Below are positions 1 through 64,000 of a DNA stretch of 64,000 nucleotides, piece after piece. Made by a program: the position numbers and the translations under genes. The notes under the pieces were generated by a model, which saw nothing but the letters and a program-made list of their open reading frames with translations, was not told the origin of the DNA and did not search any database. The stretch is from the sequence record NC_007023.1; one strand, given 5' to 3'. Origin of the DNA: Escherichia phage RB43. How positions within the stretch are numbered: position 1 is the first letter of the stretch; each line of letters begins with the position of its first letter.

Positions 1-594
1 TTCAGTAAAATTATGGGGGCGTTAAGCCCTCGCCTTGTTACTTCCCTGTTTGGTGATAGCGTTTACGGACAACTGTTGACAGAATTCCGTGATAAAATGA
101 TGTACAATATGGGGTTGAGTATCGTCGGTGTTCAGTTGCCCGGTAAAACACTGGGATATGAATATGTTTATAACGGCGGTGTACCCCAGATCCGATTTAC
201 CCGACCGGAGAATGGAGAGCTATCTCTTACATTCCGTGTTGATTCAGAAGCACGTAACCTGAAAGTGTTTAACGAATGGATATCCGCTATTCGTGATGAC
301 ATTACAGGGCAGTTTGCTTTCATTGATGAAGTATCCAGCGCGATCCAGGTTAACTTACATAACCGTGATGGTGTTCCGCATAGCACATACATATTCCAGA
401 AGTGTTTACCTGTTAAGGTCAGCAGCCCTGAATTAAGCTATGAAACAAACAACGAAATCTGGACATTTACGGTTGACTTCGCATATAAAACTGCGTGGAT
501 CGTAGAAGCAGACAAAGAAGGTTGGGACGGATTCAAACAATCAATGATTGAAGGTGCAGCGGTTGCCCTTCGTGGTGTGGTATCAGGACAATAA
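1..594 (+). CDS. late structural protein, probably 5'-truncated at window edge (baseplate/tail-tube-associated; gp54/gp48-like is a guess)
   Basis: Frame open from nt 1; no RBS before ATG at 13; same strand and directly upstream of baseplate hub genes; hairpin terminator ~596-616. Confidence 0.35.
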   Translation, partial: FSKIMGALSPRLVTSLFGDSVYGQLLTEFRDKMMYNMGLSIVGVQLPGKTLGYEYVYNGGVPQIRFTRPENGELSLTFRVDSEARNLKVFNEWISAIRDDITGQFAFIDEVSSAIQVNLHNRDGVPHSTYIFQKCLPVKVSSPELSYETNNEIWTFTVDFAYKTAWIVEADKEGWDGFKQSMIEGAAVALRGVVSGQ

Positions 595-621
595 GGGGCG
601 TAAGCCCCTTTTGAGGTTAAT

Positions 622-1365
622 ATGATTGATGTAATTCGCGTCAAACTCCCTTGTGGGGTAAAACGTTTTCCGATGTTCACTGTACGCGATCAGTTGAGTT
701 TCTTGCTCACCAGCGCGGATATGGAAGGGAAAACATTAACAGAACAGCAGCAGATCCTTGATGAAATTTTAGATATTCTTTATCCGGGTTATTCAAAAAC
801 CGAACAGGAAAATATATTCACTAAGGTTTATTGTGTATCGTTTGGTAAGAACGTCATTAAGATCCGAATCAAAAACAAAGACAGTTACGCAGAAACATTC
901 ATGCAGGTCAAAGACTATGAATTGCAGAATGAATATGCTCTTGATGATTCTCTGACCCTGGGGTTCCGGTTCCCAAAACACAGAAAGAGCAGTGAAGAAT
1001 TGTTCCTTGAATGTATCCAGTATGTCAAGCAAAATGATACCCGTTATGAATGGGAATCACTCGACGAAGACACGAAGAATGCTATACTTGATTTGGTATC
1101 TATCACCGATATGGAAAACATTGTGAAGATGTTACGTAAATCCTGTCATGTTGTCGTTCGCGACCTTGAATTCAGTGATTTGCTTACCCTTTACAAGATC
1201 CTGTTTAACAAATCAGAATTGAATGAGTTCTTCAAGACAAACTATTTGTTAAATAAGAATGAAGTACATATTGAACCTATCATGAATGCAAGCCCGATGG
1301 AACGGTCAATTTACGTTGCAATACTGGCAGAAGATTTAAAACAGAGACAAAATACAAATGCGTAA
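622..1365 (+). CDS. 51: baseplate hub assembly protein, gp51-like (by size and synteny)
   Basis: 247 aa vs ~249 aa in T4; order 51-26-25 on one strand as I recall for T4; RBS GAGG before ATG. Confidence 0.45.
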   Translation: MIDVIRVKLPCGVKRFPMFTVRDQLSFLLTSADMEGKTLTEQQQILDEILDILYPGYSKTEQENIFTKVYCVSFGKNVIKIRIKNKDSYAETFMQVKDYELQNEYALDDSLTLGFRFPKHRKSSEELFLECIQYVKQNDTRYEWESLDEDTKNAILDLVSITDMENIVKMLRKSCHVVVRDLEFSDLLTLYKILFNKSELNEFFKTNYLLNKNEVHIEPIMNASPMERSIYVAILAEDLKQRQNTNA

Positions 1366-1915
1366 ACATACTCCAAAGCATATCCAAAAATATAATGTGA
1401 CTTATCGCCCGTTGACTATTGGTGATGTGAATGACACGGATAACTTCATTTTAGAAGGGAAGGTGTTTAAGCATCAACGCGATTATGTGTATCTTATGGC
1501 CTTGTTTGATTCAATCAATAAAGATACTGTCGACCTACAAATCAAGTGTCCTGATTGCGGTGAACTGATTAAGTTCACGTTAAACCGTCATCATATCATG
1601 ATTGACGAGTTCGAAGAAAAACTCTTCGGTAATGAAATTAAAATTGCGGTCAGCCCGTATGTTACCGGAAAAGAAGAATTACCGGATCTGATTAAGTTTG
1701 TTGTCATCGACGGCGAACAAATCTTATGGGAAGACTGCAAAGAGTCAGAAAAGGAAGCGGTGTTAGATAGCATCGACTATCCGGTCTTTAAATCGATAAA
1801 TACCGCGCTGGAATCCCCAGCAATGGTCGCAAACATTCCGGTCGGGTGTTCGTGTGGCTATAAACACATAGTCTCTCTGCGTGGCTTAGAGGCGTTTTTA
1901 AAGGTGGTTGGATAA
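1358..1915 (+). CDS. 26: baseplate hub subunit, gp26-like (by size and synteny); Cys-rich (CPDCG...GCSCG)
   Basis: 185 aa; overlaps upstream gene by 8 nt; sits directly before gp25. Confidence 0.45.
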   Translation: MRKHTPKHIQKYNVTYRPLTIGDVNDTDNFILEGKVFKHQRDYVYLMALFDSINKDTVDLQIKCPDCGELIKFTLNRHHIMIDEFEEKLFGNEIKIAVSPYVTGKEELPDLIKFVVIDGEQILWEDCKESEKEAVLDSIDYPVFKSINTALESPAMVANIPVGCSCGYKHIVSLRGLEAFLKVVG

Positions 1916-2308
1916 ATGGCTGTTAACCTTCGCTTACTATACAGCGATATCGATCCGAACCTTACGAAAGATTGGAATAAAGATGTTGCCGCCTCGAAAG
2001 GGGCGGCAGCAGTAAAGAACAGTCTGATCGGTATCGTTACTACCCAGAAAGGCACACGTCCTTTCGATAGCAATTTTGGATGTGAGATCGGGGAACAGAT
2101 ATTCGAAAACATGAACCCGCTAACAGCGGAATCAGTACGAACTTCGATTACCTCCGCAATACGAACCTACGAACCCCGCGTTTATAACCTTAATGTTGAA
2201 GTGATCCCGCAGTATGACGAAAACGCGATTACTGTTACGATTTACTACAGCATCATTGATGAACCGGAAGAAGTAGAAAAAATCAAACTCCAGCTTTCAT
2301 CCTCATAA
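1916..2308 (+). CDS. 25: baseplate wedge subunit gp25 (lysozyme-fold)
   Basis: 130 aa; LYSDIDPNLTKDWNKDV...GTRPFDSNFGCEIGEQIFENMNPLTAESV...IKLQLSSS matches the T4 gp25 sequence as I recall it. Confidence 0.85.
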   Translation: MAVNLRLLYSDIDPNLTKDWNKDVAASKGAAAVKNSLIGIVTTQKGTRPFDSNFGCEIGEQIFENMNPLTAESVRTSITSAIRTYEPRVYNLNVEVIPQYDENAITVTIYYSIIDEPEEVEKIKLQLSSS

Positions 2309-2310
2309 CA

Positions 2311-2337
2311 AAAAGCCCCTTTCGGGGCTTTTCTTAT
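2311..2337. terminator. bidirectional rho-independent terminator between convergent gp25 and early block
   Basis: aaaaagccccTTTCggggcttttc hairpin with flanking A/T runs. Confidence 0.6.
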
Positions 2338-2831
2338 TCCATCACGATCCAGCCCATTAGCTGTTGATATCGCAATTCGAACGGGGTGATGAAAGAGCGG
2401 TTATTGATAACCTTCGTCCCGTTGTAGGACTTAATCACTTCCTCACCACGAAGCACATATTCGTATACTTCGTCCATAGTGTCGTAACGCACTTCTTCGA
2501 CTTCGAAGCAGAAGTTGGAATACTCAATCATCCCAATCTTGTTCGCGTAACGGCGTTCGATACAACCCTGTTTTTCAACCAGAGTGATCGCAGTATCAAT
2601 GAACTGCGCAAGTGCTTGCATGAAATTACCACATTCGACTTCACGCCCCCCGCTTGAGATAGCCAGATAAACGCGGCTCAATCCATCATTGCCGATGTAA
2701 CCGATGCAATCACCACCAATGTTAACAGACCACACTTTGCCAATCGGCCCCATACCCATTCTGTTTTCACTGCGAGAAACACCTTTCAGTAACAGTGCCA
2801 TGATGCCGCCGCGAACGTAATTCATTTTCAT
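2334..2831 (-). CDS. hypothetical protein (165 aa)
   Basis: ORF with RBS; first gene of leftward block. Confidence 0.5.
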   Translation of the reverse strand: MKMNYVRGGIMALLLKGVSRSENRMGMGPIGKVWSVNIGGDCIGYIGNDGLSRVYLAISSGGREVECGNFMQALAQFIDTAITLVEKQGCIERRYANKIGMIEYSNFCFEVEEVRYDTMDEVYEYVLRGEEVIKSYNGTKVINNRSFITPFELRYQQLMGWIVME

Positions 2832-2841
2832 GATAAGCCCC

Positions 2842-3072
2842 TTATTTTTTCAGGTTGATTAACCAAGACGGTTGGGTTTCTAAACTAACCTCTTTCCAAG
2901 CATATGCAACACTATAACCGGAATACGTCTGACATACAACAGCATTTTCATTTAAATATTTCACTTTGTGATCTGCCTCTTGTTCATTCAGGGCAGCACA
3001 TACGATATTCTTTTCATACACTCCGCCGTTTGGCTGGATAATTGTTTCTTCAATCAGATAAACGCTGTTCAT
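2842..3072 (-). CDS. hypothetical protein (76 aa)
   Basis: ORF; overlapping stop/start (ATGA) with upstream gene. Confidence 0.45.
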   Translation of the reverse strand: MNSVYLIEETIIQPNGGVYEKNIVCAALNEQEADHKVKYLNENAVVCQTYSGYSVAYAWKEVSLETQPSWLINLKK

Positions 3073-3281
3073 GCTAATTCCTTCTCGATTGCTTCGATGA
3101 TGTGGAGAACATAACCATTCAATCTTTCGGCTTGTTCAGCGGCTTCGATCATACCGTAACGAGGAACTTCTAAAACGTCGAAACCTTCGATCGGGTTGCT
3201 TTCGATATCAACGATGATATAGCTTTCACCGATCACAGCACCTTTTCTCCAGTCTTTTACGAATTTCATTTTAGCGTTCAT
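3069..3281 (-). CDS. hypothetical protein (70 aa)
   Basis: ORF immediately downstream of promoter-hairpin element A. Confidence 0.45.
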   Translation of the reverse strand: MNAKMKFVKDWRKGAVIGESYIIVDIESNPIEGFDVLEVPRYGMIEAAEQAERLNGYVLHIIEAIEKELA

Positions 3282-3284
3282 TTT

Positions 3285-3360
3285 CTCGTTCCTTTTGTCT
3301 GTTCCGTTTCAACACCCCTAATATACAAAAACCCCTCGCGATATGCAAGGGGGTTTTCGA
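3285..3360 (-). promoter_or_regulatory. PeSL-like element A: sigma70-type early promoter (TTGCAT-17-TATATT) with GC hairpin in spacer
   Basis: minus-strand -35 at 3343-3348, -10 at 3320-3325; hairpin CCCCT...AGGGG; member of 6-copy repeat family. Confidence 0.55.
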
Positions 3361-4004
3361 TTAATTAAACTTATTGTACAGCATGAAGTTTACACCGATT
3401 GAACTTAGGGAGGTACAAGCTCGTTCCAGGTCGTCCGCTTCAATTTCGATAACGAATTTCGTTCGTATTAAAGCTGGCGCGACTTCTTCGACAGAAGGTG
3501 TAGTGACTTCTACGACAGGTTTATATACGTTCTTATCATGATCAGGAACATCATCGAGATACTTCAACATTTGATTGATGTATCGTTTATCTGAGTATAC
3601 AAACCGCTTCGCATTCGTCAGAAGAGAACGCATTTTAGAGCGGGTTGTAACTTTTGTACTTTCTTTGTATCCGCTACTTTCGGTGTTAAGAAAGTTTGGA
3701 TTGCTATCCAGCATAATGATAGACGCTAGATTGTTTTTGTGGAAGTATCCCACGAGTTCATTACGAGACTGAGAGAAACAAGCACATAAGCCTCTTCACC
3801 TACCAGATACATTTGTATATGTACTGGCGCTGTAAACATTTTGTTTATGATTTTATGGAATCGAGTGTTTTCCGATAAACTGCGTTGTCTTGTATAACTT
3901 TTGAAAATGTTATCTTTGACAATGGTCGCCATCGTTTCGATGTGGTTTAGCGATTTCCCAAGTAACGGGTTCAGAAAAACTTCTTTTTTCGGTACATAAG
4001 CCAT
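3361..4004 (-). CDS. hypothetical protein, apparently split by a frameshift (ORFs 3361-3753 and 3726-4004 overlap near an A5 run)
   Basis: Two overlapping same-strand ORFs, both frames open across the junction ~3740-3800. Confidence 0.3.
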
Positions 4005-4020
4005 ATTTCAAATTCTCTTT

Positions 4021-4311
4021 TTAGTGCATGAAAGATTTAACGTACTTCAATATTTCTTCACGACATGTGTCAACGCTTGTGTTTTCGGCAATCATAGCAT
4101 GACAAAGTATCTCACCGTCAAGCCAAAACGTCAGCATGTATTGAATATCACGACCTTCTGTTGCTTCCTGATGATACTTGATTTTCGCGAAAGCAGTTTC
4201 GATACTTTCGGTTACTGTCAACATTTCGGAATCACCATCTACAGCAGCCATTTCCCCAGCTTCTTCGCTGAATTCGCTTTCCAGTTCTTCCCAGTATACT
4301 ATCGTTATCAT
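4021..4311 (-). CDS. hypothetical acidic protein (96 aa)
   Basis: minus ORF preferred over mirror plus ORF 4024-4314 (Phe/Cys-rich, atypical). Confidence 0.4.
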   Translation of the reverse strand: MITIVYWEELESEFSEEAGEMAAVDGDSEMLTVTESIETAFAKIKYHQEATEGRDIQYMLTFWLDGEILCHAMIAENTSVDTCREEILKYVKSFMH

Positions 4312-4444
4312 TGATTACCCCAAACATACTTTACATTTGCATAAAGGGCATTCAGCCTCTTTGATGCGTAGACGTTTCGTTGTTGTCTTCTTCTCCGTAT
4401 TGTGATCATATACATGAAGACAACGGAAGCAGATCACCCAACGT

Positions 4445-4912
4445 TTATCCGTCATAACCGCCACCGCACTTAACCTCACCTTCAATGAACAGTTCGCGGT
4501 TGTCTCTCAAAAGATTGTATTTCTTTTCGAGTTCCGGCCCGAATGCGTCAGCGTCTTCATAATAGCTATAATTATAACAACCGCATTCATCATCCCATTC
4601 AGGTTCATCACCGCGTTCGTTGAAGTGTACGACTTTGAGATCGTCAACTCCAGACTCTTTCATTTTATCCCAGATATACCGGATGTCAACGCTATGGTAA
4701 CTGAATGCTTCAAGGGTGATGTTATCACCATCGATTTGAGGGATACCCCATTTAGGACGTTGGTCATCGGTGATGATATCAAGCAAAGATTCTACGTTTT
4801 CGTGTCCGTAAATCTTCGCGACCTCTTCCTCTTTACCAGGACGAACAAGCCCGATCCCGATAATAAAGCTACTGCTTGAACTGTTACTTACAAAACCAGA
4901 ACGGATCTTCAT
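4445..4912 (-). CDS. hypothetical protein with conserved N-terminal leader MKIRSGFVSNSSSSSF (paralog A)
   Basis: 155 aa; N-terminal 16 aa identical to gene 8362-8844 with synonymous nucleotide differences; acidic W/Y/C-rich C-terminus. Confidence 0.6.
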   Translation of the reverse strand: MKIRSGFVSNSSSSSFIIGIGLVRPGKEEEVAKIYGHENVESLLDIITDDQRPKWGIPQIDGDNITLEAFSYHSVDIRYIWDKMKESGVDDLKVVHFNERGDEPEWDDECGCYNYSYYEDADAFGPELEKKYNLLRDNRELFIEGEVKCGGGYDG

Positions 4913-5100
4913 CGTCTTGCCTCATATTTCGCGTTCTCCGCGATTTTTTCTTGATAGATGTTATATGACATTACCAGAGGCGCAATCGCCACGATAAGCC
5001 CTATAAAGCACACAGAGAACTCACGTTTATTGAAAGCCAGGAACGCAATTGCGCTCCCGACTACAAACACACCTAATGCCAGTAAGAAGAATAGCGTCAT
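4909..5100 (-). CDS. small membrane protein (2 predicted TM helices)
   Basis: 63 aa hydrophobic; ATGA overlap with downstream gene. Confidence 0.5.
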   Translation of the reverse strand: MTLFFLLALGVFVVGSAIAFLAFNKREFSVCFIGLIVAIAPLVMSYNIYQEKIAENAKYEARR

Positions 5101-5714
5101 TTCGGCAACGTGTCCATTTTGCGTGATTTTTCCAACAGGGTGTTGATTACCGTATCCATCGCCTGTTCTGTATCACCATCATGATAGATGATCGCGGTTT
5201 GATGCAAACCTTTCACCAGACGATTAATAATGTACGCCATTTCGGTCGGTAACAGTTTACCCGTTTCGTTGAATTTTTCAAACAGTTTGAACAGTTCTTC
5301 ATTATTCCCTTTCTTACTGAAATTGAAATCGTGCATACCAGACAGAAGACCATCCAGATACAGAACTGTTTTGTTATCAGAGCGGAGGTGTCCACCGATT
5401 TTGTAGTAGTTGCTGAAAACGTATGGCGCTTCACGAACATCATTGATTTCGAAACCAGCATCATCGATATTGCCTACGTGGGAGAAGAAATCCGCATCGT
5501 TATCGAACAGGTTGATCGCGCCTTTCTTGTACGGGAAGCCAGCCAGGTTAATGACTCCCTTTTCATACGCATCATCGTTATCAACGACAACGTATTCAGG
5601 AAGCATAGGGGCATACGGTTTGTTTTTGTCGTGGTTTTCGCGATACGCTAAAGGTTCAGCCAGATAGAGGATATCGCCTTGTTTGACTTCATCCCAAAAG
5701 ATATTACGTGACAT
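5097..5714 (-). CDS. hypothetical protein (~205 aa)
   Basis: Start moved to internal ATG 5712-5714 (RBS GAGGAA) because ORF-track N-terminus overlaps the vWA gene stop. Confidence 0.5.
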   Translation of the reverse strand: MSRNIFWDEVKQGDILYLAEPLAYRENHDKNKPYAPMLPEYVVVDNDDAYEKGVINLAGFPYKKGAINLFDNDADFFSHVGNIDDAGFEINDVREAPYVFSNYYKIGGHLRSDNKTVLYLDGLLSGMHDFNFSKKGNNEELFKLFEKFNETGKLLPTEMAYIINRLVKGLHQTAIIYHDGDTEQAMDTVINTLLEKSRKMDTLPK

Positions 5715-5754
5715 ATTAAATTCCTCAATATGCCCCCTTTCGGGGGCTATTTCA

Positions 5755-7974
5755 TTACAGTTTAACTTCTTTTTCTTCCAGAACGATTTCGCAATCGAAT
5801 GTTGCACCTTCCCAGAATTTATGCGGGATAATGTCAGTCGCTTTAACCGATACTTTGGTTTCTTCAAAATCCAGATCCGCAAACCAGGCGTGGCCTACAA
5901 CGATACCATACATTACACGGCTCAGGCGCTTGTTCAGTGCGCGTACTTCGTTGATGGTTGCCTTTGTTTCTTTATCAAGGTACTCGATTACCTTATCCTT
6001 GTCAAGCGCTGCGAGTTCAGCTTTAACAGAATCGTAAGCCCACAGGATGATCAGGTCGCCGTTGTTCAGTTTCTTCTTACCTTCGGCACGTTTCGCAACG
6101 GTTGCCGCTACAGCAGGAAGGGAGGAAACACCCTTGATTTTCAGATTCAGTTCTTTCGACATATAAACATCAGTCGAATCGGTACTGGTTACTTTCGGGG
6201 AGAATCCATAATCACGAATACCCTGTTCAGATAACCATTCACCAGCGGCTTCACCGTATTTCTGTTTCAGACCTTCGGCATTACGTAAACCGATCGCGTC
6301 GTCACGGAAGAACTTCATCACCTTCTGGCGACCTTTCAGGATTTCCAGACGGATAGAGTCGTTTACATACTCTTTACCGGAGATCCCGCGAGTCATCGCA
6401 CGGTTAACCAGGGGCAGACTGGTAAAGTCAACCAGTACCGACATGCGGTCTTCACCGATTTTTGCCAGCGGCTTGATAGTCAAACCAGAAGCGCGAAGGT
6501 TTTTCAGTGTCGGAATATCAGTTTCCAGCGGCAGAACCTTAACGTTTACGATACCGTCTTTAACGATGGTAAAGTTACGTACCTGCTTAGTTTCGATCTG
6601 TTCAGGCAGTTTCAGTTCTTTCTGTTTGCTTTCTGGGATAGTTACGTAACCCATCAGATCCGTGTTAATGGAAATGTTAGGACGTGAACTGTTACCGACC
6701 AGGTGCTTAACCGATACTTTGGTTGTAGTCTGGGTAAATTTCGGTGTCCAGATTTCATGCGTTACCATTTGCGCCGCAAGTGCTTTGCGTTCTTCCGGTG
6801 TTTTCGCGTTTGCAATCTGTTCAGACAGTTGATCCAGAGTATCATCTTCTTTCTGTACCGTCTGACGGCCTGTGCGGTTGTACGCCCAGTGTTCAGAGGA
6901 CAGGTCGATCACAGTGTCGGTTTCTGCCAGCAGTTCGAGAGCGTCAACCAGAGTGAACGCGTTTTCGTCTGGAACCATGTTGTAATCAACACCATCGAGC
7001 AGACGTTTAGCCGGATCAACTACCGCTTCCGCGATCAGGTCTTTCGCGTTGGAATAGTCCTGTTTGGTAAAGCAGTTATCATACGCCTTAATCAGACGAA
7101 CATCACCCAGCTTTTTCAGCACTTTCCATGCAAGGTCAGGGTTCATTGTGTGTAGCGCATGATACAGCACGACATACAGAACCTGTTCACCTTCCAGAGT
7201 AGCCGGATCGAAACCGTCGATGTCGTTGATTGCGTTATCACCCAGCGCCCAGATGTTTTTGATGTGCTCAGGAACCAGAACAACACCGTTTGCAGCGTTC
7301 AGGACATACACACGCCCTTCGTCCAGGTAGATAGCATGGGTTGCGTCAGCAACTTTAACTTCGACGCGAGCGGAGGTTTGCGCGGTGATGATTTCAGCAA
7401 ATGCTGGCTCGTATGCGTCGAAACCTTCAACGAATTTATGCAATGCGTTGGTTGCTTCTGCCATTTTTTCCAGCAGAGGACGGTTAACATAATAGCCGTA
7501 TTCCAGGAATGCAATGCTGTTAAACGTCAGCGGGAGAACCGCACACGCTTTCAGGATGTCATCGGTACGCCAGCAGTTATCATAACCATCAGTCAGGAAG
7601 ATCAGGCTGTTCAGGTTGCCGTTTTCGGATTGCAGGTCGGTTGCGATTTCAGCAGCCAGATTCAGTGGTTCAACAAAACCAGTACAACCAGTAGGTTTCA
7701 GATAACGGTCGATCGCGGTACAGATATTGGTCAGATCCGATACGTTGCTAACCTTCTCACCACGGAACACAGTACCGTAATCGCCTTTGCTGGAGAAGTA
7801 CAGGATCGAAACGGTGTCATCCTGTTTAACCAGACTCGCCAGGTTTGCTTTCAGGTGCTTACGGATCTTCGGCAGTTCGTTATACATTGAACCGGAAACG
7901 TCGCAAACGAAAACGTGGTTGGTCGGAGTCGGCTTAGATACTGCGTTTTTGAATTCGATATTTGTAATTGACAT
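5755..7974 (-). CDS. von Willebrand factor A (vWA) domain protein, 739 aa
   Basis: N-terminal MIDAS motif VFVCDVSGSM (DxSxS) and downstream IFLTDGYDN; long C-terminal region of unknown function. Confidence 0.8.
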   Translation of the reverse strand: MSITNIEFKNAVSKPTPTNHVFVCDVSGSMYNELPKIRKHLKANLASLVKQDDTVSILYFSSKGDYGTVFRGEKVSNVSDLTNICTAIDRYLKPTGCTGFVEPLNLAAEIATDLQSENGNLNSLIFLTDGYDNCWRTDDILKACAVLPLTFNSIAFLEYGYYVNRPLLEKMAEATNALHKFVEGFDAYEPAFAEIITAQTSARVEVKVADATHAIYLDEGRVYVLNAANGVVLVPEHIKNIWALGDNAINDIDGFDPATLEGEQVLYVVLYHALHTMNPDLAWKVLKKLGDVRLIKAYDNCFTKQDYSNAKDLIAEAVVDPAKRLLDGVDYNMVPDENAFTLVDALELLAETDTVIDLSSEHWAYNRTGRQTVQKEDDTLDQLSEQIANAKTPEERKALAAQMVTHEIWTPKFTQTTTKVSVKHLVGNSSRPNISINTDLMGYVTIPESKQKELKLPEQIETKQVRNFTIVKDGIVNVKVLPLETDIPTLKNLRASGLTIKPLAKIGEDRMSVLVDFTSLPLVNRAMTRGISGKEYVNDSIRLEILKGRQKVMKFFRDDAIGLRNAEGLKQKYGEAAGEWLSEQGIRDYGFSPKVTSTDSTDVYMSKELNLKIKGVSSLPAVAATVAKRAEGKKKLNNGDLIILWAYDSVKAELAALDKDKVIEYLDKETKATINEVRALNKRLSRVMYGIVVGHAWFADLDFEETKVSVKATDIIPHKFWEGATFDCEIVLEEKEVKL

Positions 7975-7984
7975 TTAGTTTTTC

Positions 7985-8221
7985 TCAGTATTTGGATTTG
8001 GTTGTTTTGTGTACATTTAAAATGCTTTGGATTTTTTCGGAAATCGTTTGCTGGTCTGGTTCACATCCCAACTTACCGCCAATCGCCTTGTAAAAATCTT
8101 CAACAGAGCTTACGTTGAAATCCGGCATATGGAAACCTAACGAGTACATATGCGGATTGTGGAATTCGTAAACATCCACATTGTATTCGTTAAGATCGAA
8201 ACGTTCAAGATATTTCTTCAA
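7985..8221 (-). CDS. hypothetical protein (78 aa)
   Basis: ORF in operon context. Confidence 0.45.
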   Translation of the reverse strand: MKKYLERFDLNEYNVDVYEFHNPHMYSLGFHMPDFNVSSVEDFYKAIGGKLGCEPDQQTISEKIQSILNVHKTTKSKY

Positions 8222-8361
8222 AGAAAATAAATCGAACGGTAATGGGAGGTGCTGTTCAATCGTTACAGGTTCCCCCAGCTTGTGCGCTTTCAGGGGTTGC
8301 CCCTTTCGCGTATGTCAGTTCTGTTTTCATCAGTGGTGACTCTTTTGATGTATATTCAAGG

Positions 8362-8844
8362 TTACGGAAAGATGTTTCCATGTTCCAGTTGGGTTCCAAT
8401 CGGGCCGCACTCGTCAGAGTACGTAAACTCGTAGATAAACACGCCGTTTTGATTCCCGTACTTCGTGTTGTATTCTTCATACAGCCACATCTTGATCAGA
8501 GCGTCTTTCTCTTCGGTTTCTAAATCGTACCAATCCCGACCATCATATGCAAGCGCAATTTGCGGATTTGAACGATAACGGGTTTCGGCGCTGTCTTCGG
8601 TTTCCCAATCATAACGCTTATCATCATAATACGATTCAAAGCTATTACCCATGTGACCGCCTAAGTCACGGTGAACGTGTTGAACAACTTCTTCGGATGT
8701 CAGCGGAGGATTATAATAACCGCAATTGGGAGAACAATCACCCATCATTTCGCGAAGGTTGTCGATATCAATCGGATCTTTCGGGAACCGGACGATAAAA
8801 CTACTTGATGAACTATTGCTCACAAAACCAGAACGAATTTTCAT
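8362..8844 (-). CDS. hypothetical protein with conserved N-terminal leader MKIRSGFVSNSSSSSF (paralog B)
   Basis: 160 aa; shares 16-aa N-terminus with 4445-4912. Confidence 0.6.
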   Translation of the reverse strand: MKIRSGFVSNSSSSSFIVRFPKDPIDIDNLREMMGDCSPNCGYYNPPLTSEEVVQHVHRDLGGHMGNSFESYYDDKRYDWETEDSAETRYRSNPQIALAYDGRDWYDLETEEKDALIKMWLYEEYNTKYGNQNGVFIYEFTYSDECGPIGTQLEHGNIFP

Positions 8845-9086
8845 TTTAACGCCTCGAATTTGATTTCTTTCAGTGATTGTGTGTGATTATAACAAACCAC
8901 TCCGCGATGTGTTTTCTTTCCGGTAAATCCGTCGAATATGGTGACATAATAATGATAGCAACAATCATCAAGAGGATTGTTTCTGATATAGTCTAACACA
9001 ACGTCCAACGATACGGTAGAGCATACGCAATCAGATTCATTGTCACGACCATCATAGAAATCTTTTTCAATACTATAAATTTTCAC
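8841..9086 (-). CDS. hypothetical Cys-rich protein (81 aa, GTG start)
   Basis: ORF; ATGA-type overlap with downstream gene. Confidence 0.4.
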   Translation of the reverse strand: MKIYSIEKDFYDGRDNESDCVCSTVSLDVVLDYIRNNPLDDCCYHYYVTIFDGFTGKKTHRGVVCYNHTQSLKEIKFEALK

Positions 9087-9352
9087 GATACTTGCCTCAT
9101 GTTAGACATAATTTCTTCAAAAGTCACGGGGAATTCTTTGGGTTCGCAATCGTCATCCCATTCTTCTCGATATCCGTTAATTTTGCTAACCGCGATCATC
9201 TTATCGTTTTTCCCATACAGTCACTTCAATACGATCACCAAGATAGGGAAAGCTGGGGTGCTTGTTGATTACATCAACACACGTTTGAAGAGATTCAGAT
9301 ACTTGAATTACTTCACCAAAATCATAATCGCCGTGACGCGACAGAACATAAA

Positions 9353-9544
9353 TCATAAAACCCTCGCCCACCAAATAATGTCAGTAATTACGTCATAGAT
9401 CATGAGAGGGAACACTGTAAGAGCAATACACAAAATAAACACAGTTGCCCACAACCCCAAAACTTTACGACCCGATAAAACACATCCAATAACAGCAATC
9501 ATTCCTACTACTGCAATGATCAACATAATGATAGATGCAACCAT
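9353..9544 (-). CDS. small membrane protein (63 aa)
   Basis: two hydrophobic helices. Confidence 0.45.
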   Translation of the reverse strand: MVASIIMLIIAVVGMIAVIGCVLSGRKVLGLWATVFILCIALTVFPLMIYDVITDIIWWARVL

Positions 9545-9585
9545 AATAAAACCCTCACGAAAAGCCCCTTTCGGGGCTTGATTAA

Positions 9586-9873
9586 TCAGTGTCCGAAGAT
9601 GTGTTTAACAGACTCAGCGAAAGCGTAAAACACCGGATTGTTTTCTTTTAGCATCGCTTCTGATTTCAGAAGATACTCGCTTTTGAACTTAGCACCGAAC
9701 AGGCAGTAAGAAAACGATTTGTCCCAGTAAAAGCAGTTGTAACCACCATCAACAAATCTCACTTCAACCAACAGATAACCCACATCTTCCGGTTTGGTAT
9801 TCGAATAATCTTTCAGAAGATTCGCGCTTACTACTTCGTATGCTTTGCCAGCAACCAAATCGTTATAAGTCAT
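9586..9873 (-). CDS. hypothetical protein (95 aa)
   Basis: ORF preceded by terminator hairpin 9554-9578. Confidence 0.5.
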   Translation of the reverse strand: MTYNDLVAGKAYEVVSANLLKDYSNTKPEDVGYLLVEVRFVDGGYNCFYWDKSFSYCLFGAKFKSEYLLKSEAMLKENNPVFYAFAESVKHIFGH

Positions 9874-9887
9874 GATGTGGTTCCTTT

Positions 9888-10358
9888 TCAGTTTCGTTTC
9901 GATAAAGTTAAGGTATCACTGTTCTTACGAAGATGCAAACACTTTTTTGAAGAATTTGTTTCCGGTCTTTCTTTGTATGGGCGCATGGTCAACCGCTTAC
10001 CGTCCAATACTGTTGGTTTTCCATCCAGTTCAATCAGGATAAAGTTGCCTTTGCGATACTTCAACACGCCCTGGCTTGCCGACCATTCATCGTTATCCCA
10101 GTGGTTGTAATGCCATTCAACAACGGTATCGATTGGTATTTCTGGTTGATTTCTCATATTTGCTTTCCTTCGTTCTGATGCTTCTTTCAATTGTCGTATT
10201 TGTGGTATCAACTGTTGTGGTGGAACAGTATCTTCCCGTTTCAATGCCTTTCGAACTTGATCAACAAACCATTCGTATTTCGGACGGCGGTTAAGTTCTT
10301 CCCTTAGTCGGGCATTCTCTTGTTCGGCAATGCTTGCGCGTTTTCTGTAATCGGTCAT
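9888..10358 (-). CDS. hypothetical protein (156 aa), translationally coupled to methyltransferase
   Basis: 4-nt overlap with dcm-like gene. Confidence 0.45.
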   Translation of the reverse strand: MTDYRKRASIAEQENARLREELNRRPKYEWFVDQVRKALKREDTVPPQQLIPQIRQLKEASERRKANMRNQPEIPIDTVVEWHYNHWDNDEWSASQGVLKYRKGNFILIELDGKPTVLDGKRLTMRPYKERPETNSSKKCLHLRKNSDTLTLSKRN

Positions 10359-11263
10359 AGAACTTTCCTTATCTGTTTGGCTATTGCCTCGATAACTGGC
10401 ACGGAAACGGAGTTACCCGCTTGCTTGTATGCTTGTTTTTTACTCGATGGAATAATAAACGAATCTGGGAAGCCCTGCAAGCGAAAACATTCACGCGGGG
10501 TTAATCGTCGTGGGTTCTTCCCATCCTGTAACACCAGACACTGAACGCCGTCCTTGTAGTATTGCGCTGTGATGGTTCCTGTGTGCGTAGAATCGGCTGT
10601 GACGGCCTGATAACCAAACCCCTTACCGTTTGCCTTATTTCGTTCCTTACGCTCTCTAAAGCCTTTCCACGCGTTATCTGATAGGGTGTACGAATCATCA
10701 ACATCTTCGAGGATATCACCTACGCGCGTAGGGGTGCGCGGGGGAACCGGAAACGAAAAGAATACATCATCCAGGAAGCAGACAATAAACACACGTTCAC
10801 GTCGCTGGGGTAATCCGAAATCTTTCGTATTCAGTCGTTGATAGAATACGTTGTATCCTTCGGCCTCCAGAAGCCCGTAAATCGTTTTAAACGTCTTTCC
10901 CTTGTCATGGGTTAGCAATTCAGGCACATTCTCAAAGAACAGCACACGGGGCTTTTTAGCGCGTATAATGCGGAGGATTTCAAAGAACACCGTACCGCGA
11001 ACATCATCGAAGCCCAGTTTTAATCCGGCTTTACTGAATGCCTGACACGGGAACCCAGCCAACAGGATATCGTGATCAGGTACTTTGTTTTCATCAATGG
11101 CGAACAAGTCACCTTCGAGATTATCACCGCCCCAGTTAGCGGCGTATGTTTGCTGTGCGAATTTGTCGATCTCAGCAGTAAGCACACATTCAACACCGTC
11201 AAATGCGCGATCAAAGCCCATACGAACGCCACCAACGCCAGCGCATAAATCAATCAGTTTCAT
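10355..11263 (-). CDS. DNA (cytosine-5)-methyltransferase, Dcm-like
   Basis: C5-MTase motifs: LCAGVGG (I), GFPCQAFS (IV), ENV (VI), QRRERVFIV (VIII), QGFPDSF. Confidence 0.9.
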   Translation of the reverse strand: MKLIDLCAGVGGVRMGFDRAFDGVECVLTAEIDKFAQQTYAANWGGDNLEGDLFAIDENKVPDHDILLAGFPCQAFSKAGLKLGFDDVRGTVFFEILRIIRAKKPRVLFFENVPELLTHDKGKTFKTIYGLLEAEGYNVFYQRLNTKDFGLPQRRERVFIVCFLDDVFFSFPVPPRTPTRVGDILEDVDDSYTLSDNAWKGFRERKERNKANGKGFGYQAVTADSTHTGTITAQYYKDGVQCLVLQDGKNPRRLTPRECFRLQGFPDSFIIPSSKKQAYKQAGNSVSVPVIEAIAKQIRKVL

Positions 11264-11290
11264 AAATATACCTAAAAAGAGGGTAATAAC

Positions 11291-11992
11291 ATGCTAATAT
11301 CAGCAAGCAGTGTAGACGAATTGAACAGCAAGGTCAACGAAATGCTGTCACAAGGGATGTACTTATGGGGAAGCCCGTTCGTTGTCCCATCCGATTATCT
11401 GAACCAAACACGATTCTTTCAACAGGTTTCAAACGTAAATCCTTCGAGCGGCGGAACCGATGGAAAGAGTGCGTATCAACTATGGGTTGAACAACCAGGC
11501 AATGAAGGGAAAACACTAGATGATTTCTTTGATTCCATTGCAGGGGTTCGCAAAAAATCAGAGGTGTTCTGGACGGGGCTTAGTCTGGTGATCCCAGAGG
11601 ATACGCCGACCAACTTCATCAACCTGATTAAAGGGACCATTCCGACTACCGGAACATTAGAACCGTTCTTCAAAATTACAGACAATAAGTTACACCCGTT
11701 TAACGAAAACTCAACATTAACGTTTAAGCTGAACCTGAAAGGTACTTTCACAGGGGCAACAACCGCACAGCGTAGCGTTACACTTGATTTTGTCGGTACA
11801 CAGGGCAACACCCTCACTCTGAACCGCAGCCAATCGGTAACTACTAGCACCCTTTCTTTCGTCACGTTCTTTAGTGTCGATAAAAACGGAAATATGGTTA
11901 CTAATGGTACTGCATTCAACATTTTCGCAAACGGTAGCCCGTTTACTGTATCCGAAGTTCTTTTAGTCGCCGAACAGCGTACTACTCAATAA
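11291..11992 (+). CDS. putative virion/tail-fiber-like protein (Thr/Asn-rich, GKSAYQLW motif), opposite strand to surrounding early genes
   Basis: 233 aa; GGTDGKSAYQLWVEQ resembles fibre-protein motif; RBS AGAGGG; near-consensus late promoter upstream; bidirectional terminator downstream. Confidence 0.5.
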   Translation: MLISASSVDELNSKVNEMLSQGMYLWGSPFVVPSDYLNQTRFFQQVSNVNPSSGGTDGKSAYQLWVEQPGNEGKTLDDFFDSIAGVRKKSEVFWTGLSLVIPEDTPTNFINLIKGTIPTTGTLEPFFKITDNKLHPFNENSTLTFKLNLKGTFTGATTAQRSVTLDFVGTQGNTLTLNRSQSVTTSTLSFVTFFSVDKNGNMVTNGTAFNIFANGSPFTVSEVLLVAEQRTTQ

Positions 11993-11993
11993 C

Positions 11994-12019
11994 AAAAAAG
12001 CCCCGAAAGGGGCTTTTCT
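11994..12019. terminator. bidirectional rho-independent terminator
   Basis: aaaaagccccGAAAggggcttttc. Confidence 0.6.
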
Positions 12020-12253
12020 TTATGCTTCAAAATCAATTTCGTCGATCTTGTAAGACTCTTCATCGATATCAGCCCACAGAGTGACTTTAACCGTTTTACG
12101 GTCTTCGTACATGTCACGACCATCATAGCCGCCCGTGTACTCGCTGTGCGTCTGTTCATCCACTTCTAAACGCAGACTATCGCGCATGATTGGACAACAG
12201 CCTGTCCAGCGTAACAGAATCTGGGTGCTGTTCTGTGCCACCAACTCGAACAT
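12020..12253 (-). CDS. hypothetical protein (77 aa)
   Basis: ORF. Confidence 0.4.
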   Translation of the reverse strand: MFELVAQNSTQILLRWTGCCPIMRDSLRLEVDEQTHSEYTGGYDGRDMYEDRKTVKVTLWADIDEESYKIDEIDFEA

Positions 12254-12280
12254 CTTTCAGGTGTAAAATAATATCGCTCA

Positions 12281-12559
12281 TTAGTAGAACTTTCCATATG
12301 TGTTGAAATTGATACTTTCGTGGTTACGTTCATTGATCGTGATTTCATAATCGTAATCTTCATTAGTAACCGCGCGGTCGTGTTTGATAACGTTCACGTC
12401 ATAAACGCGGGATAACGCATGATACAAAGAATCACGGATCTTTTCAGCAATCTTCGCGGGTTCGCTATACATATTGAGCATATCAGCAACAATACCTTCT
12501 ACTCGCTGAATATCTCGCTGTTCGATGTATCCTACGTACAGGCTTACGTCTTTAATCAT
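12281..12559 (-). CDS. hypothetical protein (92 aa)
   Basis: ORF coupled to upstream nucleotidyltransferase. Confidence 0.45.
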   Translation of the reverse strand: MIKDVSLYVGYIEQRDIQRVEGIVADMLNMYSEPAKIAEKIRDSLYHALSRVYDVNVIKHDRAVTNEDYDYEITINERNHESINFNTYGKFY

Positions 12560-13554
12560 TTGTAATACCCCAGAACATGATCTTTGTATACCTGTTCGAT
12601 AAAGTCATTCCAGAATTCCCGATCGACTTCTTTCGGATAGGTAGAGATTGCAGCAAGGCGTTCAACTTCGCCCATCACTTCCTCCAGTTTTTCCTGTACT
12701 TCGGCAAACGGGACATTACCAGCTTTAACCGATTTCAACAGGTCACTCTCAGGAAGAGGGTACACGATATCGCCGTGTTTGTAAATCTGTACTAACTGCA
12801 TACCACCGCGCAATGCGTGACTTAATGCTTTCCAATCGATCCCGTTGTTGGCTTCTGCTTGTCGTGCGCGTTCGCCATATTCATCCCAGAGCTTGTACAC
12901 GGATTTCTTCATTTCCGCTACGGTGATCGTGAACTGGAATTTACGACCCAATACTTCATAGAAATTCTGCATACCGCCTTTTTCGCTATAATGCAAAATA
13001 GAACGACAGAATTCATTGGTCGGTAGTTGGTCTTTGATGTCGCCAACTTTGATGTTTTCTATTGCATCACCCAGATTGGAAGGCATACGCACAACGCGAG
13101 TATTTGGGGTGTCTTGTAACACGTCATACACTTCACGCAGTGCAGCCAGGCGAGAACCTTTCACACCATATTTCGCGGCTTGCTTACGGACATAACCGAA
13201 CAGGCCAGTTAACTCCGTAGTGTAGAAACGCCAACGGTTAGCGCGGATATACTGCCAGATTTCAGAGTTAGCGATCAGCTTGCTATCATCAGCATGAAGC
13301 ATATCGAGCGCTACGGTATCACCATCACACGCAAGGCTGATGAACTTAGGCAGACTATACAACTGACGGTCTACGTCATCAACGGTGTTTTTAGAGTTCT
13401 TATCGCCCGTGCTCGTGTCGATAGTCTTCGGGGCTTTACCTAGCAAGATATCGCGTGGATGCGGGAGGAAGATCCCTTTATAATCTTTGTCGCTTGTCGG
13501 GGTGTTCAGCCCGTACAGGTGAGAACCGAACACAGTTTCCATTACAATTTTCAC
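12556..13554 (-). CDS. Pol-beta superfamily nucleotidyltransferase (function unknown)
   Basis: 332 aa; N-terminal VFGSHLYGLNTPTSDKDYKGIF (hG[GS]...DxD) plus later VALDM acidic residue. Confidence 0.6.
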   Translation of the reverse strand: MKIVMETVFGSHLYGLNTPTSDKDYKGIFLPHPRDILLGKAPKTIDTSTGDKNSKNTVDDVDRQLYSLPKFISLACDGDTVALDMLHADDSKLIANSEIWQYIRANRWRFYTTELTGLFGYVRKQAAKYGVKGSRLAALREVYDVLQDTPNTRVVRMPSNLGDAIENIKVGDIKDQLPTNEFCRSILHYSEKGGMQNFYEVLGRKFQFTITVAEMKKSVYKLWDEYGERARQAEANNGIDWKALSHALRGGMQLVQIYKHGDIVYPLPESDLLKSVKAGNVPFAEVQEKLEEVMGEVERLAAISTYPKEVDREFWNDFIEQVYKDHVLGYYK

Positions 13555-13943
13555 AATTCAACTCCCAGAGTTTTTGCAATTTCTTTCAATTGGTCAGTTG
13601 TGATATCAGGAACAGTCACACCGTAACTATGTCCAAACACGTATTTGATCTTAGCGGATAATTCCTCGCGATACAACTTTTCTTTGTACGCCTCTTCGCT
13701 GCGATAAACCTTAATACCGTTCCAATCGTTAGAACTTCCGGTTTTGCGGTCCAGCTTTTCGACGCAATATGATTTAAGATCTGTTTCTGTAGGGTTAGGC
13801 GATGCGTACAGATACTGACGCGCAACCTTATGAACATACAGAATACGCGGTTTTACACGGCAACGGTTATCATATCCACGTTCACCAGGATCATATAAGG
13901 TATCGCCTACTTTAACATCTGTTAAACTCATTTCATTTTCCAA
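13551..13943 (-). CDS. hypothetical protein (130 aa)
   Basis: ORF; 4-nt overlap with NTase start. Confidence 0.5.
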   Translation of the reverse strand: MENEMSLTDVKVGDTLYDPGERGYDNRCRVKPRILYVHKVARQYLYASPNPTETDLKSYCVEKLDRKTGSSNDWNGIKVYRSEEAYKEKLYREELSAKIKYVFGHSYGVTVPDITTDQLKEIAKTLGVEL

Positions 13944-14179
13944 CGTTTTGTTTTATCACAATAGAATACTGGCAATTTGGACAGGACAGGAGTCACCACA
14001 TCTTCACCAGTTTTCGTGTTATGCGTCATTTCGATTGTCAGCGAACGACCAGGCACGGGTTTCACAATATCCAGTTCCATGATCTCCCGATTACCTTTTG
14101 TGTTGATTTCTGCAACATAGTAATCGTTCCCGTTGATGTTAACAACATCACCCATAATTACGCTTCTGCTGTGTTTCAT
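13928..14179 (-). CDS. hypothetical protein (83 aa)
   Basis: ORF. Confidence 0.45.
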   Translation of the reverse strand: MKHSRSVIMGDVVNINGNDYYVAEINTKGNREIMELDIVKPVPGRSLTIEMTHNTKTGEDVVTPVLSKLPVFYCDKTKRWKMK

Positions 14180-14565
14180 TTGTTAATAAACCTTAACGTA
14201 ACGTGCAGGGATTCTAACACTCGTGCGTCAGTACCGTCAATAATCATCATTCCGATAAATTCTTTAGAGCTAACGGAATACATGCGACATAACAGGGAAC
14301 CATCTTTCGCGATATATTCAACGATATACTCACGGCGTGATGATTTGAACGAATCACCGACCATGACCGGACGTTCGACATTCTGGCGTTTTTTGGCTGT
14401 ATAACACAACTCGTTTTCGCCGTTTGGTGCGCAATCTTTACTTCCGATCGACATATCCGTTACAGTAACAGAATTCACAGAACCGCCGATCAGTAAGCTG
14501 GGTTCGCCAGCACCTACTTTCATGATTAGTGTCGAACGGTTTGCAACGGTTTCAGTCACAAACAC
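14176..14565 (-). CDS. hypothetical protein (129 aa, GTG start; possible upstream extension)
   Basis: ORF; 32-aa upstream ORF in another frame suggests possible frameshift. Confidence 0.4.
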   Translation of the reverse strand: MFVTETVANRSTLIMKVGAGEPSLLIGGSVNSVTVTDMSIGSKDCAPNGENELCYTAKKRQNVERPVMVGDSFKSSRREYIVEYIAKDGSLLCRMYSVSSKEFIGMMIIDGTDARVLESLHVTLRFINK

Positions 14566-14716
14566 GTAGCACTGTGGATTCGTTTTCTTTGGCGATTGAC
14601 TGCAAAATGAATTTGGTCTTCTCAGGCGTTCTCGAATGTCCGATTTAAAACACGATCACCGATCGTCAATGTTGTGGTTGAATCGACATCTTCGGTAGTA
14701 CGAATAATTGCTGTTT

Positions 14717-14986
14717 TCATGATAATTTCCTCTCAAATTCTTCATCAGATTTCCAGTACACGTTAAAGTTACGGCAATCGTGATCAGAAGTCAACGTATA
14801 TTTTTCATTTGTTTTTTCATCGGTGATAACCATCGTTTCATTCTCGATCGAGTCAACACCGTACACAAACACTTTGTCACCGCGTTTATTCAGGAACGCA
14901 TCACCTGTTTCAATCAACTGCCAGCAACTAACTGGCAACCCGCCCGAACAGATCGGACGGTTTACTAAACAGTAAGGATGTTTCAT
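14717..14986 (-). CDS. hypothetical protein (89 aa)
   Basis: ORF. Confidence 0.45.
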   Translation of the reverse strand: MKHPYCLVNRPICSGGLPVSCWQLIETGDAFLNKRGDKVFVYGVDSIENETMVITDEKTNEKYTLTSDHDCRNFNVYWKSDEEFERKLS

Positions 14987-15171
14987 TAATCAGCAAGCCT
15001 TATATTGTTCGGATCGGGAACGAAAGTATCCTTTTGAGTAACCATAAACACCAGGAAAGTAGCGATTTCAGGATCATCAATCACGTTGAATTTACGCTTA
15101 CCTTTCCAACGCACAGCGAGTTTGCCATTGTCCAGTTTCTTGATTGCTGCGACTTCTGATTTCGTAGTCAT
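14986..15171 (-). CDS. small hypothetical protein (61 aa)
   Basis: Start at ATG 15169-15171 after RBS AGGAGA; ORF-track N-terminal extension would read through the promoter element. Confidence 0.4.
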   Translation of the reverse strand: MTTKSEVAAIKKLDNGKLAVRWKGKRKFNVIDDPEIATFLVFMVTQKDTFVPDPNNIRLAD

Positions 15172-15240
15172 GATTATCTCCTTTCGTTTCAGTACCCCTA
15201 ATATAACAAAAGCCCTACACGAATGCAAGGGCTTTTTCAA
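15172..15240 (-). promoter_or_regulatory. PeSL-like element B (TTGCAT-17-TATATT with hairpin AGCCCT...AGGGCT)
   Basis: -35 at 15223-15228, -10 at 15200-15205 (minus strand). Confidence 0.55.
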
Positions 15241-15333
15241 CTTATCGACAGAAAGGACAACTAAAAGAGTCGCCGCTTCCACCATGTTTACGACACGCCG
15301 ATTTCTCGATCGGTGTCATTGTTAAAATTTTCA

Positions 15334-16392
15334 TTAGATACCTGTAAATGCTACGACAATCTGATAGTGGTCATCGAAGAATTCCCCTTGTCGTTGTACG
15401 ACCTCATGTAAGGGCATCCAGAACGCGTCTAACGCATCGTCAGAACCGCCCATAATACGTGGTAAACTTCCATCATTGTTAGGTTCTAACTTGATGTATT
15501 GCGCCACAGTCGGTTTTGAGAAGTGTACAGAACGCTTCGGATGATCGAACAGCATCGAATTGCGGATTGAACCACGAATAACCTTTTCAGGAACCTTGAT
15601 CCGAACCTCTTCGAGCAGTTCGCGGATCGCACAATCCAGGAACGTTTCATTTGCGTTTTTGTGTCCACCTGGCAGGGCTAGTGCGCCTTTTCCTGGTGCA
15701 AACTTACGACGAATTACCAGCAGGTGATTGTTGCACACAACCACGTTATCACCCGTGCAGCAGTTTAGCGCTTCTGGGTATGGGTAATTTTTGAATTTCT
15801 CCAATTCACTTTCCCATTTTTCGAATTCGTAGTACAGTCGCCAAAATGTATCCGTCATCATCCATGAATTGATATAACTCACAGTAGACGGAGGAACATA
15901 ACGAGATAGTTTCTTGTCCCATCCATTCTTATGCAAAAAGGATGGTTGGTCGTAAATCGGTCGCAGATAAATCTTCCCATCAACCTTAACCGGATCTACC
16001 GGAACATGAGTCCATCCAAACGCTTTCAGCCAGTATGAATCAGCATCTTTTTCGTAACCATAGATCGCGATGTTATCGCCTTTGGTTTCGTTGATTGCTG
16101 TACGAACAGAAGTTTTCCATTTTTCTTCGTTGTAAAGATAATCAGGAATATGAGCAAACTTAACACGACAAACATCTTCGTATTTGTATTCAGTCATCAG
16201 CCACGAAAAGATCATTCTTTCGCGTTCGTTCGCGGTCAGAGGATTTAAAACGTTGGGGTATGCGTAGGCAGAACCCAGGAGGATGTAAACGGTCTCCGAC
16301 TCTTCCAGTGCTTTACGCACCATCGCCGCATGACCATTATGGAAAGGTTGGAATCTGCCAATCACGACAGCTTTATCAAATTTGTGTTTCAT
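15334..16392 (-). CDS. bifunctional nicotinamide-mononucleotide adenylyltransferase / Nudix hydrolase (NadM/NatV-like)
   Basis: GRFQPFHNGH (HxGH nucleotidyltransferase motif) plus Nudix box GGHKNANETFLDCAIRELLEEV; start likely ATG 16390-16392 with GGAG RBS. Confidence 0.85.
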   Translation of the reverse strand: MKHKFDKAVVIGRFQPFHNGHAAMVRKALEESETVYILLGSAYAYPNVLNPLTANERERMIFSWLMTEYKYEDVCRVKFAHIPDYLYNEEKWKTSVRTAINETKGDNIAIYGYEKDADSYWLKAFGWTHVPVDPVKVDGKIYLRPIYDQPSFLHKNGWDKKLSRYVPPSTVSYINSWMMTDTFWRLYYEFEKWESELEKFKNYPYPEALNCCTGDNVVVCNNHLLVIRRKFAPGKGALALPGGHKNANETFLDCAIRELLEEVRIKVPEKVIRGSIRNSMLFDHPKRSVHFSKPTVAQYIKLEPNNDGSLPRIMGGSDDALDAFWMPLHEVVQRQGEFFDDHYQIVVAFTGI

Positions 16393-16417
16393 AACGTGCT
16401 CCACGTTTAAAGGGTAA

Positions 16418-16515
16418 TCATAAAACAGACGCAATAATCAATACACCAAGCAAACCGCCAATAAAGCCGAAGAATGACGAAATGAAGATAGACAATATAA
16501 TCTGTTTTATGTTCA
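16418..16515 (-). CDS. possible 32-aa hydrophobic peptide
   Basis: Short ORF MNIKQIILSIFISSFFGFIGGLLGVLIIASVL with weak RBS. Confidence 0.25.
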
Positions 16516-16588
16516 TTGTAGTATTCTCGTTTTAAGAGTCAAGCCCCCAGAACGGGGGCTTTAAAATCTTATTTACGAGAATCGAAAA

Positions 16589-17494
16589 TCACTTTGCCAG
16601 CGTAATCAGAACCCATGACAGTTTGAGGTACACCACCTTGTAGCGGGTAGAGTAGTTCATCTGTACATCCAGTTCTTTCCAGCGGATCATTTCTGGTGTA
16701 ATGGTGCGCTGCAACACGGCGTTCGCTTCTGCTTCTTTACGGGCCGCATACAGTTTAGCATCAGCATCACGTTCGTTTGCGAGTGCTTCATTTTCACGCG
16801 CCTGACGATTTGCTTCTGCCTGTTTTACCTGTTGTTGAGAAGTTTGCTCAACCTTCGCCAGTTCAGCACGAGCGGCGTTAACCTGTTCTTCACGGATCTT
16901 CGTGTTAGTTACCTGTTCCATGATAACATCTGGCAGGGTAATATCCTGCAAGAATACCTGTTTCACGGTGTAACCATACGGTCGCGCATACTCTTCAACT
17001 TCCTGCTGAATCGCAGTTTGCAACTGGTTCTGGATCTTTGCGTCGAACAGATCCTGTGCTTTCGGAACTGATTTACCGAATTCGCGAACAGTGGACAGCA
17101 ATTTTTCGGTTACGTATTTATCCAGAGCTTGTTCCTGGTCGCCAGCGTTGATACGGTTAATCGGTGCTTTGTTACCGTCGAATTGCAACATCACGGTCAT
17201 GTCAACAGTCGATTTAAATTTATCCTGGGACGGAACCTGCAACTTGTCGAATTTCTTCGCGATATCTTTCGTACTGAAAGTATCGAAGTCAGCCAGTGGG
17301 TTTACGATATGGAAACCAGGCATGACAGGTTTCGGAGAAACTTTACCCATAAAGGTCTGGGTTTTGACCGTACCGTCCTGTACGATGGTAAAGGAGTTCG
17401 GAACCAGCCACAGTGCAGCAACTACGCCCAGAGCGATCAGAGTGGTTTTCTTCGGGTTGTCACGGATAGTATTAATATTCATAGTATGTCTCAT
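16589..17494 (-). CDS. SPFH/band-7 (prohibitin/HflK/C-like) membrane protein
   Basis: N-terminal TM helix, SPFH-like core, C-terminal Ala/Gln/Glu-rich coiled coil. Confidence 0.65.
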   Translation of the reverse strand: MRHTMNINTIRDNPKKTTLIALGVVAALWLVPNSFTIVQDGTVKTQTFMGKVSPKPVMPGFHIVNPLADFDTFSTKDIAKKFDKLQVPSQDKFKSTVDMTVMLQFDGNKAPINRINAGDQEQALDKYVTEKLLSTVREFGKSVPKAQDLFDAKIQNQLQTAIQQEVEEYARPYGYTVKQVFLQDITLPDVIMEQVTNTKIREEQVNAARAELAKVEQTSQQQVKQAEANRQARENEALANERDADAKLYAARKEAEANAVLQRTITPEMIRWKELDVQMNYSTRYKVVYLKLSWVLITLAK

Positions 17495-17562
17495 TTGATT
17501 AAAGTTTATGTTTCAATTCGATAGTTATTCTATCATCACCATTTCGCTTGTCAAATACTTTT

Positions 17563-17947
17563 TTAAGAAAGTTTTGTCAGCTTGTAAATCGTTTGATAGC
17601 ACAAGCCTTTGATCTCGTCCAGTATGTTCTTCAATGAACTGTCTACTGATTCGTAGATATCGTTGGCTTCGGTGGCTATTTTACGGAGATACGCTACCGT
17701 GTCAAGCACATTTTCAACTTTTAATACGGGGTTTATAACGTCCTGTAATGCCTATATGGATTTCGGTGAATTTGTCTACCAAATCCTGCATATCTTCGTA
17801 AAAACCCTCGTATGCCTTATGTTGCGAATATGACCCCGTCATAAAATGTGCGCTGTGCATATACGTAACAGACATCAGGCATGTGCCAATAAAGGCATCT
17901 ATTTTACTTGTATTATCGCGCTCGACGATTTCGTTAAACGTTTGCAT
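17563..17947 (-). CDS. hypothetical protein with apparent frameshift near 17750 (weak ferritin-like 4-helix guess)
   Basis: ORF 17714-17947 continues in another frame as ALQDVINPVLKVENVLDTVAYLRKIATEANDIYESVDSSLKNILDEIKGLCYQTIYKLTKLS. Confidence 0.3.
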
Positions 17948-17957
17948 CTTTCATCCC

Positions 17958-18242
17958 TTATGAACGGTGAATAGAAGCAAATTCAGTTGCTACCCTAAGC
18001 CCTAAGCGTTTGCATTCAGGTTCAGATTTACACTGCTTCTGCTGCCATTTTCGTTCCATGTAATTATAGAATAGTTCACTGGTATTTACGCTGGGAGGGA
18101 TGGTGTCTAGATACACCTGTAGCGCTGCATTGATGTAATAGTCGAACTCTTTTGCGACCACAGAACGGTCGTCTGCTTGCGATGCTGGAGACAAAATTAA
18201 CAAACCAAACATCAGCGCTTTTGATATGCGTTTAATGTTCAT
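17958..18242 (-). CDS. small secreted protein (signal peptide ...ASQA|DD)
   Basis: 94 aa; N-terminal hydrophobic signal sequence. Confidence 0.5.
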   Translation of the reverse strand: MNIKRISKALMFGLLILSPASQADDRSVVAKEFDYYINAALQVYLDTIPPSVNTSELFYNYMERKWQQKQCKSEPECKRLGLRVATEFASIHRS

Positions 18243-18347
18243 AGCAATTCTCTAAGTGCTTACGGATCAACAATAGACCCGTTCCTGTATATATTTATAG
18301 CAAAAAAGGGGCTAAAAGCCCCTTATGTTAAATTAATCTAAAAATAC

Positions 18348-18741
18348 TTATGTTATATCGTACCAGCATAAACCACGTTCATAAGCACGGATCTTATTGG
18401 CATTGTGAATGTTTTCATCCCATCCAATCACACCCGCTTTCATGCGTTTCAGTTCCTGGCGCATTTTAACGCGTACTTTTGAATCAATCTTTTTCTTTGC
18501 GATCGAAAGCATCGCGGGAGATATCACCATGCGCCTTGTTGCCGTCACGATTCAAATTGTTATCGAACCGGATATATGCGCAACCTGATTTATGTTTCCA
18601 GTTGGTTGTGTACCAACGAAGACCATCAGGATCGCGCCCGTGTTGTGCATAATACTCAGAATATGCCTTTGTCTCTTCGATCTGTTCCAGAGAAGAAAGG
18701 TCACGGATAGGAACATATTTGTTACGGTAAGTACGGCTCAT
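18348..18741 (-). CDS. hypothetical protein, apparently split by frameshift in an A-run (~18488-18500)
   Basis: ORFs 18484-18741 and 18348-18548 overlap at AAAGAAAAAGA homopolymer. Confidence 0.4.
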
Positions 18742-18771
18742 AGATATCTCCTTTTGTTTTCTAATTGCAGA

Positions 18772-19353
18772 TTAGCAATCTACGCCAACTTTATCAAGCA
18801 CTTTTTCATGATAATGTTTCCGGCATAACGAAACATATTTGTCTTCGGCTCCGATTTCGACTTGCTCCCCTTCGGTTACGAAGTTGCCTTGTGCGTCGAT
18901 ACGCGCGACCGTGGTTGCTTTGCGCCCACAGTGACACATTCCCCGTAGTTCTCGGATCTCGTCAGCCCATGCGAGCAACCAGTAAGAACCCTCGAACAGA
19001 TTCAACTGAAAGTCGGTACGCAGCCCGTAACACATTACAGGAATTTCGAGTTCATCAACAACGCGACACAGATCGAAAACGTTTTTCTTCGAAAGGAACT
19101 GTGCTTCGTCAACAAAAATACAGGAAATATTATTCCGGCGTTGAATGTCCCAGAACAGATCCATGCTGGGTGAAATCAGTTCACATGATGCGCTTAACCC
19201 TACGCGAGAAGACACCGTATGTGAACGAGTATCAAGCATAGGCTTGTAAATCACTACGTTCATACCACGTTCTTTGTAGTTGTATGCGTCGGTCAGCAGT
19301 CGTGCGCTTTTACCAGCATTCATTGATGCGTAATGATAATACAGTTTAGCCAT
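18772..19353 (-). CDS. tk: thymidine kinase
   Basis: P-loop MNAGKS, FVDEAQF, C-terminal Zn motif CHCGRKA...C. Confidence 0.9.
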   Translation of the reverse strand: MAKLYYHYASMNAGKSARLLTDAYNYKERGMNVVIYKPMLDTRSHTVSSRVGLSASCELISPSMDLFWDIQRRNNISCIFVDEAQFLSKKNVFDLCRVVDELEIPVMCYGLRTDFQLNLFEGSYWLLAWADEIRELRGMCHCGRKATTVARIDAQGNFVTEGEQVEIGAEDKYVSLCRKHYHEKVLDKVGVDC

Positions 19354-19529
19354 TTGCAGCGTCCTTGATCTCTTTCTTCACGAACAGAATGATATCTTCG
19401 ATTTTGTTTTCGATGTAGCACATGTTTGACATTACGCGCTTCTGTATCATCATCGGTCGCGTAGTCCATGTATAATTCACCCAGTTCTTTCAGTTTGTGC
19501 GTCAACAGCTTTTCTTCTTGCGGTCTCAT
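19320..19529 (-). CDS. hypothetical protein (69 aa)
   Basis: ORF. Confidence 0.35.
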   Translation of the reverse strand: MRPQEEKLLTHKLKELGELYMDYATDDDTEARNVKHVLHRKQNRRYHSVREERDQGRCKWLNCIIITHQ

Positions 19530-19711
19530 TCGCGAGATTCCCTTCTTTCATCGTCGATTAGCTGGTCGATGAAATCAACGATGTCATCAAACCAATCTAC
19601 GGCTTCTTGAGCAGAAACCGAACCTTTCCCACTACCACTCATAAAGCGTTCGCGAGCGTCAGCAAACTTTTCGAGTTTTGAATACAGCTTTTCTTTATGT
19701 TCCTGGATCAT
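19526..19711 (-). CDS. hypothetical acidic protein (61 aa)
   Basis: ORF; ATGA coupling. Confidence 0.4.
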   Translation of the reverse strand: MIQEHKEKLYSKLEKFADARERFMSGSGKGSVSAQEAVDWFDDIVDFIDQLIDDERRESRE

Positions 19712-20200
19712 GATAAATCTACCGTTTTCATGTTAACGTAGGGATCGAAATGTACCACGATGATTGGATAGTCGCCAGTGGCCTTATCAATGATGTCATA
19801 GATGCGCATCCAATCGCCCCCAGCAAGCCCCGCACCAATAAGAGGGGTAACGATAGGCAATTGAACAGGACACGCCTTAGCGCGTTCTACAGCAGATTTG
19901 AAGCATGATTCAATCGCATCATAATCGACTTGTGGGCCTTCACCCCAAAATTTGTATTGGGTGTACGCGTTAAACAGAAGTTTGTTTCCGTCCTGATAAA
20001 CGGAGTTACGCCCCAACTTAGATTGATTGCCCTTCATCGTCATTGCGTCTTCTTTAAACGCACCAGGGATCTTTTTCTTCACTTCTTTGGCGATACCCGC
20101 GCCCATGTTACCAGAAACCAGTTACCACCCCATGAATTAGGTGTACATCGCGATTAAGGAACAGTTCAACCGCGTTACCTTTGATTTCTTTAATGATCAT
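19708..20200 (-). CDS. macro-domain (ADP-ribose-binding/processing) protein, apparent frameshift near 20107-20120
   Basis: Upstream frame MIIKEIKGNAVELFLNRDVHLIHGV... joins MGAGIAKEV..., reconstructing an HGxN(C)xxxMGAGIA macro-like N-terminus. Confidence 0.45.
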
Positions 20201-20292
20201 TGTTTATTACCCATTCGATAGCCGATCCCAATAACCAGCCCCATTATAATCACAACAGTGATCAGTATTGCAAATTGCATACCTATGCTCAT
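20197..20292 (-). CDS. possible 31-aa membrane peptide
   Basis: MSIGMQFAILITVVIIMGLVIGIGYRMGNKQ; ATGA overlaps on both sides. Confidence 0.25.
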   Translation of the reverse strand: MSIGMQFAILITVVIIMGLVIGIGYRMGNKQ

Positions 20293-20435
20293 TTGAATTG
20301 ATCATCCCATATTTGCCACGCTTCCAGTTCATCATTGTATTCAGGTAATGAACGTTCGCCAGGCTTCATTAAACAGTACCATATGATAATTGCAACAGCA
20401 ATAACCATTCCATAGAAAATAATTAGTCCTATCAT
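20289..20435 (-). CDS. possible 48-aa membrane peptide
   Basis: MIGLIIFYGMVIAVAIIIWYCLMKPGERSLPEYNDELEAWQIWDDQFK; ATGA coupling. Confidence 0.3.
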   Translation of the reverse strand: MIGLIIFYGMVIAVAIIIWYCLMKPGERSLPEYNDELEAWQIWDDQFK

Positions 20436-20758
20436 CAATATAATCCTATTCCGGCGTTGTACTCGTCAACCAAGTAGGTACGCAACTTTTCACAACGTTC
20501 CTTATTTGGTGCGCTAGTACATAGTTTCATCATCGGTTCAGACTGCAAAAACTCACGCTGTTTAGCCAGCTTTTGACGCTTAACCAGGTGCGCGTTTTCT
20601 TCGCCCCACACATAAGCAGCGTCCAGTTGTTCCGCGATCACCTGATAACATACAGCAGTATCTTTAATGTCGCGATGGTCGCAGAGTTCAGAAAGACGGT
20701 TGTCGTCTGCATACGCGAAACCAGAAACCAGAGTCAATAAAAGCGCAAGTTTTTTCAT
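20435..20758 (-). CDS. small secreted protein (signal peptide ...GFAYA|DD)
   Basis: 107 aa; N-terminal signal sequence. Confidence 0.5.
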   Translation of the reverse strand: MKKLALLLTLVSGFAYADDNRLSELCDHRDIKDTAVCYQVIAEQLDAAYVWGEENAHLVKRQKLAKQREFLQSEPMMKLCTSAPNKERCEKLRTYLVDEYNAGIGLY

Positions 20759-20759
20759 G

Positions 20760-21425
20760 TTAACCTCGATATGTCACGTCTTCGATAGGGTTATAGTAAT
20801 GATTCTTGCAAATATACGCAAGTGTTTTTCGTAGGCTTGCGCTGGCAAACAGAGGATCGCGGTTGTACGTCATAGAACGATAGGTGTGTACTTCCCAGAC
20901 TTCCCGATCAGTATCATACACGAAGCAATAGCTTTCATATTCAGACAGCATATGATCCATGATGTCGAAATACAGTTGTTTGTTTTCGTTCATCTTAACA
21001 AACGGCTTGATCAACTTGATTGCTTCATAAACCTGGTCAAGATTGCTATGGTCTTCATTCATCGCAACACGAATAACTGATTGATTCGTGTCTGGATTAT
21101 ATGTGTTGGTTGCAACACCAAGTTCATAAAAGAAGTTAGCAGCATCGCGATATGTTTCACCACCAGTGCGGGGAGAATTCAGGTAATACTCAATACGTTT
21201 TTCTACAGAGGAACTCCGCATAATGACGGCCTTTATGTCATCAATTCGTTCCTGCAAGTCAATACGCTTTTTGTTTAGTTCCGTAGCACGTTTTTGGAGT
21301 GGTTCAAGCTGGGTTCTTACTTCGTCAAACTCACTTGTAATGGCTGTCAACTGCTTTTCTAAGGTTTGGCTCAACATAGAAGTTGCGTTTTCGTTTACCT
21401 TATTCATAGCTTCTGCGTATGTCAT
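20760..21425 (-). CDS. hypothetical protein (221 aa; N-terminal coiled coil)
   Basis: ORF. Confidence 0.5.
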   Translation of the reverse strand: MTYAEAMNKVNENATSMLSQTLEKQLTAITSEFDEVRTQLEPLQKRATELNKKRIDLQERIDDIKAVIMRSSSVEKRIEYYLNSPRTGGETYRDAANFFYELGVATNTYNPDTNQSVIRVAMNEDHSNLDQVYEAIKLIKPFVKMNENKQLYFDIMDHMLSEYESYCFVYDTDREVWEVHTYRSMTYNRDPLFASASLRKTLAYICKNHYYNPIEDVTYRG

Positions 21426-21427
21426 GA

Positions 21428-21829
21428 TTATTCCCCTAATACATATTCAAAACGATGTTCCAGCGCATCATTAACGCTTTCGTAAACTCCCCCAATACGT
21501 GTAGCCTTACGAATGCCGGACTTGACAATATTCATGATCTCGACGTTACTACCCCAAACATTCAGGTTGAAATACAATTCGCAATCGATCGGATGGTCGT
21601 TTGTGTCGTAATACATGTCACAACCTTCGCAAACAAACAGTGTACGCTTTTCGTCGCCATACTGGAAGTGAATGTTAAACGCAGACATACTATCTTTATC
21701 AACAGTAATGTCAATGATGCGAACCTTTGGGTTGCTTTTCAGTTCGGTAAGAACACTTTGGATAACATGCAGAGTGTTCAGCTTGACAATCCCTACTCTG
21801 CCTACAATGACTCGATGTGATGTACTCAT
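21428..21829 (-). CDS. hypothetical protein (133 aa)
   Basis: ORF downstream of promoter element F. Confidence 0.5.
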   Translation of the reverse strand: MSTSHRVIVGRVGIVKLNTLHVIQSVLTELKSNPKVRIIDITVDKDSMSAFNIHFQYGDEKRTLFVCEGCDMYYDTNDHPIDCELYFNLNVWGSNVEIMNIVKSGIRKATRIGGVYESVNDALEHRFEYVLGE

Positions 21830-21896
21830 AATTTAATCCTCAATGGTTGATGCACACATAATAAAAAAGCCCCTGCAAAAATGCAAGGGCTTTTGA
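21830..21896 (-). promoter_or_regulatory. PeSL-like element F (TTGCAT-17-TATTAT with hairpin GCCCCTGCA...TGCAAGGGC)
   Basis: -35 at 21881-21886, -10 at 21858-21863 (minus strand). Confidence 0.5.
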
Positions 21897-22532
21897 TCAA
21901 ATAATTTGCTTTTCTTCTAACAGTTTCGCGGTATGGTTAACCATGCGAGCATATTCACGGGCTTCTTTCTTTCCATACTTAAAGCCAGCGTTATAACTCG
22001 CGAGCGCCTTTTTCAAGTCGCCTTTGTGGTAATCAAGCCAGTATTCCAGTTCATGAATAGCGTACTTAGAACCGCCCCGAAGGGTTTCAAGCGTTTTGAT
22101 TACTACGCGTTTGGAATATGATTTATCCATCCGTGCTAAAGCACTATTTGCGGTTACTTGCCAGCACCCGTAAGCGTGATGACCTTTCTTACCCTTTCCG
22201 GTGTTCTCACATGCGCGAGACTCGATCCAGGCAATAGCCGCTAAATGATATCCCAAACGTTTCGATTGTTCCGTTTCAACAGGTTTTGCAGTTTTGAGAT
22301 CATACTCGTTTCCGATCCTGAAAGCATACTCCAAAACCTTTTTCTGCTTTGGTGTAATTTCGTCCAGTTCCTTCACATATGATGGTGCTTTCTTGATCAC
22401 TGTTGCTTGTTGAAGCGGTAATGTTGACTGATAAGCCGGAAGTTTTTCGATGAATTCCCCAAGCGGATCTGTCTTTGCGTGACCAGAAAAAGAGCATAAG
22501 AAAATGCTGGTCGCTAAAATAATTTTCTTCAT
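21897..22532 (-). CDS. periplasmic lytic transglycosylase-like protein (SLT-type)
   Basis: Signal peptide; SLT-like AIAWIESRA...AYGCWQV...SYNAG. Confidence 0.6.
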   Translation of the reverse strand: MKKIILATSIFLCSFSGHAKTDPLGEFIEKLPAYQSTLPLQQATVIKKAPSYVKELDEITPKQKKVLEYAFRIGNEYDLKTAKPVETEQSKRLGYHLAAIAWIESRACENTGKGKKGHHAYGCWQVTANSALARMDKSYSKRVVIKTLETLRGGSKYAIHELEYWLDYHKGDLKKALASYNAGFKYGKKEAREYARMVNHTAKLLEEKQII

Positions 22533-22584
22533 TGATTAATACCTTTTGTAACAAGAGAGGGCAATGATACCCTCGCCTTATTAT

Positions 22585-23145
22585 TTATGCAAGTACAATC
22601 TTGCATTCCACCAGTTGATTTTGAATGAATTCAGCAACGTTATAGTTCATAATAGAACGGTTTGCATCATACAAAGCAACCAGGTCTTCAAAAGAAACCT
22701 GAACCACTTTTTCGAAGTGTGTACCCCAGTTAGTAGCAAGGATCTCTTTGTTGTCAAATCCACAGTCAGGACTGAATATGGCACGATATTTGTAACCAGA
22801 ATAATCCCGAAGACGGTTAACATTATGCGCGTTGCTGGTAATCAAAAACTGACCATGTTTAGTTTGAACAACGAAGAAATAACCAAAGAGTTCCTCACTA
22901 CCAAACATATTTTCGAACTTATTGATTTTGTCTTCTTTATCAACACGGGTTTCGATCATCTTCCAGACCTGTTCATATTCAGGCCAATCGTGTTCAACAA
23001 CAACCGCTTTCAGTGGTTCCTTTCCGCGTTTAACGCGAGATTTTTCTAATTTGCGCAACAGCGCACGAAGTTTCAGTTGATCATCATAATCCATATGATC
23101 CGTATCTGAAAGTTTGATTACAGCATAACGATTTTCACGATTCAT
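22585..23145 (-). CDS. hypothetical protein (186 aa)
   Basis: ORF. Confidence 0.5.
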   Translation of the reverse strand: MNRENRYAVIKLSDTDHMDYDDQLKLRALLRKLEKSRVKRGKEPLKAVVVEHDWPEYEQVWKMIETRVDKEDKINKFENMFGSEELFGYFFVVQTKHGQFLITSNAHNVNRLRDYSGYKYRAIFSPDCGFDNKEILATNWGTHFEKVVQVSFEDLVALYDANRSIMNYNVAEFIQNQLVECKIVLA

Positions 23146-23318
23146 TTCACAATCACCTTATTAGAACAAACCGGACAAGTGATCACGCGGTAGGTGTCTC
23201 GACCACCAGTGTAATCGGTATGAACTTCTTCACGCACATCAGATGCGACGTAAGACAAACGAGATTCACATTTGCGGCAAGTAACCTCTTTTGGCTTCAT
23301 TTCAATGACTTGTACCAT
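23142..23318 (-). CDS. small zinc-ribbon protein (58 aa; CxxC...CxxC)
   Basis: MVQVIEMKPKEVTCRKCES...ITCPVCSNKV; below ORF-track size cut-off. Confidence 0.4.
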   Translation of the reverse strand: MVQVIEMKPKEVTCRKCESRLSYVASDVREEVHTDYTGGRDTYRVITCPVCSNKVIVK

Positions 23319-23325
23319 AATAACC

Positions 23326-23523
23326 TCAGTTCAATTTTAATTTAACTTCACTACCGCATTTCGGGCAGGTAATGAACTTTATCACTTTGTAGTCAGCAGC
23401 ACGATAGAAACCATTGTAGATAGGTTTCGTCCTGCCTTGAATGTCTTCAAGTTCGTATTCTAACCCACTTTTGCAGGATTCGCAAACAGTAATTAGCTTT
23501 GGTGATACAATAACGTTAATCAT
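23326..23523 (-). CDS. small zinc-ribbon protein (65 aa), paralog of 23142-23318
   Basis: MINVIVSPKLITVCESCKS...ITCPKCGSEV; start at ATG 23521-23523. Confidence 0.45.
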   Translation of the reverse strand: MINVIVSPKLITVCESCKSGLEYELEDIQGRTKPIYNGFYRAADYKVIKFITCPKCGSEVKLKLN

Positions 23524-23560
23524 ATATTCCTCACGAAAAAAGGGGCCGAAGCCCCCTTTG

Positions 23561-24910
23561 TTAAAAGTTATCTTCGACGAATGCAGCGAGTCGCCCACGA
23601 TATACGGTATCCAGGATCACATGACTTGAATGACCGTACTCTTTAAGTTTTTCAACCGCATACACAAAACCGTTGTTTACGGCAGTGTTGCGCGGGTTGT
23701 CAATCTGTTTAATGTTCCCGCATAGTATCAGAAGTGTGTTCTCACCGCAACGGGAAATGATGGATTTAATTTCGTGATTGCTCAAGTTTTGACATTCATC
23801 AACAATCAGAACGGAACCTTTACCCGGATCAGGATGCCCGATTGAGCGCCCACGGAAGTAATACAGGCTGGGGAACTGTACAACGCCTTTCTCTAACAGC
23901 CCTTCGACGTACTTATCAACTTCCGGTTGATCTTTAAACAGAATGTTCAGGCTTGTAATACATGGTTCAATAGACGGTCGTAATTTTTCTCCCAGTGTAC
24001 CAGGTAAGAACCCGATTTCGCCCGACAGTGGGCTATCCGATTTTACATACATCACATTAGCAAAATGACCAGCATTTACCAGGTGCATAGCACCAGCAAC
24101 CGCCAGCATTGTTTTACCGGAACCAGCCGCGCCCATAATGGTCACTGCATCAATGTTTTTATCCAGAATGGAATCAACGAAAGACGCTTGCAACGCATCG
24201 CGAGGTTGAATTGTTTTCATCAGCTTGCGTTTCATCAGGTGTTCGTGTTTCAACGGCAACACTTCAAGCTGAAACTCTCCAGCATCCACCACACGCCCGA
24301 CAACCTCACCATAGGACAGGATGTATTGGTTAGGGTAGAAATCTACCTTGTAGTCGGCAAACGACGCATAGCTAATCAACGCAATATCGCCATTGTACCC
24401 AACAACATCAACGATGTTCCAGAAGTCGGTCAGTTCAATATAACCGGAATACAGAACATCACTATCTTTCAGTGTGTCATCGCCCGTGTACTGTTCAACA
24501 GGACAACCCTTAGACATTGCGATCAACAACATATTGATATCGCGGGTTACTAAGGTCGCTTTCTCCTGCAAACAGGTAGCGATAATGCGAGCATCTTGCT
24601 TATCAAGCGGGAACTCTTCACCACCGACATAATCGACGATACGCAGAGTAACGCTATCGGGTAAAGCTGGGTTTGTTTGGCCCAACGAAACCCCAGTTTG
24701 GGTAATTGCTTCATACTTCTGTCCCAGGACAATTTTAGACAGAAGTCGGATCACTAAACGTGCTTCGCGGGAAGTGTGTTCCTTTGATTTCAGGTGATCC
24801 AGTTCTTCCATTGTTGCAGCGGTAATGATGATCTCAGTACCAGGGGCAACATAAGAATAGATTGAATATGGGTTCGAGATTAAAACGTTGGTATCTAGAA
24901 CATATTTCAT
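23561..24910 (-). CDS. phoH: PhoH-family ATPase with N-terminal PIN domain (YlaK/PhoH2-like)
   Basis: PIN-like MKYVLDTNVLISNP; Walker A GAAGSGKT; Walker B LIVDECQNL. Confidence 0.85.
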   Translation of the reverse strand: MKYVLDTNVLISNPYSIYSYVAPGTEIIITAATMEELDHLKSKEHTSREARLVIRLLSKIVLGQKYEAITQTGVSLGQTNPALPDSVTLRIVDYVGGEEFPLDKQDARIIATCLQEKATLVTRDINMLLIAMSKGCPVEQYTGDDTLKDSDVLYSGYIELTDFWNIVDVVGYNGDIALISYASFADYKVDFYPNQYILSYGEVVGRVVDAGEFQLEVLPLKHEHLMKRKLMKTIQPRDALQASFVDSILDKNIDAVTIMGAAGSGKTMLAVAGAMHLVNAGHFANVMYVKSDSPLSGEIGFLPGTLGEKLRPSIEPCITSLNILFKDQPEVDKYVEGLLEKGVVQFPSLYYFRGRSIGHPDPGKGSVLIVDECQNLSNHEIKSIISRCGENTLLILCGNIKQIDNPRNTAVNNGFVYAVEKLKEYGHSSHVILDTVYRGRLAAFVEDNF

Positions 24911-25029
24911 AGAAGTTTTCCTGTTAATTGCGAGGTACGCGGATTCGCACCCCGCGTACTGCAATTACATACCCAAACGGATAATGTGAATGTATGGGAA
25001 AGGATGCAGGTTACTATTTCTCATGCAGA

Positions 25030-25422
25030 TCATGAGTGTTTGAACCAGTTCCCAACGGTCATCAAATTTTGTATTACATTCATCAAAATCAGATTGATCG
25101 CCTGATGCTTGATACTTCTACCACGAAAGATTGTGGTTAAATCCTGTCTAGCAGACAGCAGCATCAGATTTTCACAGTCGGCTTCATATCGTTGGGCTTC
25201 ACCTACTGCAAGTTGCTTTGTCGGGGCAACATAGATGTTCAGTGTACCTTTCGACTGTCTGATAATTTCAAACGCCGCTTTCGTTTTACCAGATCGACGG
25301 CCCATATCAAGCGCCGTTTCAAACGCCGCAACGCCCGTTGTATCTGCTTGTCCTTCCATTACGCGCATCAGGTGCATATTGCGCGATTGCTTAACAGCAT
25401 CAACGTAAAATTTTGAAAACAT
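25030..25422 (-). CDS. hypothetical protein (130 aa)
   Basis: ORF; GRRSGKT is only Walker-A-like, not canonical. Confidence 0.4.
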   Translation of the reverse strand: MFSKFYVDAVKQSRNMHLMRVMEGQADTTGVAAFETALDMGRRSGKTKAAFEIIRQSKGTLNIYVAPTKQLAVGEAQRYEADCENLMLLSARQDLTTIFRGRSIKHQAINLILMNVIQNLMTVGNWFKHS

Positions 25423-25431
25423 GGTGAGTCC

Positions 25432-25827
25432 TTATGCAAGTTCAATATGCGGTGCGTCGATGAATTTTGTTTCGATCGGAAGATTAGGATCATTCTTCCA
25501 GTTGATACCGAAACGCAGTTTCACACCGAGTTCATCACCAGCTTTTTTCATTGCATTCAGAACAGGCAACCACACTTTCGGGTTTTTCTGCCAACCTTCC
25601 GGCAGTTTGCTAGGATACAGATCCACAGCATCGCCTGTAATGTGTTTTGAATTCATGGTTTGTGACGCGCCAGTGCGAACGTATTCGCGTTGCTGTTCGA
25701 CGGTACGCAATCCTTCACGTACACCGAAATCTTCTGGGGATAGCTCCAGAGCGCGTTGTACAACCTTAACCAGTTCAGGTTTAACACCTTTCAGGTTATT
25801 GATACTTTTTTTGGCTAATTTAAACAT
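25432..25827 (-). CDS. peptidase M15 family peptidoglycan hydrolase (L-Ala-D-Glu / D-Ala-D-Ala peptidase); endolysin candidate
   Basis: 131 aa; Zn-ligand pattern SKHITGDAVDL and DAPHIEL. Confidence 0.7.
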   Translation of the reverse strand: MFKLAKKSINNLKGVKPELVKVVQRALELSPEDFGVREGLRTVEQQREYVRTGASQTMNSKHITGDAVDLYPSKLPEGWQKNPKVWLPVLNAMKKAGDELGVKLRFGINWKNDPNLPIETKFIDAPHIELA

Positions 25828-25893
25828 ACATACCTCTTTATGAAAATACCCTATGGGTTACACAGGGTATTTACGGTTTAAGAGGCGCAACGA

Positions 25894-26316
25894 TTACATG
25901 TCGTACAGAGCATCTTCCGCACGACGAACGATCCATTCACGGTGCATTTTACGGCTAGTCTCTCTCAGTTCGGGAGGGAGTTGGTCGTTGTTGATTTGGT
26001 CAACATATTCCTGTGCATCTTTTTTACTCAGGAAAAGTGCGTGGAAGTTATAATTATTGCGCCCTATTACATTGTGGTCCATTAAAGACATATGTTGACG
26101 ACCTTCCCAATCATCATAAACGGTGATCGCGTCAACGAACAACCCTATACTCAAGTGCTGGAAAGGTAATCCAGTGATAATTTTTTTGGGACCCATTTCA
26201 GCTTTAACACCATTGATGCTAAAAACTTCATACAGGATAGCGCCAGGTTTGATGTCTTTAAGTTGAGCACGTTTTTCAAAAGCATTCATAATATATTCCT
26301 CACAATTAGTTTTCAT
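25894..26316 (-). CDS. hypothetical protein (140 aa)
   Basis: ORF. Confidence 0.5.
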   Translation of the reverse strand: MKTNCEEYIMNAFEKRAQLKDIKPGAILYEVFSINGVKAEMGPKKIITGLPFQHLSIGLFVDAITVYDDWEGRQHMSLMDHNVIGRNNYNFHALFLSKKDAQEYVDQINNDQLPPELRETSRKMHREWIVRRAEDALYDM

Positions 26317-26344
26317 ATACAGATTATCATAATCTGTTTTGGTG

Positions 26345-26665
26345 TCAACAAGGTTTATCGTTTTTTGATGGAAAAGTTAACTGGAACAGGCGATCATGTA
26401 GTGCGTCGATGCGTTCACATGCCTGTTTCAGTATGACTTTATCACCCGCGCTTGTTGTCTCAATGCAGCCTAATTCGTCTGCGTCGATCGCTATAACGTC
26501 ATCCATCAGGGAAGCAAAAACGTTAGCGTCAGGGTGTGTCAGTTCCTGTATCTCCGCTTGCATCCCGTCATGTTGGGATAACAGTTCAATGATATCTCTT
26601 TGCAGATCTCCCTGGTACGGGAAGCCTGTTTGAAGATGGTTAATGATTCTCTCTGCTTTGGTCAT
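26345..26665 (-). CDS. hypothetical acidic protein (106 aa)
   Basis: ORF; terminator hairpin 26676-26698 upstream. Confidence 0.5.
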   Translation of the reverse strand: MTKAERIINHLQTGFPYQGDLQRDIIELLSQHDGMQAEIQELTHPDANVFASLMDDVIAIDADELGCIETTSAGDKVILKQACERIDALHDRLFQLTFPSKNDKPC

Positions 26666-26702
26666 ATTTCACCTACAAAAAAGCCCCTTTCGGGGCTGGG
26701 AA

Positions 26703-26966
26703 TTAAAGGTCTTTACACTGACAAACACCGTATTTGCTGAAAGGCTTTTCACCGCTCAGGTAAGACCAGAAGTCGCAAGCCTGTTCAGCGGTTTCGAAGA
26801 TTGCAGCATCATAGAAGCCGTGTTCTTCGTTACCTTGTTCATTGAGGAACACAGGAAGCCAGCTTTGAGGTTTGTAGCAGTCAGTAACAACTACCCAACC
26901 TTCTTTCGCTTTCATCGCTTCTTTGTTCGCTTCAACCATTTCCAGCATTTCGTTCAGTAAGTTCAT
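26703..26966 (-). CDS. hypothetical protein (87 aa)
   Basis: ORF. Confidence 0.45.
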   Translation of the reverse strand: MNLLNEMLEMVEANKEAMKAKEGWVVVTDCYKPQSWLPVFLNEQGNEEHGFYDAAIFETAEQACDFWSYLSGEKPFSKYGVCQCKDL

Positions 26967-27040
26967 TTTTAATCCCCTTTGTTAATCCGTTTCGTTGTCT
27001 ACGAGAGAGATATTATCACAACGGGGATCTATGTCAACAC

Positions 27041-27310
27041 CTATTCGAAACGAATCGTGCTATTTTTGAAAAATAATCCAGAGCATACCGCACCAGCGAT
27101 CGGCTTACCGTTTACACCTGTTGCGGTGAATCCGGTTGCGTATGTATCCTTTTCAGAACAGGAAAACCAGCTATATCCTGTGAACTGAATATTCGAATAC
27201 CCTTGCGCTTCCAGGATACGTTGTGCTTCTCGTTCATCGGTACAGCCTGATTGCAATAAAACGAGAACCACAACCAGTAATACACATCCAATAACTTTAA
27301 ACATAATCAC
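27041..27310 (-). CDS. putative lipoprotein (signal peptide with ...LLQSGC lipobox-like site)
   Basis: 89 aa; hydrophobic N-terminus ending at Cys. Confidence 0.45.
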   Translation of the reverse strand: MIMFKVIGCVLLVVVLVLLQSGCTDEREAQRILEAQGYSNIQFTGYSWFSCSEKDTYATGFTATGVNGKPIAGAVCSGLFFKNSTIRFE

Positions 27311-27753
27311 ACTCTTTTTAAGTTGGTTTTACTTGCTTGAACCCAGCTAACACCTAACGGACCACCACGGAAACCGCTGATAGCACCGAGACATACAGTT
27401 GTATGGCTAAACGTGTTAGGTAAATCGACCTGGTTATCGGGAGAGATACCCAAATCGTGTACGCTTACATCAGTTGCATACAGATAACCACCAGACACAT
27501 ACAGGGAATTGATTGAACCGTAAGCATCGTTAGGCCATTTAAAACGGTATTTGTCGCCCCATAGTTCAACTTCATACACCTGATATTCATCGAACAGAGG
27601 ATCATTACCCTTTGTTGCTGTATAAAGAGCACTACGCCATTCATACAACTTTGCTTCAATGTCACTGACATTGATTTCTTTGCCAGCGCTTAAATCATCA
27701 AGCACCTGTTCAAGTTTGCGGATTGCCCCGCTTAATTCATGAGAAAGATTCAT
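27307..27753 (-). CDS. hypothetical protein (~148 aa)
   Basis: ORF; start probably internal Met (MNLSHE). Confidence 0.45.
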   Translation of the reverse strand: MNLSHELSGAIRKLEQVLDDLSAGKEINVSDIEAKLYEWRSALYTATKGNDPLFDEYQVYEVELWGDKYRFKWPNDAYGSINSLYVSGGYLYATDVSVHDLGISPDNQVDLPNTFSHTTVCLGAISGFRGGPLGVSWVQASKTNLKRV

Positions 27754-28109
27754 ACAATACCCTCTTCTTCTAGCACTTCCCAAATAAGTTTATCCATGTG
27801 CATTAGGTTCCACATAACAGAGTCATACGAACCCAGTGAGCGGGAGTAAATTACACCCCAGGAACGATACGCTTTTTGAAACTCTTCCGCGCTGTTTGTA
27901 TCGCACGGCATATCATCACCAGAAGCGATCAGAAGTTTCAGAACCATCAGACTATTGAGCAGTTTTGAACTTGCGTCCTGTTCTCTCAGTTTAGACCAAT
28001 ATCTTTCGATAATCGCTTTTGCTTTCGGTTCAGTAATACGTCCGTTGTTACAACGTTCACGATACGCATACATCAGTTCATCGAGTATTTCGGTCATAAC
28101 ACACCCCAT
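27750..28109 (-). CDS. hypothetical protein (119 aa)
   Basis: ORF. Confidence 0.45.
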   Translation of the reverse strand: MGCVMTEILDELMYAYRERCNNGRITEPKAKAIIERYWSKLREQDASSKLLNSLMVLKLLIASGDDMPCDTNSAEEFQKAYRSWGVIYSRSLGSYDSVMWNLMHMDKLIWEVLEEEGIV

Positions 28110-28432
28110 TTACTTTTGATTCTGCTGCATTCTTCCTCACACTCTTTTTCCGCAAGGATTTTGCGAACAACAGTATTTCTGATTTTCCAGAGATAATCAA
28201 TCATCTGCATATCTTCGGGAGTGTGATAACCTTTCATATCACATTCAAATACGATAGCATCGCGTTCTGACATTGCCATTATCGCGGTAGCAGAACAAAT
28301 GGTCATCCCACTATATTTTTCAATCAACGATTCCAGTGTACGCTTTTCTGCCGGAAGGTCAATAGTTATCGGAACAGGACGGATTCTTGTAGTTGAATCG
28401 TCAAAGGATTGATAAATCATATCATCCACCAT
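28094..28432 (-). CDS. hypothetical protein (112 aa)
   Basis: ORF. Confidence 0.45.
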   Translation of the reverse strand: MVDDMIYQSFDDSTTRIRPVPITIDLPAEKRTLESLIEKYSGMTICSATAIMAMSERDAIVFECDMKGYHTPEDMQMIDYLWKIRNTVVRKILAEKECEEECSRIKSKWGVL

Positions 28433-28715
28433 ATTTGAGAGTATTCATATAACCGATGATGTATTCAACAACAGCATCGCGTTCTTCTTCACATTCATAT
28501 CCACCCCACGTTACCGACTGATTATGTGCTAAATGAAACGTAATCGCAGGTTTCCATGTTTTGTTAATACAAGGAATTTTAGCGTCGGTCTGAATCCATA
28601 AAACGTGCTCTACGTTAACAGGATAGTTAACACATTCCACCTCTGCGTTACTATTGTATACAAAATGGTCTGCGTATAAACGTTTATACGATTTAATTTC
28701 TGACACAATAATCAT
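28422..28715 (-). CDS. hypothetical protein (97 aa)
   Basis: ORF; ATGA overlap with upstream gene's reconstructed stop. Confidence 0.45.
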   Translation of the reverse strand: MIIVSEIKSYKRLYADHFVYNSNAEVECVNYPVNVEHVLWIQTDAKIPCINKTWKPAITFHLAHNQSVTWGGYECEEERDAVVEYIIGYMNTLKYGG

Positions 28716-29870
28716 TTTAACTCCACTGCATAAACATCGGTTTCAGGGGCTTTGTGTACGCGCATATCTTTACCACATACCGCATAAGCCGGACAGTTGC
28801 GACAACCGTTATGATCCGTGTTGCCTGTCAGTTCTTTACGGAACTGTTTTGTTCGCGGGTGTTCCCAGATATCTTTGATAAAAATCATCTGCTTCCAGAA
28901 CGTTCAAACCTTCGCCCCAGCCACCTTCAACCCAACGTTCGGTAAACGAGCAAGGGAAGAATTCGCCTTTTTCGTTGATGTAAGAGCTAAACATCGTCGC
29001 TTCGCAATCTTCCGCATACTGCTTGTATTGTTCGAAGTTCGGGTGTCCCTCCATCGCTTCAACGAAAGCGGGTGCTGAACAACTATCGAATCCAAATCCT
29101 ACACCAGAATCGAGGCAATATTCAACAAGTTTTTTGTATTGTTCGCGGGTGACGGTATCCCAGTTCTTACCGCGTCCCTTTTGTTTCAGACCCAGGAACA
29201 CGATCGCATTGACTTGTTTCAGGCGTGGATCGTTACGCACGGCATCAACAACGGTAAACGCATCATCATAGGTCTTTGAGCTAACCATGAAATGTAGGTT
29301 GATTTGCTGTTGTCCTGCTTCTGCCAGGTTCGCTACGGAATCGAAAGCAACATCGAAGCCAGCATGTTTATACACCGATACCGCAACAGCCCCAGCAACC
29401 GCCGCTAAACGCGCTGCAACGTCTTTTGATACATCAGCAATGGTAAGGTTCGGCACAATGCCTTTAGAACGCGCATAGGCCATCATATCAAACATATCAG
29501 GGTTTGTTTGTCCCTGTGCATCAGCACCGAGTGCGCATTGGGTTAACCAGGGCATTTTATCAATGATGGATTTGAAAGAAGCGAGATCCATATTGTAGCC
29601 GTTCGGGTTATTGGACTTGTAACAGAACCCACACAGCTTACCAGCAGGACCGTTGCATTTGGTAGTGACCTCAATATCGAGAATCTCAGGGAATGGGGCA
29701 TAAGTCGGATCGTTGTCAAAGGTTGTACCCCAACGAGCAAACTGACCAGTTTTAACGTTGAAATCGTAATTGTACCATTTGGATCTAGCGTGGCGCATAT
29801 CTCCAGCCTGGTAGATAAACAACGTAGGCGCTTTCATAACAGTATGTGCATTATTCATAATATTTCTCAA
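28712..29870 (-). CDS. putative Fe-S / radical-SAM-like enzyme (non-canonical CX7CX2C), apparent frameshift at A5 run ~28885-28895
   Basis: TTKCNGPAGKLCGFCY cluster; C-terminal continuation in another frame adds CRNCPAYAVCGKD Cys motif. Confidence 0.35.
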
Positions 29871-30055
29871 AATTGAATGTGTGAACGGAATACAGCACGA
29901 GCGGTTACTTCATTATCAAACGGCATTGAAGTACCGGATTTTTCGTTTTCCACGTTAACGCGCCAGAAAGAAGAAATGTCGTTACCTTCAACATACTGAA
30001 ACAGCGTTACAGTTTTGTTTGGTAATTCGCGTTTGTCGATTTCATACTTTTTCAT
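29867..30055 (-). CDS. hypothetical protein (~62 aa)
   Basis: Start moved to internal Met to avoid overlap with upstream gene. Confidence 0.4.
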   Translation of the reverse strand: MKKYEIDKRELPNKTVTLFQYVEGNDISSFWRVNVENEKSGTSMPFDNEVTARAVFRSHIQF

Positions 30056-30314
30056 TTTTGCCACCAAAGCGGGATTGACGTTCTGCCATGAGTTCACGGC
30101 GATAATGTTTAACGTAAACCCCGTTGAGTTTACGCAGTTGTCCGAATACTTTGTTAAACAGGGCTTTCTTCGCCTTGTATTCGTCGGTCATGCGGATAGA
30201 CTCGATGGTCATCCCCATTTCATTTTTCGGATATGCTCTAAGTTCACTTCCTATATCAGAGCACCAGGATTCAAGATAGTCACGCTGGGTTTTGTATTGT
30301 TCAAACGTTAACAT
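30042..30314 (-). CDS. hypothetical protein (90 aa)
   Basis: ORF. Confidence 0.45.
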   Translation of the reverse strand: MLTFEQYKTQRDYLESWCSDIGSELRAYPKNEMGMTIESIRMTDEYKAKKALFNKVFGQLRKLNGVYVKHYRRELMAERQSRFGGKNEKV

Positions 30315-30369
30315 AGTTCACCTCTCCGTTTCTGTATGGGTGTAAGATAACATCATCAAACACCCAGCG

Positions 30370-30549
30370 CAAGCATTATTTGTTGTATTCAAGGAAGAAT
30401 TTAATTGCTTCTTCCGGTGTCATATCATCGGAGAACAAACCAAAGAAAGTACGATGATGATCATTATAGGAAATGTTCAGAGGTTGCAATAAATCCCGAA
30501 CCTGTTCAGCCCATTGGCGATATTTTTTACTAAATGGTTGATTTCTCAT
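30370..30549 (-). CDS. hypothetical protein (59 aa)
   Basis: MRNQPFSKKYRQWAEQVRDLL...; ATGA overlap with upstream gene. Confidence 0.3.
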
Positions 30550-30746
30550 TCTTCCTCTCCTTCCTGTGCGAAGTATTCACACACCGCATCTTCGGGGGTA
30601 CAACCATCAGAGTAAAGGGCATACATGAAATCTTCATCATATGCAGAACTACCCAGCATGTTTTCAACAGAGCGTTTCCATTTGTTGTAATTCTTTTCGC
30701 CCTGGGTTACTTCGTTTTCTGCTTTACACATTTCATACATGTTCAT
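30546..30746 (-). CDS. hypothetical acidic protein (66 aa)
   Basis: ORF. Confidence 0.4.
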   Translation of the reverse strand: MNMYEMCKAENEVTQGEKNYNKWKRSVENMLGSSAYDEDFMYALYSDGCTPEDAVCEYFAQEGEEE

Positions 30747-30892
30747 AAAAATCTCCCAAAATCTTTTGCTACATCTTTCGGATCGGCTTCCAGTTCGTAC
30801 AGTTCACGGGCTAAGGAACTGGGTTTTATATCACGCCCTAAATGGGTGCTAACGTTACGTAACCACTGAATATAGGGATCGAACTTGCTCAT
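30743..30892 (-). CDS. possible 49-aa protein
   Basis: MSKFDPYIQWLRNVSTHLGRDIKPSS...; ATGA couplings. Confidence 0.25.
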   Translation of the reverse strand: MSKFDPYIQWLRNVSTHLGRDIKPSSLARELYELEADPKDVAKDFGRFL

Positions 30893-31050
30893 AACACCAC
30901 CGCATTACCAGACTTTATTGAACGCTCCAGGGATTCAGCAGTGACAGTAAATTCAGGGAACCACACACCGAGATTACTTGACCACCACCAGACATTACCA
31001 CCATCAGTTTTAAATTCAAGATTCAGGTAGTTACTGAAAATGCGTTTCAT
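30889..31050 (-). CDS. hypothetical Trp-rich small protein (~53 aa)
   Basis: Start at ATG 31048-31050 with RBS AAGGGG. Confidence 0.35.
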   Translation of the reverse strand: MKRIFSNYLNLEFKTDGGNVWWWSSNLGVWFPEFTVTAESLERSIKSGNAVVL

Positions 31051-31060
31051 ATTATTCCCC

Positions 31061-31339
31061 TTATGCCATTTTCTTAGCGAGTTTCCAGGCGGCTTTGAAC
31101 GCCGGAACATCGTCAATTTCAATCCAGAAACCAGAACCGAAACCATCATTGTAGCAAGGGCAACCGTCGCAGTAGTTTTCCCAGGTCATCACTTCGCCAC
31201 CAACAGAAGCACCAGTTTCCATCGCACGTAACGCATCTTCAACTTTTTCCAGTTTTTCCGCGTTGTCGTCATAAATGATGAAGTACCATTTGCCGTTGTA
31301 TTCGTTACCCAGTTTGATTGCTTCGCGAACAAGTTTCAT
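31061..31339 (-). CDS. hypothetical protein (~92 aa; CDGCPC motif)
   Basis: Start at MKLVREA just downstream of element C; ORF-track N-terminus is translation of the promoter element. Confidence 0.5.
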   Translation of the reverse strand: MKLVREAIKLGNEYNGKWYFIIYDDNAEKLEKVEDALRAMETGASVGGEVMTWENYCDGCPCYNDGFGSGFWIEIDDVPAFKAAWKLAKKMA

Positions 31340-31412
31340 GATGATTTCCTTTTGTCTGTTTCGTTTCGATGTGTGTAATATAACAAAACCCCTCACCATA
31401 GGCAAGGGGTTT
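31340..31412 (-). promoter_or_regulatory. PeSL-like element C (TTGCCT-17-TATATT with hairpin ACCCCT...AGGGGT)
   Basis: -35 at 31400-31405, -10 at 31377-31382 (minus strand). Confidence 0.55.
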
Positions 31413-31430
31413 CTTTAACAAAAAGTGCTA

Positions 31431-32033
31431 TTACCATCCGTTAGGGTTGCGGAAATGTGTCTGCCAGTAACGCAGTTGTTCGCGGCTCATTTGCTGGGTG
31501 TCAATTACCATGCTATGAATCATTTCTAACATAACACGGGTTTGTGCGACATCCTCCAGGCTCGCTATACGCTGTTTTAAGGCTTCGTTCTCTTTCTCCA
31601 ACTCAACCATACGGTCGTATGCTTTGATGCGCTCCAGTGGCATATCAGGGCGCTCTTTGAGGACACGGGCGCGGGACACTTCACATTCATGATTCGCTTT
31701 CCAGTGTTCAGCCTCTTTGACGGCTTTTTGTTCGTTATGACGTGACATAGAAAGGTCACTAACCAGATCCATAACAGTTTGCGGATCTACGGTTTCAAGG
31801 TAATTCCCCAGATCCGTTTCCCATCCTTTAACCTGTGTCGGACTATCACCATAAGGAACTACATACTGAAATACACGTTTATATTCTTTCCCACTGAATC
31901 CGTAATCTTGATTACCGCGAATAGAACCATTATCAGCAGCAGTCCATTTAGAACCCATCATGTAAGAGACTTTACGCGCCGCCTCAGCAATAGCGCCAAT
32001 TTTCGTATCTTCTAATTTCATTTCATATCCCAT
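31431..32033 (-). CDS. hypothetical protein (200 aa; C-terminal coiled coil)
   Basis: ORF. Confidence 0.5.
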   Translation of the reverse strand: MGYEMKLEDTKIGAIAEAARKVSYMMGSKWTAADNGSIRGNQDYGFSGKEYKRVFQYVVPYGDSPTQVKGWETDLGNYLETVDPQTVMDLVSDLSMSRHNEQKAVKEAEHWKANHECEVSRARVLKERPDMPLERIKAYDRMVELEKENEALKQRIASLEDVAQTRVMLEMIHSMVIDTQQMSREQLRYWQTHFRNPNGW

Positions 32034-32422
32034 AATTCATATTGTGCGCGAAGGATAGCGTACAGGCTACCTATGTGGATCGTGTCTACCGGACACTGGA
32101 ACATATCACTACGCATCATGTTAAACTCAATATCGTTCTGTTCAACGAAGTTGCCGATCATTGATGTCCAGCCCATCACCAGGTTATAGCCGTCCTCCGA
32201 TAACCCGTAAGCCAGCTTAACCATGATACAGCGTTTATCAGCCAGTTCTACGCGCATATGGGTACTGCTATGCGTGACCTTGCTGGGGAATCTGCGGAAC
32301 ATCTTGGTAAGGAGTTTAGCCGTTTCAATATTGAACGCCAGTTCTTGATCCTTACTAACCTGATTATCATGACGACGATCCAGGTATTTTTTCATCTTAG
32401 GGTTAGTGTTCACATGTTGCAT
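32018..32422 (-). CDS. hypothetical protein (134 aa)
   Basis: ORF. Confidence 0.45.
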   Translation of the reverse strand: MQHVNTNPKMKKYLDRRHDNQVSKDQELAFNIETAKLLTKMFRRFPSKVTHSSTHMRVELADKRCIMVKLAYGLSEDGYNLVMGWTSMIGNFVEQNDIEFNMMRSDMFQCPVDTIHIGSLYAILRAQYELWDMK

Positions 32423-32622
32423 AATGTATCCTTAAAACGTTCTTTTCCAGTGCCATTGCATGAACTGCATTTTGGCGATCCGTGGTTATCATACCGACCC
32501 GAACCGTTACATGCAAGACATTTCCGTAATTTCCAACCATACACGAACCGCATATAGTAATCGGTTCGTGCGGCTTTGCGTTCGTGGAAGTTCATACTTT
32601 GCTGTAAACCTGAACCAACCAC
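32410..32622 (-). CDS. small Cys-rich protein with two DnaJ-type CxxCxGxG zinc-finger repeats
   Basis: CLACNGSG ... CSSCNGTG. Confidence 0.45.
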   Translation of the reverse strand: MVGSGLQQSMNFHERKAARTDYYMRFVYGWKLRKCLACNGSGRYDNHGSPKCSSCNGTGKERFKDTLCNM

Positions 32623-32795
32623 ATTTCGATGTTCGGCGCGTAAGTAACGTTTACCATCGGCATAGTGCGGTATTTGTAAGCGGCTTTGTATGCTTCCAGT
32701 TCGGTCGCAACACAGAAAGAGAAACCGTTGTCATAACGTTCTGCGTTAGCAACTTCACAACCAACAACAGCAGCAATGTTTTTGTTCATGTTCAT
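32592..32795 (-). CDS. hypothetical protein (67 aa)
   Basis: Start at MNMNKN downstream of element D. Confidence 0.4.
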   Translation of the reverse strand: MNMNKNIAAVVGCEVANAERYDNGFSFCVATELEAYKAAYKYRTMPMVNVTYAPNIEMWLVQVYSKV

Positions 32796-32870
32796 GATGA
32801 TTTTCCTTTCTCTGTTTCGTTTCGATGTGTGTAATATAACAAAGACCCTGCACGGATGCAAGGGCTTTAA
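32796..32870 (-). promoter_or_regulatory. PeSL-like element D (TTGCAT-17-TATATT with hairpin)
   Basis: -35 at 32856-32861, -10 at 32833-32838 (minus strand). Confidence 0.55.
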
Positions 32871-32875
32871 TGAAA

Positions 32876-33172
32876 TTATTTCGATTCTTTTGGCAATTGT
32901 TCGATAATCGATTGAGTTTGTTTAAGTTCTTCACTCAAATTATTTCGATATGTAGCAAGTTCGCGGATTCTCGCGTTCGCATATGTGATGACCCTTTCCT
33001 CAGTCACCGCATAATGATAACCACCATTAGAAGTAAGTTCCAAACGGTAATTATCCCCCGTTAGGTACTTTGATATGCTGGTACTGTAAAAATACCTTTA
33101 CTGCTTCCAGAAGATTATAGTCTTCTTTACCGATAATAAACTGGTTCGGTTCCATTTCTTCAATATCAGGAT
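32876..33172 (-). CDS. hypothetical protein, apparent frameshift at C5/G5 run (~33051-33055)
   Basis: 41-aa ORF MNPDIEEM...VPNGG continues in another frame as DNYRLELTSNGGYHYAVTEERVITYANARIRELATYRNNLSEELKQTQSIIEQLPKESK. Confidence 0.3.
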
Positions 33173-33709
33173 TCATTTTGTAGCCTTATACATTTCAATT
33201 ACGCGTTTCATGTGCTCTTGTGATTGAGGCACACCAGCGAAGTTCAGTTTAATAAAGAATTCAAGACGATCTTTTTTATTGCATTCATCCAGCCCCAGGG
33301 CAGGTAATGACAGGTTTTCAAAGGCGCGTTGTTCGTGTCGCTGCATATCGTCCCAGAACAGACGGGAACCATCCGGCATAGGAATCCCTATCTCACCTTC
33401 ATAAACCTTGATGATCGTCGTCAATCGTTGTTTGCCGTCGATTACTTCGACCCAGTGAGATTCGTTAAACTCGCTATCAACAGCGATCGCGATAATACCG
33501 CAAGGGAACCCAGTGATCAAAGTTGTCAAGAATTCATCTTGTTCTTTCTGCGTCCACACATAAGGGCGCTGATAGGATGGATTCAGATCCAGATCCTTAT
33601 TTTTCCACCAGTGAATATAACTTCCAACAATGATCGCATGTTCACGGCTTCTGAAAGTTATCTGTTCGCGAATCCGGTTTCTTGCCGGAATATCATCTTT
33701 ATTAGACAT
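33173..33709 (-). CDS. DUF262 / ParB-like nuclease-fold domain protein
   Basis: 178 aa; YQRPYVW and IDGKQRLTT motifs typical of DUF262 (GmrSD N-terminal domain family). Confidence 0.6.
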   Translation of the reverse strand: MSNKDDIPARNRIREQITFRSREHAIIVGSYIHWWKNKDLDLNPSYQRPYVWTQKEQDEFLTTLITGFPCGIIAIAVDSEFNESHWVEVIDGKQRLTTIIKVYEGEIGIPMPDGSRLFWDDMQRHEQRAFENLSLPALGLDECNKKDRLEFFIKLNFAGVPQSQEHMKRVIEMYKATK

Positions 33710-34040
33710 GTTTGACTACCCACATCAATAAACCAGCATTGATAATAGCAAAAGTAGTACAAATCGCAGCATAAACACGCGCATTATGAACGTAGGTTTT
33801 CAGTTCTGCGATCTCTTGATCCTTTTCACTTTCGAACTCTTCACGGGTTCCGTAGTAACCAGGATCAGCAGGAGTAGCAACGCGCACAGCATCTTTTTCG
33901 AATAATGTCGATTTACCATGATCAGGCCCAACAACACCCAAAATGTCACCACGGTCGGTGTTAACGATTCCGTGTGTTCCGGCTTTGGCAAATTTACAAT
34001 CTTTGATTGTGACTACACGATCGCCAGCTTTGTAATTCAT
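33702..34040 (-). CDS. hypothetical protein with C-terminal TM anchor (112 aa)
   Basis: ORF; terminator hairpin 34047-34068 upstream. Confidence 0.5.
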   Translation of the reverse strand: MNYKAGDRVVTIKDCKFAKAGTHGIVNTDRGDILGVVGPDHGKSTLFEKDAVRVATPADPGYYGTREEFESEKDQEIAELKTYVHNARVYAAICTTFAIINAGLLMWVVKHV

Positions 34041-34067
34041 AATATATCCTCAAAGGGGCCGAAGCCC

Positions 34068-34325
34068 CTATTTCGCTTTCTGTTGGAGGTACTCTAACAG
34101 TTTACCTTCTTCCTGCAAAGCAGAAACTTTATTCAGCTTTGCAATGTTCTGGAAATCAGATTGATCGGAATACTCCCAAACACCATCATCAGCAATAATT
34201 GCACCTGCTGATTCTCCGGTATGTGGATTGCGAGTCAATGCCAGCCCCAGGGGATGCAGGATCTCTTTATTGATTTTCCAGAGCAACCCCATTTCAGACA
34301 GAGTATTGAAATCGACGGTTTTCAT
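34068..34325 (-). CDS. hypothetical protein (85 aa)
   Basis: ORF. Confidence 0.45.
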   Translation of the reverse strand: MKTVDFNTLSEMGLLWKINKEILHPLGLALTRNPHTGESAGAIIADDGVWEYSDQSDFQNIAKLNKVSALQEEGKLLEYLQQKAK

Positions 34326-34708
34326 TTTGCAATAATGCCGAAAGCAAGCAAACCACCGCGATGATCGTTATCCGCACTCTCCTGGAAGAAAAAGTATTCA
34401 TCACCGGAAATACTGGTAACACGAACACCTTCTTTCAGATACGGTAACAGATACAGAGGGATCAGCATGATTTCTAAATCATCGCTCCATTTACGGAACC
34501 CCAGATTTTTCATTTCTTCCATCGTCAGGTCATTAGGATCGACGGGTTCAAAATCAGGTGATGCCTGGAGTCGTCCAGGAAGTGAACGTATATGGTTGAG
34601 AGCAAATTCTTCTCCCCATGACTGATACGCGATAGGTTCAGCGGCACGGGTTGCAGTAGCCAACAGAATCATTTGGCAGATTTGGAAAGTCGTTGCTTTT
34701 GTTTTCAT
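34322..34708 (-). CDS. hypothetical protein (128 aa; possible signal peptide)
   Basis: ORF. Confidence 0.45.
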   Translation of the reverse strand: MKTKATTFQICQMILLATATRAAEPIAYQSWGEEFALNHIRSLPGRLQASPDFEPVDPNDLTMEEMKNLGFRKWSDDLEIMLIPLYLLPYLKEGVRVTSISGDEYFFFQESADNDHRGGLLAFGIIAK

Positions 34709-35118
34709 GATGTATATCCCACAAGTTTAGTAAGGAGGTGTCCCATAGTCTTACGCGCATGATCGCGGATTTCGCTATAAGGAACATATTTGAAACCGTC
34801 CATTTCTGTAATGGTTCGACCGTTCTTCACGAACGTTGACGCACAGAAACATTTATCGGCTTCGGGGTAATTATCGCCTTTGTAGATGAACAATGCAAGT
34901 TTTTTCTTACTTGTATAATCCAAAACACCCAGGCTGATCAGTTGGTCAGGACGCACTTCGAAACCAGTTTCTTCGAAGCATTCGCGAATAGCAGCATCAT
35001 ATGGGCTTTCACCCTTTTCTACATGCCCCTTTGGAATATCCCAGTGGGGCGTTTCGGTAGCGTGACCCATTAGAATACTGCCGTTATTCAGAAAGAGAAT
35101 ACCAGCAGATAATTCCAT
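34705..35118 (-). CDS. Nudix hydrolase (MutT/NudE-like)
   Basis: Nudix box GHVEKGESPYDAAIRECFEETGFEV; position comparable to T4 nudE region as I recall it. Confidence 0.85.
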   Translation of the reverse strand: MELSAGILFLNNGSILMGHATETPHWDIPKGHVEKGESPYDAAIRECFEETGFEVRPDQLISLGVLDYTSKKKLALFIYKGDNYPEADKCFCASTFVKNGRTITEMDGFKYVPYSEIRDHARKTMGHLLTKLVGYTS

Positions 35119-35354
35119 TATGCGTTTCCTGAACTAAATTTCTCGTCGTATGCGGAAAGCGCATTATCTGCACGTTTTTTCGCTTCTGTATGTCCACGGC
35201 TATCATTGATACCGCGACGATACATTTCGATCCAGAAAGAACGTCGAGTATCTTCGTTCATTTCGGTCAGTTTAATATCGCGAAATACGTTTTGTTCTTT
35301 GATCAGTCGTGCCAGTTCAGCATCTTGTTCAGTTCTTGATAGTACAGTGTTCAT
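35118..35354 (-). CDS. hypothetical protein (78 aa)
   Basis: ORF. Confidence 0.45.
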   Translation of the reverse strand: MNTVLSRTEQDAELARLIKEQNVFRDIKLTEMNEDTRRSFWIEMYRRGINDSRGHTEAKKRADNALSAYDEKFSSGNA

Positions 35355-35375
35355 AGTTCACCTATTTCTTTCAGT

Positions 35376-35603
35376 TCAGTTTTCAGTTTTTCGAGGAGTG
35401 GATTGGTATTGGATTTGTGAATCACTCAACCGCGCATAGAACAGAGTACGGGTTTCGTTGATTTCAGACAATACCTCTTGATCGAGTTTTTCGATACCCG
35501 CACCGAATGCCATTTGAAACAGAGTTTCAGCAGTTTGCGCGAATCCGTGTTGAAACATTCGATCGAATTTTGGTTCGTATTGTATTAAACGGACACTAGC
35601 CAT
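35376..35603 (-). CDS. hypothetical protein (~75 aa)
   Basis: Start moved to internal Met (MASVRL) to limit overlap. Confidence 0.35.
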   Translation of the reverse strand: MASVRLIQYEPKFDRMFQHGFAQTAETLFQMAFGAGIEKLDQEVLSEINETRTLFYARLSDSQIQYQSTPRKTEN

Positions 35604-35889
35604 AATATTCTTCGTAATCCTCACAATCTGGGAGGTATGTTTCGCAGAACATACAGAGTGTGAAAAATGCGGTTTGGCGAATGCCTGGGTTATCCGGTAG
35701 ATACATCCAGAATGTGTTTGCAAACACAATGAACGTTTTCAGATTTTCAACGGTTACTTCGCTGATACCATCATAACCAGATTGCGCGATCGCTCGCTCC
35801 AGAGGAACAGGATATTGCTGGCAGTAGTCAGCGTAATGTTCACTCGTTACAAGGTCATTAGCGACCTTCACTAAATTGGTGATTTTCAT
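35596..35889 (-). CDS. hypothetical protein (97 aa)
   Basis: ORF. Confidence 0.45.
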   Translation of the reverse strand: MKITNLVKVANDLVTSEHYADYCQQYPVPLERAIAQSGYDGISEVTVENLKTFIVFANTFWMYLPDNPGIRQTAFFTLCMFCETYLPDCEDYEEYYG

Positions 35890-36152
35890 TCAATATACCC
35901 CCAGCGAATCATAATATTATTGTCATCGGCAGGACCGTATACCGAAGGGTACGGATAAACTTCTGCTTTATAAAGATACACGATAGAATGCTTACGCATT
36001 TCATTGATAATATCGCTAAACGTACCTACTGATGTTTTTAGAGGCAGTGCCATTGGATTATCGCTGGTTTCTACTGTTGCTATCGGTCCATCAACCAGGA
36101 TAACACGAACTATCGTATGTTCGGTCAAATAAGCATATATTTTGTTTTTCAT
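35886..36152 (-). CDS. hypothetical protein (88 aa)
   Basis: ORF. Confidence 0.45.
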   Translation of the reverse strand: MKNKIYAYLTEHTIVRVILVDGPIATVETSDNPMALPLKTSVGTFSDIINEMRKHSIVYLYKAEVYPYPSVYGPADDNNIMIRWGYIE

Positions 36153-36469
36153 GCTTTTACGTATTCCACTTTAACAGGTTTTGCGACAAGGCGGTCTTTG
36201 GTGTAACCTTGCCCGTTACAGATATCACACACGTACTTGATATCTTCCATTTGGTCAACCCATCCAGAATCAGGCAAGCCAGAAGGATATGTGTTAACAC
36301 GGCGCACAACATATCCCTTACTTTCGCATTTCGGGCATTTGTGGGGATATTTTGATTTCAGTTCATTGGAGATCTGACGCAGCGTTTTCTCACCGCCGAG
36401 AACGGCGCACATGTGTTCGAGATCTGGAATTCTTAAATCAGCAGCCGTAACCAGGTTGAACTTTGACAT
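36149..36469 (-). CDS. zinc-ribbon protein (~106 aa; CPKCES...CDICNGQG)
   Basis: Start at MSKFN (ATG 36467-36469); ORF-track N-terminus is out-of-frame read of upstream small gene. Confidence 0.45.
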   Translation of the reverse strand: MSKFNLVTAADLRIPDLEHMCAVLGGEKTLRQISNELKSKYPHKCPKCESKGYVVRRVNTYPSGLPDSGWVDQMEDIKYVCDICNGQGYTKDRLVAKPVKVEYVKA

Positions 36470-36479
36470 AATATATTTC

Positions 36480-36620
36480 TCACTTAAAGAATTTTTTGAT
36501 GAAAGATAGGAACAAGCCACCACCGAACATGATCCAGTAACCAGCACCATCGCCATGAAACAAGACATAGACGGCAACACCGTAACAAAATAGTTCTGCA
36601 ATGTTCAGTAAGTTTCTCAT
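36480..36620 (-). CDS. small membrane peptide (46 aa)
   Basis: MRNLLNIAELFCYGVAVYVLFHGDGAGYWIMFGGGLFLSFIKKFFK preceded by strong RBS AGGAGG. Confidence 0.4.
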   Translation of the reverse strand: MRNLLNIAELFCYGVAVYVLFHGDGAGYWIMFGGGLFLSFIKKFFK

Positions 36621-36709
36621 ACCTTCCTCCTTTGTCTACACCAGGTATTTTACCAGAATATAGACCATAGTCAACAACAAAGTTTTATCAACAATACGAT
36701 CGCCTGTCA

Positions 36710-36850
36710 TTAGTAGTCTCCCATAGGTTGAGAAGATGCGACACTCAGAACTTTGAAAGTGCATTTGTTCCACTCACAATAAGTTTTTGCACAGTGAACG
36801 CTACCTTTCATAACAAACCCATTTGAGAAAATAAGCCAGTACAGTTTCAT
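36710..36850 (-). CDS. small Cys-rich protein (~46 aa)
   Basis: Start at MKLYWLIF downstream of element E. Confidence 0.35.
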   Translation of the reverse strand: MKLYWLIFSNGFVMKGSVHCAKTYCEWNKCTFKVLSVASSQPMGDY

Positions 36851-36915
36851 GATTGTCTCCTTTGTTTCAACACCCCCAATATAGCAAAAGCCCCTGCACG
36901 AATGCAAGGGCTTTT
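36851..36915 (-). promoter_or_regulatory. PeSL-like element E (TTGCAT-18-TATATT with hairpin GCCCCTGCA...TGCAAGGGC)
   Basis: -35 at 36902-36907, -10 at 36878-36883 (minus strand). Confidence 0.55.
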
Positions 36916-36916
36916 T

Positions 36917-37453
36917 TCAAATACTTTTCAACATGCGTAGTTGAGGTGGACAATCTGGGGAAGCAATCAGGCGATCCAAGCGCGACATAACGCGACGGTA
37001 GCCGTCATACTCGAACTTGATTTTAGGCGGTACATAGTTAACGTTGATTGCGTTTCTCGCGTTAATGTTCGCCTCATACTCAGGGATCACGGTGCGCAAG
37101 CGTAACGCAATCACTGGCTTTTCTTCTTCGAACAATTGGACAGTACAAACACAGGCAAACACTTTACCGTTAACGCGACGGTATGCGATAAGCTCCCGTG
37201 CTCCACCACCTTTAGTTTGTACTGCGTGATACAGAACGTTACACGAATAATGTTTTGCAAGGCTATGCAAAATGTCACGGTACAACTCAAAATCTTTTTT
37301 GATTGATGCAGAGCGATCGATAAAACGGTCTGCAATATGATCTCGCGTTGCCGATACCTTGACGGTATAGAAATCGCCCAACACCATATTAAACAAGTCG
37401 TTTACTTCTTTGCGTACATCGTTGATACGTGACATTAATCGTGTTCTGTTCAT
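36917..37453 (-). CDS. hypothetical protein (178 aa)
   Basis: ORF. Confidence 0.5.
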   Translation of the reverse strand: MNRTRLMSRINDVRKEVNDLFNMVLGDFYTVKVSATRDHIADRFIDRSASIKKDFELYRDILHSLAKHYSCNVLYHAVQTKGGGARELIAYRRVNGKVFACVCTVQLFEEEKPVIALRLRTVIPEYEANINARNAINVNYVPPKIKFEYDGYRRVMSRLDRLIASPDCPPQLRMLKSI

Positions 37454-37456
37454 AAA

Positions 37457-38080
37457 TCACCCATTATGTTTAAAGTATTCGATCTGACGCAGACGTTTTT
37501 CTGCTGCATCTTTCGAATCATATTCACCAAGTTCTTTCGTGCGGTCCTGATTGAGTATAACCCATTTATCGCCGCGCTGTTCGATGTGCTCCGTGATATC
37601 TTCAACAGTCTTATCGAGATCCAACGATTCAGCATCTTCCTCGATAATAGTCAAATCAACAGGCAGTGTCAACAGCCTTTTCACTCCGCTGATATCTTCT
37701 ATGCGGGAATCATACGCAAGCGTAACATGCGGTTTGTAATCGTCGAAATCATACGTTGCTCCGGCATCCATCGCATCTTTGAAACGGCTATGCAGATAAT
37801 CAGACTCCAGAACACCAACGATTGTATTACCATATTTCGTGTCCCACTTTTCGACATCAACCAAACGGGCAGGTTCAGAGATACCGGACGCAGGGAACAA
37901 ATCAACCGTTTTGCGGCTATACACAATCGTTGTATGCAGTTTTGCAGCAGAAACAGGATTCTCTACACCCAGAAGTTTTTGCACCTGTGCAAGCGCTTCA
38001 CAGGAAGCCTGATCGAACTTCGCACACATATACACACCTGGATCTTTCACAGGTTTTGCAACTTCAAGAAAACTTTTCAT
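37457..38080 (-). CDS. 2H phosphoesterase-family protein; positional counterpart of T4 gene 57B (Acb1-like anti-CBASS phosphodiesterase candidate)
   Basis: Two H-x-T motifs (HTTIVYS, HVTLAY); lies directly downstream of gp57A-gp1-gp3 as 57B does in T4 (from memory). Confidence 0.55.
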   Translation of the reverse strand: MKSFLEVAKPVKDPGVYMCAKFDQASCEALAQVQKLLGVENPVSAAKLHTTIVYSRKTVDLFPASGISEPARLVDVEKWDTKYGNTIVGVLESDYLHSRFKDAMDAGATYDFDDYKPHVTLAYDSRIEDISGVKRLLTLPVDLTIIEEDAESLDLDKTVEDITEHIEQRGDKWVILNQDRTKELGEYDSKDAAEKRLRQIEYFKHNG

Positions 38081-38089
38081 GTGTACTCC

Positions 38090-38117
38090 AAATAAAAAAG
38101 GGGCTTTCGCCCCTGAT
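38090..38117. terminator. rho-independent terminator hairpin
   Basis: aaaaaaggggctTTCGcccctgat. Confidence 0.5.
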
Positions 38118-38138
38118 GGTTAAACGCCTAAGCGTTAA

Positions 38139-38420
38139 TTATGCCTTTGAGCGGTCGATCGCTTCGTCGTCTGCTTTCGCTTCATCAGCTTCTGGAAGCA
38201 GTGCTTTGATAGCACCGATCAGAGCATCAGCGGATACGCCCTGGGAACCGTCGATTTCCAACAGTTGACAAATCTGGCCTACCAGTTGGCGATGATTGGT
38301 CAGCTCTTGTTCTTTACCCTGAATGATTTCATTCAGATCGAAAACACGCGCTTTCAGGATCAGTACATCGTTTTGCAGTTGCTGGGTTTGATTTTGGGTT
38401 TGTTCAGTCATTTTATACAC
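38139..38420 (-). CDS. 57A: tail fibre assembly chaperone gp57A-like
   Basis: 93 aa coiled-coil acidic protein directly downstream of gene 1 as in T4. Confidence 0.5.
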   Translation of the reverse strand: MYKMTEQTQNQTQQLQNDVLILKARVFDLNEIIQGKEQELTNHRQLVGQICQLLEIDGSQGVSADALIGAIKALLPEADEAKADDEAIDRSKA

Positions 38421-38422
38421 TC

Positions 38423-39085
38423 TTAAAAGTTAATTACACTAAGCACGTTAGCTTTCAATTCACTAAGCGTACCATTATTTAGGATGATAATATCAGTTGG
38501 TTGAGGGTTCAAACCTTTCTCAGTTGAATGGCTGTCATCCTCTCCGGTTTTCTCGTTCGATGAATACGAACTTAGGCCCCGAACTTGCTCAGGTATTTTA
38601 TATTCATGTTTTTGTCGAACATCCGTAATGATAAAGTTATCTTTATCGGAACGCAACATTTTCTTCAATACAATATCGACCCATACAATATCGTTATGAT
38701 TACACACGATATCAGTACCGAAAACCTGCATCAGTCGGCGTATTGTCCAGGGCTGTGTATTGGTTCTACAGATTTCATATACTGCTGTATCAACAGCACC
38801 AAGCCAATAGCCCCGCTTCTCTAACCGCTTAACCCCGAAGTCGAAGACTTTTAGTGCATCTTCGTTAGACATCAACAGGGGCGCTTCTCGATCGCCTGTA
38901 TAGAATGGGTTGGTTTTAGTCAGTTCACGCAAGTAACGGTTTCCCGATTCCTTCATCCCGTCCGACAGAATACTTTTGATCTCGTCAGCGAGCGCGAACG
39001 CTTCGACGTTTTGATAGTCATCTAAAACGAACTGGGTAGCGGTGTCTTTACCCGTTCGTTTTTTACCACAAATGCAATAAATCAT
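38423..39085 (-). CDS. 1: deoxynucleoside monophosphate kinase (gp1)
   Basis: P-loop CICGKKRTGKDT; size and synteny with gp3. Confidence 0.85.
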   Translation of the reverse strand: MIYCICGKKRTGKDTATQFVLDDYQNVEAFALADEIKSILSDGMKESGNRYLRELTKTNPFYTGDREAPLLMSNEDALKVFDFGVKRLEKRGYWLGAVDTAVYEICRTNTQPWTIRRLMQVFGTDIVCNHNDIVWVDIVLKKMLRSDKDNFIITDVRQKHEYKIPEQVRGLSSYSSNEKTGEDDSHSTEKGLNPQPTDIIILNNGTLSELKANVLSVINF

Positions 39086-39087
39086 TG

Positions 39088-39621
39088 TTATTTTTTCCGT
39101 GGAGTCGGCACGATTACCTTTCCGTCAATTTCAATCTCCATATATGCGAAGTTGAACATAGCCATACAGGAAACGGCTTCATCCGAATCATTAGTGTACA
39201 TAAGCTCAAGCTCTCCCAGGTTGGAGGGCCAAGCACCATAAAAGCGAAATGTCGCCACAGTTTTTGATTGCGAGTTATCCAGGATATGCAAAGCCATTGC
39301 CTGTTGTGATTCACTCCATCGAATAGATTCGAAGGTGTTAAAATCGACGGTTCCAAGCATCCATAGGTAAACACCAAGATAGGATCGCAATTCTTCATCA
39401 ACAGCAAACCGAATAGTTAACGGATCGAACTCCATTGCTGAACCAGGGATCTTACTACGGATCATTGGGTTCAAGGGTGCATCCGTAATCGGTATTTTGA
39501 TAGATGGTAGTGTAACACCCTGAACCTGTAGTTTCAACCCTTTCATGTAATCATTATCAGGAATGTCTAAAAGAAAGTTGGTTGGTGAAATTTGGTTCAG
39601 GATCATAGCAGTTGTATTCAT
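39088..39621 (-). CDS. 3: tail completion and sheath stabiliser protein gp3
   Basis: 177 aa (T4 ~176); exact late promoter TATAAATA upstream; synteny 3-1-57A. Confidence 0.7.
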   Translation of the reverse strand: MNTTAMILNQISPTNFLLDIPDNDYMKGLKLQVQGVTLPSIKIPITDAPLNPMIRSKIPGSAMEFDPLTIRFAVDEELRSYLGVYLWMLGTVDFNTFESIRWSESQQAMALHILDNSQSKTVATFRFYGAWPSNLGELELMYTNDSDEAVSCMAMFNFAYMEIEIDGKVIVPTPRKK

Positions 39622-39643
39622 AACATGATCTCCGTTTATAGAT

Positions 39644-39651
39644 ATTTATAA
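39644..39651 (-). promoter_or_regulatory. T4-type late promoter (TATAAATA) for gp3
   Basis: Exact TATAAATA on minus strand ~25 nt upstream of gp3 ATG. Confidence 0.55.
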
Positions 39652-39660
39652 CCAAGACCG

Positions 39661-39830
39661 TGAGCGAAGCGAACACACGAACGAAGTGAGTGTTTGGTAA
39701 CTCAACTACAGAACTACATAATTATATTTTAATATTTTATATATAGAGAAAAATGTAGTTTTTGGTATACTTTTTGTACAGATGTTAACTATCCGTCTTC
39801 GCTTCGCTTGACGGAACTCGCTTCGCTCGT
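39661..39830. repeat. long inverted repeat (GAGCGAAGCGA / TCGCTTCGCTC arms) enclosing an AT-rich core with internal palindromes
   Basis: gagcgaagcgaac at 39662-39674 pairs with cgcttcgctc copies at ~39798-39828; core holds ctacat/atgtag repeats. Confidence 0.5.
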
Positions 39831-39903
39831 AACCTTGAAAAAGTTATTGATCAATTCAATAAATAGGTATATCATACCCATACTTTCAAAAGAGATTGAA
39901 AAC

Positions 39904-40512
39904 ATGAAATCATTCAAAGAACTTATTTCTGAATCTGTTCAGAACAAAAAATTTGCAAAGACAGTTGATCTGGTTGACCGTGGTAATGCTTCAAAAGGTC
40001 AGATCGGTTTCTTACACTTCGCACATGGTGCTGACTACGATGTGTATGCTCCTGATTCTCACGATCTGGCTTACTTCGGTAAAGGCGTTGTTCGTTTGAA
40101 AGGTAAAACCACTGGCAAAACTCAGGCTGCTTATGTTGACTGGGCGAAAGGCACGGTTTCATTCTACAGCGGTGATCCTGCTGATGACCTGAAATTTGAC
40201 AAGCCAGCAAAATTCAAAGGTGCTTCCCTGTACAAAGAAGCGGAAGAGAACATTGATCTGTATAACCAGTTAGCGGAAGATTTCGAAATCGATCTTCCTC
40301 TGGATGAAGCGCTGGTGAAAGGCGGGATCTATAAACTGCCGAGTAACGATATGCACTTGCTGTATACCGGACGCACCAAAACCAAACCAACTGGGGAATA
40401 TGCGGTATTCACTGTTGTTGATGCTTCTGGTAAACCTCGTCTGGTATCCGGCGCACGATTCACCCAGGAATACAAAGGCGACGTAGTAGCCAAACTGGAA
40501 AAAGTCAAATAA
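39904..40512 (+). CDS. hypothetical Lys-rich protein (~202 aa) inserted between gp3 and gp2
   Basis: Start at MKSFKEL (ATG 39904) with near-consensus late promoter AATAAATAGG upstream; strong terminator downstream. Confidence 0.55.
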   Translation: MKSFKELISESVQNKKFAKTVDLVDRGNASKGQIGFLHFAHGADYDVYAPDSHDLAYFGKGVVRLKGKTTGKTQAAYVDWAKGTVSFYSGDPADDLKFDKPAKFKGASLYKEAEENIDLYNQLAEDFEIDLPLDEALVKGGIYKLPSNDMHLLYTGRTKTKPTGEYAVFTVVDASGKPRLVSGARFTQEYKGDVVAKLEKVK

Positions 40513-40513
40513 A

Positions 40514-40548
40514 AATAAAGCCCCTTCCTTTCGGTTGGGGCTTTTTGT
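40514..40548 (+). terminator. rho-independent terminator
   Basis: aaagccccttcctttcggttggggctttttgtt. Confidence 0.6.
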
Positions 40549-41402
40549 TAATATCTGTTCCAGACTTTTTTTGCCGAGAACGGTTTTCCTTTCGACACAA
40601 ACGCCTGTGTAGGCAACCAGACAGCTTTAGCCCAATCTTTCGGGGCTATTTCTGCAAGTGGTGAACGCAAATGGGCTGGTAGGTAGACTTTGATCATTTG
40701 ATCAGCCCCGCGCATTCCTTTTACGTTGTTCCAGTTGATTTTCAATCTGGTTTTGTTTGAAAGGCGATCCGTAGATCCGTAACCGCGTTTCAAGAGTTCT
40801 TCTAAGAATTCCTGTCGTGCTTTCGGTGGCGCATAGTGCAAGTTCAATCCATATAGAACCACGTTACCCGCTTTAGAACGTCCTGAACCCAGGAAGATGA
40901 TTAGCGGGAACCGATCCCAGTACGGTAGGGTGTCTTTATACTTCGCGTCATACACGAACGTATACAGGCGACCTGTTGCTGGTTTCGCTACCCTGTGCGT
41001 CTTGATACTGGTTTTGATGAAGTCACCAAACCATTCAGTCGATTCTTTCTGACGTTTCGCAGCGGGAACACCAACTGTAATTTTCCTTAAACTGTTTCGG
41101 AAATCGTTGATGATGTCAACCGTATGTTTTTTGCGATAGTCGTTACGTTTTCGTCGGGCTTCGGTTTCTGCCGTGCGTCGTGCGATTTCGTCATCAATTT
41201 GCTGTTTGTAACGGTGCATCGACTTCGTGAACGTCGCATATGCAATTCCGTTATCGTCTGCGAATTTTTTGGCTGTCATGCCTTTTAATTTTGCGCGTCG
41301 GAATTTAATACCAATCTCAACCCATTCCCCCAGCTTTCGCTTCGGTGGCGGTTTTGGCTTATCTTCTTCTGCGATGATCTCGAATTCAAATATAAAGCTC
41401 AT
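40548..41402 (-). CDS. 2: DNA end protector protein gp2
   Basis: 284 aa (T4 ~274); basic; synteny 3/2/4/53. Confidence 0.7.
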   Translation of the reverse strand: MSFIFEFEIIAEEDKPKPPPKRKLGEWVEIGIKFRRAKLKGMTAKKFADDNGIAYATFTKSMHRYKQQIDDEIARRTAETEARRKRNDYRKKHTVDIINDFRNSLRKITVGVPAAKRQKESTEWFGDFIKTSIKTHRVAKPATGRLYTFVYDAKYKDTLPYWDRFPLIIFLGSGRSKAGNVVLYGLNLHYAPPKARQEFLEELLKRGYGSTDRLSNKTRLKINWNNVKGMRGADQMIKVYLPAHLRSPLAEIAPKDWAKAVWLPTQAFVSKGKPFSAKKVWNRY

Positions 41403-41423
41403 AATTCCCTCCGTTTAGGGTAT

Positions 41424-41891
41424 TTATTGCCCTTTCCATCCGAACACACGTTTTAACGTATCTTCTGTGATGATTTTAAATTCCCAGCCCTTTTGCTTCG
41501 CTGCTGTGTTCGCTGCTTTCCATTTGTCAATGTTCACTGCATAAGTATACAGGGCATCGACAAATTTCTTTTTGTTGTGAACATTATTGTTCGCTGGTTT
41601 AGGCGGGGGCAATGTTTCTTTCATTGGCTTGACTTCCCATAGGTAAGTAACGCCATTATCCATTTCAACATAAAAATCCATGAAGTAACGCCGTCTTTTA
41701 CCGTCTGCGTTGCTGAAATATGGGATCACTACCTCTTCACTGTTCCAGCGTTTTACATGCGGGTTTCTATCAAGCCAGTTCATGATGTATTTTTCCCAGC
41801 TTGAACGATACGTTATCTTTCGCGGATCGCCTTTATATTTTGATATGTTCTGGGGCATAAAAGACCCCTTGTACGTCTGTCTTCCAGCCAT
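41424..41891 (-). CDS. 4: head completion protein gp4
   Basis: 155 aa (T4 ~150); divergent from gp53. Confidence 0.65.
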   Translation of the reverse strand: MAGRQTYKGSFMPQNISKYKGDPRKITYRSSWEKYIMNWLDRNPHVKRWNSEEVVIPYFSNADGKRRRYFMDFYVEMDNGVTYLWEVKPMKETLPPPKPANNNVHNKKKFVDALYTYAVNIDKWKAANTAAKQKGWEFKIITEDTLKRVFGWKGQ

Positions 41892-41935
41892 TATAGATCC
41901 TAAATATAGTAAACATTAGATAGGGGAAATTACAA

Positions 41936-42490
41936 ATGTTATTTTCGTTCTTTCCACCAGTTGATTACAACGGTACACCAACTACTGATATCTTTCGTGA
42001 TTATCGTTTTTACTTTAATCGTGTGATCAGGAATTATAAGCCGCGTACATATCAACTGACAGGTTCATTAAGACCTGAACAATTAGCTGAAACGCTATAC
42101 GGAAACCAACAATATTATTGGGTTATCCTGATGCTCAATGACAACTATGACCCGTTTTATGGTTGGATCACAGATCAGGAAACAGCTTATCAATGCGCTG
42201 TTCAACGTTATTCAAAAGTAGGTGGTGAGCAGGTTCTTTATCACATGGATGGGAAAAACAACCGATATTACAATCTGGTTGAAGATCCTAACAACCCTGG
42301 TCATTGGTATGACAAAGGTGATAAAGACATGCGTTATTTGCAGTATCAGGGAACATTAGTCCCTATTGATATTTATGAAGACGCAGTGTTGAAAAATGAA
42401 TCAATGCGAACCATTAAGATTATTAACCCTTCGGATATTCAATCGTTTGTAAGCGATTATATCAAGGAAATGGAAAAGGCAAACACATGA
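41936..42490 (+). CDS. 53: baseplate wedge subunit gp53
   Basis: 184 aa; directly precedes and overlaps gp5. Confidence 0.65.
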   Translation: MLFSFFPPVDYNGTPTTDIFRDYRFYFNRVIRNYKPRTYQLTGSLRPEQLAETLYGNQQYYWVILMLNDNYDPFYGWITDQETAYQCAVQRYSKVGGEQVLYHMDGKNNRYYNLVEDPNNPGHWYDKGDKDMRYLQYQGTLVPIDIYEDAVLKNESMRTIKIINPSDIQSFVSDYIKEMEKANT

Positions 42491-44256
42491 AATACGGTGG
42501 AAACCCATATTCCCCTTTCTTCGAAGGGGTGGTCGAAAATGTCGATGATCCTCGTTATCTGGGGCGCGTACAAGTTCGTGTGTTCGGTGAACATCCGGCA
42601 CAGAAACAAAAATCTGAAACTATCGGTATTCCGGTAGAAGAATTGCCGTGGATGATCCCTATCCAGGACATCACAAGCGCTGCTGTATCGGGTGTGGGTT
42701 TCTCTCCTACTGGTATCGTAAGGGGTAGCTTCGTTGTAGGTTACTGGCGTGATAAATGGCATCAGGACGGGGTTATATTAGGAACCTATGCAGGACAGTA
42801 CACAGAAAAGCCGGATACGCAGAAAGGCTTCTGTGACCCTCTGGGTGAATATCCACGTTATGTGGGTAACGATGTCAACGTTCTGGCTCGTGGTGGTTTA
42901 GACGGTAAAACATCGTCAAGTGTTGTTATCCGTGATGCAAACAGCACACTCGCTGTTAATCCAGACGATAGGCCGTTAGATGAAATTCCAGAAGATAACC
43001 GACCGGATACTGGGGGCTTTACAATTGAAAAAATGATCCGTGGTGATGAAGGTATTCGATTGACATGGTATTATGATGTCAAAGGGTATACCATCGGGAT
43101 TGGACACTTTTTCTTAACCGCTCCACAAGGTACAGATCCAGCAGTTGTTAACGCAGCGTTATCTAAACAAATTGGTAGAACTGTTACGGGTGTTCCTGGA
43201 TCAATCACAGCAGAAGAAGCGGGTGTTTTATTCCAGCAAGATTTGGCTAAAGTTCGTAACGATATTCAGAATAACAGCAAAGTTCGTGAAGTTTATGTTG
43301 GGTTAAATCGCCCACGTCAAATGGCGATCGAAAACATGTGCTTCCAGATGGGTGTTGGTGGTGTCGCCAAATTTACGAATGCTCTTGCAGCAATGAAAGC
43401 ACAGGATTGGAAGACAGCCTATAATGAGTTGCGAAATTCAACATGGGCTAATCAAACTCCTGGGCGTTCTTCGCGCGTATCTAAAATCGTGTTGACAGGA
43501 AACCTTGAATCATATGGTGTTATGGTTCCAGATCCAGAAGGACGCAGTTTAAGTGCTGCTTTTTCTGGTGTTGTTTTGCAAACTGATTCAAACCCAGAAG
43601 ATCCGTTTGTTCCTGGCGATACTCGCGTAATGTTCGAAGAACCGAAATCATCGTATAACGCATCATATCCATATAACATGGTATTTGAATCACGTTCAGG
43701 GCATATTCAGGAATTCGATGATACACCAGGTTATGAACGATATAACCGAGTACACCCAGCAGGAACATATGAAGAAATTCGACCTGATGGAACCCGCGTT
43801 GTTAAAATAGTTGGTGATGATTATCTTATTGTTCAACAGGGCAGAAAGGTAAACATCAAAGGCAATTTACAAGTGGTAATTGAAGGTGACGCGTTCATTT
43901 ACAATATGGGTAACGTTCAACAGACTGTTGACGGAAACGTGACTGAGTTTGTACGCGGAAATGTTAACCAGACTGTCGAAGGTGAATACGTTGGACGCAT
44001 TAAGGGCAACGCTGAATTGACTGTTGAAAAAGATGCTACCGTAAACGTTGACCAGAATTTAATGGCTAACGTTAAACAAAACGCAACTGTTCACGTCACA
44101 GAGGATGCACTTGTTACCGCGAAAAACGCAATGATGGATATTGAGCAAGATTTCGATCTTAACGCAGAAAATATCACAATGGTTGCGCGAACAAATACAT
44201 TCATCGATTCCGGTTCTCTGACTAAGATAACTGGTGGAACGGTTCAGGTGGGTTAA
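42487..44256 (+). CDS. 5: baseplate hub subunit and tail lysozyme gp5 (cell-puncturing device)
   Basis: 589 aa; T4-lysozyme-like core YDVKGYTIGIGHF; C-terminal beta-helix VxGxxxxx repeats. Confidence 0.9.
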   Translation: MKYGGNPYSPFFEGVVENVDDPRYLGRVQVRVFGEHPAQKQKSETIGIPVEELPWMIPIQDITSAAVSGVGFSPTGIVRGSFVVGYWRDKWHQDGVILGTYAGQYTEKPDTQKGFCDPLGEYPRYVGNDVNVLARGGLDGKTSSSVVIRDANSTLAVNPDDRPLDEIPEDNRPDTGGFTIEKMIRGDEGIRLTWYYDVKGYTIGIGHFFLTAPQGTDPAVVNAALSKQIGRTVTGVPGSITAEEAGVLFQQDLAKVRNDIQNNSKVREVYVGLNRPRQMAIENMCFQMGVGGVAKFTNALAAMKAQDWKTAYNELRNSTWANQTPGRSSRVSKIVLTGNLESYGVMVPDPEGRSLSAAFSGVVLQTDSNPEDPFVPGDTRVMFEEPKSSYNASYPYNMVFESRSGHIQEFDDTPGYERYNRVHPAGTYEEIRPDGTRVVKIVGDDYLIVQQGRKVNIKGNLQVVIEGDAFIYNMGNVQQTVDGNVTEFVRGNVNQTVEGEYVGRIKGNAELTVEKDATVNVDQNLMANVKQNATVHVTEDALVTAKNAMMDIEQDFDLNAENITMVARTNTFIDSGSLTKITGGTVQVG

Positions 44257-44258
44257 TC

Positions 44259-46331
44259 ATGATCATGGATTATGAATCAATAATTGATGGTATTATGCAA
44301 GATTTTCAGCATCCGTGTGATGCTGAAATACCTGCTGGATCGTACAGGCGTATTATCTGGCAGGGACACACAGAAGATTACCCCGCTGTTGGGGTAGAAT
44401 GGGATACAGAAATCATTCCGATCGGGACGCATCTTTACACGCAATCCCCGTTTGGACAGAAAAGCGATCCGCTTCCGGTTGTCAACTCCCCAGGTACAGA
44501 TCCGGGTACTGGGGAAGCAACAGGGATTCTCGTTGCTAAAATTGGTTATTATTTCGCTACTCAACAAGAAATTGATGACTATATCACCTCTATCGGGGCT
44601 ACTAAGCTCGCAGGTAATGATTGGTATGGTGCGGATCTGACAAAAGCGAACCTGTTCAAAAACCCAGGCGAACTTGCAATGTACAAGGTCGAGAACTCAG
44701 GCGGTTATCTACTGACTTCTGGCCCACAATGCGATCAGCGTATCAGACAGGCGTATAATAGCGACACAGGCGCGTTTACAAGCGTTGATTACTATTGGAA
44801 TGGTAATCGTATTGCCTACATGAAACATGACGACACAGGGGCGCACAATTGCAAATACGTGGGTATGGTGGTTAACACCAACGCAGACACAAGCATTCCC
44901 CCTGTACCTCCGGCTATGCCGTCAATTTACGGGGCATTGCCTAGCGAAATTTCAATGATGCGCTCCGGTTTGGGTTGTCTTCCTGCAACGGTAGGTTTTG
45001 CGTACACGAATATCAGTGATGCAATGCTATCCGCATGGAACGAAACGCGCAAGTCGTTTAAGCTCGTGTTTGATATGCTTACGGGTATCACTAAAACGGG
45101 TTCCGGTGGTATCTCCACGATGTACGATGGTTTGTCTATCGCAATGGAGGAAATCACAGCGGGTGCTCTTGCGTTGTCACAGCAAGCATGGCAAGCCGCA
45201 ATTAAGGTGTTCAAAGATATTATGTCTTCTGCGTTAAACATCGTAGGTGGTGCGTGGAACATGATAATGAGTTTTTTACCAACTGTTACGATTCTGGGTG
45301 TTTCAATAAACATCTATGATCTGATTTTCGGTGATAACTCAGTGCAGACACTGAAAGATTCATTCCAGGCGATCATTGATGCTGGTACAGAAACCTATGA
45401 GAACGTCATAAACGCAATATACAGCGCTATAGGCAGTGCATACAATTATACCGTTGAATATGTCAAGGCTGGCGCTCGCGACCTCGTGGATGCTTGCAGT
45501 ACGCTTTTTGACTGGTGTATTACCATGTTTCAAAATGGTTGTGTTGCTCTGGTGGATCTGTATGGGCGAATAATGCAAATCTGGGCTATGCCTCCAACGG
45601 TTCCAAACCCTTTATGGGCTGCTGTTCTGGCTATCCGTAACATTATGATGCAGATCAAGCCGCTTGATGTGATCCTGGGTGGAAACTTCCCTGGGTTTAC
45701 GGCAATGGATTTGTACCAAATGGCACAGGAGAAGGTGAAAGAGTTTATCGATCAGTCGTATGCGCAAATACGCGTGTATTATGAACAGGTGAAGGATCTG
45801 ACTAGCACGTTGACTACACAGACACAAGAAAGGGATGCGATTAAACGCAAGTTCGATCAATACCTTAACTGGATGTGGGGCGCTGTTACAGATGCTGCTA
45901 CCGCTGCATATCAGGCTGCATTAGATGCTGCAAACGAGGCAATCGAGCAAACCAAAGCGCTTATCGCTGGCGTTAAAGCACAGATAGCCGCTCTACAGGA
46001 CGCGATGAAAGATACGTACAGCCTTGCGATGGAAGAACTTAAAAAACTTCCTTTGATGCAGCAGATTAATGAATTCTTAGGCTTCTGTGGGATTGCTTTT
46101 GATGATCTGCTGAAAACCTATGATAACGCGGTTACTGGGGCGAAATCATTATATAAAAACTTTGTTGACAGTTCCCGATCGTTTAAGGATACATGCAAAG
46201 TCATATATAACCAGATATGCACACTTGCTCTAAGTAAGGTGACTCAATACGTGAATAAACTGTTGTCTTTAATCGGACTCGCGATCACTTTTGCGTCAAT
46301 TAATATCTGCGTCCCTATGATTCAACTATAA
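44259..46331 (+). CDS. large hypothetical protein (690 aa) between gp5 and gp6; hydrophobic helices and coiled coil
   Basis: Starts 3 nt after gp5 stop; beta-rich N-terminus, central and C-terminal hydrophobic helices; occupies the slot I recall holding T4 5.1-5.4. Confidence 0.7.
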   Translation: MIMDYESIIDGIMQDFQHPCDAEIPAGSYRRIIWQGHTEDYPAVGVEWDTEIIPIGTHLYTQSPFGQKSDPLPVVNSPGTDPGTGEATGILVAKIGYYFATQQEIDDYITSIGATKLAGNDWYGADLTKANLFKNPGELAMYKVENSGGYLLTSGPQCDQRIRQAYNSDTGAFTSVDYYWNGNRIAYMKHDDTGAHNCKYVGMVVNTNADTSIPPVPPAMPSIYGALPSEISMMRSGLGCLPATVGFAYTNISDAMLSAWNETRKSFKLVFDMLTGITKTGSGGISTMYDGLSIAMEEITAGALALSQQAWQAAIKVFKDIMSSALNIVGGAWNMIMSFLPTVTILGVSINIYDLIFGDNSVQTLKDSFQAIIDAGTETYENVINAIYSAIGSAYNYTVEYVKAGARDLVDACSTLFDWCITMFQNGCVALVDLYGRIMQIWAMPPTVPNPLWAAVLAIRNIMMQIKPLDVILGGNFPGFTAMDLYQMAQEKVKEFIDQSYAQIRVYYEQVKDLTSTLTTQTQERDAIKRKFDQYLNWMWGAVTDAATAAYQAALDAANEAIEQTKALIAGVKAQIAALQDAMKDTYSLAMEELKKLPLMQQINEFLGFCGIAFDDLLKTYDNAVTGAKSLYKNFVDSSRSFKDTCKVIYNQICTLALSKVTQYVNKLLSLIGLAITFASINICVPMIQL

Positions 46332-46333
46332 AT
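46326..46333 (+). promoter_or_regulatory. T4-type late promoter (TATAAATA) for gp6
   Basis: Exact TATAAATA followed by RBS AAGAGGGG and ATG 46355. Confidence 0.6.
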
Positions 46334-46354
46334 ACCCGATAAAGAGGGGTAATA

Positions 46355-48269
46355 ATGGCTACCGTAAAGAAACAAATTAATCAGATCCCCGATATTTTTG
46401 TCGGGGCTACTTTTGATGAAATCAAATCGGAGTTTGATTAACTGGCTCCGAGGTCAGGACGAATTCAAAGATTATGATTTCTCTGGCTCGCGTATGAACG
46501 TGCTTGTTGACCTGCTGTCTTACGCGACATTGTATATTCAACAGATGGGTAACAGTGCTCTATTCGAATCATTTATTCGAACTGCGGCGCTTCGTAGTTC
46601 TGTTGTGCAACATGCTCAGGATTTTGGTTATATGCCGGATTCCCGTACTGCTGCAAACACTTCGATTCTGATTACAGCAAATAACCCACTGAACCCAACT
46701 TCAATTCGTATTCCTCGTGGTACGAAATTCATTGGTACAGTAAAAGATACGAACAGCTTCCCGTTTGTTGTGTCTGATGACGTTGTAATCGTTCGTGATA
46801 AAGATAACAACTATGTGTCGATGCTGAATATCGTACAGGGGCGTTTGGTTCGTACCGAAGTAATCTATGATGGTTCTACTATCCTGATCCGAGATCCGAA
46901 CATTGACCGTAGTCAGGTTCGAGTGACGATCAACGGCGCACAGTGGGACGATTGGACAAACGAAAGTATCGTTAACGCAACGGGCGCAAGTACCGTTTTC
47001 TATATGCGTGAAACGGTAGACGGACATACAGAGGTTTATTTCGGTGAAGGTGAGACAAGTCAACAGGTCGCGGGTGGTGCTCTTACCGCTGACTATATCG
47101 GGGGCTTGAAACCTGCAAACGGTTCTGTCGTTGTTATTGAATACATTTCAACCAACGGCGAAGAAGCAAACGGTGCTGAAAACTTTGTTTACGTGGATAC
47201 GTTGACAAACATCAGCATTACAAGTATTGTTGAGAACCCGACCAACTCTGCTGATTATGTCGGTGCTGATGGTGGTGGTGAACCGGAAGACATTGAACGA
47301 ATTCGAGAATTAGCCCCGATCATGCGTGAAACGCAGCGTCGTTGTGTTACTGCATCGGATTACGAATCATTCCTGTCGCATCGTTTCGGCTCTGTGATTC
47401 AGGCGGTTCAGTGCTTTACCGATAGTGAAAAACCTGGATATGCGTTCATCGCGGTTAAACCGAAATCAGGGTTGCGCCTAACCTCAGTACAGAAAGAGGA
47501 TATGCAAAACTATCTGGCTAAGTATAACCTTGCGACAATTACGCCGTCGATTCTCGACCCTAACTATCTGTATATCGTACAAAGCATTAAAGTCACGTAT
47601 GATATCAGTAAGTTAATCGAGTCAGAAGAATGGCTACGTGGTCAGGTTATCAATGAAATTGACAAGTATTACACTGATAACGTTGAAATTTTCAACAGAT
47701 CATTCAGTAAATCGAAGATGTTGACTTATGTCGATAACGCTGATGTGTCAATCATTGGTTCCTCTGCGACGATTAGCCTGTTGCGTGAACTGGATAACTA
47801 TTACAGTGCGCCGATGTCTGGTATTCACTTCTTAAACCAGGTTGCGTCAAGATCTGTTATTTCTAACGGGTTCAAATATACCAACGCAGATGATGATTCA
47901 TATGATGTGCGCTATGCGTCAACTGATATGGATACATCGACCGGACGTGCTAAGATTGTAATTGGCCCGTTTAAAGATGGTGATATTGCGATAACTCCGT
48001 ATGCTGGTAACGATTTTGATAAATACCCAGGGGTGACAGACAGAACGAAATACTATGAGGTTGGCTATATCGAACATTATAGCGATTTCATCAGCTTCGA
48101 TCTGGGTGTGCTTAACGTCCCAGCAGAACGCTTTAGCGCTGCATATATCGAACTGACTGCAAAACCATTGGAAGAAACCATTTTTACTCGTGATGGTTCT
48201 CTGATTGTATTTGAAAATGACCTTCGTCCTCAGTATACCACGCTGACGATGAATCCAATCAGTCAATAA
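46355..48269 (+). CDS. 6: baseplate wedge subunit gp6 (one-base frameshift near 46430)
   Basis: N-terminus ...IPDIFVGATFDEIKS in one frame, continues ...LINWLRGQDEFKDYDFSGSR... in next; matches recalled T4 gp6; C-terminus FTRDGSLIVFENDLRPQY. Confidence 0.85.
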
Positions 48270-48277
48270 TTTTAACC

Positions 48278-48302
48278 CCTGTCTTATGGCAGGGGTTTTT
48301 TG
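48278..48302 (+). terminator. rho-independent terminator after gp6
   Basis: cccctgtcttatggcaggggttttttg. Confidence 0.55.
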
Positions 48303-48347
48303 TTTGCTAAATATGGGATATAAGTAACGCAAATTTGGAGAAACATA

Positions 48348-51300
48348 ATGATTAAAGCGCCATCAATTACCAGTTTGCGCGTTGATAAACTGGCTGCTAA
48401 CTTCGTTTATTTGAAGTGGGATAGCGTCGGCATGGATTTTTACTATGTCGTAGAAATGGCTGAAACTCGCGGCGCGGGTGGTGCAGTGATTCCAGATGCG
48501 GATTTAACATGGTTTCAGTTAGGCTATGCTTATGCGAACGAATGGTTCTCTACTGCTGTGCAGCCTAATAGCTTCTATAAATTCCGTATTAAGGTTACGC
48601 ATCAGGGCTTTGAACCGTCTGATTGGGTTTACAGTGATGAACTCTGGACATTCACTCTCAACGCCTACGCATATTCAACCATGCGAGAATTTACACCGAG
48701 TGACGCATTTATAAACGAAAAATTCGCTAAAAACAATCAGAACTATGTGAACTTTAACAATGATGTGATCATGGCAGCGCTGATGAAAGAAGACTTTGTT
48801 TTCTCTCCGCTGTATACGGACGTATCCCAGATCAGTGATAAAATTCTTACTCAGGAAAACTATCACGAGATACAGGATCATATTGAACACGTTTGTAATG
48901 ACATTAACAGAACGTTTCTGGTTGCGTCAAATGGTTTGTTATACCTGTTCGAACGTTTTCAGAACATGGCTAAGGTATCCAATGACAAGGGCCAAACATG
49001 GCATTACTACAAAGCGTTTAACGACCGCGTAGGAAACCCTGTAGCGCGTTCTATCGCGTACCAAAGCACAAACACAACTTACGTATTGGGTTACGATCGT
49101 ATCTTCTACGGGCGCACCTCAACGGATATTCGCTGGTCTGCTGACGATGTGCGATTCTCTGCTGACGATATCACCTTTACAAAACTGGGGAACCAGACAG
49201 GGTTAGATTTTGATGTTGACTCATACAATACCTTTGCAAAACTTCCTGGTGATGTATCGAAATATGCAGAAGCAATGGCATGTTCCGACGATTGGCTTTA
49301 TGTTGCAGCGAAAAACATAGTTCGTCGTATTGCTCTGAAACAAACACCGATCGACACCGATCCGAGTTCTCCAACTTTTGGGGAAAAGATTTTCGACGAA
49401 ACAAGCTATACCATTGTTCCAGGCAATGATAAAATTGTTGTTAAGAAAATGGATGTGATGGACAGCAAACTTTACGTGCTCGTTACAGGCGAAGTTAAAG
49501 TTGCTCTGCAAGATCCAACAAAACCGGAAAACGTAGTTCCTTCTGTTGATTCTGGTGTGTATCAGTGGCAAGAAGACACTAAAACCTTTGTGCGCCTGTA
49601 TGGGAACACTGAGGAAGAACGTTTCTTCATTGAACATGAATACACCAATATGTCAACAAACGGAAAAGAAATTTATATTTCTGTTGCCAACTACAAATAC
49701 CCAGGAACTTTGCCAGATCCTGAACTGCTGATAACTAATCCTGAATTGGTTGCTGCTGTTAAGTATGATTTGCGTCCTGGCTATACTGCTAGTCTGTCTA
49801 TCAACTTTGCTACTATTCGAGCAAATATTGATGATCCGACCGTGTGGAAATTCGGCGCACAGGAATACTACAACGAGGCAAATTATAGCTGGTTCTTCCG
49901 TGATTCTGTTCGTACATGGATCACGAATGATAACCGTCCGTTGGTTGTGTATCCGAAAATTGTATATGAAATGGTAACTGATACCGCTGGACCTTCTTCT
50001 ACGTTGCGCGTCAACAAAGAGGTGTGGGATCGTGGACATGTTACAATTTACATTAACAACATTAAATTTACCGGATTTACCAAATACACTAACGGTGTGT
50101 TGTTGTATAAAAGTTCTGGTGAAATTATCGGGTTCTTTGAACTGAGTTACCGCGCTCGTGATAGCCTTACGATTTTCTGGAAACCAGATAACACATTACT
50201 GATTGCGGATCTTATTCAGCAGGAAAGGGAACAACCTTATGTACCGGATTTGTCGCCCGGTTTGATTGATCCTGATTTAAGCCATATGATTACTCGCTTT
50301 GCACCACAAAGCTATCTGGATCAGGAATATTTCGAGAAGTTTGGTGAATATTATTTGCAGTTCGTTTCGTTGGGTGAAAACACCTACTATAACAAATTGC
50401 TGAACCTTATCAGGAACAAATATCCACGCGAGAAGAACTGTGTTGAATATTTGTGGTCGGAAGTAAACCGACGCAATATCTATCTGGATAAAACGAAGCG
50501 TGATCAAGTTGTGCGATTCTTTGAATCCCGTGCGAGTGATTTTTACTCCACGAAAGGTATCGAGGCAAGTTATAAATTCCTGTTCAAACTGCTGTACAAC
50601 GAAGACGTATCCGTAGAAATCGAGAGTTCAAACACTCTGGAATATGATATACTGGTTTCTTCGACTAACATCAGTCAGGACATTGTAGGGCGCACGATTT
50701 ATACACCAACAGCAAGAGCAAACGTGACATATATCGAACGTGATTATGAAGACGGGCAATTGCGATGGTCTATGACTCTGCATAACGTGATCGGTAACTT
50801 CCTTGAAGGACAGGTTGTTAAGTCAGAAAAGACTAATTTCACGGGTAGTATTCTGCGTGGTGTTCGTGGTAAGCAAATGGCGAACAACTCGATCGACTAT
50901 TTCAACCGTGGGCGTTCATACTACGTGATGAAAATCCGTTCAAACCTTCCGGCTTCTCGTTATAAAGATGACGTGTTGCGGTTTGTGCATCCGGTAGGTT
51001 TTGGCTTTATCGGGATCACTATGCTGACGGTGTTCATTAACTCCGGTTTGTCGATGACCCATAGTGAAACAATCATTGATATCCTCCGAAACTATCGCTT
51101 TGATAGCGGATATCCTAAGTATTGGCCCGATCGTGTTGCACGTCTTGACGGTAACGGAAACCAGACATTTGACCTTGTAACAGGTGAAGCATTATATGAA
51201 CCACACCCTAAAGCGGGGCAACCGTTCGATGTTCCACCACAATATGACATTGATGAACAACCGTTAAACGGTGTTTTGCCGTCTGCGCGTCGATTCGATC

Positions 51301-51431
51301 AAAGTCCTCTGTTCGATAGTTCAGCGGTTAAATACTCTCAGTTCCGTAACTTAGTGGAAAAACGATTGAAAGACGATGCGGGTAATCCTCGTGATCCGAA
51401 TCCACCGACTCAGAGAAAGGTAGGAAAATAA
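48348..51431 (+). CDS. 7: baseplate wedge initiator gp7
   Basis: 1027 aa; segments SNDKGQTW, ANTTYVLGYD, DVRWSADDVRFS match recalled T4 gp7. Confidence 0.9.
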   Translation: MIKAPSITSLRVDKLAANFVYLKWDSVGMDFYYVVEMAETRGAGGAVIPDADLTWFQLGYAYANEWFSTAVQPNSFYKFRIKVTHQGFEPSDWVYSDELWTFTLNAYAYSTMREFTPSDAFINEKFAKNNQNYVNFNNDVIMAALMKEDFVFSPLYTDVSQISDKILTQENYHEIQDHIEHVCNDINRTFLVASNGLLYLFERFQNMAKVSNDKGQTWHYYKAFNDRVGNPVARSIAYQSTNTTYVLGYDRIFYGRTSTDIRWSADDVRFSADDITFTKLGNQTGLDFDVDSYNTFAKLPGDVSKYAEAMACSDDWLYVAAKNIVRRIALKQTPIDTDPSSPTFGEKIFDETSYTIVPGNDKIVVKKMDVMDSKLYVLVTGEVKVALQDPTKPENVVPSVDSGVYQWQEDTKTFVRLYGNTEEERFFIEHEYTNMSTNGKEIYISVANYKYPGTLPDPELLITNPELVAAVKYDLRPGYTASLSINFATIRANIDDPTVWKFGAQEYYNEANYSWFFRDSVRTWITNDNRPLVVYPKIVYEMVTDTAGPSSTLRVNKEVWDRGHVTIYINNIKFTGFTKYTNGVLLYKSSGEIIGFFELSYRARDSLTIFWKPDNTLLIADLIQQEREQPYVPDLSPGLIDPDLSHMITRFAPQSYLDQEYFEKFGEYYLQFVSLGENTYYNKLLNLIRNKYPREKNCVEYLWSEVNRRNIYLDKTKRDQVVRFFESRASDFYSTKGIEASYKFLFKLLYNEDVSVEIESSNTLEYDILVSSTNISQDIVGRTIYTPTARANVTYIERDYEDGQLRWSMTLHNVIGNFLEGQVVKSEKTNFTGSILRGVRGKQMANNSIDYFNRGRSYYVMKIRSNLPASRYKDDVLRFVHPVGFGFIGITMLTVFINSGLSMTHSETIIDILRNYRFDSGYPKYWPDRVARLDGNGNQTFDLVTGEALYEPHPKAGQPFDVPPQYDIDEQPLNGVLPSARRFDQSPLFDSSAVKYSQFRNLVEKRLKDDAGNPRDPNPPTQRKVGK

Positions 51432-52423
51432 TGGCTCAACAAAACATCTACCGTGCGGTAGTAACAGGAAAATTCCGCACGGAAAACATGATGAACTTTC
51501 GTGATATGATCGGGGATGACCCCGATCACAACTCGATTTATATGTCAATCGGGAGAACTGAACAATGGGCTGATAACGAATCAGATCCTGAATTCGCTCC
51601 CCCGTATCCAAACGATGATACAGATGGTATTGTTGATATGTGGACGCATATGATCGGGGCGACAAAAGTTCCTGGCGAAATGATTGATGCAATCGTTCCG
51701 CGTAAAGATTGGGGCGATACTCGCTATCCAAACCCTAAAATATTCTATGTGAATGATATCGTGGTTGTCAACTCCGCACCTTACAACCGTACTGACTACG
51801 GGAAAGGATGGATGATTTACCGCGTTGTAGACGTTCCTGATATTGGTTCTTGTTCTATTTCCAGTATCACAGGTAAAGTCGAATGTGTGCGCATTGGTGG
51901 TATCTGGACACCGACCCATGAATCTGTTGAACCTCCACGCGGAGAAGCAAACGGAATTGATATGGGCGACGGGTACAAGTGGGAATATCTTTATACGATC
52001 CCGCCTGATGTCGTTATCAACCGATGCACAAACGAACATATCGTTGTTCCGTTCCCTGATGAACTGGAAGAAGATCCGGTACGCTGGGGTTATGACAACG
52101 TGATCAAATGGTATCCAGATATGTATGATCTGGTGTTCCGTATGAAAGTTCATTCAATGCGATTCCGTGCGTATATGGATTCTCTATTTTTCCCGCAAGC
52201 CTCGCTACCTGGCAACCGTGGATTCCGTCAAATCAGCGTGATTGTTAACCCGCTGTTGAAAAAGGCGCAACCAACAGACCCAGAAGTGAAAGCAACCGGA
52301 CAATTCTATACAAAGGATCAATTCGAACTGGATTCTGGACAGATGATCTATATGGAAAACAGACAACCGATTATTCGATCCCCAGATCAGACCGAAGAAG
52401 TCAGTATTATTTTCGAATTCTAA
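51431..52423 (+). CDS. 8: baseplate wedge subunit gp8
   Basis: 330 aa (T4 334); synteny. Confidence 0.8.
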   Translation: MAQQNIYRAVVTGKFRTENMMNFRDMIGDDPDHNSIYMSIGRTEQWADNESDPEFAPPYPNDDTDGIVDMWTHMIGATKVPGEMIDAIVPRKDWGDTRYPNPKIFYVNDIVVVNSAPYNRTDYGKGWMIYRVVDVPDIGSCSISSITGKVECVRIGGIWTPTHESVEPPRGEANGIDMGDGYKWEYLYTIPPDVVINRCTNEHIVVPFPDELEEDPVRWGYDNVIKWYPDMYDLVFRMKVHSMRFRAYMDSLFFPQASLPGNRGFRQISVIVNPLLKKAQPTDPEVKATGQFYTKDQFELDSGQMIYMENRQPIIRSPDQTEEVSIIFEF

Positions 52424-52433
52424 GGAAACCATA

Positions 52434-53297
52434 ATGGCATATCAAACAGGTAAAAAATTAATTGACGTGGGGCAGATCGGCAACCCGTCAACTGGTGACC
52501 CGCTGTATGACGGCGGTGTTAAACTTAACGAAATCATCACCAACGTGTATAATGCGTTCGGTGATGTGCGTTTGCTGACTGCAAATGATGGTGTTGGTAC
52601 AATGCTGCTTCATGCAACTGGATATTTCCAGAAGTTGCCAAGAACGTATTATTCAGCAAACCCGATCGAACTGGGTTCATTGCATGATATGGATACAGCA
52701 ACAGGGCCAATTACGGTTGTTCTTCCGTCTGGTAAGGCTGGCGAAGGGTGCTATTTCATAAATAGTAACGGTAGTATTTCTGTTGATCGTCCTGTTGTAT
52801 TTCGTCCTCAAGTAGGCGATAACATCAAAGGGGTTAAGGATCAGCTTTATATCACTTCTCCTTACACCCAGATTAAATTATGGTGTGTGAAGAAAGAAGG
52901 TTCAGTAACCACATGGGATTATTCAGTCGAATCTATGTTCGGCTCTAAAACAATGCCCGTGGATACTACCAAACTAATTTTGAAAGCATCACCGACCGCA
53001 ATTCCTTTATTCGGTTACAGTGAATTCAGCGGGGCTAAGTTGCTAGTATATGCTGAAAATATGACAGGTACAGTCAACAAAATGGCTGAACTTCTCCTGT
53101 CTGTGGATCGTATCGCAAGGGGCGTATATTCTACGGAATATGCTGTACTGAAAAATAGCGATGATGACATGTATTCACTTACTTTCACTGTCGGTGCTGG
53201 TGACATTGTATATGCAAACGTCCAATCGGTACTCGAAGATCGAATTAAGTTCTCGATTAAAGCGGTTGACACCATTAAATCAGGGATCGCAGCATGA
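52434..53297 (+). CDS. 9: baseplate wedge / long tail fibre connector gp9
   Basis: 287 aa (T4 288); synteny. Confidence 0.8.
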   Translation: MAYQTGKKLIDVGQIGNPSTGDPLYDGGVKLNEIITNVYNAFGDVRLLTANDGVGTMLLHATGYFQKLPRTYYSANPIELGSLHDMDTATGPITVVLPSGKAGEGCYFINSNGSISVDRPVVFRPQVGDNIKGVKDQLYITSPYTQIKLWCVKKEGSVTTWDYSVESMFGSKTMPVDTTKLILKASPTAIPLFGYSEFSGAKLLVYAENMTGTVNKMAELLLSVDRIARGVYSTEYAVLKNSDDDMYSLTFTVGAGDIVYANVQSVLEDRIKFSIKAVDTIKSGIAA

Positions 53298-55111
53298 AAC
53301 AAGAAATTATTATTGGTAACGTGGTTGATGATGGCGCTGGCGATTACTTACGCCGTGGTGGTCAGAAAACAAACGCGAACTTTACCGAACTATACGAAAA
53401 GCTGGGTGATGGGGAGATCCCACACCCAGCGGGTGCATGGAAAACACATTCAGCACCGACTCTGAACCCGATTTTCGGTGATTCATGGGCGCTGAATACC
53501 AGCAACAACCGTATTACTGTAAACCTCCCTAAAGGCGGCGTAGGCGATTATAACAAGGTTATTCGTCTGCGTGACGTATGGAGTAAATGGGCTGTAAACA
53601 ACGTCCGTATTGTTCCTGCAACTGGTGATACCATCAAAGGATCACCAACTTACAAAGAACTGTACAAAGATTTCATGGATGTTGAGTTAGTTTATTGTGC
53701 GCCTGGTCGTTGGGAATATGTCGAAAACAAACAGGTTGACAAAATCACAACTTCCGATCTGGCTACTGTAGCAAAAGAAACATATATTGCTACACAAGGA
53801 CAGACAGATTTCCCGAATGTGTTTGGCCCTGGTAACTCGTACAACGTCCGTGCTCTGGAAGTTTACTATCGTGGTAACTTGCTGTACATCGACGACAAAA
53901 ACGGATTTGTTGAAGCAAACAGCGATTATGGTTCACCTGGTACAAACCCTGGAGAATTGATTGACCTTGATGGTACTAACATACGCCTTAAACGTCCGTG
54001 TAACGCTGGAGACACGCTTCAATTCGTAACCTATATGGATGGTATAGCGACATGGCGATCGACGTATGAGGCGCATACTATGCGCGTATACAACACGGGT
54101 GATACTGAACTGGTAAGCGTACCTGGTGAAATCTGGGTTGGCAACCTTGCAACCAAAAAAGAATTTACCACTGCTGAATTCGGGATCAGTTCTCGTGTAT
54201 TGATTAATCCGAACTCTTTCGAACTGCTGTTGAACGGTCGCCAACTTGTTAAAGCAGGTGACGCGGATCTTCCTACATTCGTGTGTGAAGGGGCAGAAGG
54301 TTATGATGAAGATAGCTGTTTAGCTAACTCCGGTGCGTGGGTTCCTTCTGGACAGGACTACAGTTTGATCTTTGTTGATTCCATTGTAACAGGTATCAAA
54401 TTCAGTCAACCTCTTGAAAGTCGCGATGTTGTTACGATCCGTTGGTTCAATAACGATATCGGAACTGTAATGGAATGGGAAGGTGTTGGCGGTATTAAAG
54501 AGCATACCGATAAAATCTATCTGAACAACGAAGAAGAGTTAACCCTAGTTGGACGGATTGAATATACCGACTATAACAACCCGTCGCAGAAAACGATGCG
54601 TAAAATTACGGAACCTTTCAGCGGTCGATTGCTGGATCTGCAAGCGTTTTTTGATGTGATTCATCCGATCGGGACGATCTACGAAAACGCGCATAACGAC
54701 GCAAACCCAGGCGAATACATGGGCTTCGGTATCTGGAAACGGTACGCAGAAGGTCAATTTATCGCTGGTTGGACAACTGATGCAGCAGATAGCGATTTTG
54801 GTTTAAACAACAACGATTTGGATGGTTCTGGACAGCCTACACACACAGCAGGTGGTTCTGGTGGTGAACGTGGTTATGAAATTCATCCGATCAACGTTCC
54901 ACAAATTGAATCAACCGATAAAGTTCTGATTAAGGACGACAACGGGATCATTATCATTGGTGGCTGTCAGGTTGACCCAGATGCAACAGGGCCAGGATAC
55001 ACTAAATACCGTGAGGATGTATTGAAAGTAAATCAGGGTAACACTACCCCAGATAAACTTAAAACGCTCCCTCCGTATATTACTGCACATCGCTGGATAA
55101 GGGTAGCATAA
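53294..55111 (+). CDS. 10: baseplate wedge subunit and tail pin gp10
   Basis: 605 aa (T4 602); synteny. Confidence 0.8.
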   Translation: MKQEIIIGNVVDDGAGDYLRRGGQKTNANFTELYEKLGDGEIPHPAGAWKTHSAPTLNPIFGDSWALNTSNNRITVNLPKGGVGDYNKVIRLRDVWSKWAVNNVRIVPATGDTIKGSPTYKELYKDFMDVELVYCAPGRWEYVENKQVDKITTSDLATVAKETYIATQGQTDFPNVFGPGNSYNVRALEVYYRGNLLYIDDKNGFVEANSDYGSPGTNPGELIDLDGTNIRLKRPCNAGDTLQFVTYMDGIATWRSTYEAHTMRVYNTGDTELVSVPGEIWVGNLATKKEFTTAEFGISSRVLINPNSFELLLNGRQLVKAGDADLPTFVCEGAEGYDEDSCLANSGAWVPSGQDYSLIFVDSIVTGIKFSQPLESRDVVTIRWFNNDIGTVMEWEGVGGIKEHTDKIYLNNEEELTLVGRIEYTDYNNPSQKTMRKITEPFSGRLLDLQAFFDVIHPIGTIYENAHNDANPGEYMGFGIWKRYAEGQFIAGWTTDAADSDFGLNNNDLDGSGQPTHTAGGSGGERGYEIHPINVPQIESTDKVLIKDDNGIIIIGGCQVDPDATGPGYTKYREDVLKVNQGNTTPDKLKTLPPYITAHRWIRVA

Positions 55112-55773
55112 TGACACAATTTATTTCAAAGACAAGGGAGGGGGCGAAAGTCCCTTCCCGTGAAGCAGACTTTTTGCAATATGAAATGGGTACTAAAGAC
55201 CCTCTTATCGGTGGTAAACGTACTATCGGTGGTGCAAACGTCGATCAGCTTCGTAAAGGGGTAGATTATCCCAACGTGCAATCAGCAATCGATGACCTGT
55301 ATACTCTGTCTCAACAGATCCCGATCAACGGGGTTATCATGATGACAGAAGACAGTCCTCCGACCGCTGTTCAGCAGGTAGAGACTATAACTTTTGATGG
55401 TACTGTACAAAACACAGATCCAGACCAGACAAAAGCAACAATTCATGTTTATGGATTCCCGTTCGTGTTCGATAACACAACGAACGCATCAACCGTATGC
55501 GAAACAGTCTACAACAAGTTTACTGAATTTGTCAATGACGAAAAATATTTCGATCTGGTAACTCGCAAGGGCTTGAACGGTGAAATTCTGGAAGTTCGGT
55601 TTATTGATTGTGTTCCGCATCCGGTAACAAATACTACTGAAAACGGAATATCTATGGTAGGAACAATCGATGTACAGGCACGATCTGGTTACGGTACGTG
55701 GTCGAAACTGGGTGAGGTGGATCTTGCTGTAACTCCGGCAGTTCCAATTTTCTACTTTAAACGTATTGCGTAA
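55111..55773 (+). CDS. 11: baseplate wedge subunit and tail pin gp11
   Basis: 220 aa (T4 219); synteny. Confidence 0.8.
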   Translation: MTQFISKTREGAKVPSREADFLQYEMGTKDPLIGGKRTIGGANVDQLRKGVDYPNVQSAIDDLYTLSQQIPINGVIMMTEDSPPTAVQQVETITFDGTVQNTDPDQTKATIHVYGFPFVFDNTTNASTVCETVYNKFTEFVNDEKYFDLVTRKGLNGEILEVRFIDCVPHPVTNTTENGISMVGTIDVQARSGYGTWSKLGEVDLAVTPAVPIFYFKRIA

Positions 55774-55782
55774 GGATAACCA

Positions 55783-57174
55783 ATGAGTAACAACACAATT
55801 AACCACGTAAGCGATGCGTCCGTTTACGTGACTTTTGATCCGGCAGGTACGCAATGGCCCTCGACTTTCGTCAACGTACAGCAAGCATTAGCCTCTATAG
55901 GCCCGTGGGCGCGTACTGATGTTGGTTTGCCTAACGCGGCTCCTGGTATGCGTGGTATTGCTGCTATTGCTACCGAGGCGATGATTGACGCAGGGACAGA
56001 CAACGAAACGATCGTTACTCCTGCATTGCTGGCATATCGTTTACAAAATCCTCATGCGTCACAAACCGTTTGGGGATATACCAAATACGCAACTGATGCG
56101 GAAGCGGTTGATGTCGCAAACGATCTGGTTTCATTAACTCCGCGTTCGATCAATGTGGTTTTCAATACCAGACACGCATCAGAAACCGTGTGGGGTTCTT
56201 CTAAACTGTCAACGACAGCACAGGCAACAGCGGGTACTGATGATACAACCTCAATGACACCATTGAAGGTAAAACAAGCAATCTCTGCTCTGGTTCCGGT
56301 ACAATCCAACGCAACAGAAAGCGCGTTCGGTTTGGTTCAGTTGGCTACGGTTTCAGAAGTCCGCGCGGGTACTATTCGCGACGGTTTCGCAATTTCACCG
56401 TATACGTTTATTCGTCTGAATGCAACAGAAAGCGATCTGGGTATTGTTCGCCTAGCAAGTCAGGCAGAAGTAAACGCAGGAACTGATGATACCAAAGCCG
56501 TTACCCCGTTAAAACTGGCTAACCTTAAAGGCTCCGGTGGTTCTTTCGGTTTGGTTAAATTATCAACAGAAGTAAACGCAGGGCTGGCTAACACTGCTCT
56601 TTCTGCGGGTGCTAACGTAGTACCGAGCAACCGTGACAGCGCTATCACTGGTGGTGCATTGTATCAGGGTTCAGTTGCTGCTGCTAATAAATACCAGACA
56701 CATAGCGATATCGAAGCATCGTTACCGATTGGCTGTATGATGATGGCTGCATTTAACTCCGATTACGGAAACCTGTGTATTGCCAACGGTCGCGGGATGT
56801 ATACATACGAATACCCTGAACTGTTTGCACTTATAGGTTATACGTATGGCGGTAGTGGTAACATTTTCAACCTTCCCGATATGCGAGGCGTGGTTGCTCG
56901 TGGATTTGATGCGGGACGTGGTTTAGACCCAGGTCGCGGTTTTGGTACATACCAGCATCACGAAGTACAGTCACATGAACACCCTCTGCAAATGATCTAT
57001 CAGTCTGGTGGTAACTTACCATCATGGCAGTGTGTTTATGAACTGCGTACTGCGGAGAAAAACGACCAGCAATTATACTGGCCTGATCCTTCACTCAGTA
57101 AAGCAATGGCTGTTGGCGGCAACGAAACGCGAATGAAGAACCTTGCGATCAACTATGTAATTCGAGTACGATAA
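55783..57174 (+). CDS. 12: short tail fibre gp12
   Basis: 463 aa; repetitive fibre region; His-rich C-terminal receptor-binding region. Confidence 0.8.
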   Translation: MSNNTINHVSDASVYVTFDPAGTQWPSTFVNVQQALASIGPWARTDVGLPNAAPGMRGIAAIATEAMIDAGTDNETIVTPALLAYRLQNPHASQTVWGYTKYATDAEAVDVANDLVSLTPRSINVVFNTRHASETVWGSSKLSTTAQATAGTDDTTSMTPLKVKQAISALVPVQSNATESAFGLVQLATVSEVRAGTIRDGFAISPYTFIRLNATESDLGIVRLASQAEVNAGTDDTKAVTPLKLANLKGSGGSFGLVKLSTEVNAGLANTALSAGANVVPSNRDSAITGGALYQGSVAAANKYQTHSDIEASLPIGCMMMAAFNSDYGNLCIANGRGMYTYEYPELFALIGYTYGGSGNIFNLPDMRGVVARGFDAGRGLDPGRGFGTYQHHEVQSHEHPLQMIYQSGGNLPSWQCVYELRTAEKNDQQLYWPDPSLSKAMAVGGNETRMKNLAINYVIRVR

Positions 57175-57186
57175 AGGGGTTAATCC

Positions 57187-59475
57187 ATGATTTCAAAACT
57201 TAACCCGTTACCAAAGATCCCGTTTGTTGATGGTGTCCCTTCGGACACCACACAAACCCCGATCAACTGGATAATTAACGGCGAAACTCTCGATGGTGCT
57301 AAAACCAAAGTCACTAACGAGGGTTCTTTAAACAGGTGCGGTGTTCTGGTACAAAAGAACGCGGTGCAATTAGAAACCAACACCATTACACAGACTGCAA
57401 AAATCAACGAAGTTATCGATCAGGTTAACCTCATTAGTGAAAACCTCGCGGCTATTTCTGATGAAAGCGTGATTGACAAACTGGATCAGGTTGTTGCTGA
57501 TGTAGAAGTGTTGAAAGTTGATATGACTGCGGTTCAAGGTTCTACTGCAAGCAATACCCTGAAAATCCAGGATCTCGATAAAGAGATCGGGACGTGGGAC
57601 GCTTCAACAGATCCTAAACACCGTACCATTCGAAAAGATATTATTTTCCTGAAAGGGGAAATGGGTGCGTACCCTGGGTTTAACGAAAACGGCGACGTAG
57701 ATCCGACATCAACGGGTTCCGGCATGAAATACAAAATCATGACGAACGCGCAAGCGATTTCGATTCATGAAGGACGTATTACGCGCCTTGAAGATGATTG
57801 GGCTAACTCAGACGTAGGTCATTTAACTGATGAAGTAACCGATCTGCGTAACGAAATGGGGCCAAAACATTTAGCGACATTTGAATCTGTATATGTTCGC
57901 CTGAACACTATCGGTACTGAGATCACTGGTATCAATTCCGAACTAACCAGCATCAACCAATATATCGGTCGTACTGGCACGGGTGGAACTGGTAGTATTT
58001 CTGCGCGTATGACTACGGCAGAATCGAATATCGCAACCCTGCAAACGCAGATGAATGATTCTGCTACTGGTGTATTACCTCGCGTAATTTCTTTGGAAAA
58101 TGCTGTCGGTAACTCTCAGATCCCTGGTAGTATTCGTTACGACATCAGCGCAATCAAACGTGACATCGGTGATATCAACATGATCGTCGGTGAATCAAGC
58201 GATGATGGTCTTCGTGGGGAAATGGCTCAGGTTATGACCGATATCGGTACTGATTCACAGCCTACGAGCATCAAAGGCCGTTTGCTGAACGTTGAGAACA
58301 CCCAACGTGACGATCATCAGAAACTGATTGACGTTGAATCTGTTGTTGGTAATACTTCAAGTGGACTCGTTGCGGCTAATATCGCGATGGGTAAAGCTGT
58401 TTACGGTGATGCAACGAGTTCTGATCCATTCCTGAAAGACGGTATTCAGAAAACAGCGCGTGACAGTAAAGCGGCTATCGGTGTAAACACAACCGGATCT
58501 GAAACAGGGATCTATAAACTGATTTCGGATTTGACTGCTCGTGTTGCTGCACTTGAAAGCGGTACTGGTGGCGAACTTGAACAACGTGTTTCTGATTTGG
58601 AAACCAATAAAGCATCGCATCAGGACGTTGCAAACGCATTGGTTCCGTATATTACCGAAGCGGAAGCAGATGTTAAGTACGAACCGAAGAAAATTCCGTT
58701 ATCGTTTACGCAAAACCTTGTTGGGCGTGGCGATTATATCGAAGGTGATGACATTTCTTTCATGGTTACGGTAACAGGTGGTAAACTGCCTTATGTCTAC
58801 CAGTGGAAGAAAGGAACCGCTGATGTAGGTACTAACGCATCGAGCATTCTGATCCAAAGCATTACCTCTGCCGACGCTGGCGTGTATAAAGTTGTTGTTA
58901 CCGATGCAGACAACACCGTAATTACTTCTGACGAAGTGACGGTTGCTGTTTATCCGGTTCCTCAGTTTGATACTAACCTGGCTGACAAATCGGTGGTTGA
59001 CGGTGATCCTCTGACTCTGGAAGTTGTATACAGCGGTGGTAAACCTCCGTACACTTACGAATGGTTCAAAGATAACTCTGTTATCTCTGGGGAAACATCA
59101 GCAACATTTACCAAATCTGCTGTTACAAGCGCTGATGCTGGTGAATACTATGTTTCTGTAACTGACGCAATGAACAACCAAAACGATTCAGTGAAAGCAA
59201 CCGTGACTGTAACACCTCGTCCGGCTCTTGCATTCACTACGGATCTGAGTGCTACTAAATCATACAGCACAGGTGCTAACATGGATCTTGCTGTTGTCGT
59301 GACTGGTGGTAAAACACCATATACGTATAAATGGTTTAAAGACACTGCGGAAATTTCCGGTCAGACAGGTGCAAGCCTTACCACTGTAGCAGAAGATGGG
59401 GTGTATAAAGTCGAAGTGACGGATGCACTAACGACTAAAATCACATCAACTGAATGCACGGTAACTGTGGCATAA
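57187..59475 (+). CDS. wac: fibritin (wac) with C-terminal tandem Ig-like domains
   Basis: N-terminus LNPLPKIPFVDGVPSD...INWIINGETLDGA matches recalled T4 fibritin; C-terminal ~90-aa repeats (GGKLPYVYQWKKG, PYTYEWFKD, PYTYKWFKD). Confidence 0.8.
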   Translation: MISKLNPLPKIPFVDGVPSDTTQTPINWIINGETLDGAKTKVTNEGSLNRCGVLVQKNAVQLETNTITQTAKINEVIDQVNLISENLAAISDESVIDKLDQVVADVEVLKVDMTAVQGSTASNTLKIQDLDKEIGTWDASTDPKHRTIRKDIIFLKGEMGAYPGFNENGDVDPTSTGSGMKYKIMTNAQAISIHEGRITRLEDDWANSDVGHLTDEVTDLRNEMGPKHLATFESVYVRLNTIGTEITGINSELTSINQYIGRTGTGGTGSISARMTTAESNIATLQTQMNDSATGVLPRVISLENAVGNSQIPGSIRYDISAIKRDIGDINMIVGESSDDGLRGEMAQVMTDIGTDSQPTSIKGRLLNVENTQRDDHQKLIDVESVVGNTSSGLVAANIAMGKAVYGDATSSDPFLKDGIQKTARDSKAAIGVNTTGSETGIYKLISDLTARVAALESGTGGELEQRVSDLETNKASHQDVANALVPYITEAEADVKYEPKKIPLSFTQNLVGRGDYIEGDDISFMVTVTGGKLPYVYQWKKGTADVGTNASSILIQSITSADAGVYKVVVTDADNTVITSDEVTVAVYPVPQFDTNLADKSVVDGDPLTLEVVYSGGKPPYTYEWFKDNSVISGETSATFTKSAVTSADAGEYYVSVTDAMNNQNDSVKATVTVTPRPALAFTTDLSATKSYSTGANMDLAVVVTGGKTPYTYKWFKDTAEISGQTGASLTTVAEDGVYKVEVTDALTTKITSTECTVTVA

Positions 59476-59476
59476 T

Positions 59477-59502
59477 TTAACAAGGGGCGCAAGCCCCTTT
59501 TG
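59477..59502 (+). terminator. rho-independent terminator after wac
   Basis: aaggggcgcaagccccttttg. Confidence 0.55.
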
Positions 59503-59510
59503 AGGATCAT

Positions 59511-60434
59511 ATGATTACGAACAATCCTGAACAATTGAAGGATGAAATTCTTCGTCGTCTGGGCGCACCAATCATCAAAATCGAAATCACACAAGACCAG
59601 ATTTACGATTGCATTCAACGCGCACTGGATCTGTATGCGGAATATCACTACAACGGAACAAACAAAAGTTACATTATCCTTACGTTAGGCGAAGACAACC
59701 CGCGAAACGTATTTGATTTGAGTAAAGAACATATTTTCGCGGTTACAAAAGTATTGCGTACAAATATCGGTTCATTGGTTTCTATGGACGGTACAGCGGT
59801 TTATCCGTGGTTTACTGATTTCCTGATGGGGCTTACTGGTGGTTCTCTGGGCGGTCGCTGTGCATCAAGCGTGTACGGTATGAATGCATATGGCGCGGAT
59901 CTGGGGTATTTTACACAGATGATGTCATATCAACGTTCAATGCAAGAGTTGCTGGCTCCATTACCTGATTACTGGTACAACGATGACACTGGTCAGTTTT
60001 GTGTATGGGGTAAAGTCAACAACGGTGATATTATTGTCATTGAAGTGATGGTAAGATCCTTTGTCGATGTTCCTAGTGCCGTAGGAAGCGTTGCAGGATA
60101 CGCTACAGCGGGTTCTAACGCAGTAGAAGACCAATCCATAGCCGACATCTACGATAACCCGTATAACGCGGTTGTGGGCGGTGTACGAGCGGGACAGGGT
60201 ACAACTGTTACTGGTGGAACCTCTGCATATAACAACCGTTGGGTAAAAGACTACTCAACCGCGCTGGTAAAAGAAATCAACGGGCAAATTCTGGCTAAGT
60301 TTCAGGGTATGCAATTGCCTGGTGGTGTTGCTCCAGATGGAACACGACTGATTCAGGAAGCGGAAACCAAATTACAAGGATTGCGCGACGAACTGATTTC
60401 TATGTCTGACGCAGTTCCTATTATTATGGTGTAG
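59511..60434 (+). CDS. 13: neck protein gp13
   Basis: 307 aa (T4 309); synteny. Confidence 0.8.
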   Translation: MITNNPEQLKDEILRRLGAPIIKIEITQDQIYDCIQRALDLYAEYHYNGTNKSYIILTLGEDNPRNVFDLSKEHIFAVTKVLRTNIGSLVSMDGTAVYPWFTDFLMGLTGGSLGGRCASSVYGMNAYGADLGYFTQMMSYQRSMQELLAPLPDYWYNDDTGQFCVWGKVNNGDIIVIEVMVRSFVDVPSAVGSVAGYATAGSNAVEDQSIADIYDNPYNAVVGGVRAGQGTTVTGGTSAYNNRWVKDYSTALVKEINGQILAKFQGMQLPGGVAPDGTRLIQEAETKLQGLRDELISMSDAVPIIMV

Positions 60435-60442
60435 GGGGAATA

Positions 60443-61189
60443 ATGCAAAACTGGGATGAAAGTTTATTCGCTCAGTTGTCAACGGGGGAGGGAGTCGATC
60501 GCAACTTAAAGGATCAAGTCACTAACCCGTATGTAAACTGGTACAAATATAACCCAACACAACAGCTACATGATTCACTTACAGCAGAATCAATCCAGAT
60601 GAAATCACCTGATATGTATTATGTCAGACGTGAATTTGTGAATATAGATAAAATTCTGGGTGAAGACCGAGAGTCTAAATTCACGAAATCGTGGAAGATC
60701 GCTGCATATATTGAATCATATGCTAACTATGAAGGACAGCGGGACTTCTTTAGCAAATTCGGGTTGAGTTCTAACGACGAAATGACGCTGGTACTAAATC
60801 CGCGTTTATTTGCACATCAAACTGATGGTGGTATTCCGGTGCTGGGGGATTTGGTTTATTTCCCAATGGATAACAGCTTGTTTGAAATTACATGGGTGGA
60901 AGCAGATCCGTTCTATCAGTTCGGTGATCGTCCTCAACGTAAAATCAACCTGGCTAAATTCATCTACACGGGCGAAGAATTGGCTCCTGAATTGCAGCGA
61001 AACGAAGGAATCCATATCGAACCTGATGCAGAACTGGATCTTGAACCTATTCGAAATCTTGACGGGCTGGCAGATATTAACATTGAACAGTACGAAGAAG
61101 ACAAAGAATTTGAAAGAGAAGGTGACGAGTTTATCGAATCTTTTGATGTTGTCAACGGTCGCGGTTCTCCGTTTGCTACACTGCCCTAA
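60443..61189 (+). CDS. 14: neck protein gp14
   Basis: 248 aa (T4 256); synteny. Confidence 0.8.
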   Translation: MQNWDESLFAQLSTGEGVDRNLKDQVTNPYVNWYKYNPTQQLHDSLTAESIQMKSPDMYYVRREFVNIDKILGEDRESKFTKSWKIAAYIESYANYEGQRDFFSKFGLSSNDEMTLVLNPRLFAHQTDGGIPVLGDLVYFPMDNSLFEITWVEADPFYQFGDRPQRKINLAKFIYTGEELAPELQRNEGIHIEPDAELDLEPIRNLDGLADINIEQYEEDKEFEREGDEFIESFDVVNGRGSPFATLP

Positions 61190-61261
61190 ATACAAATAGG
61201 GGAAACCCTATATATGTTGGGGTGTATGGTGAAAACCTGCACCCGATTCAAAGAGGATCTT

Positions 61262-61876
61262 ATGATATACACAAAACTTAAAGAATGGTTGCCTCATGAT
61301 CTATACGTTGAGTATGTTGATATCATAACGGCTTCACCAAAAACAGAATACACAGAAAAACATCATATATTACCACGATCGCTATTTCCTGAATTTGAAA
61401 ACGACCCAGACAACTTAGTAGAACTTGATGTGATGAAGCATTTGATGGCTCATAGGACATTAGCAAAAACCAATGACCATAAAATGATTCTCGCGTTTTT
61501 CATGATGTTCACCTACGAACATAAACGTTATTCTACATTGTCAGAACAGGAACAACAATTTATTCTTGAAGAAAAGACAAAAGCCCGTGAAGCAATGCGT
61601 GTTGTTAAAAAAGAACAGATGAAAGGTAAATATGATGGTGAAAACAACCCATTTTACGGAAAACGACATACTGATGAATTTAAGAAAATGATGGGTTCTG
61701 TGCATAAAGGTAAGAAGTTATCACCAGAACATTTAGCAAATCTCGTTGCCGCACACAAAGGCAAAAAACGAGAAAAAGTAAAATGCCCCCATTGTGGGAT
61801 AATGTGCGCCGCTAATACAGCAAAGCGCTGGCACTTCGATAACTGTAAGTCTGGACTTGTCCAGCAGGGGGATTAG
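61262..61876 (+). CDS. free-standing HNH homing endonuclease with C-terminal NUMOD-like repeats, inserted between gp14 and gp15
   Basis: HNH core TEKHHILPRSLFPEF...DNLVELDVMKHLMAH; repeated NPFYGKRHTDEFKKMMGSVHKGKKLSPEHLANL; Zn CPHCG...C. Confidence 0.8.
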   Translation: MIYTKLKEWLPHDLYVEYVDIITASPKTEYTEKHHILPRSLFPEFENDPDNLVELDVMKHLMAHRTLAKTNDHKMILAFFMMFTYEHKRYSTLSEQEQQFILEEKTKAREAMRVVKKEQMKGKYDGENNPFYGKRHTDEFKKMMGSVHKGKKLSPEHLANLVAAHKGKKREKVKCPHCGIMCAANTAKRWHFDNCKSGLVQQGD

Positions 61877-61927
61877 AAAATTTTCGGATATTGGTATAAT
61901 AGTTCGCTGCGTAACTATATCGTTCTT

Positions 61928-62703
61928 ATGGGACAATTGTTTAACCATGTTCAAGTTAAACGAGTGCGTGGCGAACAAGAAAAATTCATTAAGGTTCCGA
62001 TTACCTATGCTTCAAAAGAGAAGTTTCTCGCTTCCATGAACAAACTCAACTACACGTTGAGTCAGGAAAACGTAGCGAAAACGGAAACCATTTTACCGCG
62101 AATGAATCTATCACTGGTGGACCTGCAATATAACGCAATTCGTAAAACCAGTATCGCGGTTAACCAGAAAATGTCGCAGTTACAAGCACCGCGTAAAACG
62201 ATCACACAGTTTAACCCTGTGCCATATCGTCTAATCTTTGAACTGGGTGTGTACACTCGTTACGAAGACGATATGTTTCAGATCGCAGAACAGATTTTGC
62301 CTTATTTTCAACCGCATTTCAACTGCAAGATTACCGAACTGCATAAGAACGAAATCAAAGTTGACCGAGACATCAAAATTAGTCTCCAATCGGTTGCACC
62401 AGATACAACGTTTGAAGGTGATGTTACCCAGCGCCGACACGTTGAATGGTCTTTCATGTTTGAATTACAGGGTTATCTGTACCCGCCTGTGACTGATGTC
62501 AAAGGTGAAATCAGAACAGTATACACGGATTTCTTTGCAAATATGAACCCACTGGACAAGGATAACTTTGAATCAGTGGACAGTCAAGCAGATCCGGTTG
62601 ATTTACCGCTTCAAGATTATACAGGCGAAGAATACATTCAGACTTATTCGCGCAACACGCCGATCCCGTCTGGTGATGAACCTCCGAAGCCGAGGGGAAC
62701 ATA

Positions 62704-62704
<1 letters not shown>
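61928..62704 (+). CDS. 15: tail sheath stabiliser and completion protein gp15
   Basis: ETILPRMNLSLVDLQYNA...YTRYEDDMFQIAEQILPYFQPHFN matches recalled T4 gp15. Confidence 0.9.

Positions 62705-64000
<1,296 letters not shown>

Follow-up and report, generated by a model that had tools for sequence, protein, structure and literature searches.

What does Escherichia phage RB43 encode in the slot between genes 5 and 6, where T4 has the gene for its spike cap gp5.4? In T4 this interval holds 5.1, segC, 5.3 and 5.4, bearing out the gene order (5.1–5.4 between genes 5 and 6) given in the first-pass annotation of the window, i.e., the 64,000-nt stretch of RB43 sequence (record NC_007023.1) that was analyzed; in RB43 the slot is filled by a single uninterrupted ORF of 690 codons plus stop, orf205w (here ORF205), with gp6 and then gp7 downstream (Table 1). 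That annotation took the product for a membrane-helix-rich protein, possibly associated with the spike or forming its tip and carrying an additional domain, and for a candidate of undescribed biology. The locus touches a wider matter, namely how contractile-tail phages, T4 included, proceed from piercing the outer membrane to opening a channel in the inner one.

The gene turns out to be described. A 2025/26 preprint, 'The spike tip protein of bacteriophage T4' (bioRxiv 2025.08.28.672839; PMC12407873), has already named orf205w as the putative RB43 spike tip. The sections of it available to us present an RB43 cryo-EM map at 17.7 Å with a larger spike tip; an architecture with residues 1–220 α/β and the remainder helical; a low-confidence AlphaFold model; and the hypothesis of a unique spike tip, and these sections contain no comparative genomics (PMC12407873). 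An attempt to co-express the protein with a piece of the gp5 β-helix did not succeed; the fragment given in the methods is T4 gp5 residues 484–575, and the construct for RB43 is unstated in those sections (PMC12407873). If the T4 fragment was indeed the one used, failure would be expected, the cognate RB43 gp5 end being the proper partner. To what these sections hold we add mutual exclusivity with gp5.4, an occurrence matched to the gp5 tip, the breakpoints of a cassette exchanged between JS98 and SP18, a confident structural model, a negative fold search, a shuffle-controlled tape-measure signal and cysteine co-variation.

Table 1. Features at and around the gene 5–gene 6 interval of RB43, in window positions
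Feature	Coordinates	Strand	Remarks
Gene 53 (baseplate wedge)	41936..42490	+	Pfam Phage_gp53, E 7e–63; opens the gp53-gp5-ORF205 run
Gene 5, central spike (OB domain, lysozyme, triple β-helix), 589 aa	42487..44256	+	Pfam, phrog_430
RB43-type gp5 C-terminal tip, last ~75 codons	44029..44256	+	ends ...DSGSLTKITGGTVQVG; inherited together with ORF205
Shine-Dalgarno-like GGTGGG	44247..44252	+	within last gene 5 codons, 6 nt 5' of ATG; read from sequence
ORF205 (RB43 orf205w)	44259..46331	+	putative non-PAAR spike-tip protein; phrog_5296; named in PMC12407873
N-terminal α/β domain, residues 1–210	44259..44888	+	C20, C198 invariant
Connecting region, residues 211–294	44889..45140	+	strand 237–245 bears C240
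Stretch matching tape-measure PHROGs, residues ~232–663	44952..46247	+	11 tape-measure PHROGs, best E 4.8e–13
All-helical C-terminal domain, residues 295–671	45141..46271	+	AlphaFold; includes moderately hydrophobic 328–358
Long antiparallel helical hairpin, H482–536 / H545–582	45702..46004	+	AlphaFold model
Conserved hydrophobic C-terminus, residues 672–690, C684	46272..46328	+	modelled as β-strand 681–689, not TM helix
T4-type late promoter box TATAAATA	46327..46334	+	overlaps ORF205 stop codon
Gene 6 (baseplate wedge)	46355..48269	+	Pfam Gp6 domains

ORF205 matches phrog_5296 with E = 0 across residues 3–689 and is 100% identical to the RB43 record, and the gene upstream is clearly gene 5 (Gp5_OB at 3e–66, Phage_lysozyme and Gp5_C). 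The position directly after gp5 was correctly noted in the first pass; a gap of 2 nt separates the TAA at 44254–44256 from the ATG. The ATG at 44265 (Met3) could equally be the start, judging by the alignment of homologues. ORF205 is made from the late message region that it has in common with gp5, across the 2-nt junction, a spacing that suggests translational coupling of the two genes. The box TATAAATA at the end of ORF205 is the sole exact late-promoter match on the + strand between 41000 and 49000, and presumably serves gene 6. Gene 6 itself is frameshifted in the window near codon 26 relative to HE981739.1, by an extra G at 46432.

Full-length homologues (35–97% identity) were found in 214 phage records, forming 53 protein clusters; conserved along its whole length across distant Straboviridae, ORF205 is no chance ORF, and the 690-aa reading frame that had been called after gp5 is confirmed. 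The order gp53-gp5-ORF-gp6, with junctions of 0–4 nt, recurs in KP15, SP18 and PSTCR6, and the gene order is repeated in two distant metagenomic T4-like contigs; in phiKp_19 a homing-endonuclease gene (HNH) lies between gp5 and ORF205. A profile of the N-terminal part, run against 1.84 billion representatives, returned only the ORF205 family, and a homologue search with the full family gave no further members.

The first-pass annotation had proposed comparing the gp5–gp6 interval across T4-like genomes, and it is this comparison that exposed both an exclusivity and an exchange. Records with gp5.4 numbered 1422, and a chimeric query joining gp5.4 to ORF205 matched 1593 records, none of which (0 of 1593) had the two side by side. 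Genus counts for gp5.4 and ORF205 were exactly additive: Escherichia 578 + 25 = 603, Klebsiella 161 + 113 = 274, Shigella 80 + 3 = 83 and Enterobacter 36 + 20 = 56. The two genes are mutually exclusive across phage records, and RB43 lacks gp5.4 (best E 1.1 for T4 gp5.4 by tblastn against the whole genome). The end of gp5 showed the matching pattern. With the last 65 aa of RB43 gp5, tblastn retrieved 214 records, whose genus breakdown was that of the 214 ORF205 records; the last 60 aa are 22–27% identical to T4 and 42–70% identical among ORF205 carriers. SP18 gp5 is closest to T4 gp5 in every domain except these last 60 aa (22% identity), which instead resemble those of other ORF205 carriers (42–53%), so that the gp5 tip follows ORF205 and not phylogeny. 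Between the close relatives JS98 and SP18, homology ends at gp5 residue ~520 and returns ~10 nt before gene 6, the swapped unit comprising the last ~60–75 codons of gene 5 plus either 5.1 and 5.4 or ORF205. The gp5 tip and ORF205 thus travel from phage to phage as one cassette. The last gp5 strand of T4 binds gp5.4 (PMC4576200). The matched occurrence, this cassette swap and the low-resolution map (PMC12407873) lend indirect support to a putative binding of ORF205 at the blunt β-helix end.

We think it probable that ORF205 is a virion protein seated where the gp5 β-helix ends bluntly at its C-terminus, replacing the PAAR cap gp5.4 and perhaps gp5.1 too; a large and unusual non-PAAR spike-tip protein is the most likely, if putative, identity. 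The spike-tip idea of the first pass, with an extra domain in the gp5.4 slot, thereby gains backing from the exclusivity with gp5.4, the matched gp5 tip and the JS98/SP18 exchange, and from the larger RB43 tip described in the available part of the preprint (PMC12407873). At 75 kDa the protein would be very large for a piercing tip, and co-inheritance with the gp5 tip would be expected also of a dedicated folding chaperone. Such co-variation is seen for the chaperones of fibres and spikes, whose genes directly follow those of their clients. On that account ORF205 would fold, trimerize or cap the variant gp5 tip during hub assembly and would not be retained in the virion, and the larger cryo-EM tip would be something else. 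The T4 gp5 tip fragment 523–575 cannot fold alone (PMC4576200), and ORF205 has so far no proteomic detection: the virion proteomics literature held nothing usable for any ORF205-carrying phage, with no relevant data for KP15/KP27, phiEap-3, ECLFM1 or vB_EcRAM-01 or in the STEP3 paper, and the only proteome found for a related phage, Morganella MP1, is uninformative, as gp5 and the products encoded downstream of it all went undetected. (The ValerieMcCarty Klebsiella phages fall in another genus.) We nonetheless hold a chaperone to be unlikely: RB43 lacks gp5.4 yet shows extra density at the tip in the available part of the preprint (PMC12407873), the swapped cassette holds no other candidate gene, a protein of 690 aa with two domains and tape-measure-like character does not resemble the known spike chaperones, and T4 gp5 requires no such factor.

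For the putative tip protein, AlphaFold gave a confident full-length model (pLDDT 86.7, pTM 0.75), in which the connecting region 211–294 is confident in the full-length prediction only. The most conserved motif, I112–G148 (..SIGAT..NDWYGADLSK..E..MY..EN.GG), lies in the N-terminal domain. This region had been described as β-rich with His and Cys; it is α/β in the model, and among the 48 family members examined the cysteines are conserved (C20 and C198 invariant, C240 and C684 nearly so) but the histidines are not (H18 in 33/48, H37 in 12/48, H58 in 28/48). Neither the PDB nor BFVD yielded a fold match for the N-terminal domain; PDB sequence searches, whether by single sequence or by the N-terminal or full profile, gave coiled-coil noise only, and NCBIfam gave nothing. 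The coiled coil and long helices seen in the first pass are borne out by the hairpin at 482–582, but not as several long hydrophobic helices, the two internal ones quoted being amphipathic. On the Kyte-Doolittle scale (19-residue window, threshold 1.4, checked in the 48 members), RB43 ORF205 exceeds threshold solely at residues 328–358 (1.63) and 665–690 (2.03). Across the family the C-terminal segment (664–690) is TM-grade in 38/48 and segment 330–358 in 11/48, and no signal peptide or multi-pass TM pattern was evident by hydropathy in these members. The label 'membrane-helix-rich' was thus overstated, since family-wide the C-terminal ~25 residues alone are TM-grade, and a topology of several TM helices is not supported; we rejected a multi-TM membrane protein, the single conserved TM-grade segment being itself modelled as a β-strand. 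In the model this hydrophobic strand packs back onto the protein, a placement supported by the loss of C240 and C684 as a pair across the family.

The hydrophobic C-terminus could also suit an unrelated accessory or membrane protein, for superinfection exclusion or host takeover, that landed in the hyperplastic gene 5–6 interval, a known insertion hotspot as segC in T4 and the HNH endonuclease in phiKp_19 attest. This seems to us very improbable for a gene that sits within the late structural operon across a 2-nt junction, is conserved at full length across distant Straboviridae, shares no record with gp5.4, matches the gp5 tip variant in count and genus, and encodes neither a signal peptide nor a multi-pass TM pattern.

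If ORF205 takes the place of gp5.4, it does not do so as a relative. The first-pass annotation had suggested checking the N-terminal ~120 aa against gp5.4 and PAAR models, and this check yielded no similarity in sequence, profile or fold, so kinship there was rejected. PAAR/DUF4280 gave no match to RB43 ORF205 at E ≤ 1, and the 25 families that the 48 members hit most frequently (E ≤ 1) include neither PAAR nor DUF4280. The ORF205 family profile scored an hhalign probability of 0.1% against T4 gp5.4 and of 0.4% against T4 gp5.1, i.e., no homology. ORF205 does not have the small conical three-β-hairpin fold of PAAR tips, and the apex metal site (3 His + 1 Cys in gp5.4) has no conserved equivalent in the 48 members.

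A different likeness emerged further along the protein. The tape-measure PHROG families matched by residues ~230–660 include 1272, 4200, 167 and 1535, and no match remained after reversal or in any of the shuffles (two global, three local); a composition artefact is thereby rejected, and the similarity, over ~430 residues, depends on residue order. Pfam tape-measure models gave no match to ORF205. Eleven such families, together with the helical C-terminal domain and the automated label 'tail length tape measure protein' that some GenBank records attach to homologues, would agree with an internal, ejected protein housed in the gp27–gp5 hub cavity or the tube lumen, leaving with gp29 and building a trans-envelope channel with it. 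That, too, strikes us as improbable. RB43 keeps its own gp29 (576 aa; phrog_7361, E = 0; T4 gp29 family, 1.9e–9), located by tblastn with T4 hub proteins at the canonical place between gp28 and gp48, and ORF205 is not at this tape-measure locus. BLASTP found no similarity between ORF205 and gp29, and hhalign of family against family gave a probability of 2%, so ORF205 was rejected as a gp29 paralogue. Its co-variation is with the distal end of gp5, far from the lumen, and its model (pTM 0.75), compact, in two domains and globular at the N-terminus, does not look like an extended tape measure. The GenBank label is probably wrong, since a distinct gp29 is present in these phages.

As a spike tip, ORF205 would dock on the gp5 platform, including the last β-strand that in T4 binds gp5.4, with its hydrophobic C-terminal strand tucked in the resting state against strand 237–245. 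Sheath contraction would carry it through the outer membrane, and it would be released with the spike into the periplasm, where its helical, tape-measure-like domain may open up and then act upon the envelope, e.g., by assisting the tube and the ejected gp29 in reaching or opening the inner membrane. The membrane-active step is one that we purely infer, the lone TM-grade segment being modelled as a buried strand. A bolder version, which we hold doubtful, makes the RB43-like tip a 'spring-loaded' translocator, folded and tape-measure-like: once the outer membrane is crossed, the hydrophobic C-terminal strand would detach from the N-terminal domain, and the helical domain would insert into or bridge to the inner membrane and nucleate a DNA conduit. 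If true, a single protein would do what in T4 is shared out between the PAAR cap and a portion of the gp29 machinery that is ejected, and would parallel, on the phage side, PAAR-effector fusions and type III translocators. For the spike-tip reading in general, a putative 75-kDa non-PAAR tip exchanged as a cassette with its matching spike end offers a natural A/B experiment, in JS98 vs. SP18 and in T4 vs. RB43.

To our knowledge, nearly every spike tip described so far is either a small PAAR cone or an HxH apex fused to the spike. T4 gp5.4 and the PAAR tips (PF05488 / DUF4280; PDB 4KU0, 4JIV, 4JIW) are likewise encoded downstream of the spike gene, and gp5.4, like ORF205, is found in the gp5–gp6 interval, paired with a specific gp5 C-terminal platform and presumably closing off the β-helix at its blunt end. 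The PAAR type binds that end as one copy per spike, a binding that is putative for ORF205. PAAR proteins can bear large extension domains, e.g., T6SS effectors; these are enzyme or toxin domains, whereas the C-terminal part of ORF205 is helical and tape-measure-like, and the whole protein is seven times larger than gp5.4 (690 aa vs. 97 aa). The fused apex of the P2 gpV type resembles ORF205 as a non-PAAR finish for the membrane-attacking spike end of a contractile tail, but it consists of a small HxH domain that binds Fe and is continuous with the spike chain, whereas ORF205 is a separate 75-kDa protein with no conserved histidines. Tape measures (T4 gp29, lambda gpH, T5 pb2) have in common with it long helices, a hydrophobic end, a moderately hydrophobic central segment and plausible ejection into the periplasm; unlike them, ORF205 is predicted to fold compactly, is globular in its N-terminal domain, and co-varies with the spike tip and not with tail length.

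ORF205, the product of RB43 orf205w between the central spike gene gp5 and gp6, was classed in a 2006 publication (PMC1524935) as novel, having no meaningful match to any domain. It is 100% identical to positions 107851-109923 of Pseudotevenvirus RB43 HE981739.1 (tblastn vs. a phage collection). The first-pass annotation correctly placed it in the slot of T4 5.1-5.4, an interval that in T4 contains 5.1, segC, 5.3 and 5.4. The spike-tip idea that it advanced is a hypothesis already in print, unproven: the passages on this gene in a 2025 bioRxiv preprint (latest version March 2026; PMC12407873) state that RB43, RB16 and Lw1 are without gene 5.4, and that the 5.1-5.4 locus is held by orf205w (~690 aa; 1-220 α/β, remainder helical), whose AlphaFold model there was of low confidence.

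Coordinates of the genes in the window and of the modelled parts of ORF205
Feature	Position	Strand	Remarks
gp53	41936-42490		upstream of gp5
gp5	42487-44256		upstream of ORF205; Gp5_OB, lysozyme, Gp5_C domains
ORF205	44259-46331	+	690 open codons
α/β domain	residues 1 to ~270		AlphaFold2 model
lower-confidence linker	between α/β and helical domains		AlphaFold2 model
helical domain	residues 295-671		long hairpin 482-582; AlphaFold2 model
terminal β-strand	residues 681-689		AlphaFold2 model

gp5 ends in TAA (44254-44256), and two nucleotides, TC, separate this stop from the ORF205 ATG. A GGTGGG box lies 6 nt 5' of this first ATG; many homologues have an 'MNY...' start that fits a second in-frame ATG, at 44265, better, which leaves a two-codon ambiguity in the start. 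Klebsiella phage phiKp_19 (LC768482.1) has a 194-aa HNH/NUMOD3 homing endonuclease (2140-2724) between gp5 and its ORF205 homologue, paralleling segC in the same T4 interval; thus the tight junction is not obligatory. The spacing in phiKp_12 is likewise ~590 nt. Downstream of ORF205 lie gp6 and then gp7. Compared with HE981739.1 the window carries one additional G, at 46432. In consequence the gp6 frame from ATG 46355 stops after 28 codons, and only from TTG 46398, in a different frame, does a long gp6 ORF stay open; the probable cause is sequencing or a difference between isolates, not biology (2 mismatches and 5 gap openings separate the two records over 20 kb). TATAAATA (46327-46334) matches the T4-type late promoter box exactly and overlaps the ORF205 stop just 5' of the gp6 RBS; 41000-49000 contains no other exact + strand match, and none lies 5' of gp53, gp5 or ORF205. 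Inside the gene 6 5' coding region, 56 nt past the ORF205 stop, a GC hairpin with a T-rich run behind it (46387-46406) resembles a terminator.

ORF205 is a real, conserved gene. We found full-length homologues in 214 phage records, with hosts including Klebsiella, Escherichia, Enterobacter, Cronobacter, Citrobacter, Proteus, Salmonella, Shigella, Providencia and Morganella; these homologues form 53 clusters at 90% identity, the lowest identity to ORF205 being 35%. Carriers lie within Tevenvirinae (SP18, Gaprivervirus) and beyond (Pseudotevenvirus, Slopekvirus). Searched with the N-terminal 292 residues as a profile, 1.84 billion representatives yielded only 12 matching proteins, all of them, minus one spurious repeat protein, from the ORF205 family as full-length proteins (664-764 aa) or fragments; the two most distant members, too, lie directly 3' of a gp5 gene, in T4-like metagenomic contigs. 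On contig Ga0620835_007198, a distant T4-like phage encodes a 389-aa gp5 (219-1388) with OB domain and β-helix and without lysozyme domain, immediately followed 3' by a 743-aa ORF205-family protein. The order in the distant relative on metagenomic contig BOEU19-1 scaffold_330 (2542-2967) is gp5 - ORF205-like - gp25 - gp6 - gp7 - gp8, differing from RB43 and T4 by gp25 between the tip gene and gp6.

T4 gp5.4, the PAAR-type spike-tip cap, had no match in the whole RB43 genome (tblastn, best E 1.1); the same query found homologues in 1422 phage records, including distant Campylobacter and Rhizobium phages. A chimeric query of gp5.4 plus ORF205 residues 1-300 matched 1593 records, none of which (0 of 1593) covered the two parts side by side, with a second match place in just 5 (vs. 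6 for gp5.4 alone) and genus counts exactly additive for gp5.4 + ORF205 (578+25, 161+113, 80+3, 36+20). The two are thus mutually exclusive, never occurring in one record. Beside this alternation, we find it very improbable that ORF205 is an unrelated accessory gene.

The last 65 residues of RB43 gp5 were found in 214 records whose genus and host breakdown equals that of the ORF205 records; the gp5 tip tracks ORF205, not phylogeny. SP18 gp5 is nearest to T4 gp5 in OB, lysozyme, linker and mid-β-helix (58-69% identity), and its last 60 residues share 22% identity with T4 vs. 42-53% with the carriers RB43, KP15 and PSTCR6; the gp5 ending DSGSL.K..GG.VQVG is common to all carriers. JS98, a close relative of SP18, has 5.1+5.4 where SP18 has ORF205. 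These two are 80.5% identical in gp53, 87.7% in gp6, and in gp5 90-100% to residue ~480, 80% over 481-510, then 40%, 22% and 29% in consecutive windows beyond 510, with DNA homology ending at gp5 codon ~520 and restarting ~10 nt 5' of gene 6. From these breakpoints, the exchange unit is the gp5 tip with ORF205 vs. the gp5 tip with 5.1 and 5.4. The swapped gp5 portion corresponds to the T4 'gp5β-C' tip fragment (residues 523-575), within which the last β-strand binds gp5.4 (PMC4576200). Gene 5.1, with no Pfam match, lies inside the swapped cassette (JS98 6612-7151, T4 3722-4216, in coordinates of the compared loci) and so may be functionally tied to the gp5.4-type tip. The genomic evidence for a specific partnership of ORF205 with the distal spike end is strong, and alone is compatible with either a structural cap or a dedicated chaperone. 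A non-virion chaperone seems unlikely to us. The preprint's account of the RB43 spike describes a larger tip in a 17.7 Å C6 cryo-EM map, additional density at that tip, and unsuccessful co-expression of orf205w with gp5β (PMC12407873).

Our full-length AlphaFold2 model was confident (mean pLDDT 86.7, pTM 0.75; 48-sequence alignment). Modelled separately, the N-terminal part had block-mean pLDDT of at least 85 over residues 11-190 (mostly >90) and lost confidence past ~220, making it probable that the C-terminal domain is what residues ~210-290 pack against. Foldseek against BFVD returned ORF205's own family alone, no family member matched PAAR or DUF4280 models, hhalign against gp5.4 was null, and the N-terminal histidines noted in the first-pass annotation are not conserved; the PAAR/gp5.4 relationship it had proposed for checking is therefore rejected, and the N-terminal domain has no recognisable fold in PDB or BFVD. 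PDB searches gave no sequence-related solved structure for ORF205. The architecture is non-PAAR and two-domain. N-terminal conservation peaks at I112-G148 (WYGADL.K...E...Y..EN.G), which could be a docking surface or active site.

Across the 48-member set C20 and C198 are invariant, and C240 and C684 occur in 46 of 48 members, both missing from the same two sequences and also from both distant metagenomic members. This paired loss supports the modelled packing of the C-terminal strand, earlier read as a TM helix, against strand 237-245. The C-terminal stretch is the sole TM-grade segment in most members, and its burial inside the folded protein is likelier, leaving the description 'membrane-helix-rich' unsupported; a conformational change baring it is conceivable.

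Residues ~232-663 matched eleven 'tail length tape measure' PHROGs (best E 4.8e-13), none of which matched residues 230-690 when reversed, globally shuffled or locally shuffled; the signal thus hinges on the order of the residues, which rules out an artefact of composition. Nor is ORF205 the RB43 tape measure: a gp29 equivalent is kept between gp28 and gp48, and neither BLASTP nor profile comparison relates ORF205 to the gp29 family. Homologues in recent GenBank records (PP889458.1, PP889503.1, PQ657805.1) are labelled 'tail length tape measure protein', presumably by PHROG-based pipelines; despite this label, Slopekvirus (KP15-type) phages have a distinct gene for a gp29-type tape measure, and the annotation is probably an over-interpretation of HMM matches. 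With this domain likeness, ORF205 might be an internal, ejected tape-measure-like protein, which we doubt.

We favor ORF205 as probably a structural spike tip, supported by genomes through late-operon position with tight junction, gp5.4 exclusivity and gp5-tip cassette linkage. As such it would cap the gp5 platform, be driven by contraction through the outer membrane and leave with the spike, dissociating in the periplasm, where its tape-measure-like domain might afterwards act on the envelope. The partner expected for ORF205 would be the gp5 end of RB43 itself rather than the T4 fragment.

The present analysis adds statistics on exclusivity and co-occurrence, the breakpoints between JS98 and SP18, cysteine co-variation, a confident model, negative fold searches and a shuffle-controlled tape-measure signal. 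ORF205, of putative function, bears on an open question in phage entry and is not a new discovery: spike-tip proteins are a known kind, and this gene had already been proposed as one. As a proposed tip it is a clear variant, being non-PAAR and 75 kDa, with an N-terminal domain without fold match and a tape-measure-like domain.

Follow-up and report, generated by a model that had tools for sequence, protein, structure and literature searches.

The wac gene of Escherichia phage RB43 encodes a fibritin in which the C-terminal foldon of its T4 counterpart is not detectable. T4 fibritin ends in the foldon, whereas in RB43 Wac the shaft is followed by a stretch of about 45 residues, made up of a loop, a helix and a junction, and then by three Ig-like domains. 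In T4-like phages, the collar and whiskers of the neck are built from fibritin, a trimeric fibre, and the T4 foldon is a β-hairpin propeller of 27 to 30 residues. The identity and the architecture of RB43 Wac are essentially certain. The explanation favoured here for the protein as a whole, which we hold to be moderately probable, is an RB43-type fibritin in which the foldon has been replaced, the strings of Ig-like domains would act as a generic adhesion module and the junction together with the first Ig-like domain (Ig1) would serve folding. We infer the functional part of this explanation, and the overall confidence is therefore lower than that in the identity of the gene.

The observation is correct, but papers of 2005 and 2013 had already described the gene and the three Ig-like domains that stand in place of the foldon, and had put forward the adhesin hypothesis. 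The RB43-type fibritin was described by Letarov et al. 2005 (cited after Letarov and Krisch 2013, PMC3797505), and as far as the 2013 account presents it, it is the same protein with no differences. The latter paper gives RB43 fibritin three Ig-like domains and KP15 fibritin one, with a conserved N terminus and coiled-coil shaft. The details added here are minor: the domain boundaries, variants with two and four Ig-like domains, statistics on selection, and the observation that Wac does not covary with gp36 on a fine scale.

Identity and locus of wac

The window, which is the whole stretch of 64,000 nucleotides that was analysed, is RB43 DNA, its positions 45000 to 64000 being 100% identical to RB43. 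The wac open reading frame starts with ATG, and its product is 100% identical over 762 aa to the protein annotated as 'wac: fibritin' in GenBank AY266305.1 (AAP04365.1); the frame is also 100% identical in the RB43 genomes HE981739.1 and HE858210.2. The product matches PHROG 1056, 'fibritin neck whisker', with an E value of 8e-185. The gene order in the window, gp10-gp11-gp12-wac-gp13-gp14, is the same in the T4 and Miller annotations. The gp12 product (short tail fibre) carries a Collar domain, and wac lies between gp12 and gp13 (neck protein), the location characteristic of the fibritin family. The coordinates of the features are given in Table 1.

Table 1. Features of the wac locus and of its product in phage RB43 (positions in the window)
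Feature	Residues	Position	Strand	Basis and remarks
Shine-Dalgarno-like AAGGGG		57174..57179	+	7 nt upstream of ATG; overlaps last base of gp12 stop codon; read from sequence
wac (fibritin, neck whisker/collar protein)	762 aa + stop codon	57187..59475	+	ORF listing and translation
N-terminal neck-attachment domain	9-66	57211..57384	+	Matches T4 fibritin N-terminal fragments 1ox3 and 2ibl
Segmented coiled-coil shaft	67-456	57385..58554	+	Collinear with T4 fibritin up to residue 454
RB43-type junction	457-500	58555..58686	+	Gly loop ESGTGG, extra helical segment of ~25 aa, conserved motif PYITEAEADVKYEP; four-way alignment
Ig-like domain 1 (Ig1)	501-590	58687..58956	+	Pfam Ig_3, SprB and V-set matches; AF2 β-sandwich, block-mean pLDDT ≥92
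Ig-like domain 2 (Ig2), I-set type	591-680	58957..59226	+	Pfam Ig_3 593-659, I-set 592-673, Ig_2 603-673; AF2
Ig-like domain 3 (Ig3), distal tip	681-762	59227..59472	+	AF2; PDB 9occ match at aa 671-759
Terminator-like hairpin GGGGC-GCAA-GCCCC, then TTTT		59484..59501	+	9 nt past wac stop codon; read from sequence

In the Miller annotation, a ribosome binding site and a terminator are placed at the positions equivalent to the AAGGGG and the hairpin of RB43 wac. The generic terminator scan requires at least five T residues and for that reason did not list the hairpin. No T4 late promoter (TATAAATA) was found within the wac locus, the three matches in the whole window being at chance level, and the sigma-70 promoter scan gave background level only.

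N-terminal domain and shaft

RB43 Wac shares with T4 fibritin (gpwac; PDB 2bsg, 3j2o and 1ox3) the placement between gp12 and gp13, a homologous neck-binding domain and a collinear shaft. Residues 9 to 456 are collinear with residues 7 to 454 of T4 fibritin (phmmer, structures 2bsg/3j2o, E 5e-47), at an overall identity of 31%. The original prediction of a fibritin was thus correct, and the similarity to T4 that it had noted for the N terminus extends well beyond it. In the four-way alignment of T4, RB43, Olmo and KLB1, the columns PFVDG..W.NGE..GS.NR are invariant in the N-terminal domain, whose role in fibritin is to bind the neck (PMC3797505). The Pfam Fibritin_C profile matches aa 373 to 489 with 81.5 bits (cut-off 21; E 5e-23). 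The collinearity stops 2 to 3 residues ahead of the T4 foldon position. Fibritins are biochemically trimeric (PMC3797505), and their lengths, 487 aa in T4 and 762 aa in RB43, are as predicted.

Three Ig-like domains

Three or four repeats of about 90 aa had been predicted at the C terminus. Repeats are present, and there are exactly three of them. The three units, the first starting from aa 498 or 501, share 40 to 49% identity in pairs, with BLOSUM62 local scores of 142 to 174 against just 30 to 54 with the remainder of the protein. A fourth repeat was rejected, since the region ahead of Ig1 falls within this lower range and is predicted to be helical.

The Ig-like nature of the repeats is borne out by sequence profiles and by structure prediction. 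Pfam Ig_3 matches with 73.1 bits (cut-off 30) in three stretches, Ig_2 with 50 (27) and I-set with 47.9 (23.7). The AF2 monomer model contains three β-sandwiches with a block-mean pLDDT of 92 to 98 over aa 501 to 762, and the best Foldseek matches of the model include titin I67-I69 (E 1.7e-16) and RB49 Hoc (E 2.2e-15), with NCAM Ig triplets also matched. Of the two motifs predicted, PYxYxW(F)K is read as PYVYQWKK, PYTYEWFK and PYTYKWFK, and SADAGxY as SADAGVY and SADAGEY, the third copy being degenerate (AEDGVY). The core tryptophans W540, W626 and W718 and the DAGxY/DGVY tyrosine-corner motifs are those of the I-set/Ig_3 families. A shaft followed by at least one C-terminal Ig-like domain defines the RB43-type fibritin subtype, and RB43 Wac has this arrangement.

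Tandem Repeats Finder detected no Ig-period repeat in the DNA of the wac gene, and a recent tandem duplication was rejected on this ground. Each RB43 Ig-like domain resembles foreign Ig domains, those of Hoc-type decoration proteins in other phages included, more than it does the neighbouring repeats, which points to an ancient origin of the repeats or to their separate acquisition. Ig1 is 50% identical to the single Ig-like domain of KLB1, Ig2 is 51% identical to the C-terminal Ig domain of the uncharacterised metagenome proteins P0011 and P0015, and Ig3 is 58% identical to that of P0011.

Variation and selection

At least 172 deposited phage records have the RB43-type architecture. The number of Ig-like domains per fibritin is one in KLB1 (584 aa), two in Olmo (679 aa), three in RB43 and four in the metagenomic protein P0002. 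Ig1 is the constant member among the relatives compared and the sole one kept in the single-Ig fibritins of Slopekvirus; Ig3 is absent from the Olmo-type fibritins. The Ig array is thus an accessory, modular part of the protein.

The coding sequences show purifying selection on the Ig-like domains. RB43 wac differs from Miller wac by 15 synonymous and no nonsynonymous changes, and dN/dS is 0.02 to 0.2 in every Ig-like domain (RB43 versus six further orthologs). Ig3 is the best conserved of the three among orthologs with three domains (83 to 98% amino acid identity, dN/dS 0.02 to 0.06), yet it is dispensable in the Olmo-type phages, which fits poorly with the idea of one essential role.

The Wac protein is 100% identical in the E. 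coli phage RB43 and in the Citrobacter phages Miller, IME-CF2, CfP1 and Xman. The gp36-like tail-fibre proteins of RB43, IME-CF2 and Xman share 83 to 86% identity with that of Miller, and that of CfP1 shares 98.3%. No covariation of the Ig array with the host was found among the phages compared.

Possible functions of the Ig array

Each trimeric whisker would end in three flexible strings of three Ig-like domains exposed to the medium. The RB43 whisker would retain the roles of T4 fibritin, aiding the attachment of the long tail fibres and keeping the fibres retracted. As has been proposed for Hoc and for further Ig decorations of phages, the strings would most likely form a module that adheres to surface carbohydrates in a generic way, with low affinity and irrespective of the host. 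A generic rather than host-specific role is suggested because Wac is identical in E. coli and Citrobacter phages while the gp36-like protein differs. An accessory-adhesin role for these domains was proposed by Letarov and Krisch 2013 (PMC3797505); no binding, adsorption or structural experiments on them were found in the literature searched.

The strong purifying selection would be explained by a structural partner within the virion no less well than by a glycan ligand. The Ig array may mainly dock the long tail fibre, replacing the contact of the T4 foldon region with the gp36 'knee', in which case the whisker would act purely as an assembly chaperone and retraction sensor with no adhesin role. 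This is possible, but we would not put it first; it is compatible with the favoured explanation. The C-terminal part of T4 fibritin contacts the fibre near the knee, according to the genetic evidence of Letarov et al. 2005 as reported in PMC3797505. The RB43-type gp36-like protein (756 aa, labelled '36-37.1' in AY266307.1) is far from T4 gp36, and the selection on the Ig-like domains, above all on Ig3 at the tip, fits a fixed protein partner. However, the number of Ig-like domains varies from 1 to 4, and Wac and the gp36-like protein assort independently within Pseudotevenvirus. RB43 and RB16 are 99.7% identical in Wac and 56.5% identical in the gp36-like protein; RB16, with three Ig-like domains, and Olmo, whose Wac has two and is 82% identical to that of RB43, share gp36-like proteins that are 93.3% identical. 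Fine-scale covariation of the Ig array with the gp36-like protein was not found in this comparison, although conserved blocks of gp36 (aa 1-50, aa 201-250 and the C terminus) could still be the contact. Docking of the fibre is weakened as the main function rather than excluded.

Junction and absence of the foldon

The extra helical segment of the RB43 junction is absent from T4. AF2 places helices at residues 442-457, 464-489 and 491-497 of this region with low confidence (pLDDT about 50).

The foldon had been predicted to be missing, and the searches agree. The best local alignment of the foldon to RB43 Wac scored 23, compared with a mean of 24.3 for shuffled sequences, and hhalign gave a probability of 4 to 10% for a T4-type foldon in its local and global modes. 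A hidden Markov model of T4-type C termini, which is a shallow foldon profile because its homologue set consists of 10 matches, mostly engineered foldon fusions, had no significant match among RB43-type proteins. The sole collinear alignment of Olmo to this model was not significant (0.5 bits, E 0.49) and ended with 'ALEAAG' opposite 'ALQEAG' of T4, just before the foldon. A hidden foldon was rejected on these results; what was seen was an insignificant YIxEAxxD resemblance (RB43 'YITEAEAD' versus 'YIPEAPRD'). In short, neither a fold other than Ig in the repeats nor a foldon on closer alignment, either of which would have spoken against the original prediction, was found.

The resemblance raises the question of whether the junction motif PYITEAEADVKYEPKK is a remnant of the N-terminal arm of a T4-type foldon, so that only the β-hairpin was replaced by the Ig-like domains. 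MAFFT and global hhalign lay the start of the T4 foldon over YITEAEADV-KYEPKK of RB43, and Y488, I489, E491 and D495 are invariant in RB43, Olmo, KLB1 and T4. The Pfam Fibritin_C profile, which spans the T4 foldon (T4 373-482 on positions 2-92), matches RB43 373-489 end to end, a match known by its coordinates. We nevertheless regard a remnant as improbable. The local alignment score lies under the shuffled mean, the global hhalign probability is 9.5% and the local alignment stops far upstream of the foldon region. The model built from T4-type sequences falls short of the motif, which lies about 30 residues downstream of the end of the T4 collinearity. The hairpin hallmark of the T4 foldon, including its Trp, is missing in RB43.

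The absence of a C-terminal foldon sets RB43 Wac apart from the T4/JS98-type subtype, which the foldon defines; it does not define the fibritin family as a whole (PMC3797505). According to the same source, the non-T4 fibritin types need an expanded C-terminal domain for folding. Under the favoured explanation, the chains may be kept in register and folded at the C terminus by the junction and the always-present Ig1, a task that falls to the foldon in T4.

Relation to Hoc and other neck whisker proteins

The nearest nonfibritin relatives of the RB43 Ig-like domains, in an Ig-region homologue set of 20 matches, are Hoc-type decoration and tail proteins, for example the 'head outer capsid protein' of Kosakonia phage Kc283. 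PHROG profiles of 'Hoc-like head decoration' match RB43 Wac at aa 491 to 677 (E 9e-58). Protein P0004 of phage EcS1, which bears a Hoc capsid-binding domain, is 41% identical over 80% of the RB43 Ig region used as the query. Hoc (PDB 3shs, 5vf3) and the Hoc-like decoration proteins share with RB43 Wac a tandem I-set Ig-like string exposed on the virion. Hoc is anchored at the centre of the capsid hexamer; in RB43 Wac the string is joined instead to the terminus of a trimeric fibre on the neck. The Hoc capsid-binding domain, marked by a conserved ESRNG region (PMC10385173), is lacking in RB43 Wac, which ends with Ig3 at residue 762 and is matched by T4 Hoc 5vf3 solely via the Ig part. The closely related phage Miller has a separate Hoc-like protein of only 167 aa, with the capsid-binding domain at its start and no Ig domain detectable by Pfam.

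A Hoc-style I-set Ig string may in effect have been shifted from the capsid to the neck whiskers in RB43-type phages. If the whisker array takes over the adherence to surfaces or mucus that is ascribed to Hoc, the module would sit at the head-tail junction, beside the tail-fibre sensor, with the junction and Ig1 as a new foldon-independent trimer-registration unit. We consider this conceivable but doubtful.

The 'putative neck whiskers protein gp24' (PDB 9occ) is likewise a neck whisker protein with a terminal Ig-like domain, which is homologous to Ig3; its chain residues 152 to 237 align with RB43 aa 671 to 759 (E 1.3e-9). It differs in having 238 aa and no detectable similarity to the fibritin N terminus or shaft. 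Annotations similar to the 'neck whiskers' of 9occ occur in Salmonella phages of about 42 kb.

It is very improbable that the Ig-like domains are a host-specific receptor-binding module helping to set the host range. They are carried on the outermost part of an exposed fibre, and PMC3797505 compares their possible role to that of tail-fibre adhesins; but the same Wac occurs in phages whose isolation hosts were E. coli and Citrobacter freundii, dN/dS gives no sign of diversifying selection, and strong divergence among these phages is seen in the gp36-like proteins, which are the true determinants of host range.

Significance

As an example, RB43 Wac is useful in two respects: it shows domain shuffling among the structural proteins of phages, and it provides a naturally occurring coiled-coil trimer that does not use the T4 foldon, a popular tag, for its folding. 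The adhesin role of the whisker Ig-like domains is a suggestion 20 years old.

Identity of wac and its surroundings

The ATG-initiated ORF recovered by ORF listing and translation encodes a 762-aa protein with 100% identity to AY266305.1, a stand-alone record titled "RB43 wac: fibritin." Because positions 45000 to 64000 of the window are also 100% identical to two Pseudotevenvirus RB43 genome records, the window is RB43 DNA and the ORF is the annotated RB43 wac gene. The protein matched PHROG 1056, "fibritin neck whisker" (E = 8e-185), and Pfam Fibritin_C (E = 5e-23). A Shine-Dalgarno-like AAGGGG lies 7 nt 5' of the ATG, and a hairpin (GGGGC-GCAA-GCCCC, then TTTT) lies 9 nt 3' of the gene. By length and position, the gene order is T4-like: gp10, gp11, gp12, wac, gp13, gp14, a NUMOD3 homing endonuclease gene, gp15, and gp16.

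The T4 late-promoter consensus TATAAATA had only three matches in positions 1 to 64000, equal to chance expectation, and ARAGORN detected no tRNA or tmRNA gene in the same interval. At 463 aa, the gp12 short-tail-fibre homolog is shorter than T4 gp12 (527 aa; 1,584-nt gene); Pfam places a Phage Tail Collar domain at its aa 317 to 371.

Domain organization

RB43 Wac was shown to be a fibritin with a T4-like neck-binding end and shaft and, distally, three Ig-like domains per chain. T4 fibritin has only 487 aa. The original prediction noted a match to T4 fibritin at the N terminus; this holds, but the likeness extends beyond it, with aa 9 to 456 collinear with T4 aa 7 to 454 in phmmer (E = 5e-47; overall identity, 31%).

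Positions of genes in the window (nt) and of domains in RB43 Wac (aa)
Feature	Position	Remark
gp12 homolog	nt 55783-57174 (+)	
wac	nt 57187-59475 (+)	
220-aa ORF	nt 61214-61876 (+)	between gp14 and gp15
Neck-binding domain	aa 1-66	conserved
Coiled-coil shaft	aa 67-456	
Gly loop	aa 457-462	ESGTGG
Extra helical segment	aa 463-486	missing in T4
Junction	aa 487-500	conserved, PYITEAEADVKYEP
Ig1	aa 501-590	
Ig2	aa 591-680	
Ig3	aa 681-762	protein ends directly after Ig3

Three or four C-terminal repeats had been predicted. Three were found (units at aa 498 to 590, 591 to 680, and 681 to 762), with pairwise identities of 40 to 49% and local scores of 142 to 174. A fourth was rejected, as the units scored at best 30 to 54 against the first 497 residues. 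The predicted PYxYxW(F)K and SADAGxY motifs are present, except that the third SADAGxY copy is degenerate. Three Pfam profiles scored above their curated cut-offs: Ig_3 (in three stretches), Ig_2, and I-set. An AlphaFold2 model of aa 441 to 762 (15-sequence alignment; mean pLDDT, 87) bore out the Ig-like fold, giving three beta-sandwich domains with block-mean pLDDT values of 92 to 98 from residue 501 on; aa 441 to 500 were helical, with a pLDDT of about 50. Foldseek matched the model to titin I67-I69 (E = 1.7e-16), RB49 Hoc (E = 2.2e-15), NCAM, Robo, and similar Ig tandems in the PDB.

Absence of the T4 foldon

The predicted absence of the foldon, the C-terminal beta-hairpin propeller of T4 fibritin, was corroborated. 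When the 27-residue foldon was aligned locally with the whole of RB43 Wac, the best match (YITEAEAD/YIPEAPRD) scored 23, compared with a mean of 24.3 and a maximum of 41 for 300 shuffles. In local mode, hhalign of the RB43-type and T4-type C-terminal profiles ended far upstream; in global mode, a 15-residue T4 segment was placed over RB43 YITEAEADV-KYEPKK with a probability of 9.5%. An HMM built from T4-type C termini only gave no significant match. In the fibritin of Klebsiella phage Olmo, its only collinear alignment was nonsignificant (0.5 bits; E = 0.49) and stopped at ALEAAG, opposite T4 ALQEAG, just short of the foldon. Nothing in RB43 Wac corresponds to the hallmark of the foldon hairpin, DGEW...STFL. 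We judge that the protein lacks a foldon.

A vestigial foldon arm at the junction is improbable and lacks statistical support. In its favor, Y488, I489, E491, and D495 are invariant across RB43, Olmo, Slopekvirus KLB1, and T4, and the Fibritin_C profile, which covers the T4 foldon (T4 aa 373 to 482 = profile positions 2 to 92), matches RB43 aa 373 to 489 end to end.

Ig number and relatives

At least 172 phage-collection records span at least 80% of RB43 Wac, with hosts including E. coli, Citrobacter, Klebsiella, Enterobacter, Cronobacter, and Buttiauxella. The number of Ig domains per fibritin ranges from one in KLB1 (584 aa) through two in Olmo (679 aa) and three in RB43 to four in the metagenomic fragment P0002. 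Ig1 is the constant member; the sole Ig of KLB1 aligns with it at 50% identity. The wac gene contains no DNA-level tandem repeat of Ig period, and each Ig resembles Igs from elsewhere in phage proteomes more closely than it does the adjacent Igs: Ig3 shares 58% identity with the C-terminal Ig of P0011, and Ig2 shares 51% with those of P0011 and P0015, both uncharacterised metagenome proteins. The family occurs in more than 1,700 phage records, among them Hoc-like decoration, major tail, and siphophage "neck whiskers" proteins, one of the last type having a solved structure (9occ).

T4 Hoc has three Ig-like domains and then a C-terminal capsid-binding domain (PMC10385173). By contrast, the Hoc-like head decoration protein of Citrobacter phage Miller, a relative of RB43 (15137 to 15640 on the Miller locus), has only 167 aa, no Pfam Ig match, and an N-terminal capsid-binding domain (ESRNG motif). 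Its aa 8 to 79 share 46.6% identity (E = 9e-21) with the C-terminal capsid-binding domain of P0004 of phage EcS1, a protein with several Ig-like domains that share 41% identity with the Wac Ig region. Searching the RB43 genome with Wac (E < 1e-5) matched only one locus. Sequence comparison thus suggests that, in the RB43 lineage, the whisker may carry the I-set Ig string in place of Hoc.

Constraint and mosaicism

All 15 nucleotide differences between the RB43 and Miller wac genes are synonymous. In comparisons with six more distant orthologs, dN/dS (Nei-Gojobori) was 0.02 to 0.2 throughout Wac; Ig3 was most conserved (83 to 98% aa identity; dN/dS, 0.02 to 0.06), and Ig1 and Ig2 shared 71 to 96%.

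RB43/Miller identity is 87 to 95% at 45000 to 48500 (gp6/gp7 region), 99 to 100% at 49000 to 61500, and 82 to 92% from 62000 onward, indicating that recombination breakpoints probably flank the baseplate-wac-neck block. Within this block, the 3' part of gp12 is least conserved (96.4% at 56500 to 57000; 27 mismatches in the gene). The 220-aa ORF matches Pfam NUMOD3 (E = 1.9e-6) and has, by eye, an HNH-like N terminus (EKHHILPRS...NLV...H); its Miller ortholog is annotated as a homing endonuclease, and T4 has no gene at that position. Just downstream, identity falls sharply (gp15, 91.9%; gp16, 87.3%; upstream, >99%), which would fit endonuclease-associated recombination.

Function of the Ig array

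Letarov and Krisch (2013, PMC3797505, citing Letarov et al. 2005) reported three Ig-like domains in RB43 fibritin and one in KP15, with alien sequences replacing the C-terminal domain in distant fibritins, and proposed Ig-bearing fibritins as possible accessory adhesins bringing the virion near the cell. Since that paper states the same, the Ig-for-foldon observation and its interpretation were already published; the Ig-bearing RB43 fibritin is confirmed, correctly interpreted, and already known. No later experimental test of its Ig function was found in the literature searched.

Fibritins are trimeric; in T4, the C-terminal region serves as the nucleus for folding and also touches the long tail fibre close to its knee (PMC3797505). 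The Ig array as a tail-fibre docking site is a serious rival, if a less probable one. It is weakened by the independent assortment of Wac and the gp36-like tail-fibre protein. Compared with Miller's, the gp36-like protein is only 83 to 86% identical in RB43, IME-CF2, and Xman and 98.3% in CfP1; RB43 and RB16 share 99.7% identity in Wac and 56.5% in gp36-like; and RB16, with a three-Ig Wac, shares 93.3% in gp36-like with Olmo, with a two-Ig Wac. Within the genus, the array therefore follows neither host nor the variable gp36 part. Host-specific receptor binding by the Ig domains is very unlikely; phages with E. coli and with Citrobacter as isolation hosts have identical Wac proteins. Separately, RB16 is otherwise very close to RB43, yet its gp36-like protein is nearer to Olmo's, which points to exchange of a tail-fibre module between coliphages and Klebsiella phages of the genus.

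Foldon motifs alone suffice for folding only in the T4 and JS98 types, and non-T4 types fold only with their expanded C-terminal domains (PMC3797505). In RB43, folding and registration may be supplied by the junction plus Ig1, and each whisker would end in three flexible Ig strings. We favor a generic low-affinity adhesion role for these strings, because their relatives are Hoc-like, their copy number is modular, and they covary with neither host nor fibre.

Follow-up and report, generated by a model that had tools for sequence, protein, structure and literature searches.

We found that the open reading frame at 61262-61876 of Escherichia phage RB43 (NC_007023.1; positions refer to the window, i.e. 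the whole 64,000-nucleotide stretch that was analysed) is almost certainly, as judged from sequence comparisons, a Mob-type homing endonuclease gene. Taking all observations together, the explanation that we regard as the best, and as a probable one, is that this homing element sits between gene 14 and gene 15 and has in addition taken over the start of gene 15. The element itself is routine and belongs to an already known type: a mob-like ORF was noted in RB43 in 2006 (PMC1524935), and in relatives the gene is annotated as 'MobE' or 'homing endonuclease'. What goes beyond existing annotation is that the cassette replaces the ribosome-binding site and ATG of gene 15, which is so far unreported in the open-access literature; a search of that literature also returned no paper describing an ATT start of gene 15.

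A sequence-only reading of this DNA had described the gene as free-standing and as an interruption of the conserved 13-14-15 gene order (see Table 1 for all features of the locus). The flanking genes were identified with Pfam as gp14 and gp15, which bears out this location. On the ORF map, mob is intergenic and oriented like its neighbours, and an RNA-family search detected neither an intron nor any other RNA family between 60400 and 62800, in line with a free-standing gene. The idea of a simple insertion holds only in part: mob does lie between genes 14 and 15, but the ribosome-binding site and ATG of gene 15 itself have also been lost. The longest frame reported for mob by the ORF finder runs from 61214 to 61876 (+); relatives share the start at ATG 61262, which yields precisely the extent given in the sequence-only reading. 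Sigma-70 promoter and terminator scans gave no plus-strand signal above chance near mob, and the T4-type late promoter WATAAATA is absent from 56686 to 64000. Since these promoter and late-promoter scans came out empty, we treated mob as a presumably promoter-less cassette, which would be translated from its own Shine-Dalgarno (SD) sequence, probably on a late wac-13-14-15-16 transcript. As a side observation, an inverted repeat in the retained spacer between genes 14 and 15 was also flagged by the promoter/terminator scan.

Table 1. Features of the gene 14/gene 15 junction of RB43 (window positions).
Feature	Position	Strand	Basis or remark
gp13 neck protein (head-tail adaptor)	59511..60434	+	PHROG 211, 5.3e-40; annotated as gp13 in relatives
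gp14 neck protein, left flank of insertion	60443..61189	+	Pfam PF11649 (T4_neck-protein), 6.5e-87
Retained native 14-15 spacer with two small hairpins	61196..61244	+	Same sequence in empty CfP1, GuL6, and phi5
Hairpin ATAGGG-GAAA-CCCTAT	61196-61211	+	Within retained spacer
Hairpin GGGTG...CACCC	61220-61244	+	Within retained spacer
mob cassette, delimited against empty sites	61249..61882	+	Alignment of RB43 and Miller with CfP1, GuL6, and phi5; left edge ambiguous (61249-61253)
SD of mob, AAGAGG	61251..61256	+	5 nt before ATG 61262; position conserved in relatives
mob, free-standing Mob-type HNH homing endonuclease gene (almost certain), 204 aa	61262..61876	+	Stop TAG 61874-61876
HNH (beta-beta-alpha-metal) nuclease domain, residues ~25-70	61334..61471	+	H34 H35 P38 N51 H60 H64
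Two NUMOD3-type DNA-binding motifs, residues ~125-165	61634..61756	+	Pfam PF07460, 1.5e-6
Putative C-terminal CCHC zinc finger (CPHC...RWHFDNC), C175 C178 H191 C195	61784..61846	+	Alignment and model
Proposed gene 15 translation-initiation region inside mob 3' end	61862..61882	+	SD, stop, AAA, ATT
Gene 15 SD, AGGGGG	61866-61871	+	Formed by last codons of mob
mob stop TAG, then AAA, then ATT	61874-61876 (TAG); 61880-61882 (ATT)	+	Sequence
gp15 (tail terminator/sheath stabiliser), proposed full-length CDS of 274 aa from AUU	61880..62704	+	Pfam T4-gp15_tss, 5.7e-90
Internal ATG, gp15 Met17	61928..61930	+	Start given by ORF finders and in most public records of mob-bearing relatives
gp16 small terminase, right-hand context	62704..63240	+	Pfam PF11053, 1e-44

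From N- to C-terminus, the Mob protein comprises an HNH domain, a linker of helices, a pair of NUMOD3 motifs, and a putative CCHC zinc finger. In a 48-sequence family alignment the HNH residues H34, H35, P38, N51, H60, and H64 were invariant, and in an AF2 model this domain was formed by a strand (31-35), a second strand (52-56), and a helix (57-68). The family profile matched solved HNH domains (6me0, 2.6e-5; McrA 6ghc, 2.2e-4; and also Cas8f-HNH). With RB43 Mob alone, the Pfam HNH model PF01844 remained below threshold (E = 0.29, 11.7 bits vs a cut-off of 21.4), a single-sequence search against solved structures was without significant hits, and whole-model fold searches of the predicted structure gave no HNH match. 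PF01844 is present in some members of the Mob family, and the miss in RB43 reflects the sensitivity of a single-sequence model and does not contradict the HNH assignment. Moreover, the ORF matched PHROG 655 'homing endonuclease' (1.1e-46), and T4 MobE was related to it both by BLASTP (43% identity over 70 aa, E = 1e-13) and against the family profile (hhalign probability 99.9%, E = 9e-33). The HNH residues, the PHROG match, and the homology to T4 MobE together confirm what had been read from the sequence alone, namely an HNH homing endonuclease gene, and the NUMOD-like DNA-binding repeats of that reading were recovered as well, with a PF07460 match at residues 125-144 (28.4 bits vs a gathering cut-off of 20.4) and a second stretch that was also counted. 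The 'Zn ribbon' did not survive this comparison. The putative ligands C175, C178, H191, and C195, each shared by at least 90% of the 48 aligned sequences, are arranged as CxxC...H...C and were modelled on one beta-hairpin (172-183) followed by a helix (184-194), and not as the two CxxC knuckles and two beta-hairpins of a zinc ribbon. The putative zinc module is, on this model, better described as CCHC finger-like than as a demonstrated zinc ribbon.

The window itself agrees essentially perfectly with the RB43 records, and comparison of the junction among related phages revealed a presence/absence polymorphism. Of 182 records whose flanks match, only 16 have mob at an amino-acid identity of at least 74%. 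CfP1, IME-CF2, Xman, GuL6, phi5, and SemperBestia have only a gp14-gp15 spacer of 58-81 nt, and RB16, Lw1, leE, JC03, and Cronuts have an unrelated endonuclease of 241 aa with a CapR domain at the same junction, where gene 15 starts with TTG. Orthologues of mob with 46-58% identity occupy this junction in ZZ1, Henu6, Acj9, EcoM_005, KP182, phiR1-RT, F48, and MY742; these listed phages, from several genera of T4-like phages, are a lower bound (at least eight). The Mob lineage is one that specifically occupies the gene 14/gene 15 junction in T4-like phages. The left flank of RB43 is 100% identical to that of the mob-less CfP1 over 1.6 kb and 99.9% identical to that of RB16, but the right flanks share just 84-93% identity, and the drop in similarity coincides exactly with the junction. 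The existence of empty, mob, and other-endonuclease alleles on near-identical flanks argues for mobility of mob. The proposal that this is a mobile element at a recombination-prone junction therefore stood up well: the gene is not universally present, the two flanks differ in identity as described, and homing is the presumed route.

The intact mob copies showed dN/dS values of 0.09-0.11 over a synonymous divergence of up to ~1, and they are under purifying selection. Four copies are decayed, by a nonsense mutation in RB43-GVA (C>A at 61807, TGC>TGA, which truncates the CCHC finger), by frameshifts in KLB21 and Henu6, and by a 441-nt deletion in Fraggle. A further apparent frameshift, in gene 15 of ZZ1, was set aside as a probable sequencing error; it is private to the ZZ1 record and absent in Henu6. 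The divergence of mob (73-100% identity) mostly tracks that of its flanks, so that much of its history within the RB43 clade looks vertical and not like a recent sweep. In contrast, the RB16-type endonuclease shows 99% identity while its flanks share 87%. The mob genes of RB43 and Miller are 100% identical, with a gp15 synonymous divergence of 0.35 between these phages.

Alignment with empty sites showed that the mob cassette replaces a native leader of ~24 nt (aaacccatacaggaaaataaaATG in CfP1), including the SD and ATG of gene 15. An ATT now occupies codon 1 of gene 15, exactly where empty sites carry ATG. This codon was ATG in 8/8 empty sites of the RB43 clade, and in a scan of viral contigs the gp14-gp15 spacer was 22-80 nt at each of the 20 ATG loci where it could be measured. 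By comparison, mob or a mob remnant was found at every one of the 18 distinct ATT junctions (11 of RB43 type, four of ZZ1/Acj9 type, and three of KP182/phiR1-RT/F48 type). In RB43, the SD AGGGGG lies 8 nt before the ATT, which follows the mob stop by three bases. The 21-nt block of SD, stop, and ATT was identical in 10/10 RB43-type cassettes, despite one mob being only 73% identical overall, and the RNA around the proposed initiation region is unstructured (z = +1.73). Because an in-frame stop lies one codon before the ATT, a start further upstream is impossible in RB43. With AUU at codon 1, an SD at the spacing of a start, and no canonical in-frame start ahead of the conserved N-terminus, gp15 probably starts at AUU 61880 rather than at ATG 61928, the internal start given in annotations. 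The two features are not strictly tied to each other. ATT is kept in phages with a truncated or frameshifted mob, L131 has lost mob and retains both the ATT and the mob-type leader, and the mob-less alleles of L139 and L140 have TTG at the gene 15 start. Conversely, EcoM_005 and MY742 bear mob and keep an ATG that overlaps the mob stop, which shows that ATT is not obligatory for the mob lineage.

Other ways of starting gene 15 have to be weighed against AUU. If translation began at the internal ATG 61928 (Met17), the 16 codons before it would go untranslated, as a relic of the former N-terminus. This ATG is the sole canonical in-frame start, it is annotated as such in Miller, Taquito, Dev_CS701, KLB25, KKP_3664, Acj9, and phiR1-RT, and given the frequent recombination of the flanks the relic codons could be young. 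Recent import from ATG alleles and this same recombination also make the conservation of codons 2-16, of which about eleven vary synonymously and one conservatively in mob-bearing genomes, non-decisive for translation. We nevertheless consider a Met17 start decidedly improbable. No purine-rich SD was found in the sequence before ATG 61928, whereas a strong and invariant one precedes ATT, and in the Klebsiella phage KP182 codon 17 encodes Leu and not Met. The 16 codons are free of stops and frameshifts in all 18 ATT junctions, while mob has decayed four times. Moreover, gp15 translated from 61880 aligns with T4 gp15 (PDB 3j2m/4hud) over residues 1-271, starting from residue 1, and the segment upstream of Met17 matches T4 residues 1-17; among these is R11, the partner of gp14 in a salt bridge in T4 (PMC12929629). 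Synthesis of gp15 as a Mob-gp15 fusion, through read-through of the TAG stop, is hardly credible. The two genes are in phase in RB43, KP182, phiR1-RT, and F48, where just one stop codon and one to four sense codons separate mob from ATT; however, the frames differ in ZZ1, Henu6, Acj9, EcoM_005, and MY742, the stop in KP182, phiR1-RT, and F48 is TAA, RB43-GVA, KLB21, and Fraggle are viable with a truncated mob, and the 64-kb window contains no tRNA genes and hence no suppressor tRNA gene. An obligatory translational coupling of gp15 to mob was likewise rejected, as ATT is kept in RB43-GVA, where the mob stop lies 69 nt upstream, in the frameshifted KLB21, and in L131, which is without mob; these three are genomes from phage isolates or complete contigs.

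Alternative views of mob itself were also weighed. It is a real possibility, although not one that we think probable, that mob has been domesticated, i.e. kept for a benefit to the phage, such as the exclusion of rivals' markers or the supply of gene 15 signals, and is not an active parasite. The low dN/dS over a synonymous divergence of up to ~1, the rough parallel with the divergence of the flanks, and the embedding of the gene 15 initiation region in the 3' end of mob all fit this idea, and marker exclusion is a known effect of the homing endonucleases of T4 (PMC2988022). Against it, mob is missing from most close relatives, and four copies have decayed independently in viable phages. Domestication and homing are in any case compatible and not mutually exclusive. 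We think it unlikely that the RB43 gene is an inactive relic that has kept an open frame and lost cutting. Homing endonuclease genes commonly degenerate once fixed, and visibly broken copies exist in RB43-GVA, KLB21, Henu6, and Fraggle, but the RB43 copy is full length with all invariant catalytic residues and zinc ligands, is identical to that of Miller, and belongs to a family that is under purifying selection. In our estimate, Mob is reasonably likely to be still active in RB43.

By analogy with T4 MobE and MobA, an active Mob would, in a mixed infection, attack the mob-less allele of a related phage by nicking or cutting it close to the conserved beginning of gene 15, after which recombinational repair would copy mob and adjacent markers into the recipient genome. 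Such homing and repair would account both for the patchy distribution of mob and for the loss of similarity at the junction. In empty sites, conservation begins at the SD and ATG in a profile whose first 29 nt were in part dictated by the pattern used for the search, which weakly suggests a Mob target within gene 15. gp15 is required at only six copies per virion, and its initiation at AUU would combine de novo initiation with some termination-reinitiation. In a simple context AUU initiates poorly, at a level 6-8 fold lower than AUG (PMC3592434), and it reaches about one quarter of the AUG level at an infC-like junction of stop, 3 nt, and AUU (PMC3592434). With the start signals of gene 15 inside the 3' end of the element, clean loss of mob becomes harder. 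A speculative extension, which we think is more probably wrong than right, is that the ATG-to-ATT change serves the element as an immunity mark and also as a retention device. Mob might recognise the strongly conserved codons at the beginning of gene 15, the ATG among them. Since the ATG can be altered 'silently' only by becoming another initiator, a G-to-T swap might then protect the mob-bearing allele from its own nuclease while a low level of gp15 synthesis persists. With the strong compensating SD in the last codons of mob, clean mob loss would cripple an essential gene. The RB16-type endonuclease with its TTG start would be a parallel case, and mob-less non-ATG alleles (ATT in L131, TTG in L139 and L140) could represent the 'resistant empty site' stage of a homing cycle.

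Gene 15 is most likely annotated with a wrong start in mob-bearing T4-like phages. Of the records examined, at least 12 place its start ~16 codons downstream of the ATT and one places it ~17 codons upstream, because gene callers ignore ATT. A corrected start would bear on structural and proteomic studies of the neck-tail joint. In addition, one site offers a natural allelic series (empty/ATG, mob/ATT, mob-decayed/ATT, mob-lost/ATT, and other-endonuclease/TTG) as a compact system for studying how free-standing endonuclease genes become entangled with essential host-gene expression, and for asking whether start-codon changes protect from cleavage.

Among known systems, T4 MobE resembles RB43 Mob in its homologous N-terminal HNH domain, and the two genes share a free-standing, intergenic position in the orientation of their neighbours, variable presence among relatives, and an apparently promoter-less cassette carried on a host transcript. 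They differ in site (nrdA/nrdB for mobE, the 14/15 junction for RB43 mob) and in size, with 140 aa in MobE vs 204 aa in RB43 Mob, which adds a second NUMOD3 motif and the putative CCHC zinc finger; furthermore, only RB43 mob takes over the SD and start codon of the downstream gene. The NUMOD3 region is weakly similar in sequence and fold to the DNA-binding domain of I-TevI (PDB 1i3j), all scores being marginal, and the catalytic domain of I-TevI is of the GIY-YIG type and not HNH. SegH and Hef replace mobC and mobE in T4 relatives according to Sandegren et al. (2005), as cited in PMC2988022. As at the 14/15 junction, where mob alternates with the RB16-type gene, unrelated endonucleases there share one intergenic site. 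The two cases differ in site and in endonuclease families, and at 14/15 each occupant brings a non-ATG start of gene 15 (ATT or TTG).

For the start codon itself, there are precedents in E. coli, where infC and pcnB initiate at AUU. The thrS-infC junction (UAA GGU AUU) is laid out like that of RB43 (UAG AAA AUU), with a stop, three bases, AUU, and an upstream SD. At an infC-like junction, de novo initiation and reinitiation contribute about equally (PMC3592434). In contrast to thrS-infC, the 14/15 junction does not require coupling, as seen from the phages whose mob is truncated, and gene 15 is a phage structural gene in which the autoregulatory logic of IF3 is not evident. Finally, T4 segG/gene 32 and similar pairs have the promoter of the downstream gene inside the endonuclease gene (PMC2988022), and such embedded expression signals were argued to favour retention of the element (PMC2988022). 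The signal embedded in segG is a promoter, whereas that of RB43 mob would be translational, consisting of an SD in its last codons together with a replaced start.

The 3.7-kb stretch surrounding the mob gene (see table) was matched over its full length by both RB43 records, HE981739 and HE858210, and a base-by-base comparison of this stretch with HE981739 gave a single difference, at position 61807. The next closest phage was Citrobacter phage Miller (96% identity), like RB43 a Pseudotevenvirus. Genes follow along the window in the order wac, gp13, gp14, mob, gp15, gp16 and the beginning of gp17. Since no T4-type late promoter motif (WATAAATA) was found past 56686 on the + strand of 56686-64000, wac, 13, 14, mob, 15 and 16 may be transcribed together as a single late unit. 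The gp14 stop is overlapped by CCTAAATA, and by CATAAATA in several relatives. The wac (fibritin) homologue has 762 aa with a Fibritin_C match in mid-protein (residues 373-489); its C-terminal part then carries immunoglobulin-like and SprB-type repeats (Pfam Ig_3, 2.6e-20; SprB, 7e-11), an extension unusual in a whisker protein.

Positions of the features discussed, in the window or in the compared records
Feature	Record	Position	Strand
Stretch matched by both RB43 records	window	59511-63240	
wac	window	57187-59475	
gp14	window	60443-61189	
CCTAAATA over gp14 stop	window	61184-61191	
Leader and first bases common to both cassettes	window	61245-61268	
Same leader	RB16 (L003)	2213-2239	
mob cassette	window	61249-61882	
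mob ORF	window	61262-61876	+
Nonsense change of RB43-GVA	window	61807	
ATT, proposed gp15 start	window	61880	
Internal ATG (ORF-finder start), gene 15 codon 17	window	61928	
RB16-type endonuclease	RB16 (L003)	2237-2962	
mob stop overlapping ATG	KP182 (L102)	2585-2610	
Extra A in gene 15	ZZ1 (L100)	2640-2660	
Extra A in mob	Henu6 (L143)	1800-1830	
Extended mob	Acj9 (L146)	1507-2109	
Gene 15 TTG start, empty spacer	L139	4788	
Gene 15 TTG start, empty spacer	L140	9590	
Leader as in L139 and L140	L124	61	
ATT junction without mob	L131	~200-250	reverse

A mob-like ORF was reported in RB43 in 2006 (PMC1524935). The ORF listing allowed a start at 61214 or 61262; because the ATG at 61262, 5 nt past AAGAGG, is the only start that relatives conserve, the limits proposed by the sequence-only reading are right. 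The 204-aa product matched PHROG 655 'homing endonuclease' (1.1e-46) and Pfam NUMOD3 (1.5e-6), in line with the NUMOD-like DNA-binding repeats noted in that reading, and the Pfam HNH model alone stayed sub-threshold (E = 0.29). Its proposed HNH nuclease nature was supported by the invariance of H34, H35, P38, N51, H60 and H64 among 48 aligned homologues, by family-profile matches to HNH domains in a group II intron maturase (6me0, 2.6e-5), McrA (6ghc, 2.2e-4) and Cas8f-HNH, and by alignment with the T4 MobE HNH domain (43% identity over 70 aa, E = 1e-13; hhalign probability 99.9%). In the AlphaFold model (pLDDT 90.6), a strand-strand-helix across the HNH motif is followed by a long linker helix, two short helices at the NUMOD3 region, and a beta-hairpin plus helix at the CPHC...H...C motif; conservation of C175, C178, H191 and C195 is 90% or more in the 48 homologues. 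The C-terminal module, initially taken for a Zn ribbon, is thus predicted to be a CCHC finger and not a classical zinc ribbon. Fold searches with the whole model were uninformative. No RNA family or intron was found near mob, so the gene is free-standing, as had been suggested.

We compared how gene 15 begins with and without this gene. Empty sites, that is, relatives with a short gp14-gp15 spacer, read ...cccatacAGGAaaataaaATG TTT GGA TAT TGG..., encoding MFGYWYNSS, and the RB43 junction reads ...CAG CAG GGG GAT TAG AAA ATT TTC GGA TAT TGG.... In RB43 the native Shine-Dalgarno sequence (SD) and ATG are absent, and ATT is codon 1, one codon past the mob stop; the mob cassette thus replaced the gene 15 start signals. 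Within RB43's clade the association between occupant and start codon was complete, with ATT at each of the nine junctions holding mob or a remnant, ATG at each of the eight empty sites and TTG at each of the three junctions with the RB16-type endonuclease described below. A viral-contig scan with the gene 15 5' sequence as query returned 20 ATG loci with measurable spacers, all of 22-80 nt (one more was too short for measurement), three ATT loci with mob in each, one ATT locus (L131) without mob but with a mob-type leader, and two TTG loci, those of RB16 and Lw1, where the other endonuclease is present. Both true matches of a metagenome scan for the ATT allele carried mob. A non-ATG start also occurs without an occupant, since in two T4-like contigs (L139 and L140) gene 15 starts with TTG behind GGAGGTGAA(C/A)T, after an empty spacer of 54-55 nt with no inserted gene; in L124, which has the same leader, the upstream sequence is too short to judge occupancy.

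ATT also follows mob in two further lineages, as AAGGAGAAT(T/C)AAA-ATT in ZZ1, Henu6 and Acj9 and as TAATGGGGGTGGTTT-ATT in KP182, phiR1-RT and F48. The exceptions, EcoM_005 and MY742, keep an ATG overlapping the mob stop (TAATG and TGATG). In KP182, phiR1-RT (L103) and F48 (L144) an ATG in a different frame from gene 15 overlaps the mob stop (TAATG) and opens an ORF across the first gene 15 codons (15 codons in F48 and phiR1-RT, 10 in KP182); relative to EcoM_005 (TAATG-TTCGG) these phages have 13 extra bases (GGGGTGGTTTATT). L131 (IMGVR_UViG_2974769608_000001) has a gp14-gp15 spacer of ~40 nt, and its leader, tgatgggggtgggttATT, is of the kind usual at the KP182/phiR1-RT/F48 mob junction; it resembles a site from which mob was lost, leaving its footprint, and is possibly a 'resistant empty site'.

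Translation of gp15 from the ATT, by AUU initiation, is probable. With a stop one codon upstream of it in RB43, no other in-frame start could supply the conserved gp15 N-terminus. Read from ATT, the protein aligns to T4 gp15 from residue 1 to 271, and this N-terminal segment contains R11, a residue that pairs with gp14 E227 in a salt bridge at the T4 neck-tail joint (PMC12929629). The main alternative, in which gp15 starts at Met17 and the codons upstream are an untranslated relic, would accommodate the conservation of codons 2-16 through recent recombination with ATG alleles, and this conservation was therefore not counted as decisive. We nevertheless regard it as quite unlikely: there is no SD ahead of the internal ATG, and KP182 has Leu at that codon. 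A block of 21 nt (CAGCAGGGGGATTAGAAAATT), identical in 10/10 RB43-type cassettes, even in the one where mob identity is as low as 73%, supplies the SD AGGGGG 8 nt upstream of ATT; the SD is strong in each ATT lineage and merely AGGA at empty sites. The start region folded less stably than shuffled controls (z = +1.73).

Ribosomes that terminate at the mob stop would not be strictly required for AUU initiation, since ATT is kept in phages with truncated mob and in L131. A weak start is plausible because gp15, an essential tail-completion protein in T4, is needed as one hexamer per virion (PMC12929629). None of the annotated mob-bearing records examined starts gene 15 at ATT; the start is an internal ATG in most, an internal TTG in KP182 and an ATG further upstream in Henu6. 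A search of open-access literature for an ATT start of gene 15 found no report. That the start-codon change also confers immunity against the Mob nuclease is speculative and rather doubtful.

Mob at 74% or more amino-acid identity occurred in only 16 of 182 phage records with matching flanks; CfP1, IME-CF2, Xman, GuL6, phi5 and SemperBestia have no mob and spacers of 58-81 nt. RB16, Lw1, leE, JC03, Cronuts and others carry at this junction an unrelated 241-aa endonuclease with two CapR-homology domains, a PHROG 681 match and 36% identity to a T5 protein. Copies are 98-100% identical between phages whose flanks are ~87% identical, which suggests recent spread. Where it is present, gene 15 starts with TTG two bases past its stop. 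The two cassettes have a common leader and first bases (ttcaaagagg-NNN-tt-ATGATAT) despite unrelated proteins, suggesting cassette swapping behind this leader; the leader of several relatives forms CCTCTtcaaAGAGG, with the potential to sequester the SD. Distant mob orthologues (46-58% identity) lie between gp14 and gp15 in Acinetobacter phages ZZ1, Henu6 and Acj9, Escherichia phage vB_EcoM_005, Klebsiella phages KP182 and F48, Yersinia phage phiR1-RT and Enterobacter phage MY742. As no relationship exists between the intergenic sequences of these genera and the first gene 15 codons are highly conserved, the most plausible recognition region of Mob would be the 5' end of gene 15.

Four mob copies are broken. 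In RB43-GVA, C>A turns Cys182 (TGC) into TGA, the sole difference from the window in the matched stretch; this laboratory isolate would make a truncated endonuclease lacking the last 23 residues, zinc ligands H191 and C195 included. KLB21 and Henu6 have one-base frameshifts, and Fraggle an in-frame 441-nt deletion. Intact copies had a dN/dS of 0.09-0.11 and a synonymous divergence consistently slightly below that of gp14 and gp15; between RB43 and Miller it was zero in mob, and gp15 differed at 35% of synonymous sites. Overall, mob identity (73-100%) tracks flank identity, which points to long residence in RB43's clade, punctuated by occasional transfers and losses, rather than a recent sweep. 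The suspected recombination-prone junction is supported by the data: over gp13-gp14, RB43 shares 100% identity with empty CfP1 and 99.9% with RB16, and identity drops to 84-93% from the first gene 15 codons onward, as expected of a recombination breakpoint. The right flank of Miller is 98.5-100% identical to that of CfP1. In ZZ1 an extra A after SHVQ breaks the gene 15 frame and is absent from near-identical Henu6, which has an extra A in mob; these bases probably arose by sequencing error in homopolymers or by very recent mutation, and they account for the odd annotations of both records. Acj9 mob lacks the stop seen in ZZ1 and runs ~20 codons further in another frame across the first gene 15 codons, so a gene 15 start at its ATT would make the two genes overlap.

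Altogether, polymorphism among relatives, orthologues at the same junction and four decayed copies support a mobile homing element between neck genes 14 and 15. The element is of a known kind and already annotated; what is added here is evidence of cassette takeover of the gene 15 translation start, with probable AUU initiation. T4 Mob proteins join an HNH domain to a distinct DNA-binding region, and the presence of promoters of essential downstream genes inside seg and mob genes favours retention of the latter (PMC2988022); the RB43 junction would be the translational counterpart. Unrelated endonuclease genes alternate at this one site as at those where SegH and Hef replace mobC and mobE, a precedent cited in PMC2988022. 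Finally, E. coli thrS-infC has the same arrangement of a stop, three bases and AUU, which in reporter assays gave about one quarter of the AUG level, by de novo initiation and reinitiation in about equal shares (PMC3592434).
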